Shown in pieces: positions 1 to 64,000 of a stretch of DNA of 64,000 nt. Location: the NCBI GenBank assembly GCA_963775465.1, contig CAVZIW010000009.1, positions 39,742 to 103,741 of the forward strand, given 5' to 3'. Every line of letters begins with the position of its first letter. The stretch's first letter is position 1. Under the pieces are notes generated by a model, which was not told the DNA's origin, made no database searches, and worked only from the letters and a program-made list of their open reading frames with translations. A program made the translations under genes and the position numbers. The stretch is from Candidatus Bathyarchaeota archaeon. GTDB taxonomy: Archaea; Thermoproteota; Bathyarchaeia; Bathyarchaeales; Bathycorpusculaceae.

Positions 1-538
1 AGCAGCCAACATTGACGATCTCAAGAGGTCAAAACTCTGCTCAAACTACCCTAACATCATCAGGGAAACCAGGGACAGTGATAGTCTGCGCAACAACTGA
101 AAACTTTGGAGCATCCTCCATCACACTTACCTTCAAAATCCCTATAGAGCGTGAATTGTCGCTCAGTTAAGCATAGAAGCTGAGCCGTCTACAATAGTCG
201 CTGATGGCACTTCAAAAGCTTCCCTCACACTACATCTTTTGGATGCCGAAGGAAAACCCACAACACAACAAAAAGAGACAGCCATAGAGCTTTCAACCAC
301 AAAAGGAAAAATAGCAAAACCAATGATCGTCATTCCTGAAGGAGTTCACTCAGCCAGAACTTTCATTACTGCATCCTTAGAAACAGGAATGGTCTTGATC
401 TCCGCAATGACAAAAGGGCTAAAGAACTGTCAAGCGACCATTAACTTCAAGGAACAAGAACAACATTGTCTATATTGCGGAGCAGTTATTCTTTCATGGT
501 GCCAACCTTGCCCCCAATGCGGAAAAACGCCACCATAA
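1..538 (+). CDS. 3' part of protein with tandem Big_1/invasin-like Ig domains and C-terminal Zn ribbon (partial, one frameshift near 160)
   Basis: Reads ...AEPSTIVADGTSKASLTLHLLDAEGK...HCLYCGAVILSWCQPCPQCGKTPP*; paralog of the modules at 27630-27991 and 29265-29626; T-run after stop. Confidence 0.65.
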
Positions 539-689
539 AAATAGTTTTTTTTCCCTGAATATTACTGCAGAAATAATCTTGTCCGCTACTTGAATTTAAA
601 GTATTTCCCATAACAAGCATGACCTAATTTTCGCACAATTCTCTTATTTGAGATAATTTTAAAAGTAACTATTGTAGAATAACCTAGAA

Positions 690-1142
690 TTGGTTTATTT
701 ATTGCAGTCAAAAGACGATTATCCGTACTTGAGCTTCAGGTTTTGGGTCGAAATTGACAGTTTAGTTGTTGGAGGCTTTTCTGAAGTTTCAGGTCTTCAA
801 TCGGAAATCGATCTTGAATCTTATGAAGAAGGAGGAGTAAACGATTACGTTCACAAGTTTCCAAAAAAGGCTAAGCTCTCGAATTTGGTTCTCAAACGTG
901 GTATTACTCTGATTCGGATACGCTTTGGAAATGGTACGCCAGCGTCTTAAGCGGAAAGATAACACGAAAATTGATATCAAATAATATTGGCAGATCGTGA
1001 AGGAAACGAAAAATTGAGGTGGGGTATATTAGAAGCCTACCCAGTGAAATGGAGTAGCTCTGACCTAAAAGCAGACAGCAATACCATCGCCATTGAATCT
1101 TTGGAGCTTGTACATAATGGCATAGTTAAGGTGGGAAAATAG
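690..1142 (+). CDS. eCIS tail tube protein (T4 gp19-like, Afp1/5), frameshifted
   Basis: YPYLSFRFWVEIDSLVVGGFSEVSGL...YEEGGVNDYVHKFP...LVLKRGI; continues in other frames to AYPVKWSSSDLKADSNTIAIESLELVHNG, TAG at 1140-1142. Confidence 0.9.
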
Positions 1143-1165
1143 TCATAGCTAAAACGTGTGTAGGT

Positions 1166-2982
1166 GTGATTGATCAGAAGTTTACTGAAAAAGTCACAAG
1201 CAAATATATCAAACACGCTTTACCTTGGCTCTCGATCTTTCTCAACAAGTTTAACTTCTTTTTGCCTCCAGAAAACTATGTTTTTGTTATCTCTCCGTTT
1301 ATTTTCAAAAAGAAAATAGTGACTTTTAATAATTCATTTAATTCAATTTTAGTAAACAGGTCAAATAGTCTTTTTTTTCCTTCTTCTATGATTCTTCCAT
1401 CAAAAAGAGAAAACATTAATTCTTTTTTGTCCATTAAATCTATAAACTCCAAATCTTTTTCATCGACCGTTGTTAACGTTTCAAACAAGATTATTCATTC
1501 TGGAAATATATCAAAGGAATATCGTCTTGTTAAAGAGATCTCAAGATATTCTATTTTTATGAAAGTTTTGGAAAGAACCGTGGATAACCTTCCTTGCAAT
1601 AGCGTGTTACACAGGCTAAATTCAGTAATTGCCTGTGACATATTGCAGATAAAATATGTAGGAAATTTTGCATCCTTGAGAGCTTACTTCCTACGAGAGA
1701 CACTGTAAAAACGGTAGGCTTGCTTTCAAAAACTGAGATGATTCCAACAGCTTTTGGTAGAGTATTCAAAAAAATATTACCTTTTAATTGTTCTAATTAT
1801 TTTTTGGATTTTCAAAATACACGAGTTTTTGAGCAAATCAATAGATTAGAAGGTATCTTGTCATCACGAAAACAAAACTATATCAAAAATTTTCATCACA
1901 AGTTCAATATAAAAAATCCGAGAATCAAAAACCCCATTGCTTCAAGAAAAATTACGAATGGGCATAACATCAAACAACCATCTTCAAATGCAAATATTAA
2001 CTCAATAGATAGAATTAATCACGAAATTAAGTATAAAGAAAAAACGAGAGGTAATCTCCTATCATATTTTGCTAATCTCGAAAACTTATTTCCAAAATAT
2101 GCAGTCCCTCAATCCAGAATTTTTTTCAATTCAGTTTACTTTAGTAATTGGATAAACATACAAGCAACAAGAAAAGGGAATCCATTTTTTCGAATTTGCC
2201 TTTGTTTTCAAAGTTATCTTTTCTCGATTCTGCGAACAATAAGGCTGTGTTTCAAAAAATCGAACACTCAAAAGGCAATTTTCTACGTTTATGGGCGACA
2301 CCAAGAAGAGAAGTATCTCCGCTGAACCAGTGCGATCAGCAACGACTAATATTGAGTTGCCAGCGTCAATTGAAAATAGCACAAATAGTATCGAAAGAAT
2401 AGATTATACAGTTAACAAACATTTGGATTCAGACATTCACCCAACAAATCGTTCAAATTCTAAACAAACAAAATCTAAAATAACAAAGACAAACACTGAA
2501 ACAAGCAAAGAACAAAGCGAATTCATCATTAATCACGTCCGTTACCCGAAAACCATAATTGTCGAAAAGCAACCCGATTATCCTTCCAGATGCTATCCCA
2601 AGTCACCTCTTTATCCCTTCAATCCAGAGAAATACCATGAACCATGAACATCAAAATAATGGGTCGAATTACTCTTTGGCAAAGATAGTTGGCACAAATG
2701 CAGATAGTAAACCTGAGAATTTGGGAATTTCTGGGCGCCTTCAACCAACTTCGAGAAATTCCCCCGAATATGTGTTTGCAAACAAGGGATTGACAACTGA
2801 ATATATTAGGAAGAAATTGGAAATTGTAGAAGAAACAAGCAAACAGATTGTAAAAAAACATATCACAATTCCTGAGCAAAAAAATGCATTACCATCTATA
2901 AATATCGATCGTTCTAGCCGACCAAATCTACAGTTTAATAGAACGGAAAGCCCGAATAGAAAGAGAGAGAAGAGGTTTATAA
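1166..2982 (+). CDS. Long low-complexity eCIS accessory protein (possibly tape-measure-like), several frameshifts
   Basis: Fragments 1166-1708, 1720-2325, 2291-2647, 2559-; ends LADQIYSLIERKARIERERRGL*, a C-terminal motif typical of the gene preceding the LysM tube initiator in CIS loci; TAATG overlap with next gene. Confidence 0.55.
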
Positions 2983-3707
2983 TGTCAGCAAGAGGATACT
3001 TGGAAACACAAAAACAAAAGTCAAAGTAGAGTTCTTATTTAACCCTAATGAACTCACTATAGAAAAGTCAAACCAGTTTGCTGAAATCAGCATACCAGGA
3101 CTTCCTTCATCAACTTTTCAGTTTGTAAAAGGGGGTTCAAGGACCTTGAATTTAGATCTTTTTTTTGACACCTATGAAAAGCGAACTCTCCGACAGACTG
3201 GAGAGAAGGGAAGCATCAAAAATGAGGGGGGCAACGTTATTGAGGCAGGAACAGACGTTAGAGTATTCACAGATCAAATCACGGGCTGGGATACAGGACC
3301 AGTGAATAAAACTAAGTCTGATCCCAGGACTTATGGATATAAATGCTGCACTTCATGCTCCACCTATTTGCAATTTTGTGTGGGGATCTTTCCGATTTCC
3401 ATGCTTCGTGGAGAAAGTAACAAAAAAATTTACGTTGTTTCTGCCAACAGGAGTGCCAGTACGTGCAACTCTCAACATATCTCTGCGAGAATATATAGAA
3501 TTAAAAGATCAGCTCGCAGAAACACCCTCTCGAATCTTTGACAAGACAAAAGTTTGGAAAGTTAAGCAAGGCGACACACTCTGGCTCATCGCAGAGAAGG
3601 AGTATGGCGACCCAGCTCTCTGGAGACCCATAGCTTCATCCAACAAAATTTCTAATCCACGTGAACTAAAACCCGGCATAGAACTTATTATTCCTTCACT
3701 GGAGTAA
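2982..3707 (+). CDS. eCIS tube initiator with C-terminal LysM (Afp7/Pvc7-like), frameshifted
   Basis: FLFNPNELTIEKSNQFAEISIPGL...LDLFFDTYE...PPICNFVWG...F..TGVPVRA...VKQGDTLWLIAEKEYGDPALWRPIASSN. Confidence 0.9.
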
Positions 3708-3711
3708 AAAT

Positions 3712-4790
3712 ATGACTTTCATCAATAGTGTAAAGACATACGGCAACTTTTATGTTCCTAGATACCAGATCCTAATTGGAAAGAAAGACGTTTTGAAGGA
3801 TCTTAAAATGGAAGTCTTAAATTTAAGTTTTGAGGAGGCGATAGATGAATTTCAACGCTTTTCATTTTCAGTTAATTTTCCACGTTCAAAATGGGTTGAT
3901 GAAAAACTCTTTGAGCCAGGTGAAGTTGTTGAGGTAAAAATGGGTTATGCGAACAATACTAAACTCATGATGGTTGGAGAAATGGTTGCCGTTGAGCTGC
4001 AACTTTCCCGAAAGCGGTACTCCACAACTCGAGATTGGCGGGTATGATCTTTCATATCAGTTAACGCGAATAAATATGCATAACACTTGGCATGATACAA
4101 GAGCAAGCACAGTGGTTAAAAAGCTGTTGTGTGATCCTCTGCTAAGAAATAAATTTGAAGTCAATTCCAACATTACCGAGACGGATATTGTACGAACGAT
4201 TGTTCAAAATGGTCAGACACACTATCAATTCATAAAGGAATTGGCAAAGCAAAATGCTTTTCAGCGTTTACGTTAAAGAGGATAAACTATTTTTTGGTCC
4301 AGCCGAAAAAGCCAAAGAAATCTTTGAGCTGGAATATGGTAAGTCTCTATTGAGTTTCACTCCAGAAATTAACACCGCAAATCAGGTAGGCAGCGTTACT
4401 GTAATTGGATATGAACCTAAGAAAAAGAAAGCCGTTGTGGGAAAAGCTGAAAGAAAGCCAGACAAGCCGGGAAAAAATGGAGTTTGGATGGAGAAAATTG
4501 TTGGAAATGTTCGGGTTAAAGTAACAAATAGATCGGCTACAAATAAACAACAGGCATCTATGCTCGCGAAATCGATCCTCGAAGAGTCTTCTGCTGGACT
4601 TCTAAAAGGAAGCGCGAAAAGCATAGGAATCCCCGATATAAGAGTTGGAACTAAAATAAGACTAAGTGGACTCGGGGATACCTTTAGTAGAAAATATTTT
4701 ATAGAAAAAACAAAGCATAGTATTGACACGTCGGGATACAGTACCGACTTCAGTGTTAGGAGGGATTTTAGTGTCAATGTTTCCAGTTGA
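3712..4790 (+). CDS. Baseplate hub / phage late control D-like protein (N-terminal half of Afp8/VgrG), frameshifted
   Basis: Three consecutive fragments: EVKMGY...FPESGTPQLEIGGYD, LEYGKSLLSF, GIPDIRVG..I.LSGLG..FS.KYFIEK..HSI...GY.T.F. Confidence 0.85.
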
Positions 4791-5392
4791 AGAAAAAAGT
4801 GGGATAATTCATGGGGTCGTTATTGGCATTGTTACTAACAACAACGATCCTGAGGGGATGGGCAGAGTCAAGGTCAATTTTCCTTGGCGGGATATTAAGG
4901 ATGAAAGTTTTTGGGGCTAGAATTGCAACTTTCATAAGAGTGGAAATGAAAGAGGCTCATATTTCTTGCCAGAGGTTGGAGACGAAGTATTAGTTTCGTT
5001 TGAGCAGGGAGTGTCCATTAAGACCTTATGTCTTAGGTGCACTCTGGAACGGCAAAGACAAGCCCCCCGAAACAAACACTGATGGAAAAAATTGATTGAG
5101 TCTATTAATAAAATCAAGAAGTGGACACAAAATTGTATTTGACGATAGTGAGAGTAAAGAAAAAGTTGAAATTCTCACAAACTCTGGGCATCAAATAGTT
5201 CTTAACGACTCCTCAGGAGGAGAAAAGATGGAAATCAAAGACAAAACTGGAGCTAACCTCATAGTTATTGATTCAATTCAGAATACTTTGCAAATAAAGA
5301 GCCAAATGAAAATAAGCATTGAATCACAAATTATAGAAATAAAAGCTGGAGCCACTCTGAACCTTCAGGGAGGGCTTATTAAGATAAATTGA
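4777..5392 (+). CDS. Spike protein (gp5 OB-fold / baseplate assembly V), frameshifted
   Basis: GVVIGIVTNNNDPEGMGRVKVNFPW, FLPEVGDEVLVSFEQG, IKSRSGHKIVFDD, GGLIKIN*. Confidence 0.9.
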
Positions 5393-5403
5393 GAGGGAAT
5401 ATT

Positions 5404-5695
5404 GTGCCACCTGCAGCCAGAGTCGGGGATACCACAAGTCACGGTTCACCATTGGGTCCGGGTCCAGGAAGCCCAAATGTCCTAATTGGGGGAATGCCTG
5501 CTTGGCGTGCAACATGTGATTTTCATGTCTTGCCCTTTGGCGGATGTTAAAGGTCCCCACGTTGGCGGAATAGTAGCAATAGGCAGCACAACTGTTCTGA
5601 TCAACAATCTTCCTGCTGTTCGAATGGGCGACATAATAACTGAGAGTACTCCTAACACCATCCTAACTGGGTGTTTCAAAGTAATAATTGGTTGA
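5404..5695 (+). CDS. PAAR spike-tip protein, one frameshift
   Basis: MPPAARVGDTTSHG...VLIGGMPAWR...CP...PHVGG...GSTTVLINNLPAVRMGD...GCFKVIIG. Confidence 0.9.
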
Positions 5696-5704
5696 GGTTG
5701 AAAA

Positions 5705-6098
5705 ATGTCGAAAAAATTTTTGGGAACAGGCTGGAAATTCCCAGTACAAGTGGATAAAAAATACGGGAAAATAGCCTTATCAAAATATGAAGATGACATA
5801 AGAGAGGCTATATGGATAATCTTGGGCACTGCCAAAGGTGAAAGAGTGATGCGCCCGAGTTTTGGTTGCGGAATCCATGAAATGGTTTTTCACACTTTAA
5901 ATATGGAAAATTTGAGTGTGATAGAAGAACAGTGCAGAAGCTGTGACACTTTATGAACCGAGAATAGAGATTGTCAGGATTAAAATAAACCTTGATCAAG
6001 CTCAAGCTGGAAAACTCTTAATCGATATTGATTATAAAGTCAGATCGACAAATAATCAGTTTAACTTCGTTTATCCTTTCTATCTAAATGAGGGTTAA
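5705..6098 (+). CDS. gp25/GPW baseplate wedge protein (Afp9), frameshifted
   Basis: FLGTGWKFP...IREAIWIILGTAKGERVMRPSFGCGI; continues YEPRI...FNFVYPFYLNEG*. Confidence 0.92.
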
Positions 6099-6102
6099 AA
6101 TA

Positions 6103-9100
6103 ATGTTGGCTCCCAAACTTTATAATAGAGATCTCAAAGCAATTCTGAAAGATCTCGTAACTCTATACAACAAGTTTGTGCCAGAATTAAAGCAGGAGGA
6201 TCTGGATGCTGGCAGCGCCCTTCTGCGTATTTTCGCTCATATCGCAAATAAAACATTAATTCGACTTAACAATGTACCTGATAAAGCGTTTTTTGAGTTT
6301 CTTGATTTGCTTTGGACGGAGCTTCATCCGCCCAGACACTTCCCGTGTTCCAATTAAATTTTATTTAACTGCTGAAACGGTGAAATTATTCTTCTCATCC
6401 CTGAGAGAACACAAATTGGAACATTGCCCACAGCGGCTCATCCCCCTATCATTTTTGAAACAGAAAAGAATTTGACCGTAACTTCTTCTCAGCTCAAAAG
6501 AGTAATCTCGATCGATCCTTTTCAGAATGCAATATTTGATCACACTTCAGAGCTTGAAAAAGGAGTAACAGAATTGTTTGTAGCTTCACAACATCCTCAA
6601 CATATTCTATTCTTAGGCCATAAATTCTGTTCAATCTGAAGAAGAAAAGGGAAGTCGACAACGTAAAGATACTTCTGAAAGATCTGCCTAGTGACAAAAA
6701 TCTTACCTCAGACAAGATTGTTCGGAGATACTGGGGATTTGATTCTTCAACAAGAGAGAGCGGGTGGCTACCCCTTGAGAGGTGTCTTAATGAATCGGGA
6801 AGTTCTGAAGTGATAGTTTTGTGACTGCCCTGCTCGCTCCGAGTCTAAGCCAATAAGTATTGATCCATCTGTGAATGACGTGGGCTATTCGGATGTTTTG
6901 AAGGAAGTCAATAACCTTGGGATTGAAGGGGATGTTTTTTGGATTCGCGCCACAGCGGCAGGCTTTGATCTAAAACAAAAAACCTTGCCGACGGTGGAGT
7001 CAATTCAAGCAGCTGCAGTGGCTTGTATTTTCCCTGATTTGGCTTTTTACAATGATGTCCCCTTGGGTGTTGACGGATCTTTTTATCCTTTCGGTACCAC
7101 TCCAATGGTCTACGATAAATTCTATATTGGAAGTCAAACGGCATTTTCAAAAAAGAAATCATTGGTTCACATCAATTTTGATTTAGCTCCGTTGGAGCGC
7201 CTAACTGACAACCCAACGGTTCCTCAGTTATCTTGGGAGTACTGGAATGGAAAAGGTTGGACCAGACTTTGAAACATTTGCTTACGGTCTCAAAGCAAAT
7301 AGGGGAGAGTTGAGGTTTGAAAGTTCTGGAAGTGTTTCATTTGCATGTCCTGTGGATCTTGAAAAAACTGAGGTTAACGGCAAAGAAAACTATTGGATAC
7401 GAGTGCGACTCATCGGTGGAAATTACGGTACCGCTTCTTATACTCCTAATGGAAAAATGTCTGTAAATTCAATTAAAGCCCCAAAGATTTTAAAAATAAG
7501 TATCAACGTTAACATTGACCAAGACCACTTCTACCCTTTGGAATATTGCATTACTAAGAACAATCTCAACACTTTAAGTGTTGACCTATCAAAACCTTTT
7601 CAACCTTTTCAAGTTTTAGATTCACAAGAATCAATTATTTGTCCGGATTTGACAAGCCCTTCTCCAATGGCCGAATTAGTCTTTTCTTCTCTTTGACGAA
7701 GCAAGAATACATTGAAAATTCAAAGCCTTATTTTGCATAGAGCTACTGTGGAAATCGAAACGGCGACAATTGTTGCATCGCATTGCAATTACTTGATAGT
7801 ACTGAAAACTTGACTGAAAGCGGTGCGATAGAGTTTGTGGGACCAGCAAATATGCTTAAGAGCAGAAAGTTTAGTCAAGAACTTTATTGGATAAAAGCTG
7901 AAGTTATGAATGAGAACAGGTTTCAACCTTTCGATAAAACTCTTGTTGAATATGTAAAAAAATACTCTGAAAATAGGTTTGAAACGAACGCTCATATAAA
8001 GAAACTTAATGATTTTCTCTTGGAACGAGGCTTAAAAAGTTTTGATGCAAGAAAATCTCTCTCGTACAATTTGAATCAAATGAAGAAAGCCAGCAGGAAT
8101 CTATGAGTTTATTTCCATCAATTTCAACATTGACTTACTTTCATCCAAAACTTTCAATCCCACATGAAATGAAAAATACTGCAGCTCCTAAAGTCCAATC
8201 TATACATACTAATACTACTTGGGCTATTCAAACATCGTCGCTTTTAGATGAAGTCTTAGGCTTGAGCACACATTCCCGAATGAGCAGTTCTTTTTCAGTC
8301 AATCCCCCGTTCTGTCAGAAACAATCTGGGTTCGAGAACAATACGTGAATGATGAACAAACTCTTTCCGAGAATGATAGTTCCATCGTAAAAATAAACAA
8401 AAAAGAACAGTGGGTAAAGTGGATGAATGTTTCTAATCTCTTGGATTCTCATGAAAGTAGTAGGCACTATATGGTGGACAGGATCGGGGAAAGATACAGT
8501 TTGGCGATGGAGTAAATGGCAAGATCCACCAACTAAAAGTGAAATAAAAGCTAGGGATCAGACAGGGGGAGGGTTGATTGGTAATGTGAAAGCTGGAGAA
8601 GTGAAAAATCTTCGATCTTCAATAGCTATGATTGAACGTGTTGAAAATATTGATTCTGCTCAAGGCGGACCTCATGGCGAAGGCGAATTGTGTTATTTAG
8701 AGAAGGGTCCAAAGATGCTTCAGCATAGATTTCGAGCAGTTGCCAGCGAAGATTATGAATGGTTAGCTAAGGAAGCTTCGCCGCAGTTGCACGTGCAAAA
8801 TGCATTCCCAATGCCAATGAGACGGGAGAATTTTCTCCTGGTTCCGTTGTGGTTGTTGTTGTTCCCAAGAATAATGAAGAAATGCCTGTTGCTTCTCCTG
8901 AGTTAATGAAGAGTTAAAGACTATCTGAAAAATCATTGTCCTGCTTCAACATCAACAGTAACAATAACCTCTGCAGCTTACTACCAAATTTCTGTCCAGC
9001 TGACGTTTTTGTTACCTCTTCTAGTTTGGCTTCTGAAGTTAAATTCAACACAATTAGACGCCTTCAAGAGTTCTTACATCCGATTAGAGGGGGAATTGAG

Positions 9101-9322
9101 GGTAAAGGATGGCAAATTGGGAAAATGCCTGGGAAATCTGATATAATGGCATTTTTCCAGAGCATTCTCAACGTGGATCACGTAGAAGGCTTGTCTGTGA
9201 CACTAATTGAAAATACTACGGGAAAGTCACTTGAATTGGAAGATGCTCTTCAATTGCCAGAGTACTTTTTGATATGCAGCGGAAATCACACAATAAATGT
9301 CAAGTTGGAAAAGGAGATGTAA
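6103..9322 (+). CDS. Large baseplate J-like protein (Afp11), many frameshifts
   Basis: DAGSALLRIF...RLNNVPDKAFFEFL, FYPFG..P, LSWEYWNG.GW, YWIRVRL, RFRAVASEDYEWLA, FLHPIRGG..GKGW, LICSGNH. Confidence 0.85.
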
Positions 9323-9325
9323 ATA

Positions 9326-10100
9326 TTGACGATAAAGACCAGCCATCCTGATAGAAGTTGGGGCTTGACTGTTCCAAAACTTGACGACGTTACTTTTGCT
9401 GGATTAGTTGAGGATGCTAAAAAGTCGATACCTCAGTTCCACCCGAATGGACTGCTTACAAATTGCATGATCCAGGAATTACGATTATTGAACTTTTGGC
9501 ATGCATAGTTGAAACGGAGAATTTTGAACTAGATCAAGTAACTGAAAAATACGGCGAGAAGCTTTCTTCGTCTTTTAGGTCAGGAGCCTCAAAAAGGTGA
9601 AAAGCTGAAAGTAGCAAAGTTGAGGGCTCAGATGGATTTGAGAAAGCTTTTATAGGGCTGTAACCTTGGAAGACTTTGAGCGTTTAGCTGTTGAAACCTC
9701 AAGTGTCGATATTGCTCGTGCTAAGGCTTTTTGGAGTGAGGATATAGTACAAATTGTTGTTTTGCCTGAGTCATTGAGAACTAAAAAAAAAGCAACAAGA
9801 GGCGATGTCCGATTTTGAGGTGAAAAGAAGAGTCTGCCGTCATTTGGATAAGCGCCGTATTTTGACAACTCTCATCGAAGTGACTTACCCGGAATACATT
9901 GAAGTGTCTGTTCAAAATGGGGTGAAGATAAAGCATAACGCTTGGAAAAATGGAGTTGAGCAAAGAGCAAAAGAAACTTTGCAGAGATCTCTTCGAATCC
10001 ATTTCGATGGCCTTTTGGAAGAAATGTTTATGCTTCTGAGGTAATCGCAACAATTGAAAACGTTGATGGTGTAGAATTAAAGCTTTAAGATTTGGAGTTA
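9326..10100 (+). CDS. Second short baseplate J-like protein, frameshifted
   Basis: PKLDDVTFAGLVEDAKKSIP...HDPGIT..ELL; RAVTLEDFERLA; HLDKRRILTT.IEV..PEY. Confidence 0.75.
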
Positions 10101-10109
10101 AAAACTGAT

Positions 10110-11185
10110 TCAGAATGGACTGAGGAAGTATTTGTTACTAGGAAAGAATGCTTTAACAAAGTATGATCCCTCAAAAGATACATGGAGTTTTAAAGCATGA
10201 CAGAAAGAAAAAAAATTAGGATACCAAATGATTGGCAAGAAACGGAAATAGGGGCTCAAATTGCACAGAGAATTGATAGCCAAATTCCTATGTGCTCGTG
10301 GCATAGGCTCCTGATTGTTGCTAAAGTCCCAAAGGAGCTGCAAACAAGTTATATTATTACCGATGACCTCACAAAGGCTACCCGACAACATGAGTGGGTT
10401 GTTCTTGAAAAAAATCAGATGGAAGCCAATCTCTTCGAACCAGGGGAAGGTATCTTTTACTAAAGTTTGCGACTGCATCTAAAGGCAAGCATGAACTTCA
10501 GACAATAAAGTATGTAAGAGTCTATTTGCTCGAGAAGAAATATTGAATATCTGCCCGCCGTTTATCAAAATGAGTCCTATGATGAAGATTTTATTAAAAG
10601 GTACCTTTCAATATTTGAAGAATTTAATCAGAAAATAGAACATCGAATACAATCAATATCAGCAATTTTTAGTGCTCATCAGACTCCAAGTGATTTTCTT
10701 CCTTGGTTATCGACTTGGGTGGGTTCGATAAAGGATGGAATTGGCCTAAGATAAATGGAGAATTTTTCTTAGCAGAGCCGCTGTTCTCTATCGACGAAGA
10801 GGAACTAAAGCGAACTGGAAAGATTTTGAAAATATATACTGAAAGACGTCCGTTTGCTATTGTTGAACGTGCTCTACTGAAGCATGGAAGCGAAGATTTG
10901 AAAAAGACGTTGGATGTTTTGTTTGGAGGCAAATATTCATTCTGCGTTTTGCTCAGGACTGAGCAATTGAAATCCGAAAAAGATCAAAGAGTGATAACTC
11001 GGATAATTATGACAGAGAAGCCAGCACATACTGAAGGTGGCTTCTCGTTGGTGGAAGATCGCATAAACCTGGATTGGAATACGTACCTTGGAATCAATAC
11101 ATATCTGGTAAAGCCTGCAACAGGGATGTACGTTGGCAAAGCTCACATATCAATTGATACAGTACTTGGTCTTAAAGCAGGCTAA
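10110..11185 (+). CDS. Phage tail protein (P2 gpI-like baseplate wedge), frameshifted; start uncertain
   Basis: EYLPAVYQ...FIKRYLSIFE...TPSDFLPWLSTW...F.VLL...II..EKPAHT...YLGINT. Confidence 0.75.
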
Positions 11186-11248
11186 GCTTTGATTCACATA
11201 AATCTTAAATAAATTTAGAGGCAATATAGTTGATCTTGAGGATTTGGA

Positions 11249-12882
11249 ATGGCAGATAATACAAGTAAGGTAGAAGATATTACATGTGAAACGTTTCCTC
11301 CTTTCCAACGTAATAATTATTTTTATGGCAAATTATTGTCTGTCAAAGATTTTAAGATGGAACAGCAGTATTTCATCAACAAGAATCGATTATCGAATTT
11401 GTTTATTCATGGTTCTGGAGTGGTTTGTGGTCTTCATGTATCAAAAAGTAGTAGTCACGAATTAAAAATATCCAGAAGCCTGGTGTTGCTCTTGATTCAT
11501 GTGGGCGTGAAATTATTGTTTCTGAAGAGCATATTGTGGATTTAAACAAAGAACTTCCAAATCCGGTGAGTCCAGCTAAGATTTATTTGAAGTGCGAAAT
11601 CGAAGGCAGAGATCTTACAACGAAAGTTTTGAAATCCTCCACCTATGCTGATGAGAGTTGCTTCAGTACTATAGAGGAAAAATTTAGAGTTGAGGTTGAG
11701 TCTGCACTCACTCAAACTTCTGGATACGCAGAACGTTTGGAGCGTGAAGAGGAGCTCTAGACGTTAACGAAAAAACTTTTGAGGATTCCTCAATTGACGA
11801 TGTGTCTTTACTTCTGACTCAACCTGAAGTTTCAACTGAGAATCTTAGTTTTGCTCCATCTCGCAAGAAGGAACTGTTCTATGTAAAGGGCTGTCCATCT
11901 TCTAACGAAAAGAGAGTTTTGTTAGGCCATGTTTTTTTCAGTGTCGACAAAAAAGGATTGGTAAACATAGAACATGTATCCAGCAATAGACCAATTGTTT
12001 ACAGCAATGATACTCTTTTCAGATTGATAAAGTATCTTGAGCGAGAGATTAACCCTGTTGAAGCAGGGCTTCCAGCTGTTCAAGGTGTAGGTTCGGAAAC
12101 AGGATCTGACTTTTAGCTCAACTGAAGAATGGGTTGATAATCTTAACAAGGGTTTCAAAATTACGTTCAATAGACCAATGAAGAAAAAGACAAAAAACAG
12201 AGATACTTTGAGTTTGTTTCTGGAAATAACGAAAATTGACCTAGGAACTGTTGAAGCAGTGACTCAAAGTGTTCCCTTTGTCCGCATTGAGATTCGGAGG
12301 GTCGCCATTCCAATAGACTTTCGAGCTAACGATGGACGAATCGTAGAATTTGCTATTAACCAGTCTTCACTGGAACCGATGGATTACTTCTTGATTGGAG
12401 GACTTGACAAGCTACTTGTTGGCAACATTGATAGCCCCTTAACTAGTATTAGGGGTTTTAAACTCAGGTTGATTGTGCAGGTAAATGGCGATTTTGTGTG
12501 CAGTGATGAAGAAGAAAGCAAATGTTTGGATGGCAACTTTCTCAGAGCTAATTTTCCTACAGGAAACGGGGTTGAAGGTGGCACATTTGAAAGCTGGTTT
12601 AGCTTAAAAGCTCTGCCTAAGCCACCTACCATCGAGGTGTTCAGATCGGTAATCGCGAATATTATAACTGATCCTCAACTTGTGCAAAATCTGATCAAGA
12701 AAATTAAGCCAAGAGGATCACCTACTGTAGGGGACTTGGCAAAATCGAGTTCAAAAGATCTATCGAGGAAACTTAACGTTTCAGATAGCAATACGATAAG
12801 GTCGATCAGTGAAGTTATTATCAAAGCGAAAGAGTTTGAGGCTAATTACACCAACATTAAAGAAGTAATTTCAAAATACTAA
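11249..12882 (+). CDS. eCIS tail-fibre/baseplate-associated protein (Afp12/13-like), frameshifted
   Basis: RNNYFYGKLLSVKDFKMEQQY...GSGVVCGL.V N-terminus; GDF...LDGNFL...PTGNGVEGGTFESWF motif. Confidence 0.7.
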
Positions 12883-12980
12883 GTATTAAGTCAAATCACC
12901 TCTTCATAAGTACTTAAGATTCAAATCGAAAAGGATCATTGGAATTCATGGAAGGATTAGAATTCGAGATTTGATGAAAT

Positions 12981-15076
12981 ATGACGGCTCACTCAGAGAG
13001 TTCTTCAGGAAACAACAAAAGAACAGACTACTATAGAACTAATATTGAGCATATCTTGGACGAACTCTCAAGAATCGACTTACTTGTAAATCACCACATA
13101 AGAAACTGGCGGAAAAATAGTAAGAATATTGATTTTCCGGGATTGTACATTTCTGAAGAAGAAGTAGACGCAATCCTAAGCAAGAAAAAACCGGTTCTCC
13201 CAGAATTGCCCGAAGTCGAAGAGGCAAAACGAAAAATTGCTGAAAAGAAAAAAGCCTCTCTCCAGAGAGGCATCCCTTTGAGGCTGGAGATGCTCAGAGA
13301 ATTAATTGATCTTAACGAGTTTGAAATTGAAGCAGTGTTGATTGTTTTAGCTTGGAAATAACTTAAAGTATTCGAAACTCTTTGCATACCTTCAAGATGA
13401 TGTTACCAAGAAAAACCGACAGTTGGATTAATCCTAAAACTTCTTTGCCATTCCAGAGAGGAAGCTATTGCTACTAGAAGATTTTTTGAATATAATTCAC
13501 AACTTATAAAGAATTTGATTTTTCAACAAGAAAAAGGCTGTCCACTTCTTGAAAAAAGCCTAATGATTGACGAGCGCATAGTAGAATTTTTACTGGGTGA
13601 CGACACACTGGATTCAAATATTGTGTCATTTGCTTCACTTAGCAAACCTGAAACAAGTTTTGATGAATTAATGTTACCTAATGAACTAAGACAACAACTT
13701 GCAAAAATTTGTGATTCAAGCTTCAATTCTGAATTTTTGTTATTGATGCAGAACTCTGCTTTGGACTCAGAGGTTTGTCAAGCTTTCTGTAGTAGAGCAG
13801 AAATTGCCCTTCTAACGGGACATTTAAAGTGGATAAAACCGGAAACTTTGGAAATCAGTATTCGAAGATTCTTCAGAGAAGCAAGATTACATTCTGCAGC
13901 AGTCTGCCTAGATGGTTTGGATGATATTCCAGAAGATGCAAAGCCGCCTATTCTGAAACAAATTGAACAGTTCGAAGGCAGACTTTTCGTTCACAGCGAA
14001 TCAAATCTCTCTTTAAAAAAAGAAGCTATTCAGTTAGCAATTCCGGCATCAACATTCATGAGTAGAAAGAAGATGTGGCAATCTCTCATAGGAAATTCCA
14101 AAGATGCTACTGAACTTGCGACAAAATTCCGATTTGGAAAAAGCAAGGCAATTGCGGCAATAAATTGTGCTAAAATTTAGCTAGAGCAAGAAACCCTAAG
14201 AACCCTAAGACAACACTTGAAGATTTTTATGATGGTTGCAAAGCACAGACTATAGGTATTTCATCAGCGGCTAAAATAATTCCGAGATACGGTTGGTCGG
14301 ATATAGTTTTGCCCGATGACAAAAAAGAGCTACTTCGAGAAATCTGTAACTATGTAAAACACTATGCTACAGTTTATGAGACTTGGGGGTTTGACAAGCA
14401 CAATCGTGGAAAAGGATTAAATGTCTTGTTTTCCGGTCCATCTGGAACTGGCAAAACAATGGCTGCTGAAATTCTTTCGGGTGAACTATACCTTGATCTA
14501 TATAAGATTGATTTGTCAATGGTTGTCAGCAAATATATAGGAGAGACAGAGAAGAATCTGAACAGAATCTTTAAGGACGCCGAAGAAAGTAATGTGGTTT
14601 TGTTTTTTGACGAGGCAGATGCAATGTTTGGAAAACGTAGTGAAGTAAAAGATGCTCACGACAGATACGCTAACATAGAAATCAACTATTTACTCCAGAA
14701 AATGGAGGAGCATGAAGGTATTGTTATTTTGGCAACTAATATGCAAAAGAACATTGATGAAGCCTTCCTGAGAAGAATGAACTTTATCGTAGAGTTTCCA
14801 TTCCCTTCAGAAGAATATAGGTTGGCAATATGGAAGAGAGTCTTCCCAGCGCAGATGCCTCTAGATAAGAAAATCGACTACGAATTCCTCTCTAAGCTAC
14901 AAATCAGCGGAGGTAGTATAAAGAACATTGGGCTAACTGCAGCGTTTCTGGCTGCCGAGTCTTCTAGCATAGTAAAGATGCTATACATAGTTAAGGCTGC
15001 ACGCAGAGAATTCGAGAAAATTGGCAAAGTCTATGGGAAGGAAGAATTCGGTAAATATCTCAATTTGATTAAGTAA
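12981..15076 (+). CDS. eCIS AAA+ ATPase (Afp15/Pvc15), frameshifted
   Basis: GLYISEEEVD N-terminus, AYLQDDVTKKKPTVGL; Walker A GPSGTGKT, VVSKYIGETEKNL, Walker B LFFDEAD, DAHDRYANIEINYLLQ. Confidence 0.95.
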
Positions 15077-15749
15077 CGCTTGTTTCTTAAAATGTTTATC
15101 AATTATAGCCTCATTAGTTTAAAGAAAGACATTTTCAAAGCTCTGTCGGCATAAGATTCAAAATTGAAATAACCCTCTACCGAATACCTCTTTGTTCATT
15201 ATTATCGTTTAAGAATTACTGTATAAAAAAAGCTTCATTAGTAACGCGAAAAATTTCAAATGTGCCTGAGAAGAAAGCCCACCGAATCTTTGGATCTTTA
15301 AGAACACAAAACGGAAGTATAGGGAGAGAATGAGAATGATTGTAACACATGCTGCAGGTAGGGGAACGATTGATAAATGTGTGATTGAAGTTAGTGTAGA
15401 AAAAACAAAGTTTATGCTTGAGACGCTTTTTAAAATAAATCAGAGAAGGAAAAAAAGTAAACTTAAATGATTATTTGCATCTCACGTGTTTTCGTATTTG
15501 AAACATGTTTCATTAGCTAAAGCATAATTTGTAGAATGTTCGTGTTTGTAAATGGGATTTTAATAAGGGCATTTACGCATTTTATAGTTAAAATTAATTA
15601 ATAAAAACAATGGAAAAAAAATTGTTTCTGCTTAAATTAGGGCATTGCTATGGGTCATAAGAACTATGAAGCAAGTGTTAATGCTGCCTTTTGTGCTTAA
15701 GGGCTAGGTCCTCGCCTAAGAATTTCAGGGAAACGAGTCACTTAGCAAG

Positions 15750-18700
15750 TTAAATCGTGTTTGGGGCTACATCTTTTTCTAACAATTCATTATAGAATTT
15801 TCGTGTCGAGTGTTTAAATGAGAGACCCATAAGCACTCGAGTAACAAATTCCGGTATCCCAGCCTCATTCATTGCTGCCATGTTTCTTTCAATGTTTTCA
15901 TTAGAATTCATTTTTGCAACCTCGGTTCTATTAAATAAATTCTTGCTTGTTTGACGGCGACCAATCTCACTGTGATCTTTTTGTGTTACCGCAACAGCGG
16001 GATTTTGTTTTGAAGCCTCTCTCTCAAGTCTACCACCGAATCCTTTAACATCTAGCCACAAGTTTTGCAGTAATTCGTGACCAGCGAGCTTATCTCCTGG
16101 TCGGTTGGCGAAAGATCCATAGGTATCCATTCCATATTCTCCAAGATCACTCTTGCCAGTAATTAATTGGCCAGTTCCACTGGAGATTACATCTTTTGCC
16201 AATTTTACACTACCTTTGACGTTTGTTACCTTTCTTCTTGGACTCATTTGCCCCTCGATTACCCAAGGCTGCTGTCTTGTATTAAGTGTTAGAGCAGCAA
16301 AACCATACTTTGACTGCCAATTTGGTAAAACGCTCTCTAATTCCTTTTCAGACATGGGTCTTTGTTTCTCAAAGGTCTCTATTTCTAATTCGATCGCAGC
16401 TACGCCTGCATCCCACTTCTCTTGAGAGCTTAACATTTCACCTTTCTTAGTCTTAACTAAGTCCTGGATTGCCCCATTTGGTTCCTTGTCTTTTCTCCTA
16501 CTTTTTTTTGCTTCTTCCTTAAGCTGTTTTAGGTTTTTTCCTTCAGTTGTTCTTGAGTTGGAGTCTACCTCTGTTTTGGGTTTTTTAGCTCCGCCTGGTT
16601 GGACCTTTGAGCGGGCTGGCGGTAACTCTGGTGCTTTCCCAACTTTGACGTCTCCTTTTTCCTTGGTTTTGGCAGGAGGTTCTCCATCTTTAGTGTTCTT
16701 TTCGGTCCATTTCCCTTGTTGTTCGCTTTTTCCTGAACCTTTGTCGCTTTTGTTGCTATAAAGGTCTGTTAAGAATTTGTCTGCTGAAAAGTTAATTTGC
16801 TTAAACTCTATTGCAGGTATCTGACCTGAACCGATTACATAGTCTATTGAGGCCTTTATTCCGAAATCGCTACCTATTGGCCATTTCCTTTCTATTAAAG
16901 GCCAAGTCCACTTTTTGTCGGGGCAGAGGCTCCACATGGGGGCATCTACCTCTACGAAGAGGTCTCCGCTCAATCCTAAGAAGGGTTGGGCCGCGATCTC
17001 CATTTCACCTCTTATGAAAAATTCGCCTTTTTTGTCCTCGCCTTTGCCTGTTGGTTTTTCGCGGTATCCGATTATTGGCGTGGCTTCCGCGTATCCTTGG
17101 ATTTCTGCTGTTGCGTTGATGCCTCCACCCGCTTTTATGTCGTGGGAAAGGATTTCGAGGCCAGCGCCCGCTTCTCCTCTCAGCTGCAATCCTGCTGCCG
17201 CAGATATGTTTAGGCTTCCTTGGACGCTGAAGTCTTTGGATTTCTTTGGATCCGTGGAGTATGTGCCTTTGACTAGAATATTTTGGAACTTGGCTGGCCC
17301 CAATTTTGCGAATGCGTCCATTCCTACGTTGGCGAAAATAAAGATATTTCCAACTACTGGGATGCCGTAGGGAGCTCTTGCTTCGAGTGTAAACAGTCTT
17401 TTATTGTAGTCTTTTTGCGGGAAGAGTTCAAATTCTTTTTGAGGTGTAATTTCTCCAATTATGGTGGTGTATCCTTCGGAATCTATTATTACGTGGGCAG
17501 TCCCACTTAGCCAATCTGTAAATGCAAAATTCAAGTCCCCTTCTCCAAAGACGGCGTAGCCACCTTTTTTGGGTTTAGGACTGGATTTCTTAGTAGCTGG
17601 TTCAGCTATTTTTTCCTCTCCGGCTGGAGCTTTTCTTGTTTCTTCAAGTTCCTTTGCTTTGCTTTCTTCCATAACTCTTAGCGTTATGGCTCCTGATAGC
17701 TTGTCGCCTGAATATCCAACTTTTCCTCCTCCAGTTATGTTTTGGCCGTCCCAATCTACAGTTATGTTTCCTGTGATATTCTTGGGTAGCTCCAAATCAG
17801 CTTTTGCGCTTCCAGAAACAAACCCTTGTTCAGAACGTTTTAGCTCCATATTAACTGATGAAATGTTTTTAATTTTGCCTTTAACTATTCCTTCAAAATT
17901 GGCAACCTTTTCATCGTTCGCCTGTATGTTTATTGAACCGGAAAATGCGTTGTTTCCAACGTTGATCGGCACCTCTAAGCCTAGATTTAGATTTCCATCT
18001 TCGAGTCTATTTGAGATATTGATTCTTGAATCGACATTGAAACCCGTTAGGCCTATTAAGTAAGTATTTTTCCTAAAGAAATTGACTAGTGATGAGCCTC
18101 TCCCAGATACAGTTCTTCCGACACCCATTTCTCCGGCAATTCATTATTCTCCACTTCAATAAACAGGCTAGGTCTAATTTCTTCTCATCCCACTCACGTT
18201 CATAAGAAGTGGATGGGAAGTCATCAGTATCGCTTGTTTCTTAGCTTGGTACTTGTTCTTAGTTTTATTGAGTCTAATTGTGCCTTCAGCGATGTTTCCA
18301 AAGCGTACGTTAACTAACCCTGTTTTGTTTTTGTCTAACCATGCCTCTGTGGCTTCTGGTGGCTTTAGAGATGCGTTCCCTTTGAGTTGTATGATGCCTG
18401 GCGCTACTTCGGTTTCTTCATTTTTGGGTTTGGGTGCTTCTTTGGATGATTTAACATTTGTGTTTTTAGGTTGACGTTGAATCAACTCATCTTCCACGTG
18501 CAGTAGGTTTGGAGCGGAATTGGTCGTATTGGATTTGATGTTGGTTTTTGCTGATCCTTGTTGTATTACATGTGTTAGTTCGTGAGCGAGGAGATGTTTT
18601 CCTGCAGAGGTTCCTGTCTCGTATTTTCCAGATCCAAAGAATATGTCTTTGCCACGGGTGAAGGCTTGAGCGTCTAGTTCATTTGCGGCATTTGTAGAAT

Positions 18701-19262
18701 CATTGTCTGAGTGAATTTTCACTTGACTAAGGTCATGTCCCAGTCGATTTTCAAAGTATGTGCGATCTGATTCATGTAGTGAGTACCCGCCGCTTTCTGC
18801 CAGAGATTTTATCCTTTTCTCCAGTTCTGGCGAAGCAGTTGATGTTGAAATAGACTTATCTTTGGCTTGAACGTGTTCTTCTTCCTCTTCTTTTTTTGAA
18901 GAGGTTTTTTTCAAGTTCAGTACCTGAAGAGAGACAGTACCATTATGAGTCATATTGAATGACCTTAAACCATGAGAGGAGTTGACTTCATGGTTAAGCA
19001 CTATTTGATCTGCGGTTTGATTTGCTTCTTGTTCGTATTTGTCTTTAGGTTGATTGATTTTGAATTTAGCTTGTATGAAGTCGGAGGTTATGAGTTTTTG
19101 TACGGCTCTGTTGCCAATTGAGTTTTGCAGTTTCAAAACATGATTAACTCCTGGAAAATTAGATACATGAGTCTCCGTTTCTTTCGATTTAGTTGAAGCG
19201 GCCTGTTTTTCGGTCAGCTCGACTGCTTTTGTTTTTGCAGTAGCAAAACTCATGTGTACCAT
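15750..19262 (-). CDS. DUF4157 (eCIS core) protein with C-terminal putative HNH/Tox-SHH-like nuclease domain; probably one gene split near 18130-18180
   Basis: FENRLGHDLSQVKIHSD...AQAFTRGKDIFF...HLLAHELTHVIQQ; Gly-rich beta-strand stalk; C-terminus LAGHELLQ...NPAVAV...DH. Confidence 0.8.
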
Positions 19263-19522
19263 ATACTTAGCTTAAACGATATAAGCCTTCTCAATATTTT
19301 TTAGTCTTGATTTAGAATGCTCAGTTTCTTGGACCGGAATGAAAAAATATTCAAATAATCCGAATCATAATAAATTTTCAGTTCAGTTCAGTTCGATTTC
19401 ATAATCTAGAAAAGCGTCTATTGTACTACAATTCTCTTCTTCAAGAACAGGTTGAATTTCCGTCCTAATGGAATTCGTCATTTAAGAAATTAGACTCTCG
19501 ATTATTTCACAAAGCATGTTTG

Positions 19523-21760
19523 CTAAGGCGGTGGGCTACCTGTTTTCATGAAGGTTTCAAACCATTGGTATAGAGTGGGCCAATTTGTTCTGAGCCAGGT
19601 TGGGTCTAAATTGTAAAGTGCAAAAGCCTCGGGGAACAGTTCATTTGGCGGATTTGTTGCTGCATACCATGTTAGTGGCTTAATATTGCTCTTTTTTACA
19701 AAAGCATCAAATGCACTTTTTACTCCTGGTTTCCAACCTACAAAATGACCTAGTTCATGACCGAAAGTTAGCGAAGTATAAGAAAAAATTGCTGGACCTT
19801 CTGTACCTTTTCCTCCTAGAAAAATAGCGACTTCGTTTGCTGTTGCTGCGTTGAAAATAATTATTGATTGGTCATTTCCGTTAAATAGACTTAATCCCGT
19901 ACGGTTTGGGTCTTGCTTAAACCCTCGTCCAGCTGGCTCGATCGATATTTCTTGCCGTATCATGTGGATTCCCTTAAACGTAGTTAACATATTATCGGAT
20001 AATGTCTCTATCGTGGATTCTAAAGCAATCAATTCCGAAGTTTCAAAATTCTTCGTGTTTACTGTTCGTGCTTCTGGGAATTTATGTTTTTGTTTCAGAC
20101 GACTTTCTCCTTCCAAACTTGAAAGAATTGTGATGCCGTAGTTATTCTGGAACCATTTTGGCGAGGCAGCATTGTTTCTCAATTGTTCGTTGGCGTTTTT
20201 TCGTATTTCATCTACCGTGGTACCGCTCAGGTTAACGTTCGGGTAACGCTTGGTCAACCAAGTTTTTAGCGCTGCTTCATTCTTTGAGTTGATTCCGAAC
20301 TCCTTTGCGCGTCCAACATCTAGTTGCGACGTTTTTGTGCTCATGATTTTCTCTTTTTCTCCAACGCGTTCCACATCAATGTTATTTGTATTTGGTCTAA
20401 ATCTGAGTGTACACAGTACTTGTTTTGAGCTGTTGGCAACGGGAATAATAGCGTCTACTTCTGTGTTCCGAGTGCCAGATTGGAAATACTGCCAAATTGC
20501 ATATTTGACTGAAAGTCGTTCATCAGCTGGTAACTTAGTGATTCCGTTGATCGTTCCCAACCTATCTTGTTTCTTTGGGTTCCTTTTGGTTTGAGCTTCT
20601 TCGAGTTTCAGATCGACGAAATCTTTTTCTGCATAGTCTGAAGGTGGACCAGCATGAATAGGCAGGTTGGATCCTAAGAATGTAATTGTTAAACTTGTGA
20701 TGCTTCCTTGCGGGTCCTTGGTGCCTTTTGCGTGAAAAGATACTTCTAATTTCTCTTGTTTTTTGCCTTTTGTGAGGGCTACGCTAATAGGCACAACGTT
20801 GTCAAACGTCTGTTCAACATTAGTTTCTATCCAATTGAATAGTCTTTTGTGCTCTTCAGGATGAGCGGTCCAATATTTTTCAATGTTATTTTCGGGAAAG
20901 CCTGAATGGGAATAGCTATTAGGTTCCGTGAACGAGACACTTTTTGGTGAAGCTGCGGAGATCGGAGCTATTATTGGAGTGCCTTCTGATATCAATACTG
21001 CTTCTACAGAGTCTCTTTTTTGCAGTGGTTTTCTGGGTTTAAAAGTGAATTTACAGATTAAGTTTTTGGAAGCCTTGGCTTTCTCTCTTTTGGGAATTGA
21101 GACAATCCGTGAGATTTGACGTGTAATAGATTTTTTTGGCATCAAATGCCAAAGAACTGATAAAACTGAATCACGTTTTTCGGTATTGCGGTTAATTCGA
21201 TCATCCATAATGAGATTATGGATTGTCATAATGCGTTGCTCCCAATAGCTTAAGCTAGATGCTTCTTCGATTTTTGTTCGCTCAAAAGTCATACTTTTTG
21301 TTTCATATTGCTCCGTCCTTTGACTCTCTTTTTTTCCCGTTATTTCAGGTGTAGTTGTGCCCTTTTTCTTAGGAGGTTTTTCTTTACTATTCTTTTTCTG
21401 TCTTTGGAGTAACGGTATGCCTATTAGTGAAGTATGGTTGGCTTGAGAGATTTCATTTTTGAATAGCTTTGGCTTTGGGGGTTTAGCTATGTTTTCTGCG
21501 ATACTATCTGCTTCTTGTTCGTATATGTCTCTTGATTGGTTGATTTTCAGTTTTGCTTGAGTGTGAATAGAGCTTATGAGTTTTTGTACAGCTCTGTTGC
21601 CGATTGAATTCTGCAACTTCAAAACATAATCAATCTGCGAGCTTTCAGAAACTGGTTTTCTTGCAGTTCTTAGTCCATCAATTGAAGATTTCTGTTTCTT
21701 TGAAAGCTCGAGTACAGCTTCAGTAGTGACAAAATTCATACATGTCTTATTGTGTATCAT
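19523..21760 (-). CDS. Putative eCIS effector: shared N-terminal leader + C-terminal HExxH zinc metalloprotease (lethal-factor/ATLF-like motif pattern)
   Basis: LQNSIGNRAVQKL...AKLKINQ..D.YEQEAD leader; FGHELGH...YAATNPPNELFPEAFALY...L...P.LYQWF. Confidence 0.7.
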   Translation of the reverse strand: MIHNKTCMNFVTTEAVLELSKKQKSSIDGLRTARKPVSESSQIDYVLKLQNSIGNRAVQKLISSIHTQAKLKINQSRDIYEQEADSIAENIAKPPKPKLFKNEISQANHTSLIGIPLLQRQKKNSKEKPPKKKGTTTPEITGKKESQRTEQYETKSMTFERTKIEEASSLSYWEQRIMTIHNLIMDDRINRNTEKRDSVLSVLWHLMPKKSITRQISRIVSIPKREKAKASKNLICKFTFKPRKPLQKRDSVEAVLISEGTPIIAPISAASPKSVSFTEPNSYSHSGFPENNIEKYWTAHPEEHKRLFNWIETNVEQTFDNVVPISVALTKGKKQEKLEVSFHAKGTKDPQGSITSLTITFLGSNLPIHAGPPSDYAEKDFVDLKLEEAQTKRNPKKQDRLGTINGITKLPADERLSVKYAIWQYFQSGTRNTEVDAIIPVANSSKQVLCTLRFRPNTNNIDVERVGEKEKIMSTKTSQLDVGRAKEFGINSKNEAALKTWLTKRYPNVNLSGTTVDEIRKNANEQLRNNAASPKWFQNNYGITILSSLEGESRLKQKHKFPEARTVNTKNFETSELIALESTIETLSDNMLTTFKGIHMIRQEISIEPAGRGFKQDPNRTGLSLFNGNDQSIIIFNAATANEVAIFLGGKGTEGPAIFSYTSLTFGHELGHFVGWKPGVKSAFDAFVKKSNIKPLTWYAATNPPNELFPEAFALYNLDPTWLRTNWPTLYQWFETFMKTGSPPP

Positions 21761-21879
21761 TTTAAAATAAAACTATCGCTAATTAACAATTTACCAGTTT
21801 TTAATTTGGCTCAACGTTGATGCTATTGTTTTCCTAAAAGTTCTTAAGCAAATTCATACTACTTATAGTTGGCGTCTGC

Positions 21880-22461
21880 ATGGGTGATTATAAAGCAATA
21901 GCTAGTGTTAGCAAAACATTGCTTAGTATACTCTTTAGCAATATTAAAGGGGACCCTCAAGTTAACTCGATTGTTAATAACGAAGATCAAATATCGCTCT
22001 CTTCCCCAAAGGACATATCTCCTGATAAGAAACTGTCTTTGTTTTTGTATAAAGTCGAAGAGTTTTCAACAATGAAAAATCAATTGCCCTCAGAAATAAA
22101 TCTCAAAATAAAAGTCCTTCCACCTTTGTACTTATCTCTGCACTATCTTGTAATACCTTTGACACAGAACATTGAGGGTGATCATTTGCTTCTGGGAAAA
22201 ACAATGCAGATATTTTCTGAGAACAGCACCTTGCGTGGATCATTTTTGCAGGGGAGCTTAGCAGATTATGATGCAAACCTCAGGTTAGTTTTGGATTCGC
22301 TTTCTCTAGATGATATAAACAAGCTGTGGAGTGCGCTAGGAACCCATTATAGACTTTCGTTAAGTTATAGTGTTTCTCCGGTAATGATTGATTTGACTCG
22401 TAAGCGAGAAGCGGCACGAGTGGTGGAAGAAAAATTTGAATACAAAAATATTCCACGTTGA
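21880..22461 (+). CDS. Pvc16/Afp16 (DUF4255) tail terminator/cap
   Basis: AIASVSKTL..IL, LSLFLYKVEE, PPLYLSLHYLV, LLLGK.MQIF, LSLDDINKLWSAL...YRLSLSY.VSPV.ID. Confidence 0.9.
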   Translation: MGDYKAIASVSKTLLSILFSNIKGDPQVNSIVNNEDQISLSSPKDISPDKKLSLFLYKVEEFSTMKNQLPSEINLKIKVLPPLYLSLHYLVIPLTQNIEGDHLLLGKTMQIFSENSTLRGSFLQGSLADYDANLRLVLDSLSLDDINKLWSALGTHYRLSLSYSVSPVMIDLTRKREAARVVEEKFEYKNIPR

Positions 22462-23074
22462 GGTTGGATCCTTGAAGAAAGCTACTGAATTGCGAATGAG
22501 GAGTCTTTCTTTCTCAATTTCTTTAGTTGATTCCTATATAGAAAACCGGCCTATAGGCTCCCTAAGTGTTTACTTGAATGAAGAGCAATATAAAGCAGTG
22601 AAAAATCCTTCCGGCTATTATGTATTTTCAGATATCCATAGAGGCATTTACACACTGCATGTTGTTTCTGAATTCTATTTTGAGGAGAGCTTGGATGTGG
22701 ATCCTCATTCTCTTGATCCTTTGTGTCCAGTTAAAGAAATTAGATTAATTCCTACACCCGCTTATCCTTTTCCAAGTGGAGCTACGTTAATACGTGGAAG
22801 GGTTTTAGATTCGAATAAAAAACCAGTATCAAGTGCCTTCGTTGAAATTAGAGAAAAACCTCAGGAGCTTAACAACCCCGAGGGGAGAGTTTATTTTATA
22901 TTTTCCATCATTGAAGAAAGATCAAGTCAAAATAGAAAGTGGAAAAAGATTTGTTAAAAACGGAAAAAGGCATCGAGATTTCTATCACATGCAATTTCCG
23001 TGGCAAGAGTGGCATGGTAAGGTTGGATGGTGTAGAAGAAGGAACTAGGAATAATATTAAATATATCCTATTAA
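22436..23074 (+). CDS. Carboxypeptidase-regulatory-like (beta-sandwich) eCIS accessory protein, frameshifted near 22870
   Basis: KNPSGYYVF...L.PTPAYPFPSGATLIRGRV...GEF; usual position between Pvc16 and sheath. Confidence 0.7.
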
Positions 23075-23099
23075 GATAAGGTAAAAGCGGTTTTGAAAA

Positions 23100-32707: not shown

Positions 32708-32861
32708 TGGTCGGGAGAGCAGGATTTGAACCTGCGACAGCTCGGTATCTGTGGCCTAGACAGGCTAGAATGAAGCCCACCATGGGTAGACCTCTACAGC
32801 TTCTCCGCCAGCTAAGCATGTTAGCCAGCTCGAGAGCTCTGCCAGGCTGAGCTACCTCCCG
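32708..32861 (-). tRNA. tRNA-Tyr(GTA) with two BHB introns (30/31: 32801-32830; 37/38: 32747-32793), CCA encoded
   Basis: Spliced: CGGGAGG TA GCTCAGCCTGGCAGAGC T CTCGG CTGTAGA CCGAG CTGTC GCAGG TTCAAAT CCTGC TCTCCCG A CCA; C1-G72/A73 are archaeal Tyr identity elements. Confidence 0.92.
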
Positions 32862-32959
32862 ACAGAATCCATAAAGACAAAAGAAGAGCATTTATGTGTT
32901 TTGGAACTACAACCACTCTAAATGATATACTAAATGTTTTAATCTCTTAGTAAGACAGA

Positions 32960-33943
32960 TTGATTAAGGGTTGCAGTTTGACAAAAACAATTGGTATTGT
33001 TACTTCAGGCGGAGACGCACCAGGCATGAACGCCGCCATCCGAGCAGTTACCCGTGTAGCTCATTTAAAAGGCTATCAAGTAATTGGGTTTGAACACGGT
33101 TGGGATGGATTATTGAGGAACTCTTTCAAAAAGCTAACTCCCAGAAGCGTCGGCGGAATTATCCAGTTAGGCGGCACCATACTTCACACATTACGTTGCC
33201 CCACATTTGAAGAACCCGGAGCAGTCGAAAAAGGAGCAAAAACATTATCCAAAAACGATGTCGATGGACTAGTCGTAATTGGCGGAGACGGCTCCTTTAA
33301 AGGCGCTTCAAGCTTGAGCAAAGTCAGCGACACATCCATGGTTGGGATACCTGCAACGATTGACAACGATGTTTATGGAACAGATGAAACAATAGGATTC
33401 GACACCGCAGTCAACACAGCAGTCGGCGCCATCGACAAGATTAGGGATACAGCAATTTCTCATGAACGCATCTTCATCGTCGAAGTCATGGGACGAAAAA
33501 GAGGATTCTTAGCATTAGAAGTAGGCATCTGCGTCGGCGCCGAAGTCATTCTGATACCTGAAAACCCAGTCAAAGTTGACGGAATCTTAAAAGTCATGGA
33601 GCAAAATTCTAAAAAAGGCAAAAAAGCAGGAATAATCGTTGCAGCTGAAGGAATCGGCGACACAAGCCAATTAACAAAGCAAATCCAAAACCAGACTGGA
33701 GCAGAAGTCAGGCTATCAATTCTCGGCTACGCACAAAGAGGAGGAAGTCCAACAGCCCGCAGCCGTTTACTAGCAAGCCTTTTCGCTGAAAAAGCTGTTG
33801 AACTCATCGTTAAGGGACAAGGAAACAAAGCAGTAGGCTTACTAGAGGGAGAAATAGCAAGCATCAACCTTGAAGAAGCTGCAGAAAAATGCAAACCCAT
33901 CGATTTGCGGTTACTTGATGTTGCAGACATGTTAGCAACTTAA
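32960..33943 (+). CDS. pfkA: ATP-dependent 6-phosphofructokinase, PfkA family
   Basis: TSGGDAPGMNAAIR, IGGDGS, PATIDND, EVMGR, LGYAQRGG. Confidence 0.95.
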   Translation: MIKGCSLTKTIGIVTSGGDAPGMNAAIRAVTRVAHLKGYQVIGFEHGWDGLLRNSFKKLTPRSVGGIIQLGGTILHTLRCPTFEEPGAVEKGAKTLSKNDVDGLVVIGGDGSFKGASSLSKVSDTSMVGIPATIDNDVYGTDETIGFDTAVNTAVGAIDKIRDTAISHERIFIVEVMGRKRGFLALEVGICVGAEVILIPENPVKVDGILKVMEQNSKKGKKAGIIVAAEGIGDTSQLTKQIQNQTGAEVRLSILGYAQRGGSPTARSRLLASLFAEKAVELIVKGQGNKAVGLLEGEIASINLEEAAEKCKPIDLRLLDVADMLAT

Positions 33944-33966
33944 ACTTCCTTTTTTAGCAACTATTT

Positions 33967-35214
33967 TCAGAGTAACGATTCGTAGATCCTAATAGTTTCT
34001 TCAGCTACCTTGCGCCATGTAAAATACTCGATTACTCGTCTTCTGCCGTTTTCTCCCCAATTTTTAGCCTTCAACGGGTCACGCAATGTTTCTATTATGC
34101 CCCAAGCGATGTCAGCGGGGTTCTCGCCGTTAATGTGAAGGCCATTTTGTTCAGTTCCACTGTTAACAACCTGTTCTTTGAATCCTACATTTCCTCGAGC
34201 ACCCACAACCACGGGTTTCTCCATTGACATGGCTTCCAAACTTACAATTCCGAAGGGTTCGTAAATAGACGGAAATACACATAGGTCAGATGCTGCATAA
34301 TGGATGATTCGCTCTTTTTCTGAGACAAAATCAAAGCGGTAAACAACATTGTTTTTTATGTTCATTCTATCTGCTGTTTCAACGATGTCGGTTTGTTCTT
34401 CGCCTTTCCCCAAGATCACTAGTTTCGTATTGGGGTATTCCTTGAGAACTAGAGTCATTGCCTGCAACAAGTTGCGGACCCCTTTGACCCAAGTGAGCCT
34501 ACCAACAAACAATATCATGTTCCAGTCTTTTGGCACGCCATATTTTTGTCTAATTTGATCGATTTCTGATTTTTGAACCTTAGAAGGATCATAAATATCA
34601 GGGTCAACACCGTTCCAAACAACGCTGATTTTGGATTGAGACCAACCATGCTTGATAAGATCATCCCGCATAGAGTAGCTAACGGTTATTATTCTATCTG
34701 AATTTTCAGCGATAGCTCGTTCAAAATGTGAAACCACCCCAGATCCTTCTCCCCCGCTTCTTCCCCATTCAGTACTATGGGTATGGAAAACTACGGGAAT
34801 TTTAGTTTCGTTTTTTACTACCAATCCAGCAATGCTACTTAACCAATCGTGGACACATACAACATCAAAATGATAGTTTTCCTTTTTTATTAGCCCATTT
34901 ATGAACTTCGCTGAGCTTAAAATATTGTAGATAAAAATATCGTTGAAAAGTCTGATGTTGGTGCCCCATTTTTTTAGGTCATCAACCACAAAGTAAGGCC
35001 AGACATTGCTTGCGTCAGTGATTTGGGGCCGATGAACCTCCACACCCTTCATTATTTCTCTGGTTTTTAACCCATTGTTATTCAATGTAAAAACTGAGAC
35101 GTCATGACCTATATCGACAAATTGCTGAGTCAAGTATTCTGCATATGTTCCTAAACCGCCGACAAGTTGCGGTGGATACTCCCAAACAAAGAAGCCTATC
35201 CTCAAAAAAGCCAC
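33967..35214 (-). CDS. GT4 glycosyltransferase (glycogen-synthase-like)
   Basis: WEYPP..VGGLG, HDW, HSTE.GR, FVGRL..VKG, PSIYEPFGIVSLEAM. Confidence 0.9.
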   Translation of the reverse strand: MAFLRIGFFVWEYPPQLVGGLGTYAEYLTQQFVDIGHDVSVFTLNNNGLKTREIMKGVEVHRPQITDASNVWPYFVVDDLKKWGTNIRLFNDIFIYNILSSAKFINGLIKKENYHFDVVCVHDWLSSIAGLVVKNETKIPVVFHTHSTEWGRSGGEGSGVVSHFERAIAENSDRIITVSYSMRDDLIKHGWSQSKISVVWNGVDPDIYDPSKVQKSEIDQIRQKYGVPKDWNMILFVGRLTWVKGVRNLLQAMTLVLKEYPNTKLVILGKGEEQTDIVETADRMNIKNNVVYRFDFVSEKERIIHYAASDLCVFPSIYEPFGIVSLEAMSMEKPVVVGARGNVGFKEQVVNSGTEQNGLHINGENPADIAWGIIETLRDPLKAKNWGENGRRRVIEYFTWRKVAEETIRIYESLL

Positions 35215-35417
35215 CTTATATTTTAATTCAATAGTACTTGAAGACTATTTATGTCTTAATTACATCAACTACTGATTCCCAATAAGCCAAATTTTATTTT
35301 GAAGGATAATAATTGATTAGTCACGGTGCACGTTTTGAAGTCAGCATTGATAACGATTGAAGAATTGACAAAAACAAAAGCAGAATCCCAACAAGTATCA
35401 AAAAATAACGCGATGAA

Positions 35418-35714
35418 GTGTTTGCTATGGTAACAGCTATAAATTTACCATTCCGGGTCTACGAGGATTTAGCTCGTGTTTCTGCAGAGTTTTCTTTGAT
35501 GGCTAAAAAACCTGTGTCTCAATCGATGGCTATTGATCTCTTAATGGAAATTTACCGTGCACACATGAACAATCCATGTGCATTAGATACCTTTAGTCAG
35601 CAACTCAGAAGCTTAGATCTTATGACACCAGAAGAGTTTGACAAGTACTGGGATGAACCCGTAAAAACTCAAGCAACAAAACCCAAAAATAAGCGCAAGA
35701 AAAAACCGTCTTAA
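35418..35714 (+). CDS. Hypothetical protein
   Basis: 98-aa ORF filling the gap between two genes; basic tail. Confidence 0.55.
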   Translation: MFAMVTAINLPFRVYEDLARVSAEFSLMAKKPVSQSMAIDLLMEIYRAHMNNPCALDTFSQQLRSLDLMTPEEFDKYWDEPVKTQATKPKNKRKKKPS

Positions 35715-36274
35715 ATATGGAATTTTCGAATATTCTGTAGCAAGCGATCTGCTAGTTCTTCAGGCAACATTTCTCGATTGGCCAAGTTCACGAAAAAAAT
35801 CTCTGAGTCAGATCTTTGCTTTGCCATAGCTATTAATGGGTCTTTGGATTTAGAGTGTATAACAGCCAACACAAACTTCTTGCTCTCCAACGCTCGTTCT
35901 GCCGAAAGCTTGAAATTATGAGAGTATAACTCCATTGGCCCTATTTCATCAACTGCTACGATTTCACATTTTTCAATAGCATCGTCAATTGCTTCTTTAC
36001 CAATTTTATCCAAGCCCTCAAGGTTAATATTGTATCGACCAACTTTGGGGCCACTACCTTGATTCACATGAGCTAACCACCCCCGCTTGCCGGTGGTTAG
36101 ATCAGAGATTTCAAAGCCTACACGAATACCGTTTTCGCGAATTTCATTGCTAATCATACCCCCAACGGTAATTCCTCTCGCTCTTAGACCTTCAACGGTC
36201 TTAATGAGCACGGTTGTTTTACCAACTCCAGGCAAACCAGTTAGTAGAATAACGCGTTTCGCCACTTTTTCCAC
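35711..36274 (-). CDS. Nucleoside triphosphatase (NTPase_1/THEP1)
   Basis: LTGLPGVGKTT, VDEIGPMEL. Confidence 0.92.
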   Translation of the reverse strand: MEKVAKRVILLTGLPGVGKTTVLIKTVEGLRARGITVGGMISNEIRENGIRVGFEISDLTTGKRGWLAHVNQGSGPKVGRYNINLEGLDKIGKEAIDDAIEKCEIVAVDEIGPMELYSHNFKLSAERALESKKFVLAVIHSKSKDPLIAMAKQRSDSEIFFVNLANREMLPEELADRLLQNIRKFHI

Positions 36275-36340
36275 CTAAGAATAGGAAGTCTAATATTGTG
36301 ATAAAATTCTTTTCATACCCACCTCTGGGGCATCTTTCCA

Positions 36341-37561
36341 ATGGCAAAACAAGAAGAGTATGAATGTGATTTTCCAAGTGAAATCATCCATGAAGGCAAA
36401 GTGCAAGTTTTGGTACCTAAACTCTCTGCCTACGGGGTAGTACCCAGTGACTATGCACCCTCTAAAGCTCCAGTGTTCTACAATCCAGTCATGGAATTCA
36501 ACCGAGACCTTACCATACTCGTTTTCAAGGCTTACCAGCACCTTGTCGAAAGAGAAATTACAATCTGTGAACCGTTAACTAGTCAAGGTATACGCGGAAT
36601 CCGTTATGCCGCTGAAATCGACAACGTGAAAAGCGTTTTATTAAGTGACATAAACAAACACGCCCATGATTTGGCAACCTATAATATTAGACTAAACAAA
36701 CTTGAAGACAAAATCATTATCATGTACAAGGATGCAAACTGCGTTTTAAGCTGCAATGCCTCGCCAAAAAAACGCTTTGAAATTATTGATATTGACCCCT
36801 TTGGGACACCGGTTCCTTATTTGGATTCATCATTTCGCGCCCTCAAAAACAAAGGGTTGATTGCGGCAACAGCAACTGATTTGGCTCCGCTTTGCGGAGT
36901 TCACTCTAAAGCTTGTGTTCGAAAATACGGCGGCAAACCTTTGCGAACTGAATATTGTCATGAATTGGCCATTAGGCTCTTGACTGGCTGTATGGCTGCT
37001 ACAGCGGCGAAACATGATATTGGCATCCGAGTGGTATTTAGTCACAGCAGTGACCATTACATTCGAGTTTACGTTCAAATCGGCTATGGATGCCAAAAAG
37101 CCGATGAAAGCCTCAAAAACACAGGTTACATCCTGCACTGTTTTAGCTGCATGCATCGAGAAATTACACGTCAACCTTTCAGCAATTTTATGTGCCCCGA
37201 ATGCGGAGGTAAGATGGATTATGCAGGACCTCTATGGACTGGCGCAATTTCTGATGCAGAGTTTGTCCAAGCCATAATTAATGAAAACCAAAATACTGAA
37301 CTTAAGAACAATGCAAGAATAAACAAACTTCTAAACTTCGTCAAAAAAGAAGCTAATCTGCCAGCAACGTACTATGTCATCGATAAGCTTGGTGGAAAAC
37401 TAAATTTGCCCTCACCAAGCAATCAATCCTTTCTTAAAGCATTAGAGAATGCGGGTTTTCAAGCGGTACCCACACATTTCAACCCCCGCGGCATAAAAAC
37501 AGACGCCCCAGCTTTAGCAATGCATAGAATTCTTAAAGACTTAGTATCAGCAAGTAAGTAA
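36341..37561 (+). CDS. trm1: tRNA (guanine26-N2)-dimethyltransferase
   Basis: VFYNPVMEFNRD, GIRGIRY, IDIDPFGTP, TATD.APLCG, GPLW.G, THF.P.GIKTDAP. Confidence 0.96.
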   Translation: MAKQEEYECDFPSEIIHEGKVQVLVPKLSAYGVVPSDYAPSKAPVFYNPVMEFNRDLTILVFKAYQHLVEREITICEPLTSQGIRGIRYAAEIDNVKSVLLSDINKHAHDLATYNIRLNKLEDKIIIMYKDANCVLSCNASPKKRFEIIDIDPFGTPVPYLDSSFRALKNKGLIAATATDLAPLCGVHSKACVRKYGGKPLRTEYCHELAIRLLTGCMAATAAKHDIGIRVVFSHSSDHYIRVYVQIGYGCQKADESLKNTGYILHCFSCMHREITRQPFSNFMCPECGGKMDYAGPLWTGAISDAEFVQAIINENQNTELKNNARINKLLNFVKKEANLPATYYVIDKLGGKLNLPSPSNQSFLKALENAGFQAVPTHFNPRGIKTDAPALAMHRILKDLVSASK

Positions 37562-37674
37562 AACATTAAATGTAACAGTCTAATTGACTTCAGGTTCCCA
37601 CTTTAAGAGCTGATTTTCCATCGAAAGTTTAAAGAGTAAAATCAATGTTTTAACAAGAATAACGTGAACAAATA

Positions 37675-38481
37675 ATGAATAATAAAATCGCAATTATCGG
37701 CGCAGGCATGATGGGCAACGCTATTATCAAAAGCCTTGTTAAAGGCAAATATGTAGGCAAAATTACTGCCGTAGACATTGCAGCTGAAAAACTTGAAGAC
37801 TTAGAGAAAATCGGCGTAAAGATTTCTTCTGATAACCGCAAATCGACAGCTGATGCAGATATAATCTTCATAATCGTTAAACCAGGAGATGTTGCAAAGG
37901 TGCTAAAGGAAGTCAGCAAAGAAATCAAGGGCAAACTGCTAATTTCCGCTGCTGCTACGGTACCTTTGAAATTTTTAGTTAATAATGCACCTGACGCTAA
38001 AGTTGTTAGAATAATGCCCAACTTGGGCGCGCTAGTTCAAGCTTCTTATACGGCTTTCTGTTGCGGAGAGAATGTGACAAGCAAGGATAAAGAAAAAGTT
38101 AGAACGTTGCTTAACATGATGGGTATTTGTGACGAAATCGATGAAAAGTACATGGATGCCATCACTGCAGTGAGCGGAAGTGGACCAGGTTACATGTCAA
38201 TTATAATTGAAGCCTTAACTTACGCAGGATTAAAAGTTGGGCTTCCCAGAAACATCGCATTAAAAGCCGCAGCGCAAACCGTTATGGCTACAGGCAAACT
38301 CATAGTAGAGCTAAACGAAGAACCCAGCAAAATAAAAGACATGACCACCACCCCCGGCGGAACAACAATCGAAGCAATATACCAAATTGAACAAAGCCAA
38401 ATCCGCCCCGGCATGATACGCGCCATTGAAGAAGCCACAAAAAAAAGCCAAGCCATCAGAGAAAAACTAAACCTCACATAG
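37675..38481 (+). CDS. proC: Pyrroline-5-carboxylate reductase
   Basis: IIGAGMMG, VRIMPN, TAVSGSGPGY, TTPGGTTI. Confidence 0.95.
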   Translation: MNNKIAIIGAGMMGNAIIKSLVKGKYVGKITAVDIAAEKLEDLEKIGVKISSDNRKSTADADIIFIIVKPGDVAKVLKEVSKEIKGKLLISAAATVPLKFLVNNAPDAKVVRIMPNLGALVQASYTAFCCGENVTSKDKEKVRTLLNMMGICDEIDEKYMDAITAVSGSGPGYMSIIIEALTYAGLKVGLPRNIALKAAAQTVMATGKLIVELNEEPSKIKDMTTTPGGTTIEAIYQIEQSQIRPGMIRAIEEATKKSQAIREKLNLT

Positions 38482-38490
38482 AGAAATAGC

Positions 38491-39147
38491 ATGTTTGAAG
38501 CTGCAATTTTTGATTGGGATGGCACATTAGCTGACACCCGCGAAGTCATCGTTATCTCTTTCCGCAGAGCGCTCTCCGAAGTTGGGTGCAAAGTCGATGA
38601 CGAGTTTGTGGAGCGACGGATGGGAATCGGCGCTGCGGAGACATTTCGAGAAATTTTGCGTTCAAAAGGGATACTGTTTGATGAGAAGTTTATTGGACGT
38701 TTAGTTGATCGTAAGAGCATAATTGAGATTGAACTCTCTGGTCAAGTGGAACTGTTTGAAGGGGCTATAGAACTGCTGGAAGCTTTACAGGGAAAAGTCA
38801 AGGTTAGCTTAGCCTCGATGAACAATCAATCAGTCATAAAACATATGTTAAGAGCGATGGATTTAGAGAAGTACTTTCAAAGAGTATTAACTGCCGAGTC
38901 AATTACCCATTCTAAGCCTAACCCAGAAATTTTTCTTAAAACCGCAAAAGCGCTTAAAGCAAGTCCTGAACAGTGTGTGGTTTTTGAAGATTCAATCTTT
39001 GGGGTGAAAGCAGCCAAGGTTGGAAACATGGGTTGCATCGCCGTAACCACTGGCGTGTACAATCGAAAAGAGTTAGAAACTGAAAATCCCGATTTAACGG
39101 TTAAAACCCTAAAAGACCCCCGTATTCTTCCCTTCATTTTGCGGTAG
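38491..39147 (+). CDS. HAD-superfamily phosphatase (beta-PGM-like)
   Basis: FDWDGTLAD, SKPNPEIF, VFEDS..GV. Confidence 0.92.
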   Translation: MFEAAIFDWDGTLADTREVIVISFRRALSEVGCKVDDEFVERRMGIGAAETFREILRSKGILFDEKFIGRLVDRKSIIEIELSGQVELFEGAIELLEALQGKVKVSLASMNNQSVIKHMLRAMDLEKYFQRVLTAESITHSKPNPEIFLKTAKALKASPEQCVVFEDSIFGVKAAKVGNMGCIAVTTGVYNRKELETENPDLTVKTLKDPRILPFILR

Positions 39148-39253
39148 CGCCTTGTGGTTGCGTCTTGACAGTCACATAGCTTTAAACATTTTTCGCTACA
39201 ATATACAATTACTCGACACTGAAAGGAAAAATATAGTTATTGAGGTATTTTTA

Positions 39254-39496
39254 ATGTCTAGAAAAATAAAGCCATCAATTTTCCAAGTATTATTACTCAA
39301 CAACAAAAGCCAAGATGTAGAAGTGCAAGAGTCAGAGCAAGTAGATTTTAGTCAAGTCAAAGAACATCTAAAAAACGGCGGATCAGTTTTTATCACAAGC
39401 AAGAATACACAAAAAATATCATTTCGCAAAACTAGAACCCAAAATAATTTAGCGTCTCATGAGAAAACGCGGTTTTGTTCTGCCATCAGCGTTTAA
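39254..39496 (+). CDS. Small hypothetical protein
   Basis: MSRKIKPSIFQV...HLKNGGSVFITSK; GAGG upstream of ATG. Confidence 0.55.
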   Translation: MSRKIKPSIFQVLLLNNKSQDVEVQESEQVDFSQVKEHLKNGGSVFITSKNTQKISFRKTRTQNNLASHEKTRFCSAISV

Positions 39497-39758
39497 GAAA
39501 AATATATTGTGTGGACGTGCACTCAGACAGATTTCTTTTTACCCCTCGCTTTTAAATTCTTTGGTGCACTCCACTCCCCTATCAAATATTTTCTAAAAAA
39601 GTTTTCTGCCAAAGAAAATTATAGGTTACTTAAGGATGAAAAATATTTTGTTTCTTACGTTTAGTTTGTTATTTTGGCCGCTGTGAGTATTTTTAAAATT
39701 TTAGTTTCAATCAATTGTTTTTGGTTTGGTTCAGTGGTTGAAGCCCGCGCTTAAACAA

Positions 39759-40847
39759 TTATATGCCTGGGTCTGCTTTTTGTCGTAGAGCTTTTGGAAT
39801 GTATATACATCTTGGGTCAGAACCGAAGATATCTCCTGTATAGAATAGCGCAGAAGATCGGCATCCTCCGCAGAGGTCTTTGTATTCGCATAAGCCGCAT
39901 TTTCCTTTTAAGTTGCTTTTATCTCTGATTTTGGTGTAGAATTCGCTATCCTGCATTTCTTGCCAAATCTGTTTGAGCGGCTTGTTTTTGATGTTGCTGA
40001 TGCGTATGGCATCGTTGTAACTGCATGGGATTGCATCGCCGTTTTCTGCTATGCTAAAGAATTTGCCGAAAAAGCATCTGCCTAAGAAGAAACTATTGTA
40101 CCATTTTTCAAAATCTGGTATTTCACGTTGTTTGGCTACACGAGCATAGAAAGGAATATAGACGTTTATGGCTGGTTTGCCGTCGTATTCCTGGGTCAAA
40201 TCGTAGAGTTTGTTACATAACCATTCATACTGGGCAGGTGTAGGATCAGCTTTGAGGTTATCTGTGTCGCTGCTGTAAGGAATCATTCCATGGAAGACCA
40301 CCCAGCGCGCGCCAAACCGTTTAGCCAAATCCAACACATGCCGCATATCCTCTTCATTAACATTCGAAAAACCTTCGCCGTTGGCAAACGTGTAAACCAG
40401 AACGTTTAGCAGGTTTTCGCGCACGAGTTTCTCAATTAGCGTGACCGCTGCTTTGTAGGCGCCTTTACCGCGGATGGCATCGTTTGTTGCCTGGTTTCCA
40501 TCGATGCTTACTGAAATTTTGGTTTGATTTTTAACTATGTTTCGGAAGGCTCTCTCATCGAGCATGCGACCGTCCGTTATGATGCTTGTGCTTAATCCTT
40601 TCTCTGTGGCGTAATCCAGAACTTCAAAGAGATCCTTCCGCAAAAAAGGCTGCCCACCAGTAATCCCAAAGAAGCTTGCACCAAAATCTGCAATTTGATC
40701 CACCATTTTTTTGGCGTCTTCAGTGCCAATTTCATCATCGCATGCGGATTTTCCTGCTGAAGTGCAATGAATGCAGCCGCTGTCGCAGCCAAAGGTGCAT
40801 CGCCAAGGAACAATTAGAACTGGACCTTTACCTGTCAAGCTATCCAC
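39759..40847 (-). CDS. Radical SAM / SPASM protein
   Basis: CDSGCIHC (CxxxCxxC), TGGQPFLR.D, SIDG, SPASM C..C.Y...CGGCR...DP.C. Confidence 0.92.
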   Translation of the reverse strand: MDSLTGKGPVLIVPWRCTFGCDSGCIHCTSAGKSACDDEIGTEDAKKMVDQIADFGASFFGITGGQPFLRKDLFEVLDYATEKGLSTSIITDGRMLDERAFRNIVKNQTKISVSIDGNQATNDAIRGKGAYKAAVTLIEKLVRENLLNVLVYTFANGEGFSNVNEEDMRHVLDLAKRFGARWVVFHGMIPYSSDTDNLKADPTPAQYEWLCNKLYDLTQEYDGKPAINVYIPFYARVAKQREIPDFEKWYNSFFLGRCFFGKFFSIAENGDAIPCSYNDAIRISNIKNKPLKQIWQEMQDSEFYTKIRDKSNLKGKCGLCEYKDLCGGCRSSALFYTGDIFGSDPRCIYIPKALRQKADPGI

Positions 40848-40917
40848 TTCCCGTTATCCAACCAATATATTGTATTTAATATTTTCATGGTTAATTGCCA
40901 ATTTATTTGATTAAAGT

Positions 40918-41913
40918 TTATAGACGGTAGAGGTTTCCGACACTGTTCCAAACAAAACCATCTGGGAATGCTTGAGATATGGCAAGGATAGCTCTCCATC
41001 CTGTGCAGTGAGAAGGTGCAACTAAGCTTGGTTTCACTTTAATTAATTCAGCTATGGTAGATTCGATTCTATCTTCGAATCCTCTACCAGCCAAATGAAA
41101 GCCTCCGAAAACCGCATAAACAGTGCTTGTCCCAGTAATTTCCATAGCATAGTTGATGGTGTTTATTATGCCTGCATGGGCACATCCTGAGAGCACAACT
41201 AAACCTTTGTCTTTAATGTTAATTACAACGGCGCGGTCATCAACTATTAAAGGATCCGGCTGCCAAACACCATCAACAAGAACTCGCTGATTCGCTAAAC
41301 CTTTCTCGAAACTTGTTTTTCGAGGAATTTCCCCGGTAATGCAAACATGTTCATTGGCAGCCAGGTGAGGCTGTTTTGTCAAGATGAGTCTATTGGACTG
41401 TAACTGTGTTTGGTTTGGGAACTTGGGGTATTCTCGGACGGTTCCGATGCGTGAGGCTGTTCCTCGAGGTTTAAACATGTCTTTATGAATAATAATTGGC
41501 AATCCTTTCTTCCCAACTGCATCGATGACGGAGAGCAAACCCCCAAAATGGTCATAGTGCCCATGAGATAGAACAACAAACCCGATCTCGCTAAGGTTCA
41601 AACTCATTGTCTGAGCGTTTTCCTTGATAGTGTTGGCGCTGCCTCCTGTGTCAAACAAGAAAGTTTCCGTTGTTTCACCGCTGAAAAGTCTAACTATCAT
41701 AGAAAAACCGTGTTCAGCTAAAGGCAATTTGGTGTGAGAATCCTGTTTTGTTTTCGGTTTAACCCATTGCCAAAATGACTGGACTTGAGGATTACTGGGA
41801 GTGGAAAGTATGTCAATGGTGTTATCAACTAGACTGATGATTTCGACTTTGTCAGTTGGTTTTAGCTTAATTTTCGTTGTTTGCATGTTTTTTGCCATTA
41901 GCATCAATCCCAC
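40918..41913 (-). CDS. Metallo-beta-lactamase-fold hydrolase
   Basis: AEHGFS, LFDTG, LSHGHYDHFGG, SGCAHAG, GGFHL, HCTG. Confidence 0.92.
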   Translation of the reverse strand: MGLMLMAKNMQTTKIKLKPTDKVEIISLVDNTIDILSTPSNPQVQSFWQWVKPKTKQDSHTKLPLAEHGFSMIVRLFSGETTETFLFDTGGSANTIKENAQTMSLNLSEIGFVVLSHGHYDHFGGLLSVIDAVGKKGLPIIIHKDMFKPRGTASRIGTVREYPKFPNQTQLQSNRLILTKQPHLAANEHVCITGEIPRKTSFEKGLANQRVLVDGVWQPDPLIVDDRAVVINIKDKGLVVLSGCAHAGIINTINYAMEITGTSTVYAVFGGFHLAGRGFEDRIESTIAELIKVKPSLVAPSHCTGWRAILAISQAFPDGFVWNSVGNLYRL

Positions 41914-42111
41914 TTTTTAAAGAGTGTCTTTCACTTTAGTTTATAAACATAATTCAGTAATAACGTTTAAGTATTAAACTATTCGCCGCCCCGATATGTT
42001 ACTTTAAATGATTAAAAGAGATTACGACAGCACATAACCAAAATAATTACAGCAGCAATAACAAAAGTCAAACTTAAATTGGTAAATAACCAGAATAGTT
42101 TGGTAAACATT

Positions 42112-42528
42112 ATGGCAAAACTAAAGGCAAATGCGAAACTTCTTGAAAATGTCCGTTTAGAAGCCGATAACGGCCGAGGACACAAAGTAATATGCGACTT
42201 ATCTGAAGCTGCCGGAGGAACAAACGCTGGTCCCTCCCCGCTTGAGCTAGCGTTAATGTCACTGGCAGGGTGCGGAGTCATCATCTATGCAGACGTATGC
42301 AAAAATAGCAAAATCGACCCCGGAAAAATCGACGTATCTATTGAAGCTGAAAAAACAGGCAGTTCCCCAACGCTAAAGGGAGTAACCATGAAAGTCAAAA
42401 TCTCCTCACCCGCGCGAAAAGGACTAGTGGCGGCAGCTTGGAGACGAACAGAAGCAAATTGCCCAGTAATGTTCGTCTACAAAGAAGCAGTGCCCGTTAA
42501 AGTTGAAACCCAAATAACAACTCAATAA
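42112..42528 (+). CDS. OsmC/Ohr-like protein
   Basis: D.....GG.NAGPSPLEL.L.SLAGC ... CPV. Confidence 0.88.
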   Translation: MAKLKANAKLLENVRLEADNGRGHKVICDLSEAAGGTNAGPSPLELALMSLAGCGVIIYADVCKNSKIDPGKIDVSIEAEKTGSSPTLKGVTMKVKISSPARKGLVAAAWRRTEANCPVMFVYKEAVPVKVETQITTQ

Positions 42529-42660
42529 ACAACTTTTTTTCTTTGTTTTGTCTTTTCGTCTCGCACGATTATGTTTAGCTGATTTTCTGCATATTCTTAA
42601 CTATAGTTTTAGCCGGATGTATTGTACAAACTCTTTTATACGCAACCCTCTTGATGTTTA

Positions 42661-42849
42661 TTGAGGGAAAGGAGAATGGAAGATGGCAGCCTAAACGTCA
42701 TCAGGGTTCTTAAATGTGATCATAAAAAACCGCATGTGTATAGGCAGCGGCAATTTGACGTTTTGAACGGTTTTGAGCTAACTTTTACCCGGTGTTTTAC
42801 CTGTCATATAGTCGTGGGGTTAGAGGCAAAGAAACTCTCTAAACATTAG
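42661..42849 (+). CDS. Small hypothetical Cys/His protein
   Basis: 62-aa ORF with C.H...H and C..C; GGAG before ATG at 42676. Confidence 0.4.
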   Translation: MRERRMEDGSLNVIRVLKCDHKKPHVYRQRQFDVLNGFELTFTRCFTCHIVVGLEAKKLSKH

Positions 42850-42850
42850 T

Positions 42851-43264
42851 TTATTCTTCTTTTTCGGTGAGGTAGAGTTCGCCTTCCTTTAGCAAATCTA
42901 GAACTCTCTGAGTTTGGGTATCGGACAGTTTGCAAGTTTTAGGGGGCTCGTTTAATAAGGCAATTTTTTTAGGTGCATCTTTGAGCAGATGTAAATTTTC
43001 CCATGTTACCTTTATGTCTTCGGAGGGGATGTGTGTTTCGACGTCCATAGCCCATGTTCCTGCATCGAGTTGGTCGCCTCCTTCTGTTAATGCAGTAAAA
43101 GGTCCAAGCAAGCTTTTGTCGTCGGTATTAAAGAGGAAGATAATTGAGCCTTCTTTAATCTGTTCTGAGGGCTTAGTTTGTTGGTCTGAGCAAGTGTAAT
43201 GTTTGTTGCTTAGACATTGTTGCTGGGTCTCCTTAGTGCAGTAAAATATGTATCCGTCATACAT
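42851..43264 (-). CDS. DCD (development and cell death)-like domain protein
   Basis: GYIFYC..ET..QCL....Y...IKEGS.IFLFN....L.GPF.A pattern. Confidence 0.6.
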   Translation of the reverse strand: MYDGYIFYCTKETQQQCLSNKHYTCSDQQTKPSEQIKEGSIIFLFNTDDKSLLGPFTALTEGGDQLDAGTWAMDVETHIPSEDIKVTWENLHLLKDAPKKIALLNEPPKTCKLSDTQTQRVLDLLKEGELYLTEKEE

Positions 43265-43306
43265 TGGTAAAAACCTCTTTCTATTTGAAAGCGCATTGGC
43301 GTTTAT

Positions 43307-44794
43307 TTGCCTTTGCTTTTGATGATATTAGAAAATTTTATTAAAGCTGCTTTGATGTTGCTAAATCGTAAGGTGGAATGTACTTTCAAAACTCTTGCAG
43401 TTGCTAAATTTGGCGGTAGTCTTCTTGATGTTGAAGGCAAAGGAATCCCCAAAATTATAGAACAAATAAAAGAACTCAAAGAAAAAGATGGTTGCGGACC
43501 TATTGCTGTATTCTCTGCCCCAATGGGTTGTACGGATGAACTCATAAGAATCGGGGAATCCTACGCTCAAGCATGCTCGTTGTCACTTGACTCTGTTTTT
43601 GAAGTCTATGAACGTTTGGCTAAAAATTATGTGAATGATAAATGGCTAGGCCAAGCACAAACCACTTTAGCAAAATACAAAGCTTTGACTCAGACTGCGC
43701 TTAACCTGGTAAACAAGCGTTTTAGCGGTAACATTAAAGCAAAAACCATCACATTGGGTGGAGAACTCACCATGTCATCGCTAATGGATTACATTCTAAA
43801 GAGCCATGGAGTAGATTCATGCATTGCTTCTACTGAAGAGTGGCCTGTAGTAACTGACGACAACTTTGAAGATGCCGCAGCAAACTATCAGGTAAGCAAG
43901 AAAAGACTTCACACCTTAATCCAACCTGTTGAAGAAGGCAAAGTAATTTGTTTAGCAGGTTTCTTTGGCTCTACTGCAGACGGACTTGAAACGATCCTTG
44001 GGAGGGGCGGCTCTGATTTAACTGCGGTTTTTGTCTCTTGCCTGCTAAAAGATGTTTATCACGTTAAAACGCTACTCTACAAGGATGTTCCTGTGCAGAG
44101 CGCCGACCCTAAAATCGTTAAAGGACAAGAAACCGAGCATGTAAAAGCTCTCACCTACAACGAGGCACACAAGGCTTCAATGATGGGTATGAAAATTGTG
44201 ATGAATCCAGCGATTGCTATGGCAAGAAGGTTTAATCAGCCTTTAATGGTTGTACCTATTGATGAGCCAAAGATGTATTCGGTGATTGAGGAGCAAACAG
44301 TGGGTGGAGAAGTTGTCAAATGTTTAGCTGGAAAATCAGGATGTGCAATCCTCTCGATGAACGATGAAAAAAGCCGTTCGCTGGAGGATGCTCTGCGAAT
44401 TTGGGAACGTAGAAACGACTTTATGGACCTTGGGGCGGAAACCATGGAAACAGGCGAACGTATCCGTGACTTTCTTTTCTTGGACTCTGAATTCCTCAAG
44501 AAAAACATAGAAAAAATCAAGGGCTTTGATGAAGGCATGAGAGTTGAATTTGGGTTAGGTGTGGTCACTTTAATTGGTGACAGGATGAAGGACTCTCCTG
44601 GTGTAGCTTCATTGGCGATAAGTGCTATTTCAGGCATCAACATTAAACGAGGCATCTTTGCCCCTCATACGTCACAAATCATCCTTGTGGTTGAGGAAAA
44701 AAACGTTCATGCCACCGTTGCTGCAATACATAACAAGAAGCATGACCTCAACAACCCTCAAAATTGGCCTATGGGATTTCAGTCCTCAGCATAG
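43307..44794 (+). CDS. lysC: Aspartate kinase with ACT domain
   Basis: VAKFGGS, VFSA..G.TD.L, GE, LGRGGSDLTA, SADPKIV, LIGDRMKDSPGVA. Confidence 0.9.
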   Translation: MPLLLMILENFIKAALMLLNRKVECTFKTLAVAKFGGSLLDVEGKGIPKIIEQIKELKEKDGCGPIAVFSAPMGCTDELIRIGESYAQACSLSLDSVFEVYERLAKNYVNDKWLGQAQTTLAKYKALTQTALNLVNKRFSGNIKAKTITLGGELTMSSLMDYILKSHGVDSCIASTEEWPVVTDDNFEDAAANYQVSKKRLHTLIQPVEEGKVICLAGFFGSTADGLETILGRGGSDLTAVFVSCLLKDVYHVKTLLYKDVPVQSADPKIVKGQETEHVKALTYNEAHKASMMGMKIVMNPAIAMARRFNQPLMVVPIDEPKMYSVIEEQTVGGEVVKCLAGKSGCAILSMNDEKSRSLEDALRIWERRNDFMDLGAETMETGERIRDFLFLDSEFLKKNIEKIKGFDEGMRVEFGLGVVTLIGDRMKDSPGVASLAISAISGINIKRGIFAPHTSQIILVVEEKNVHATVAAIHNKKHDLNNPQNWPMGFQSSA

Positions 44795-44987
44795 AGGTAG
44801 AGTATTTCAAAATTTTGTTTTCGATCAGGTTCTTGCCTGTTAAGGCTTACAAAATTCTGAAGGGAAAACAAAGCAGCCTGCTTTTTTTAATTGCTCAGAC
44901 AACCATAGCGGGCAAGACTGCAGCGATTTAAAATTAATAAAGGATATAACTTCAAAGTTTGTTGTATCAGGCTTACAAATTAGATTC

Positions 44988-46097
44988 GTGAAGCAGGATG
45001 CAGGTTTGTCAGCTTTAACAAAATACCTGTCAATTAAGCGTTCAGTTCTGTTCATGATAGCTGGCTTGATTGCTTTTGTAGTTTACCTATACTACTTCAT
45101 CGGTATTCCTAAAATTTTAGTCGTTTTGCAAGGAATTAACTCAACTCAATACGCCTTCTACTATACACTTTCCTTGTTAGCGGTACTTGCTTCGGTATTT
45201 TTTTGGTCTCTGGCTTGGAACAATATCCTAAGAACATTATCCGTTAAAATTTCTAATCGAAGAGCTTACTTGTATTATTGGGTTGGATATTTTAGCGATT
45301 TAGTCCTTCCATGTGCAACTATCTGCGGTGAATTGACCAGACTGTACTTAGTCGAGAAAGAAACAGGAAAAGGCTACGGAACGTTGGCATCCTCTGCTGT
45401 AACAAACCGAATTGTTGCCTACACTATTGTAACCATTGGATTGTACAGTGGGGCAATCTTGATTTTTCTAAAATCTGGCGTGCCACCGATTGTATCGAAC
45501 TTATTTATTATCTTTCTGACAGGAGTTACAAGTTACCTCGCCGCGCTTCTATACTTGGCTTTTGTTAAGCAAGCTGCAAGCAATTTTGCGTTAATTTATC
45601 AAAAGATAATGAAAAGACTAAGACCCAAACACTTTTCATCTTTCATAGAAATGCAGGCGAAAGCATCTTTATCCAGTTATTATGAAGGGTTTAAAAAATT
45701 CCGCGAAAAACCACGTTTGTTAATTAAACCTCTTATTTTGCACTTGATATCGTATCTGCTTGGATTATCAGTTTATGTCCTGATTTTTTACGCTCTTGGA
45801 ATCCCTCAAACCCCCGAGTTTTATATCGTTATCTACTTTATCGCAACTGCAGTTCAGGACATAGCAGCAAGCTTTTCTGTGGGTTCTTTGGAGGTGATTT
45901 TAACAAGCATTTTTGTGCTTTACGGTTTACCTTTAACTAACGCATTCTTAACGGCGCTTTTGCTTAGAAGTGCGGGCTTTTGGTTCCCTCTATTTTTCGG
46001 TTTTGTAGCTGTTCAACTCTTGGGAGCCAGAAACTTGATTGCCCAACCCCCTAAGATAGAATCTGAGCTCAGCGCGCTAACCACTGTAAACAAATAA
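44988..46097 (+). CDS. Flippase-like LPG_synthase_TM membrane protein
   Basis: Multi-TM; P.ATICGE..R, GSLE, LLRS..FW. Confidence 0.8.
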   Translation: MKQDAGLSALTKYLSIKRSVLFMIAGLIAFVVYLYYFIGIPKILVVLQGINSTQYAFYYTLSLLAVLASVFFWSLAWNNILRTLSVKISNRRAYLYYWVGYFSDLVLPCATICGELTRLYLVEKETGKGYGTLASSAVTNRIVAYTIVTIGLYSGAILIFLKSGVPPIVSNLFIIFLTGVTSYLAALLYLAFVKQAASNFALIYQKIMKRLRPKHFSSFIEMQAKASLSSYYEGFKKFREKPRLLIKPLILHLISYLLGLSVYVLIFYALGIPQTPEFYIVIYFIATAVQDIAASFSVGSLEVILTSIFVLYGLPLTNAFLTALLLRSAGFWFPLFFGFVAVQLLGARNLIAQPPKIESELSALTTVNK

Positions 46098-46233
46098 AGA
46101 AATAATGTTAGAAGAGAGACATTTTCGGTGACTTTAGTTAATCGTTCTATCCTATAGGCAACTTAGATATTTATTAAAAAAGGAAGTGCTTTCTGGTTTT
46201 AGCGTTCTTCTTATATTCCTTAATTGAGCTAAT

Positions 46234-47223
46234 GTGGCATCGGTGTATGCATTGGTTAACCTTTTAGATCCATTAAAAATAAAGGGAATTACTCTTAGAA
46301 ACCGAATTGTTATGCCTCCAATGCAGTCTGGCAGAGCATCCTTAAAAGGCGAAGTAACAAATAGAGTTATCAACTTTTACACTCGTCGCTCATCAGCGCT
46401 TGGTTTGCCTATTGTGGAGCATGCTTATGTCTCTGCTGAGGGAAAGGTTGGTCCAAAACAATTGGGAATCTACAATGATTCGTTAATATCTGGGCTTGAA
46501 AAGTTGGCATCGGCGATTCATTCAGTAGGGGCTCCAGCTATTGTGCAGATTAGTCATGCAGGCGGAGTTGCCAACAAGAAAATTATCGGCACTGTTCCGG
46601 CTGGACCATCGGCAACGGGAAAAATGCGCATGCTGGAAAAAAGTGAATTGCCATTGATTGCTGAAGAGTATGCTTTGGCTGCTGAGAGGGCAGTTAAATC
46701 TGGGTTTGACGGAGTGGAGCTTCATGGCGCCCATGGTTATTTGTTAAACCAGTTCGTTACGCCTCTGTTAAATAAGCGGGATGACGAGTTTGGGGGATCT
46801 TTGGAGAATCGGATGAGTTTTCCTTTGTTGGTTGTTGAAAAAGTTAAACGCTGCCTTAGTGGCAAGGTTTTGCTCTATAGGATGGGTTCGGATGATTTAG
46901 CCCCTATGGGAACGAAAATAGAAGATGCCGTTGAGTTTGCCTTGAAGTTGCAAGCTTCAGGAGTTGATATCCTTGATGTTTCAGGAGGGATGTGTGGAAG
47001 TGAACCAAAGCAACTTCGCCAAATCCAAGGGTATTTTGTGCCCCAAGCGAAAGAAATTAAAAAAGTTGTCAAAGTTCCGGTCATTGGGGTTGGTGGGATA
47101 GTTGAAGCTGAATTTGCTGATAAATTAGTAAGGGAAGGAAGTGTTGATTTGGCAGCGGTTGGTCGAGCTCTTTGGCATGACCCAGAATGGGCTAAAAAAG
47201 CCGTTGAAAAATTAACAAAATAG
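46234..47223 (+). CDS. NADH:flavin oxidoreductase (Old Yellow Enzyme family)
   Basis: LRNRIVMPPM, QISHAG, GFDGVELHGAHGYLLNQF..P..NKR.DEFGGSLENR. Confidence 0.95.
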   Translation: MASVYALVNLLDPLKIKGITLRNRIVMPPMQSGRASLKGEVTNRVINFYTRRSSALGLPIVEHAYVSAEGKVGPKQLGIYNDSLISGLEKLASAIHSVGAPAIVQISHAGGVANKKIIGTVPAGPSATGKMRMLEKSELPLIAEEYALAAERAVKSGFDGVELHGAHGYLLNQFVTPLLNKRDDEFGGSLENRMSFPLLVVEKVKRCLSGKVLLYRMGSDDLAPMGTKIEDAVEFALKLQASGVDILDVSGGMCGSEPKQLRQIQGYFVPQAKEIKKVVKVPVIGVGGIVEAEFADKLVREGSVDLAAVGRALWHDPEWAKKAVEKLTK

Positions 47224-47399
47224 GTTTTGCTTTTAAACCAATTTTTCGATGTCTCCATGCTTAAATTGAGGTGTTCCATAAACATTTTTACGGGTCAACA
47301 TAAAACTTTAAAGATAAACCTAAAAAATGGCACTGTTAGGGGCTCTATTTTAACTTATTGAGTAGAACACTTTTTTATTGTTCAAACCCGAAGTGACTT

Positions 47400-48071
47400 T
47401 TGGCGTTAGAGATGGGTAAAAATTTCATTAATAAATGGCAACAAAAAAATAATGACGAATCCTTGGTTTCCAAAATCAAGAATGCGACTTTGCCTTCAGA
47501 GGGTAATTTAAAAGAGAAAATAGCTGAGGTAACCCATCGTCTAGATTCGCAAACAAAAACTTTGGATGCTGCAGTTTTGCGTTTCCAAAATCGGGACGCT
47601 TCAATCTTTAACCGAATAGTCAAAGCTACAGCACAAAGAGATTCGGCAAGGGCAAATATTTTGGCTACTGAACTTTCTGAAATCCGAAAAGTTGAGAAAA
47701 TGTTGTCTCATGCATCACTCGGGTTACAAAGTGTATCTATGCGGCTTAGTACAGTTTCTGAGATGGGTGACATAATAACTGTTCTGAACCCGGCAAGAAA
47801 CGTAATAAGCAGTATTAAAACAGAAATGTGTTCGATTTTTCCTGAAGCCAGCCAAGAGTTAGGCAGCATAGGAAACTTGCTATCTGATATTTGCAGCACA
47901 ACAAGTCAAGATATGGATATGCCTGTTAACACTGCAAGCGCAAGTGAGGAGGCGATGCAGATCCTTCAAGAGGCTGAATTTGCTGCAGAAAACAAACTCA
48001 AAAACACCCTTCCTGAAATAGATCTAGAACGACCCATACAAAAGAAATCAATTGAAGAAACTTTAGGCTAA
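47400..48071 (+). CDS. ESCRT-III / Snf7 (CdvB-like) protein
   Basis: Coiled-coil; RD..IF..IV.A...D..RANILA.EL.EIRK...L..V..RL.TV.E.GD....L.P...EA..IL.EA...AE......LP. Confidence 0.85.
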   Translation: MALEMGKNFINKWQQKNNDESLVSKIKNATLPSEGNLKEKIAEVTHRLDSQTKTLDAAVLRFQNRDASIFNRIVKATAQRDSARANILATELSEIRKVEKMLSHASLGLQSVSMRLSTVSEMGDIITVLNPARNVISSIKTEMCSIFPEASQELGSIGNLLSDICSTTSQDMDMPVNTASASEEAMQILQEAEFAAENKLKNTLPEIDLERPIQKKSIEETLG

Positions 48072-48072
48072 T

Positions 48073-48252
48073 TCAAGGATTTTCTGTTTTTTCTTTTTCT
48101 TTAAATTCCTTTATTAATTCGTTAATTTCTTTTGCTGAACGGGCTTTTAACATATTTTTACCCTTAACTGCAACAAAGAACCCGTCGGGAGTGCGGGTGA
48201 TTCTAAAACCGTTAGTGTATTCGGTGCTATCACAAGATGCTTTTCTAGACAT
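48073..48252 (-). CDS. Small hypothetical protein (59 aa, not in ORF track)
   Basis: MSRKASCDSTEYTNGFRITRTPDGFFVAVKGKNMLKARSAKEINELIKEFKEKEKTENP*. Confidence 0.45.
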   Translation of the reverse strand: MSRKASCDSTEYTNGFRITRTPDGFFVAVKGKNMLKARSAKEINELIKEFKEKEKTENP

Positions 48253-48428
48253 AACTTTATCCCAGCTATTATTTAATTCAGTGGCTAAGTAAAAAATATG
48301 TATTATGATTATAATTTAACGGTTCCAAATGATCGGGTTTGGTTTGGGTTGACTTTCCTATTTCAGTTTTCTAGTTTCTGCTGGTTGCTGTTGAAAAAGG
48401 TTGAAAAAAGAGTCCGTTAGGTATTGGT

Positions 48429-48866
48429 TTATGTTCTGGATGTTTGCTGCTGGCATCTGTTTTCGCAGCCGCGGTTGCTGAATTTTCCTAGATAGCCAAA
48501 TGGGTAGGAGAGCAAGAAGACTTCAACAATTCCGACACCTAATGAAAACGGTATGCCCGCAGTCGTTTGTATTAGGAGGTTTATTGTAGAGAAAAATATT
48601 AGGAGGAAAAAGCCGTTGAGCCAGAAGCCTATTTGCCATCCTTTGCAATTATATAAGCGGTGCATAATGATTATGTTCAACACACCTAGAATAAGGGGTT
48701 GAATACCGAACATAGTTATCAAGAATAGAGCAAACCCTATGGGCGGCATGTAGAGCAGAAAAACATGCAGGTAAGCATCCAACAACAGTTGAATGGTAAC
48801 TAAAGCAATTATTATTGCTAAGCCGTGGATGAAGACTTGTTTAGAGAGTTTAAGCATTTTGGGCAA
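48429..48866 (-). CDS. Four-TM membrane protein
   Basis: Four hydrophobic segments; overlaps upstream gene end. Confidence 0.65.
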   Translation of the reverse strand: MPKMLKLSKQVFIHGLAIIIALVTIQLLLDAYLHVFLLYMPPIGFALFLITMFGIQPLILGVLNIIIMHRLYNCKGWQIGFWLNGFFLLIFFSTINLLIQTTAGIPFSLGVGIVEVFLLSYPFGYLGKFSNRGCENRCQQQTSRT

Positions 48867-51273
48867 TCCACTCTCCTACTTTCTGTTCGGTTAATCTTCC
48901 ACGTATCCCATAATCGTTATCAGCACCATTCCAATAAACGATCCAGCAGCCTTTAAGACCCATATTTCTAAAAAGATCCAGCCCTTTGATTATGTAATCG
49001 CTTTGTGTGGCATCATTACTTGTTGACATGCCAAACTCTGAAATGACCACGTCTTTGTTTGTTATCTTTTGAAGGAGCTGTATCATGTTGGGGGAAATAG
49101 TCAGAAATGAATCCATGAAAACGTCGAAACCCACGAAGTCTAGCTTTTCGCCAAATTGAATAGGAAGGTTAGTGCGCGCTACAAAAGCTGGTGAAAAATT
49201 GGTGTAATGCTGTACAGAAAGCTGATGTTTCTCAACTGTGGTGTAGATATCTTCGAATTTTGAACCTGCTTCATCATCTGTAAATAAAGCGCCCATATCC
49301 CACGATGAAGCTACGTCGGGCTCGTTGAGGATCTGGATGTAACCTAAATCGCTACCCCATCTGTCGAGGTAGTAATTTATTTCACTGGTGGTTGCGCGGT
49401 TGGTGATGATTAAAGCAACCTTTACCCCAAGTTGCCTAATTGCGCTGAAGAATACTTCTGAAAGAGTGTTTAGGTTAGAACTAGGAAAAATTGGATCACA
49501 TACAAGATTTACTCGAATTACTTTAAAGCCTAAGTCTTTGATGTGGGATACTTCATCGTAGATTTGATCCGCATTGTCCCGTTCATAGACGTAGCTTACA
49601 CCTACTTCGAAAGACGGATTCGAGCGTTTAGAAGATGAATAGTAGACGTATGGAAAGAAAAACTGAACAAACACCAAAAGGAAACACAGAGTTATGATGA
49701 TTAGTGTCCAAACCATTTTATTTCGTGTGATTGCAGCAATATTTTGTTTCTTCATAAGACTTTTCCAATCTTTTTTTCTGAAATCAGAGAGGTTCTGTCT
49801 TTTGATAAAAAGAAGAAAACTAACACTGGCTACAACTGCAATGGCCACGCCCGCAAAAACTATGCTTGCTGGAAAGGCAGTTTCTACTGTGAAATGAATT
49901 GTTTCGGAAGTACCTACCAATCCTGAAGAACCAGTAGCATAAACTGTTAGGATGTGAGAACCAATAGTTAATTCGGTTAGAGTTGTATTTCCAGTAATCG
50001 CTACTTCTTGCTGCCCATCAATAGTATAACTGAGGGAGACTATTGGATCATTCACTATAAATGCCAATGGGATGTCGTTGGTGTCATATGTTTTGTTTTG
50101 TGGACTTGAGATCCCAACAATTGGCGCCTGAATTTTTACCTCGGGAGAAAATTTGATCATAAATCCCCCTACTGGAGTTGAACCTGCCATCGCATATCCC
50201 CCGTCTTTCGTGGATATTATCCATGATAGGGGGTATCCTGATGGTGATGCTATTGGCCAAGTGCCAAGCGGTTCCTGCCAGAGTTCGCTGCCGGAGGAAT
50301 CTGCACGCATTATGGATGCAGATGCAGGCATAATGACAAAGTAGCCTTGATCAGCTGTCTGCACAATTGCGCTGAAACTATCTCCAGGATATTGGCCATA
50401 AGGCAAGTTCCATTGTTCATAGCCTTGGGAATTTATTTTAATTAGCCAAGGAATCATCCCTCCACTGGATTGCCACATTCCTGTTCCTGCAAGAATGAAT
50501 CCACCATCCTTAGTTCTAGCTAAGGAGTAAACTATATGCTCATCTAAAGGATCACCATAGACGTAGTTTTGGCTCCATTGCTGATTACCGTTTGAATCAA
50601 GTCGAGCTAACCAAAAATTGTTCTTCCAGTTGCCAGCTAATGCACAGCCACGATCAATAGTGTTTACAATTGCGGAAACCTGAAAGCCACCGGTGAAATT
50701 TAAATCCCAAAGAATTGTGCCTTGAGGGTCAAATTTGCGCAACCAAACATAAGTCTCTTGACCTTCTCTGATAGCGTTACCAACTACAATGTAGGTTTCA
50801 TCTTCAGTTATTATTCCTTGTCGAACACCTTTGTTGGCTCCAAGGGAGAAAGTTGAGAGTCTATTACCTTCTGCGTCTGTTTTTATTACGTCACCATTTT
50901 CGCAGAACAGCACGAAGCCTAAACCAGGAGTTTGCGCCAAAGAAACAACATTTCCGAAAGCTTTTTGCCATTGAACATTGCCTGAGGAGTCGGTTTTTAT
51001 TAATGTGGCTCCACCAGAAGTCAAGGCGGCCCCAGATAGGGCATAGCCTCCATCCGAGGTCTGAATGACCGAATTAACCTGCAAACCTTCGTATGTGTTT
51101 CTCCATTCGACAGAAGGGGGGTCAAGAGCAGCCGTTGAGGATGGAACAAAGATAAGTGAGATTAAAAATATGAAAAATAACGCAGAGATAACCCTTATGC
51201 ATCTCGAATAGGCAAGGGGATAACATTTCAAAGATGGCATTCCACGATTGACTAATGACACCTGACTAACCAC
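48850..51273 (-). CDS. Surface protein: beta-propeller + Ig-like + 2 TM + clan GH-A glycoside-hydrolase-like TIM barrel
   Basis: QT.DGGY..AG / KTD..GN..W repeats; SP.N.TY...I.L.F; ILNEP and VISEFG catalytic-type motifs. Confidence 0.7.
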   Translation of the reverse strand: MVSQVSLVNRGMPSLKCYPLAYSRCIRVISALFFIFLISLIFVPSSTAALDPPSVEWRNTYEGLQVNSVIQTSDGGYALSGAALTSGGATLIKTDSSGNVQWQKAFGNVVSLAQTPGLGFVLFCENGDVIKTDAEGNRLSTFSLGANKGVRQGIITEDETYIVVGNAIREGQETYVWLRKFDPQGTILWDLNFTGGFQVSAIVNTIDRGCALAGNWKNNFWLARLDSNGNQQWSQNYVYGDPLDEHIVYSLARTKDGGFILAGTGMWQSSGGMIPWLIKINSQGYEQWNLPYGQYPGDSFSAIVQTADQGYFVIMPASASIMRADSSGSELWQEPLGTWPIASPSGYPLSWIISTKDGGYAMAGSTPVGGFMIKFSPEVKIQAPIVGISSPQNKTYDTNDIPLAFIVNDPIVSLSYTIDGQQEVAITGNTTLTELTIGSHILTVYATGSSGLVGTSETIHFTVETAFPASIVFAGVAIAVVASVSFLLFIKRQNLSDFRKKDWKSLMKKQNIAAITRNKMVWTLIIITLCFLLVFVQFFFPYVYYSSSKRSNPSFEVGVSYVYERDNADQIYDEVSHIKDLGFKVIRVNLVCDPIFPSSNLNTLSEVFFSAIRQLGVKVALIITNRATTSEINYYLDRWGSDLGYIQILNEPDVASSWDMGALFTDDEAGSKFEDIYTTVEKHQLSVQHYTNFSPAFVARTNLPIQFGEKLDFVGFDVFMDSFLTISPNMIQLLQKITNKDVVISEFGMSTSNDATQSDYIIKGLDLFRNMGLKGCWIVYWNGADNDYGIRGRLTEQKVGEWIAQNA

Positions 51274-51297
51274 TTATATTTTTCGCAAAAAAGGTTT

Positions 51298-52116
51298 CTA
51301 CGGCTCGAACCCAACTTTACCAGCGTTCGCTTTGATTAGTTCCGCGATTTCCTTCGTGGCTTTCTCTAATTTTTTGGCTGGATTCGGCTGGTTTGTTCGT
51401 ATAGTTAGATGAAGCTCGGTGTAGGGTTTGTTTTCGGTTCCCATCGCTGGATGTGACTTAATGTATACATCTTTGTTGGCAGCCATAACATGGTCAATCA
51501 GCGGGGCCAATTGAGACTCTATTATGCCTGCCACATAGAGGCTGCTCTGGCAAAACACGAATTCCCCCACTGAATGCTTAATGAGGGGAGCAATAGTTTC
51601 TGTGAAAATCGTCTCCATCTCAACTGGAACACCTGGTAGAACAAACAAAAATGCGTCATCTATTTCTGCCTGTAATCCAGGTGCAGTTCCGACGGGATTA
51701 GTTACCGGCTGGGTTTTTTCTGGGAACTTGGCCATTTTTATTCTGGGGAGCGTAAGCTCGATGTCAGTTGGCAACCCTCGTTTTTTGGCGTATTCAATAC
51801 AGCGTTGCTTGACCATTTCCAGTGCAGAAGGGTTTACTTCCAGTTTGCTTCCCAATGCTATTGCAACACCTTGCAGTGTCATGTCGTCAAAAGTTGGTCC
51901 AAGTCCACCTGTAGTGATAATAAAAGTTGGTTTGCGCGCCTTTGCCTCGTTTATAGCGTTGGCGATTTCCATCAAGTTGTCTTGGATTACGGTTATGCGT
52001 TGAACGTTTGCGCCCAAGTTGGTGGTTTGTGTAGCAAGCCATTGTGCGTTTGTGTTCTGTATTTTGCCAATTAAGAGCTCGTTGCCTATACAGATTATTT
52101 CAACGTCAACCGTCAT
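51298..52116 (-). CDS. CinA-like molybdopterin-binding domain protein
   Basis: IGNELLIG...NTN..WL, TTGGLGPTFDDMT, NPVGTAPG, LPGVPVEM. Confidence 0.92.
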   Translation of the reverse strand: MTVDVEIICIGNELLIGKIQNTNAQWLATQTTNLGANVQRITVIQDNLMEIANAINEAKARKPTFIITTGGLGPTFDDMTLQGVAIALGSKLEVNPSALEMVKQRCIEYAKKRGLPTDIELTLPRIKMAKFPEKTQPVTNPVGTAPGLQAEIDDAFLFVLPGVPVEMETIFTETIAPLIKHSVGEFVFCQSSLYVAGIIESQLAPLIDHVMAANKDVYIKSHPAMGTENKPYTELHLTIRTNQPNPAKKLEKATKEIAELIKANAGKVGFEP

Positions 52117-52255
52117 GCTGCTGCCTTCTGCTTTATGCTTAGAGAGGCGCTTTCTTTTAAGCCGTTTGCGCGATCCCTTCAGCTGGATGTTAATTCAGGT
52201 TTAGTTCCAATGTTGAAGTTGCTTAGTTGGCGGATATTGCGAGAAATAAAATAGG

Positions 52256-54205
52256 TTAACGTAACTGGTTATTTTCCTTTGAAATCGACCTTCTTGCTAT
52301 TAAAACTACCAAGATAACAACTATTATCGAAGCTGCAAGGAACACTATTGTCAGTGCCAAGAATACTGGTGAGAGAAAGAAGTCAAATGAACTTTGAAAA
52401 AAATTGCTAACTTGCACAGGCAAATGTAATTCCACCGGTGGATAGGGTTGACCATAAGAGGTTGGCTGCGGTGCATCAACCGTGAAACTAACAGTTGTAG
52501 AACTGGCCACGTCAGGCCTTTGTCCAGCATAAACAGTTAATGTATGTTGTCCGTTTTTCGCAAACAGCACTGCGGTGACATCGGCAACTGCCGTTCGATT
52601 AATGCCTCCATCTAAGCTAAAAGCGGTCCACGCGACTTCTTGATTCACTGAAAAAATCAAACTTATCTGCTCAGTACTGTAAACTTGGTTGCTGGGCGAC
52701 TGAATGGTCACTGTTGGAGCAAGATAAGGCTCTACACTGTTAACATTGAAAGCTACAGTTTGAGATGAACCTGTGTTTAGATCTTGATCGGTTGCGTAAA
52801 CCGTTATTGCATATTTGCCATTTGGCAGATTTATCAAAGTTGTGTTTCCATTTATCGTTGAGTTTGCCAGGTTGTTGAGGTTATAGATGGTGTATCTTGT
52901 TGGCTCATTTACATAGAAGCTAAGCGGAATATTTCTTTGGGTGTAGCTTTGGTTTGTTGGTGAAAGAATCGTTACTTGCGCCGGATTAGTTTGTTCACCA
53001 GATTTAAGTGCCATCTGAATCCAAGTTAGCTGTAGGTTGACATATTCGCCGCCATTTGAGGTACCAATCATCACAAAGTGATTAGGGCTAGCCTCAATGA
53101 TTGATTGCATGTTGGTCGGGTATAGGCTGGCGTACCGAGTATCATTACATGGGTTTCCATCGTTAATTTGGTTCCATTCAACGTTTCCGTCGGAATCAGT
53201 TAGAAGTAAGAATGCGCGTTCTCCTGTTAATGAGTAGCCACCATTCGCTATATTAATTATGTCGAATGCCCCCAAGTCAGATAGCATTTTGCTCCATACT
53301 ATTTGTCCTGACGGATCAGTTTTAACTAGCCAAGAATAATGTACGCTAGAAGGACTACTTGAAACCCAACCTGCAAGCGTGTAGCTTCCATCGCTATTTA
53401 CAACTACCCCTTGCGTAGAAGCCACATCAAACCCCAAAGGGTCATACGTTTTGCTTATTAACTCGTTGCCAAAAGTATCGATTCTTATTAAGCCAAAAGA
53501 ATGGGGATACTCTACGGCTAAAGCATACTCTTCACCACTTGTTGCCACCACAGAATTAGCTGCTTTACCGGGCAACGTTTTGCTCCATTCCAAGTTGCCA
53601 AAAAAGTCAGTTTTTATTACCCAAGCGCTCTGGGACGGCAAATCTATGTTCTTAGAACCAACAACTAGGTATCCACCGTCACTGGTTTGCAGAAGGCAGT
53701 TTGCAGCATCGTTGTTTAACCCCCCAAAAGTCTTATTCCATTGAATCGCCCCGTTGGCTGCCACTTTAATCAACCACGCGTCACAACCGCCTGCGCCAAA
53801 CGAATAAGTGAAGCCAGCAGCTGCATAACCATTATCAAATGTTTGTATAACAGACAGGGCACCATCATCTTTTGCTCCGCCATAAGTTACATTCCATTGC
53901 TCTCTCTGAAAGGAGCCTGTAATACCGTTCTGCATTGTATAAGGTGATAAACCGGTTTTAATTAGCCAGAGATCCGCATTTCCATTACCGAGGGACTTAG
54001 TATAGCCAGCAAAAATTAGACCAGTATCACGAGTCAGCTTGAGAGAGTAACCTTCTTCGTTGGCGACTCTGCCAAGATTTGAAGTTCCTCCCGAAACCGG
54101 ACCATACGTCGTTGCGTTAACCGGATAAACATTAATGCAGCTGACCATTGTTATGCTGATGAGAAACATGATTGCAAGAAAAGAGCACGCAACTCGTCTC
54201 ACCAT
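52256..54205 (-). CDS. Membrane-anchored beta-propeller + Ig-like surface protein
   Basis: Signal peptide, QT.D.GY/W.KT.GG repeats, two SP.NQ.Y Ig modules, C-terminal TM. Confidence 0.75.
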   Translation of the reverse strand: MVRRVACSFLAIMFLISITMVSCINVYPVNATTYGPVSGGTSNLGRVANEEGYSLKLTRDTGLIFAGYTKSLGNGNADLWLIKTGLSPYTMQNGITGSFQREQWNVTYGGAKDDGALSVIQTFDNGYAAAGFTYSFGAGGCDAWLIKVAANGAIQWNKTFGGLNNDAANCLLQTSDGGYLVVGSKNIDLPSQSAWVIKTDFFGNLEWSKTLPGKAANSVVATSGEEYALAVEYPHSFGLIRIDTFGNELISKTYDPLGFDVASTQGVVVNSDGSYTLAGWVSSSPSSVHYSWLVKTDPSGQIVWSKMLSDLGAFDIINIANGGYSLTGERAFLLLTDSDGNVEWNQINDGNPCNDTRYASLYPTNMQSIIEASPNHFVMIGTSNGGEYVNLQLTWIQMALKSGEQTNPAQVTILSPTNQSYTQRNIPLSFYVNEPTRYTIYNLNNLANSTINGNTTLINLPNGKYAITVYATDQDLNTGSSQTVAFNVNSVEPYLAPTVTIQSPSNQVYSTEQISLIFSVNQEVAWTAFSLDGGINRTAVADVTAVLFAKNGQHTLTVYAGQRPDVASSTTVSFTVDAPQPTSYGQPYPPVELHLPVQVSNFFQSSFDFFLSPVFLALTIVFLAASIIVVILVVLIARRSISKENNQLR

Positions 54206-54532
54206 CTCGTTTACCCAGCTTTAGCTATAGTCTCCCACAACTAAAAATACTTTTGTAATAGAAGCCTCTTTTTGCTGAGGTCAAGAAATCTTGACTTAAA
54301 AATTATGTTAAACTTTTCAAAAGTTTCCGAAATGCCCTAAAAGCTGCAATAAACAAGTTGCAAGGTTAAACACAGAAAATTAATCTTAATATGTGAACCT
54401 GCTAGATTTTGAAACCCTGAAAAATCGGGTGCAATTAATTTAATATTCTGATTGTGCATCTGGTTTTTGTAAGGATAGTAATGCGAAACTCAGACTGGTC
54501 TACCTATTGCGGTTGTTTCCGTTATTATTGTT

Positions 54533-56876
54533 TTGTCAGTTTTGGTGTTGCCGGTTTCAAGCAGTAACTCAAGCTCCAACGTTGCAGACTGGACAATGTT
54601 TCGTCAAGACCCGAGCCACAGCGGATTCACGACAGCGCAGGAGTCAACTAACTCGGCTAAGATTCTGTGGACTTATACTACTGGAAGGATGGTTCAGTCT
54701 TCTCCTGCTGTAGTTGATGGCTGCGTTTTTGTTGGTTCGAGGGATAGTCAAGTTTACTGTTTCAACGCTTCAACTGGAGAACCAATTTGGAAATATTCCT
54801 TTGGGTCTGAGGTTTGGTCGTCGCCAGCTATCTATAAGGGATTTATCTACGTTGGAGCAGACGACGGCTATGTTTATTGTTTAAATGCTACTCTTGGTTT
54901 GTTTGTTTGGAAATCACCCATAGGAATTTCTTTGCGTTCATCACCTACAGTTGTTGATGGCGTAGTCTACATAGGTTCAGGAAAGCAAAACATTTACGCG
55001 CTTAATGCAACAGATGGAACTCCAATATGGATTTTTCCAACTTTAAGCTCGGTGAATTCCTCGCCGGCGTTTTCTAACGACGTAATATATATTGCTGACA
55101 GCACTGATGCCGTTTACGCCATTAACGCTTCTACAGGAAAAGCAGTATGGATTCACCATATTAGACCCTCCATCTCTTCTCCAGCCGTATCCAATGGTTA
55201 CGTTTACGTGGGCTCGTACGATGGATATGTTTACGGCTTGAATGCCTCTACAGGTGCTGAGATTTGGAAGTTCCAAACGGCAGACGAAGTTGCCTCATCT
55301 CCTGCTGTCGCTTACGGATGCGTCTTTGTTGGCTCCGATGACAACAACCTTTATTGTTTAAACGCTACAAACGGCGATAAAATGTGGCAGAGTCCAACGT
55401 GTTTCTGGGTTACTTCTTCTCCTGCAGTTGCAGAAGGCAATGTATATGTAGGCTCCGAAGATAACAGCATTTATTGCTTCAACGCCACAACAGGAGCAAG
55501 AGAATGGAGTTATCAAACAGGAAATTATGTGGAATCTTCGCCTGCGATAGCAGGCAATGTACTCTACGTTGGTTCAGACGACAACAATTTCTACGCGTTA
55601 GCTTTATACAATTCGCCTGGTCAAATCCAGATTTCACAATATGCCCATTCACTTCCTTGGACAACCATTGCGTTTGATGTTTCTGCAGTCATTGTAGGCG
55701 CGATAATTATTTTTGTGAGTGCGAAACTTGTTTATTCCAACAGGTTGAATAAACCAAATGTTGCGTCAATTGACACTTCTAAACAAAAATATTTCTGGTT
55801 CCAATCACACATTGATGCAATTTTTGTTTTAGGGATTCTGGTCTTTTCAATATTATTATACTTCGTCAATTTGGGAAACGGCGTTCTTCAGGTTGCTGAC
55901 GAACAAACGTATTCTCAATGGGCGTTCCATATGGTTAAAACCGGAGACTACCTGACTCCTTGGGCTTCGGGTGCCACGTTGTTTTTGATAGGTAAACCGC
56001 CGCTTTTGATGTGGTTGATGTCTTTGGCTTACCAAGTCTTTGGCGTTAACAATTTCTCTTCTAGAATTTGGACTGCAGTTTTCGGTACCTTGTCTTTGGT
56101 TGTTGTCTTCTATCTGGGAAAAAAACTTTACAACTCATATGTGGGATTTCTTTCTGCACTGGTTTTAGGCACATTCCTAACCTACTATACTTTTGCAAGA
56201 TACGCCATGACTGACGTACCCTTGGCTTTCTTTTTTATGGCCAGTATTTACTTTTTTGTTTTAAGCGAAAAAAAAGAAAATGACAGTCGATATGCGTTGT
56301 TGAGTGGCGTTTCTTTTGGCTTAGCATTGATGACAAAGCAAACTGCAGCTCTGTTAATTCCTCTAATCATCCTCTCATACCTTATCGTAACAAAGAGAAA
56401 CCTCAGATTCCTCATCACAAAACGAGTTTGTTCTTTTTTTGGGTCTTGGGGTTCTGGTTTTTTCTCCATGGTTAATTTACATGAGTGTGCAGTTTGGTTC
56501 GGCGTTTTGGCAGGGATATTTCGGGTACGGAGTTGTTTCTAGAACTGTTAGTCCGCTTGAGGGTCACACTTCAGATTATCTCTTTTATTTCAGCTACTTA
56601 GCCTACAGGGAAAACCTTCTTTGGGTAATATTGCTTCCATTTTCGGTGGGGTTCTGTGCGTTTAACTTTGTTGCTAAACATCTAAAGGAAGATACCTTAA
56701 TTTTCCTGTGGATAACAATCGTGCTCGGAGTATTTACTTTTGCTCAGACAAAAATTTACTGGTATATAATGCCTGTCTTTCCAGCTTTCGCTATAGCCAT
56801 AGGCAGTTTTCTGCATCAATTAATAAAGAAAATAAATCAGAGGCGATTGAAGAAACCGCAATCTTCTCCAGACTAA
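54533..56876 (+). CDS. PQQ-like beta-propeller fused to ArnT/PMT (GT-C) glycosyltransferase; frameshift in T-run near 56440
   Basis: W.MFR.D..HSG, repeated SSPAV..G.VYVGS.D...Y.LNA.TG...W; DEQTY...A, KPPL..WL, R.AMTD, LALMTK, QTK..WYI.P.FPA. Confidence 0.85.
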
Positions 56877-57116
56877 CTTGATTTTTCAACGAGACCAAAA
56901 GTGAAACGGAGAGATTTTAACCTTGCCTTAAGTGGAGATGTCAACAAGGCTTTTCTTCTTCTCATTTTTCATCCCTCATTGGCAGGGCGTAGAGAATAAT
57001 ATGCGCTTTGTCTAAACCGAAAAAATAGTCAACTTTTCAGACTGACTACACCTTAAGAGGATAAACTTCCCAAGAATTATTATGAGATTCTTTTTGGTAA
57101 AAGGAGGTGAGAGAGT

Positions 57117-57731
57117 TTGAATAAGAAAAAAATGATAACAACCATTGCCATTGTTGTTGTTTTGATGCTTTTGGTTCCTACTGTAAGTGCGTGTGTGGAT
57201 AGATACAGAATTGGACATAGAGAAAGACGCTGTGGAAAAGAACCTATTACCCTAAAATTCATCGAAGTCCAAGGAAGTGCAACTGGTGGAGAACAAACCA
57301 TAATTAATTATGTATCTCACTGGACTGATAGAGAAAAATCATACAACCTTGAATTTAGAATTGATTGTGGGGCTGTAATTTACGGAGTTGATAAGGCCAT
57401 TAGTAGTTACTATTGGTGGACTGAGGACAATGGTGTCATTATTCCATATGCTACTAAGACCCCTAACAGTTTGGGTTTTGGAATTTATATTGAGTATAAT
57501 GTTCTGGCATTTGAGGGTATGGACGGCACATTTGTTGGTGTTAGTTCCTTGAAAATCACAAACTATCACTACCCACCAGTACCACAAACAGATCCACCAA
57601 CACCCCCGACATTTAATATAGAGACATCGGGCATATTCTATGGAACTGGTGTGTTTGAAGGCAAAAAAATTGTAGCAAGCTATGATGGACCTCAAGGTGG
57701 AACATGGAATGGATATCTCATCGAAACATAA
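57117..57731 (+). CDS. Secreted hypothetical protein
   Basis: KKK + hydrophobic signal peptide; GGAGGTGA upstream. Confidence 0.65.
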   Translation: MNKKKMITTIAIVVVLMLLVPTVSACVDRYRIGHRERRCGKEPITLKFIEVQGSATGGEQTIINYVSHWTDREKSYNLEFRIDCGAVIYGVDKAISSYYWWTEDNGVIIPYATKTPNSLGFGIYIEYNVLAFEGMDGTFVGVSSLKITNYHYPPVPQTDPPTPPTFNIETSGIFYGTGVFEGKKIVASYDGPQGGTWNGYLIET

Positions 57732-57796
57732 AGCTGAAATAATGACAATCTTGAACTAATTCCTCTTTTCTTTTATTTTACTATCAAAAATTAAGT

Positions 57797-58162
57797 TTGA
57801 GGGTCAGGAACGGACATTTGAGTCGGGAACGCATATATAGGGTATTGTTGAGCCTTGGTCTTTCACAGACCGATTTTAATGTTTATTTGCTCCTTGCAGC
57901 CAATGGTCCCAAGAAAGCAAAAAACATAGCTAATTCTCTAAAAATCACTAAACAACAACTGTACCACAGTCTAAAAAAATTAAAGAACAAAAGAATAATA
58001 ACAGCAACCTTTCATCGCCCTGCGACGTATTCAGCCGTAACTTTTGAAAAAGCAATAGCGCAAATAATAGAAGTAAAAGTGGATCAATCCAAAGCAATAA
58101 AAGAAAATAAAGAAGAACTCTTAGCTATCTGGAATTCAATAGAATCTAACAAAGAAGAATAA
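57797..58162 (+). CDS. TrmB-family HTH regulator (short)
   Basis: LGLSQTD..VY..L...GP.KA..IA..LKI.KQQLY.SLK.L; paralog of next gene's N-terminus. Confidence 0.85.
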   Translation: MRVRNGHLSRERIYRVLLSLGLSQTDFNVYLLLAANGPKKAKNIANSLKITKQQLYHSLKKLKNKRIITATFHRPATYSAVTFEKAIAQIIEVKVDQSKAIKENKEELLAIWNSIESNKEE

Positions 58163-58273
58163 CGCAAGATTTAGTTAAAGTAATTATTCTGTTTTTTTAC
58201 AGAAAAAGTTTATTTCCCGATCAACAAATAACTGTACATATCAGCTGTATTTTTTTGGCGTTGGAGATGGTGG

Positions 58274-60283
58274 ATGAGCCAAGAAAAAATCTTTAGAACT
58301 CTTTCAGAGTTTGGACTCACCAAAGTGGATGCTAAAGTATACGTTTTTCTTGCCAAAAGAGGACCCAAAAAAGCAGGAGACATCGCCAAAGCCCTGAAAA
58401 TTTCCAAGCAACAACTCTACCCATCAATAAAAAGTCTCCAAAGCAAAGCTATAGTCAACTCAACAATTACTCATCCAGCCAGATTCTCAGCGGTACCCTT
58501 TGAAAAAACATTGGATTTATTTGCACAAGCTAAACTCAAAGAAGCACAAAGCATACAACAAAACAAAACTGAACTCTTAACTGACTGGCAATCGGTAGTG
58601 GTGAAAGAAGCTGAAGATAATTCTGCAAAATTCACAGTTATTGAAGGCAGAAAATATGTTTACTCAAAAATTCAACAAATGGTAAATGACACAAAAAAAC
58701 AATTATCAACAGTAACCTCCGTCCCAAGTTTAATACGCGCCTACCAACACGGAATCTTAGAGTCTGCTTTTAATCATCCGCTCAAATCAAAAGTTAAATT
58801 TCGATTTCTAGCTAATCTTACCGAAGATAACTTCAGTACACTAAAAAAGCTTCTAGAAAAAGCCCCAAAAACTAGATTCAACCTAAAGGGAAGAAACCCT
58901 GAGTTAGGGCTAAAATTATCGCCAAGGATGGTTATCAAAGACAATGAGGAACTCTTATTTTTTACGTCACCTCAGTCCGAAGAATATTCATGTTTATGGA
59001 CTAACTGTGAAGAACTAGTTAATTCATTTTCAGTTGTTTTTGAAGATTTATGGCGTAACTCTACAGATATCAAAAAGAACATTAGTAGTATAAGCAGCAA
59101 AAACATAAAATCAAAAACGAAAAATACCAGAGCCGAAGCAATTTACAGAAAATTTGAGAATATTCTGCATTTAGCTAGGGAAGAAATTATTTGTTTTACC
59201 GCTCCAGAAGAAATCATTAACCTAGTGAAAAAAGCACAGATACTAAAATCTGGAAAAGGCCTAGTGAAAATAATGGCATCTATAACTCAAGAGAACTTGG
59301 AAGGTATAAGCCGATTACCAAAAAACGTTCAAGTAAGACATGTTCCTCAAACCTGCATAGAGACTTTTGTTATTGATGGGAAACATCTTTTTCAGTTTAA
59401 ATTGCCTTCTGTAACAAATGATTTCACAGCTAGATCTGCTATTGATCCATTCTACTCCGATGATATACAATACGTCAGCAAAATGAAAAAAAGACTATAT
59501 GACATATGGGGAGACGCTTGCGAACCTTCCAGCTCAACCATAGAATCAATAATGGAACAATACGGGTTTATAATTGGATCCAGTTTTCCGCCTTTGAGAA
59601 AGCTTAAAGGATTCAATGTCTTTACAGAAGACCTAGGTAAAATATCAGAAAAAGATGTTCTAAACAAAATAATCAATTCAAATCAACAAATATCAAATAG
59701 TTCAAATGAATTTGGAAAAATGTACGGCACAAGTGCATCAGCAATTATTCATCCTCCCAAGTATCTTGAATTGCCGGATATGATGATATGGGTTGACCAT
59801 ATAGATAAGCGGTCTTGGTTTGGGCAGGGAGATGCTTTAGTTATCTCTTTAAACCTTGAAGCACCAAATGGAATTTTATTTGTTCCAGCTGGCGGTATTG
59901 GCGATAATCCTCAAGGGGTAATTCACAGAAAGGAAAATTATTTTCCAGATAAAAAAGCCCAAGAGTATTATCGTTTGGTTAAAAAAGATGAGCTTCAAGT
60001 TCGAGTGCATGGAAATACCTTGTTTGCTGGTTGGACAGTTCCAATTCCACTTTTTCCAAAGTACGTTCTTCCTCCTGCATGCGTTATCATTGAAGGGTAT
60101 GGAGAAATCAAAACCCGGGCTTCAACAATAATTGCTCCCTCAGGCTGCAAATCTGAAGCGCAATCAAATTATCTAGATGCCTTTGTCACTTTCATACATC
60201 CTACCGCTAAGTATTCTGGACCAGGAACAGAAGGGTTGTTCTTTAGAGACATCGTTTCAACTACAACGATGCCACAGAAGTAA
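58274..60283 (+). CDS. Large TrmB-family transcriptional regulator
   Basis: FGLT..DAKVYVFL...GP.KA.DI...; sensor-like region; extended C-terminal domain. Confidence 0.85.
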   Translation: MSQEKIFRTLSEFGLTKVDAKVYVFLAKRGPKKAGDIAKALKISKQQLYPSIKSLQSKAIVNSTITHPARFSAVPFEKTLDLFAQAKLKEAQSIQQNKTELLTDWQSVVVKEAEDNSAKFTVIEGRKYVYSKIQQMVNDTKKQLSTVTSVPSLIRAYQHGILESAFNHPLKSKVKFRFLANLTEDNFSTLKKLLEKAPKTRFNLKGRNPELGLKLSPRMVIKDNEELLFFTSPQSEEYSCLWTNCEELVNSFSVVFEDLWRNSTDIKKNISSISSKNIKSKTKNTRAEAIYRKFENILHLAREEIICFTAPEEIINLVKKAQILKSGKGLVKIMASITQENLEGISRLPKNVQVRHVPQTCIETFVIDGKHLFQFKLPSVTNDFTARSAIDPFYSDDIQYVSKMKKRLYDIWGDACEPSSSTIESIMEQYGFIIGSSFPPLRKLKGFNVFTEDLGKISEKDVLNKIINSNQQISNSSNEFGKMYGTSASAIIHPPKYLELPDMMIWVDHIDKRSWFGQGDALVISLNLEAPNGILFVPAGGIGDNPQGVIHRKENYFPDKKAQEYYRLVKKDELQVRVHGNTLFAGWTVPIPLFPKYVLPPACVIIEGYGEIKTRASTIIAPSGCKSEAQSNYLDAFVTFIHPTAKYSGPGTEGLFFRDIVSTTTMPQK

Positions 60284-60326
60284 AGGGAAAGTGCCTAAAG
60301 GAATGGAGTAAGTTTATCTCCAATTT

Positions 60327-60929
60327 CTAGAGTCTCGTGTCTATTTTGAGGTTCTGGCTAATTGTTCTAGCTATTAAATAGCCTATTGGAATCGTGTATA
60401 GAGAAAAAGTGAATGCATAGAGTGCAAACGCAGGCATTAGACCTAAAATTATCTTATCGGGTAAATTGAATCCCACAATCGGCAACATGAAACGGTAGTC
60501 AAATGCTACAACAAAAGGAGCTAATGAAGTTCTAAAAAAAGCTCCAAATGCTGTGAAATATTTAATCGGTTTTGCTTTGCATGCAGGGTTCTGCAATGTT
60601 TTGCGTTTCAAGAAAACTGATGCTAAATAGATTCCGAATAACATACTCATAGTTAGCATAAACACGAATGGAACACCAATAATTGTAGATGGAATGGGAA
60701 ATAGGATTATTTCCGCAGGTAGATTCAGAACAGCTACTAAAACTCCAACTTTGGGACCAAAAAGTAAGAAGGCTGCAAGGATGGGTATTTCGCTAAAACG
60801 ATAAGAAACGCCCAGTAGGTACCCACTGGGAATTCTAATTGGATCCAGAGCTATCGTGAGCGCCACAAAAACAATTATTAGAGCAATTTCTCTTGAGTTC
60901 ACGACTACTTCAAAATTAATTATCGACAT
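60327..60929 (-). CDS. ECF transporter S-component-like membrane protein
   Basis: REIALIIVF.AL...L, EIP...AFLLFGP..G. Confidence 0.75.
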   Translation of the reverse strand: MSIINFEVVVNSREIALIIVFVALTIALDPIRIPSGYLLGVSYRFSEIPILAAFLLFGPKVGVLVAVLNLPAEIILFPIPSTIIGVPFVFMLTMSMLFGIYLASVFLKRKTLQNPACKAKPIKYFTAFGAFFRTSLAPFVVAFDYRFMLPIVGFNLPDKIILGLMPAFALYAFTFSLYTIPIGYLIARTISQNLKIDTRL

Positions 60930-61036
60930 TATTGATATTTATAACTAATCAAGGTTTACTTTTCTCGAGCTACTTTTGCGCTATAAATCTTGCCAGAGCT
61001 ATACTTAATAAACGATACAATCCGATTATTTGCCGA

Positions 61037-61055
61037 TGGACCGGGCAGGATTTGA
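61037..61055 (-). repeat. Degenerate copy of tRNA-Ala 3' end (att-like)
   Basis: TGGACCGGGCAGGATTTGA vs TGGACCGAGCGGGATTTGA at 61655-61673 (17/19). Confidence 0.6.
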
Positions 61056-61140
61056 TCTCAGACGCAAGTGGAGAAATCACCTGCAAAACCTTCTTTCTTA
61101 TTTAAACAGAACTTGATAACCCATAAATACCAAATTAATC

Positions 61141-61628
61141 ATGGATGTCTCAGAATTAGTTCGGTACAATGATAAAGTTCGAAGCTTATATTTTGAAGCC
61201 TTCTCAAAATTGGACTGGGAAGAAGTGGCTAAATCCAGAGATTTAAGCTTTGATTCAATGCGTGATGTATTCCTTCACTTAACGGTCGTAGAAGATAGAT
61301 GGATCAATTACACTCTAAGGGGCGAGTTCTCTAAATGGAAAGATCCAGTTTTTGATGACTTCAAAAACCTTGTACGTTTAAAGGCATACATGACTCTCAT
61401 TCATGAGAATACGGGCAAATTTCTAAAAACGTTGAAACCAGCAGATTATCTAAACCGAGTGGCCAACCCATGGATCAAAGGTACTTCAATAAGCATAGAG
61501 ACTGGACTCACACACATGGTGTAGGGTGCATGGTGCATTTTGGCGAATTGTCGGCAGCATTATGGCAAATTGGAAAAGAAGCACCATACTTGGCTTTCTT
61601 GCGGCATGAACTCAATGAATCGAAATAA
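61141..61628 (+). CDS. DinB/YfiT-family protein, interrupted near 61522 (pseudogene or error)
   Basis: SMRD.FLH...VEDRWI; after frame change MVHFGELSAALWQ.G...P. Confidence 0.75.
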
Positions 61629-61654
61629 GCAGGGTCTCTGTTATTGTGTTAAAG

Positions 61655-61729
61655 TGGACCGAGCGGGATTTGAACCCGCGGCTTCCGCGTTGCGAACGCG
61701 GCGATCATACCAGACTGATCTACCGGCCC
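61655..61729 (-). tRNA. tRNA-Ala(CGC), no intron, CCA not encoded
   Basis: GGGCCGG...CCGCG TT CGC AA CGCGG...GCGGG TTCAAAT CCCGC TCGGTCC A; G3:U70. Confidence 0.96.
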
Positions 61730-62038
61730 ATTTCTGCAAAAATACCAATACGTTGACATTTAGAGCTTTCGGTTAAGCAGTTAGTTGCAGGTTCTCGTCG
61801 TTAGTTAATAAATTTTGAAGGACAGATTATTTATGAGATCTTTTTAACTTACCCTTCGTCGTAACCACGTTCTAATCTGTCATGTGTTTTTCGGTAGTTA
61901 TATTCGTGTTCTGCTTTGTTGTTGCTAAAGTTCTGGAGATGCTTTTGCAGGTCTGCTTTGTTTAGAAAAATGCAGGCACAATAAGGACATTTGTATTGCT
62001 GTTCTCGGTTGTTTGTTTCTTGTTCCATAGTTGTTCAC

Positions 62039-64000: not shown

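Follow-up and report, generated by a model that had tools for sequence, protein, structure and literature searches.

A widespread N-terminal leader of eCIS cargo proteins, most likely an address for the loading machinery, on one DUF4157 protein and one DUF4157-less protein of an archaeal locus

The use of eCIS as programmable tools for protein delivery is limited by the unsettled question of how these particles select and load cargo. In AlgoCIS, loading of Cgo1 and Cgo2 requires their N-terminal region and the AAA+ ATPase Alg15, and DUF4157 is dispensable (10.64898/2026.05.27.728243). The concept of a loading region at the N-terminus, followed by a DUF4157 domain that can be dispensed with, is thus already known, which makes the finding presented here less new than assumed. 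PVC cargo is also loaded by N-terminal signals (cited in PMC11297309). The PVC/Afp signals of Pdp1, Pnf and Afp18 (Jiang et al. 2022; PMC11297309) are hydrophilic and portable, comprise the first 20-50 residues and depend on Pvc15 for loading; the accessible text of that source reports no specific conserved sequence among them, and the accessible text of the AlgoCIS preprint describes loading sequences as not conserved between systems. In the eCIS_core polymorphic toxins the N-terminal part is constant and the C-terminal toxin varies, several paralogues occur per locus, and anthrax-lethal-factor-like metallopeptidases are a listed toxin type of this PVC-metallopeptidase system (PMC3482391; PMC8213781). 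The family is defined by its peptidase domain, and the accessible text of these two papers does not mention a leader ahead of that domain.

We analysed a stretch of 64,000 nucleotides from a Candidatus Bathyarchaeota archaeon (the window), in which two neighbouring toxin-like genes, ORF362 and ORF745, lie beside a phage-tail-like injection machine, an eCIS (Table 1). In architecture alone the window cargo resembles Cgo1 and Cgo2 (PMC8894135; 10.64898/2026.05.27.728243), with an N-terminal region, DUF4157 and a variable C-terminal domain. As in AlgoCIS, two cargo genes of one system have a common N-terminal region and different bodies, and the locus has a gene for an AAA+ ATPase. The AlgoCIS region is described as disordered, system-specific and unconserved, whereas the window leader has two predicted helices and a motif found across thousands of proteins; moreover, ORF745 naturally lacks DUF4157, unlike Cgo1 and Cgo2. 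With the PVC/Afp signals the leader has in common its place at the extreme N-terminus, its hydrophilic character, its portability ahead of unrelated payloads and one aromatic residue among the first eight, but there is no sequence likeness, and the PVC/Afp cargo lacks DUF4157 (PMC11297309). ORF362 is a member of the eCIS_core family, whereas ORF745 has the leader without the defining domain.

Table 1. Features of the window discussed in the text (positions of the whole stretch).
Feature	Position	Strand	Remarks
Remaining eCIS core (tube/LysM, Baseplate_J-like, Tail_P2_I-like)	1..12900	+	Many short ORFs, shifting frames
CIS_tube+LysM	3333-3707	+	Pfam
Pvc15-like AAA+ ATPase (WHD N-domain + AAA)	12981..15076	+	Three ORF pieces; Pfam WHD, AAA
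ORF792	15750..18128	-	No leader; probable body of a leader-DUF4157 cargo; C-terminal ~150 aa divergent
Break ORF362/ORF792	18129..18176	-	Five in-frame stop codons in 15 codons; frame same on both sides
ORF362	18174..19262	-	Leader + DUF4157/eCIS_core; probable true start ATG 19253
DUF4157/eCIS_core domain of ORF362	18552-18779	-	PF13699, residues 162-237
Leader of ORF362	18990..19253	-	Residues 4-91; A3 100 bits at residues 35-91
M2 of ORF362	19020-19073	-	
M1 of ORF362	19089-19139	-	
ORF745	19523..21760	-	Leader, no DUF4157, ~600-aa body; probable true start ATG 21739
HELGH of ORF745	19745-19759	-	Near C-terminus, in the zinc-metallopeptidase-like domain of the body, not DUF4157
Leader of ORF745	21476..21739	-	Residues 8-95 of long ORF; A3 96 bits at residues 38-95
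M2 of ORF745	21506-21559	-	QAKLKINQSRDIYEQEAD
M1 of ORF745	21575-21625	-	VLKLQNSIGNRAVQKLI
Cap (Pvc16_N)	21880-22461	+	Pfam
CarboxypepD_reg-like ORF	22436-22957	+	Pfam
Sheath	23100-24752	+	Pfam
Tube	24896-25207	+	Pfam

Residues 1-87 of ORF362 and 1-91 of ORF745 align with 46/92 identical positions (BLASTP, E 7e-19). The earlier note on this DNA had claimed a common leader of about 45 residues at 19020-19145 and 21508-21632; the leader is real and these stretches span its two motifs, M1 (LQxxIGNxAVQxLI) and M2 (QAKLxIxQPxDxYEQEAD), but its length is about 88 residues. The same note had called the leaders alike in DNA and the remainder of the proteins unrelated, and both observations were borne out, with a mean column identity of 84% across 193 columns of leader-core DNA and E > 0.5 for every BLASTP segment outside the leader. 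DUF4157 is, as had been claimed, present in one protein only: ORF362 matches PF13699 (eCIS_core, formerly DUF4157) with 98 bits at a Pfam cut-off of 22, and ORF745 does not match it. ORF362 also carries the zinc-binding signature HExxH..Q (AHELTHVIQQ) and lies beside the eCIS gene cluster, as is typical of the family, and its DUF4157 region is modelled with pLDDT > 90. The PF13699 model covers residues 162-237 only, so the leader lies outside it. Foldseek with the ORF362 model gave no match at E ≤ 0.001, the best being an HtpX domain (E 0.9).

Of the 17 codons of the M1 core, 11 are identical between the two genes and six differ synonymously, with no non-synonymous difference, and the flanks of the core differ mainly non-synonymously. 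This pattern in the M1 core shows that the likeness of the leaders is selected at the protein level. The DNA likeness begins exactly at an internal ATG (MSFATAK.. and MNFVTTE..), no likeness was found in the DNA upstream of the two start codons, and the near-identical database protein P0155 has its first residue at the same internal start. The ORF362 model has helices at residues 37-59, 61-67 and 75-96. In the models, pLDDT stays below 50 over residues 1-36 (ORF362) and 1-47 (ORF745), and the Kyte-Doolittle means of the first 35 residues are -0.70 and -0.61, respectively, so that both proteins have a predicted disordered, hydrophilic extreme N-terminus. The leader profile A3 and tblastn found just two leader copies in the genome of the window; a candidate third copy on contig C4 was rejected, as its tblastn E-values of 0.39-1.5 reflect chance and profile A3 gives two copies only.

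No Pfam family matched ORF745 at E ≤ 0.01, and a DUF4157 profile built in this study, run with filters off, found nothing in it (E 0.24). PF13699 is present in 28/33 homologues of its body, and where 28/34 rows of the alignment carry DUF4157, ORF745 contributes just 17 residues. The body was modelled with pLDDT > 90. Foldseek gave weak matches of the body to M34 peptidases (E 1.1e-3 to 1e-2, probability up to 1.0), with a TM of about 0.5 on PPEP-1/PPEP-3, and homologues of ORF745 match PF07737 with 16-24 bits, below the cut-off of 27.4. The NCBIfam search with ORF745 gave nothing or noise far below cut-off, the PDB sequence search nothing usable, and the protein atlas scores for the body (0.78-0.91) are leads only. 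ORF745 is a natural variant in which the leader is joined directly, with no DUF4157 in between, to a body that, judging from these weak fold matches, would be an anthrax-lethal-factor-like metallopeptidase.

ORF362 and ORF792 probably belong to one longer cargo gene, with ORF362 as its front, and together they probably represent the classical leader-DUF4157-body form. The metagenome locus L049 encodes a 1221-aa protein (L049:7189-10854) whose residues 270-362 align with the tail of ORF362 and whose residues 388-1017 are 55% identical to residues 9-638 of ORF792. Residues 13-1017 of the L049 protein give one tblastn segment in a single frame that crosses the break between the two ORFs. At this break, a low-depth contig of the DNA sequencing run X1, which contains a 0.07 share of the window's words, differs by small insertions, the number of added bases being divisible by three; no RNA sequencing run containing the window DNA was listed in our search of sequencing runs. 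ORF792 had no Pfam, NCBIfam or PDB sequence match, and its protein atlas score of 0.81 is a lead only.

The leader is a widespread, strongly conserved module of eCIS cargo and is not private to ORF362 and ORF745. A 60-position leader profile matched 5,659 representative protein clusters at E ≤ 1e-3 among 1.84 billion proteins, and 835 clusters at E ≤ 1e-10. The match usually lies at residues ~30-86, and in 68 complete metagenome ORFs the median start of profile A3 is residue 31; the first ~30 residues of the module are hydrophilic and disordered, with the pattern MxxxxxTAKxxE... Regular expressions placed M2 ahead of HExxH in 117/120 homologues of ORF362 and found M1 followed by M2 in 83/120. 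M2 is the most widely kept part of the leader, M2-only matches dominating in cyanobacteria and in relatives of the same genus, and in many proteins M2-like elements ([LIV]Q[AT]K / VQRQ) turn up again in the stretch that separates the leader from DUF4157. A word-indexed search with ORF745 residues 36-95 (proteins of 409-1304 aa) gave nothing at E ≤ 0.01, which is a limit of the word index, since the profile search later found the 5,659 clusters. A contig search with a two-row leader alignment returned two loci only, its patterns being too specific. Conserved N-terminal motifs on otherwise unrelated polymorphic effectors, findable by profile, are also known as the T6SS effector markers MIX and FIX, which belong to a different secretion machine and are unrelated in sequence. 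The M1/M2 motif was not found in the searchable text of the papers listed, the matches seen there being unrelated, and it may exist as a published logo in a figure or bioRxiv supplement.

The 68 metagenome loci contained 68 complete ORFs of at least 250 aa with a full leader, of which 61 had DUF4157 and seven (~10%) did not; each of the seven belongs to a tandem array and has leader+DUF4157 paralogues as neighbours. The 150 top-scoring database matches to the leader comprised 110 with DUF4157 and 40 without; 11 of these 40 were at least 300 aa long, and Pfam, applied to 21 of the 40, found PF13699 in none. The bodies behind the leader differ between proteins, and 26/66 loci are arrays of 2-7 leader genes that share the strand of the hit. 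The separation of leader and DUF4157, which the earlier note had drawn from two proteins, is thus upheld by the 17 residues of ORF745 in the DUF4157 columns, the 7/68 metagenome proteins and the 11 longer database proteins. By sequence, the leader is an independent unit that appears to recombine onto different bodies.

In 11/23 loci of at least 9 kb (10 contigs), a gene for Baseplate_J, Tail_P2_I, a WHD+AAA ATPase, cap or sheath lies at most 10 kb away, and in the loci L074, L076 and L090 the ATPase gene is directly upstream of the leader gene. Among 301 cyanobacterial genomes, 90 had leader and cap, three the leader only, 29 the cap only and 179 neither. The Pvc16_N cap gene is thus present in 90/93 leader-positive versus 29/208 leader-negative genomes, counts that are not phylogenetically independent, as the genomes are related, so that the test overstates significance. 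A leader common in genomes without eCIS had been named in the earlier note as evidence against its proposal; the cyanobacterial sample does not refute it, as just 3/93 leader-positive genomes have no cap. In the genus of the window, the cap occurs in 15/36 genomes and a profile match, mostly to M2 only, in 3/36; as most eCIS-bearing relatives have no leader, it is not a general requirement of eCIS. In the phylum of the window, the full leader was found in the window's genome alone among the 401 genomes sampled.

We consider the leader, on balance, best explained as an address for the loading machinery. The module has three parts, a predicted disordered tip of ~30 residues and two predicted helices bearing M1 and M2, usually followed by the DUF4157/eCIS_core zinc-peptidase-like domain and then by a variable toxin body, as in 'PVC-type' polymorphic toxins. 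A Pvc15-like AAA+ ATPase would recognise the leader and thread the cargo into the tube lumen. We infer this function, with the ATPase as putative reader, mainly because the N-terminal region of AlgoCIS cargo is needed for loading and DUF4157 is not. A complex prediction with the ATPase of L076 (748 aa, 5-row alignment) and residues 1-135 of the neighbouring leader protein (17-row alignment) gave 0.00, the mark being 0.32, a score that counts neither for nor against their binding. Since the published loading signals have no conserved sequence, so strongly conserved a motif may serve a purpose other than that of an address. The address could also be the first ~30 residues alone, with M1 and M2 doing something else, a length within the range of the PVC/Afp signals.

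One such purpose would be docking, in which the leader binds to a spike/tube-initiator complex or to a trans-acting DUF4157 adaptor instead of acting as an unfoldase signal. The small ORF362, if truly separate, would then tether the DUF4157-less ORF745 and ORF792 to the baseplate. We regard this as unlikely, although in Streptomyces the DUF4157 proteins do point to spike or baseplate binding (PMC11126660; 10.1101/2025.11.06.686954): a DUF4157 effector of Streptomyces davawensis co-purified with tip, spike and tube-initiator proteins (PMC11126660), and the Streptomyces genes, like those of the window, are found upstream of the structural genes and read in the opposite direction (10.1101/2025.11.06.686954). 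Docking would also suit the seven DUF4157-less metagenome proteins, each of which adjoins a leader+DUF4157 paralogue, and the pLDDT of the M2 helix, which is 82-90 in ORF362 with DUF4157 and ~69 in ORF745 without it, although the alignment depths differ. However, AlgoCIS loaded cargo lacking DUF4157 when the strain contained no further cargo with that domain (10.64898/2026.05.27.728243), the DUF4157 proteins bear the leader themselves, so that it is not merely a handle of DUF4157-less partners, and the Streptomyces effector begins with a coiled coil that is related to tape-measure proteins and differs from the leader motif.

It also seems quite unlikely that the leader or M2 is a putative pro-peptide or processing site, with the DUF4157 peptidase cutting at M2 or close to it, either in its own protein or in trans on cargo such as ORF745, so that the toxin is set free while it is delivered or afterwards, or is kept inactive in the producer. 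Autoproteolytic toxin release by the PVC-metallopeptidase was proposed by Zhang et al. 2012 (PMC3482391), and release, maturation and immunity are among the DUF4157 roles considered by Geller et al. 2021 (PMC8213781). The wide retention of M2 and the recurrence of M2-like elements ahead of DUF4157 fit such a role, but a cut N-terminal of the peptidase would not free a C-terminal toxin, and processing is compatible with the leader as an address too, the two not being strictly exclusive. A division of labour within a sequence-specific tag of a large eCIS lineage, with tip and M1 forming the address that the ATPase reads through its winged-helix N-domain and M2 as a DUF4157 binding or cutting site in cis or trans, is rather improbable in our judgement; it would explain why DUF4157-less cargo lies beside DUF4157 paralogues in 7/7 cases. 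Recent local duplication or gene conversion, with no function of the leader itself, is highly improbable. Each window leader matches the other best (58% over 60 residues versus 36-57% to 12 others), both have the private variant KLQNSIGNRAVQKLI, and their DNA is similar. Nevertheless, the occurrence of the module in thousands of unrelated proteins and the synonymous-only differences of the M1 core contradict duplication as the sole explanation, and the likeness starts at the start codon, the upstream DNA being unlike.

The results suggest that in a large class of eCIS cargo the N-terminal region is strongly conserved in sequence, fixed in position and exchangeable between toxin bodies, and outlasts the loss of DUF4157. 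If the motif is the address or a part of it, cargo could be catalogued with a plain profile search, DUF4157-less proteins included; the tip, M1 and M2 would be the targets for mutational dissection, and natural DUF4157-less variants such as ORF745 would test what DUF4157 contributes. If tip and M1 are the address and M2 a DUF4157 site, DUF4157 would gain a concrete job and orphan cargo would be findable by a simple profile.

The eCIS genes of the window look broken, possibly through assembly errors. Intact ATPases gave two tblastn segments in different frames on the local ATPase gene, plus an in-frame stop, and from 6208 to 10055 the alignment of Baseplate_J homologues is spread over three frames. 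As the ATPase and baseplate genes are interrupted in the assembly, the local system may not work. An alternative genetic code was ruled out, as the breaks use TAA, TAG and TGA as well as frame changes. In a scan for sigma-70 promoters and terminators the counts were near the shuffled expectation, and the patterns may not suit this organism. The cap-to-tube block (21880..25207) runs divergent from the cargo genes, and the gene order ATPase-cargo-cap-sheath is also found in the metagenome locus L074.

The two cargo ORFs of the window, ORF362 and ORF745, lie between the ATPase gene and the cap-sheath-tube block (see table). Protein alignment gave 46 identities over 92 positions for their N-termini (E 7e-19) and no alignable segment elsewhere. 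This bears out the earlier note, which had described two effectors with the same N-terminal leader, otherwise unrelated, one carrying DUF4157 and the other lacking it: PF13699 (eCIS_core, formerly DUF4157) covers residues 162-237 of ORF362, while a Pfam scan of ORF745 returned zero matches. The similarity claimed at the DNA level was also recovered (84% over 193 columns). The proposed length of about 45 residues, on the other hand, has to be revised. In both ORFs an internal ATG marks the exact point from which the DNA is similar; upstream of it the two sequences are unlike, and P0155, a near-identical database protein, starts at the same internal Met, so the leader comprises about 88 residues. 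Across the 17 codons of the core of M1, the first of its two helix motifs (M1 and M2), the ORFs differ by six synonymous and no non-synonymous changes, indicating that selection acts on the peptide; in the flanks of this core the changes mostly alter the amino acid. These are the only two leader copies in the window's genome.

Features of the window discussed in the text
Feature	Position	Strand	Remarks
Tube/LysM, Baseplate_J-like, Tail_P2_I-like and ATPase block	1-15076	plus	ladder of short ORFs in shifting frames
Pvc15-like ATPase gene, interrupted	12981-15076	plus	Pfam
ORF792	15750-18128	minus	leaderless, 3' of ORF362
ORF362/ORF792 break	18129-18176	minus	five in-frame stops within 15 codons
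ORF362	18174-19262	minus	cargo ORF, leader and PF13699
ORF745	19523-21760	minus	cargo ORF, leader, no Pfam family
Cap-sheath-tube block	21880-25207	plus	divergent from the cargo ORFs
Tube ORF	24896-25207	plus	GTG start; match to the 134-position gp19 model confined to positions 35-134
TPR and CHAT fragments	25984-27357	minus	right after the tube gene
Ig-like/invasin-domain ORFs	27922-31095	minus	ladder
LPG_synthase_TM-family gene	31469-32593	plus	paralogue of the next, 12 kb apart
LPG_synthase_TM-family gene	44988-46097	plus	paralogue of the preceding

Alignments of ORF362 with its homologues span leader and DUF4157, and almost all homologues show the same pattern: a hydrophilic start (MxExxxxxxKxPxxK), then M1 (ILxLQRTIGNQAVQRLI) and M2 (LQAKLRIGQPGDxYEQEADRVA). 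Of 120 homologues searched with regular expressions, 117 have M2 before HExxH and 83 have M1 followed by M2. The two window leaders were made into a 60-position profile. In a search of 1.84 billion representative proteins that used no word index, it matched 5,659 of them at E <= 1e-3, with 835 reaching E <= 1e-10, mostly at residues ~30-86, a stretch for which there is no model in Pfam-A or NCBIfam. The leader is conserved under selection at a fixed N-terminal position. In the AlphaFold model of ORF362 (62-row alignment), its tip, residues 1-36, is disordered (pLDDT below 50), M1 forms helices 37-59 and 61-67 (block means of pLDDT 72-77) and M2 a helix at 75-96 (pLDDT 82-90), followed by a disordered linker and a confident DUF4157 domain. 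DUF4157 proteins of the same-genus genomes G023 and G029 (loci L002, L003/L007 and L006/L015) keep M2 as KIQxKLxINQPGDxYEQEAD and have a Cys-rich CP..HACP stretch at the M1 position; this suggests that M1 can be exchanged whereas M2 is retained. Among the database proteins P0154, P0156, P0159 and P0265 are cases with at least two leader copies or with M2 units repeated in tandem, and many of these proteins show a conserved MRMPEP downstream of M2 and an E-rich acidic spacer in which [LIV]Q[AT]K or VQRQ elements recur.

The separation of leader from DUF4157, proposed on the two window proteins, extends well beyond them. DUF4157 is present in 110 of the best 150 leader-profile matches (10 known from the earlier ORF362 homologue search, 100 called by a purpose-built profile that agreed with Pfam on 33 of 33 control proteins). 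The remaining 40 comprise 29 proteins under 300 aa, which may be fragments, and 11 of 303-942 aa; none of the 21 examined with Pfam contained PF13699, and their bodies differ from each other. When metagenomes were scanned with a leader alignment of 14 rows, 336 stretches were confirmed and 68 loci kept. These loci hold 123 leader ORFs, a few of them counted twice because L054 and L061 share part of one contig. Among the 68 complete full-leader ORFs of at least 250 aa, 61 carry DUF4157 and seven do not (Pfam-checked), and all seven stand in tandem arrays with leader-DUF4157 paralogues. The leader is thus swapped between unrelated bodies and occurs in arrays of differently armed paralogues. The arrays of L027, L029, L045, L054/L061 and L062, with four to seven consecutive same-strand leader genes, each with a different body, resemble polymorphic-toxin cassettes.

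ORF745 itself belongs to a leader-DUF4157-body family, of which it is a natural variant without DUF4157, since 28 of the 33 homologues of its residues 130-745 have PF13699 between N-terminus and body, and ORF745 has only 17 residues where 28 of 34 alignment rows hold DUF4157. Its body (150-745) is predicted with pLDDT > 90 and in Foldseek weakly resembles M34 peptidases such as anthrax lethal factor and PPEP-1/3 (E ~1e-3, probability up to 1.0). This predicted likeness fits the sub-threshold PF07737 matches of ORF745 homologues; it also fits Zhang et al. 2012 (PMC3482391), who name a 'Tox-ALF metallopeptidase' class among the PVC-type toxins. Several cargo proteins, including ORF745 homologues and a 562-aa protein of L006/L015 (G029), have two HExxH peptidase-like domains, DUF4157 in front and another at the C-terminus. 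P0155 is a frame-shifted copy of ORF745 from another data set.

The leader shows tight linkage with both eCIS and the ATPase gene. In 23 metagenome loci of at least 9 kb, with Pfam run on 91 of 160 flanking ORFs, 11 loci (ten contigs) had Baseplate_J, Tail_P2_I, a WHD+AAA ATPase, Pvc16_N or sheath within 10 kb. In L074, L076 and L090 an ATPase gene ends directly before the leader gene, and L074 shares with the window the order ATPase, cargo, cap, sheath. Two leader-type loci unrelated to each other have a CxxCxxCC-domain gene just before the cargo array (L043:5579-6289 and L062:2792-3502), and DUF6519 genes are present in L049 and L062. The earlier note had reasoned that a leader common in genomes without eCIS would speak against a loading signal. 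This was not the case in a sample of 301 genomes of a cyanobacterial class, where the profile, matched mostly by its M2 half, hit 93 genomes (up to 14 matches per genome) and the cap, Pvc16_N, was found in 119: leader and cap co-occurred in 90, with leader only in 3, cap only in 29 and neither in 179 (odds ratio 185, the significance being overstated because the genomes are related). eCIS, in turn, can do without this leader. The cap occurs in 15 of 36 other genomes of the window's genus and the leader profile in 3 of the 36, as M2 only or weakly. Since the leader is so rare in the genus and the full leader was found only in the window's genome in a 401-genome sample of its phylum, the window's cargo set looks imported.

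Most likely, the leader is an address for cargo loading: the AAA+ ATPase would read it and then load the cargo into the eCIS tube. For this function we draw by analogy on experiments of others. For AlgoCIS, loading of Cgo1 and Cgo2 is reported to depend on the part of the protein that precedes DUF4157, on the Alg15 ATPase and on its hydrolysis, while DUF4157 is dispensable (10.64898/2026.05.27.728243), and cargo of PVC and Afp is described as using N-terminal signals (PMC11297309). Streptomyces work (PMC11126660; 10.1101/2025.11.06.686954) suggests instead a docking element for spike or baseplate proteins, or for a DUF4157 adaptor in trans, and the leader could also be a pro-peptide, or the site at which the DUF4157 'releasing peptidase' processes the protein. 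Both are live alternatives, partly compatible with each other and with the reading of an address.

That an N-terminal loading region is separable from DUF4157 is already known (2026 preprint 10.64898/2026.05.27.728243), and DUF4157 has served as an eCIS marker since 2012 (Zhang et al., PMC3482391) and 2021 (Geller et al., PMC8213781). The preprint and PMC11297309 describe loading signals as having no conserved sequence. A sharply conserved two-motif leader in thousands of proteins was not found in the literature searched, and the matches listed for the motif letters were only unrelated papers; as figures and supplements were outside the search, a logo of the motif may have been published. Natural DUF4157-less leader proteins such as ORF745 add a useful variant to the known architecture.

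The local eCIS genes look partly broken. The ATPase gene has one in-frame stop and one frame change, Baseplate_J-like pieces are spread over three frames, and the stops in the 1-15076 block are of all three kinds; the genes at 31-64 kb are intact. The block is a decaying island, or else the assembly is poor at this place; as for the split cargo gene described below, strain variation or an assembly error may be at work in these core genes. The front of the tube ORF may lie in another frame, and the minus-strand fragments at 25984-31095 look like further interrupted large genes. ORF362, too, is probably an incomplete gene. The 1221-aa leader-DUF4157 protein of L049 aligns with its tail and then with residues 9-638 of ORF792 at 55% identity, and one single-frame tblastn segment of this protein spans both ORFs. 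Over the cargo genes, four contigs of a soil sequencing run (X1) show no difference from the window. The split may reflect strain variation or an assembly error, since a further, low-depth X1 contig across the break differs from the window by small insertions, summing to a multiple of three bases, and three substitutions.
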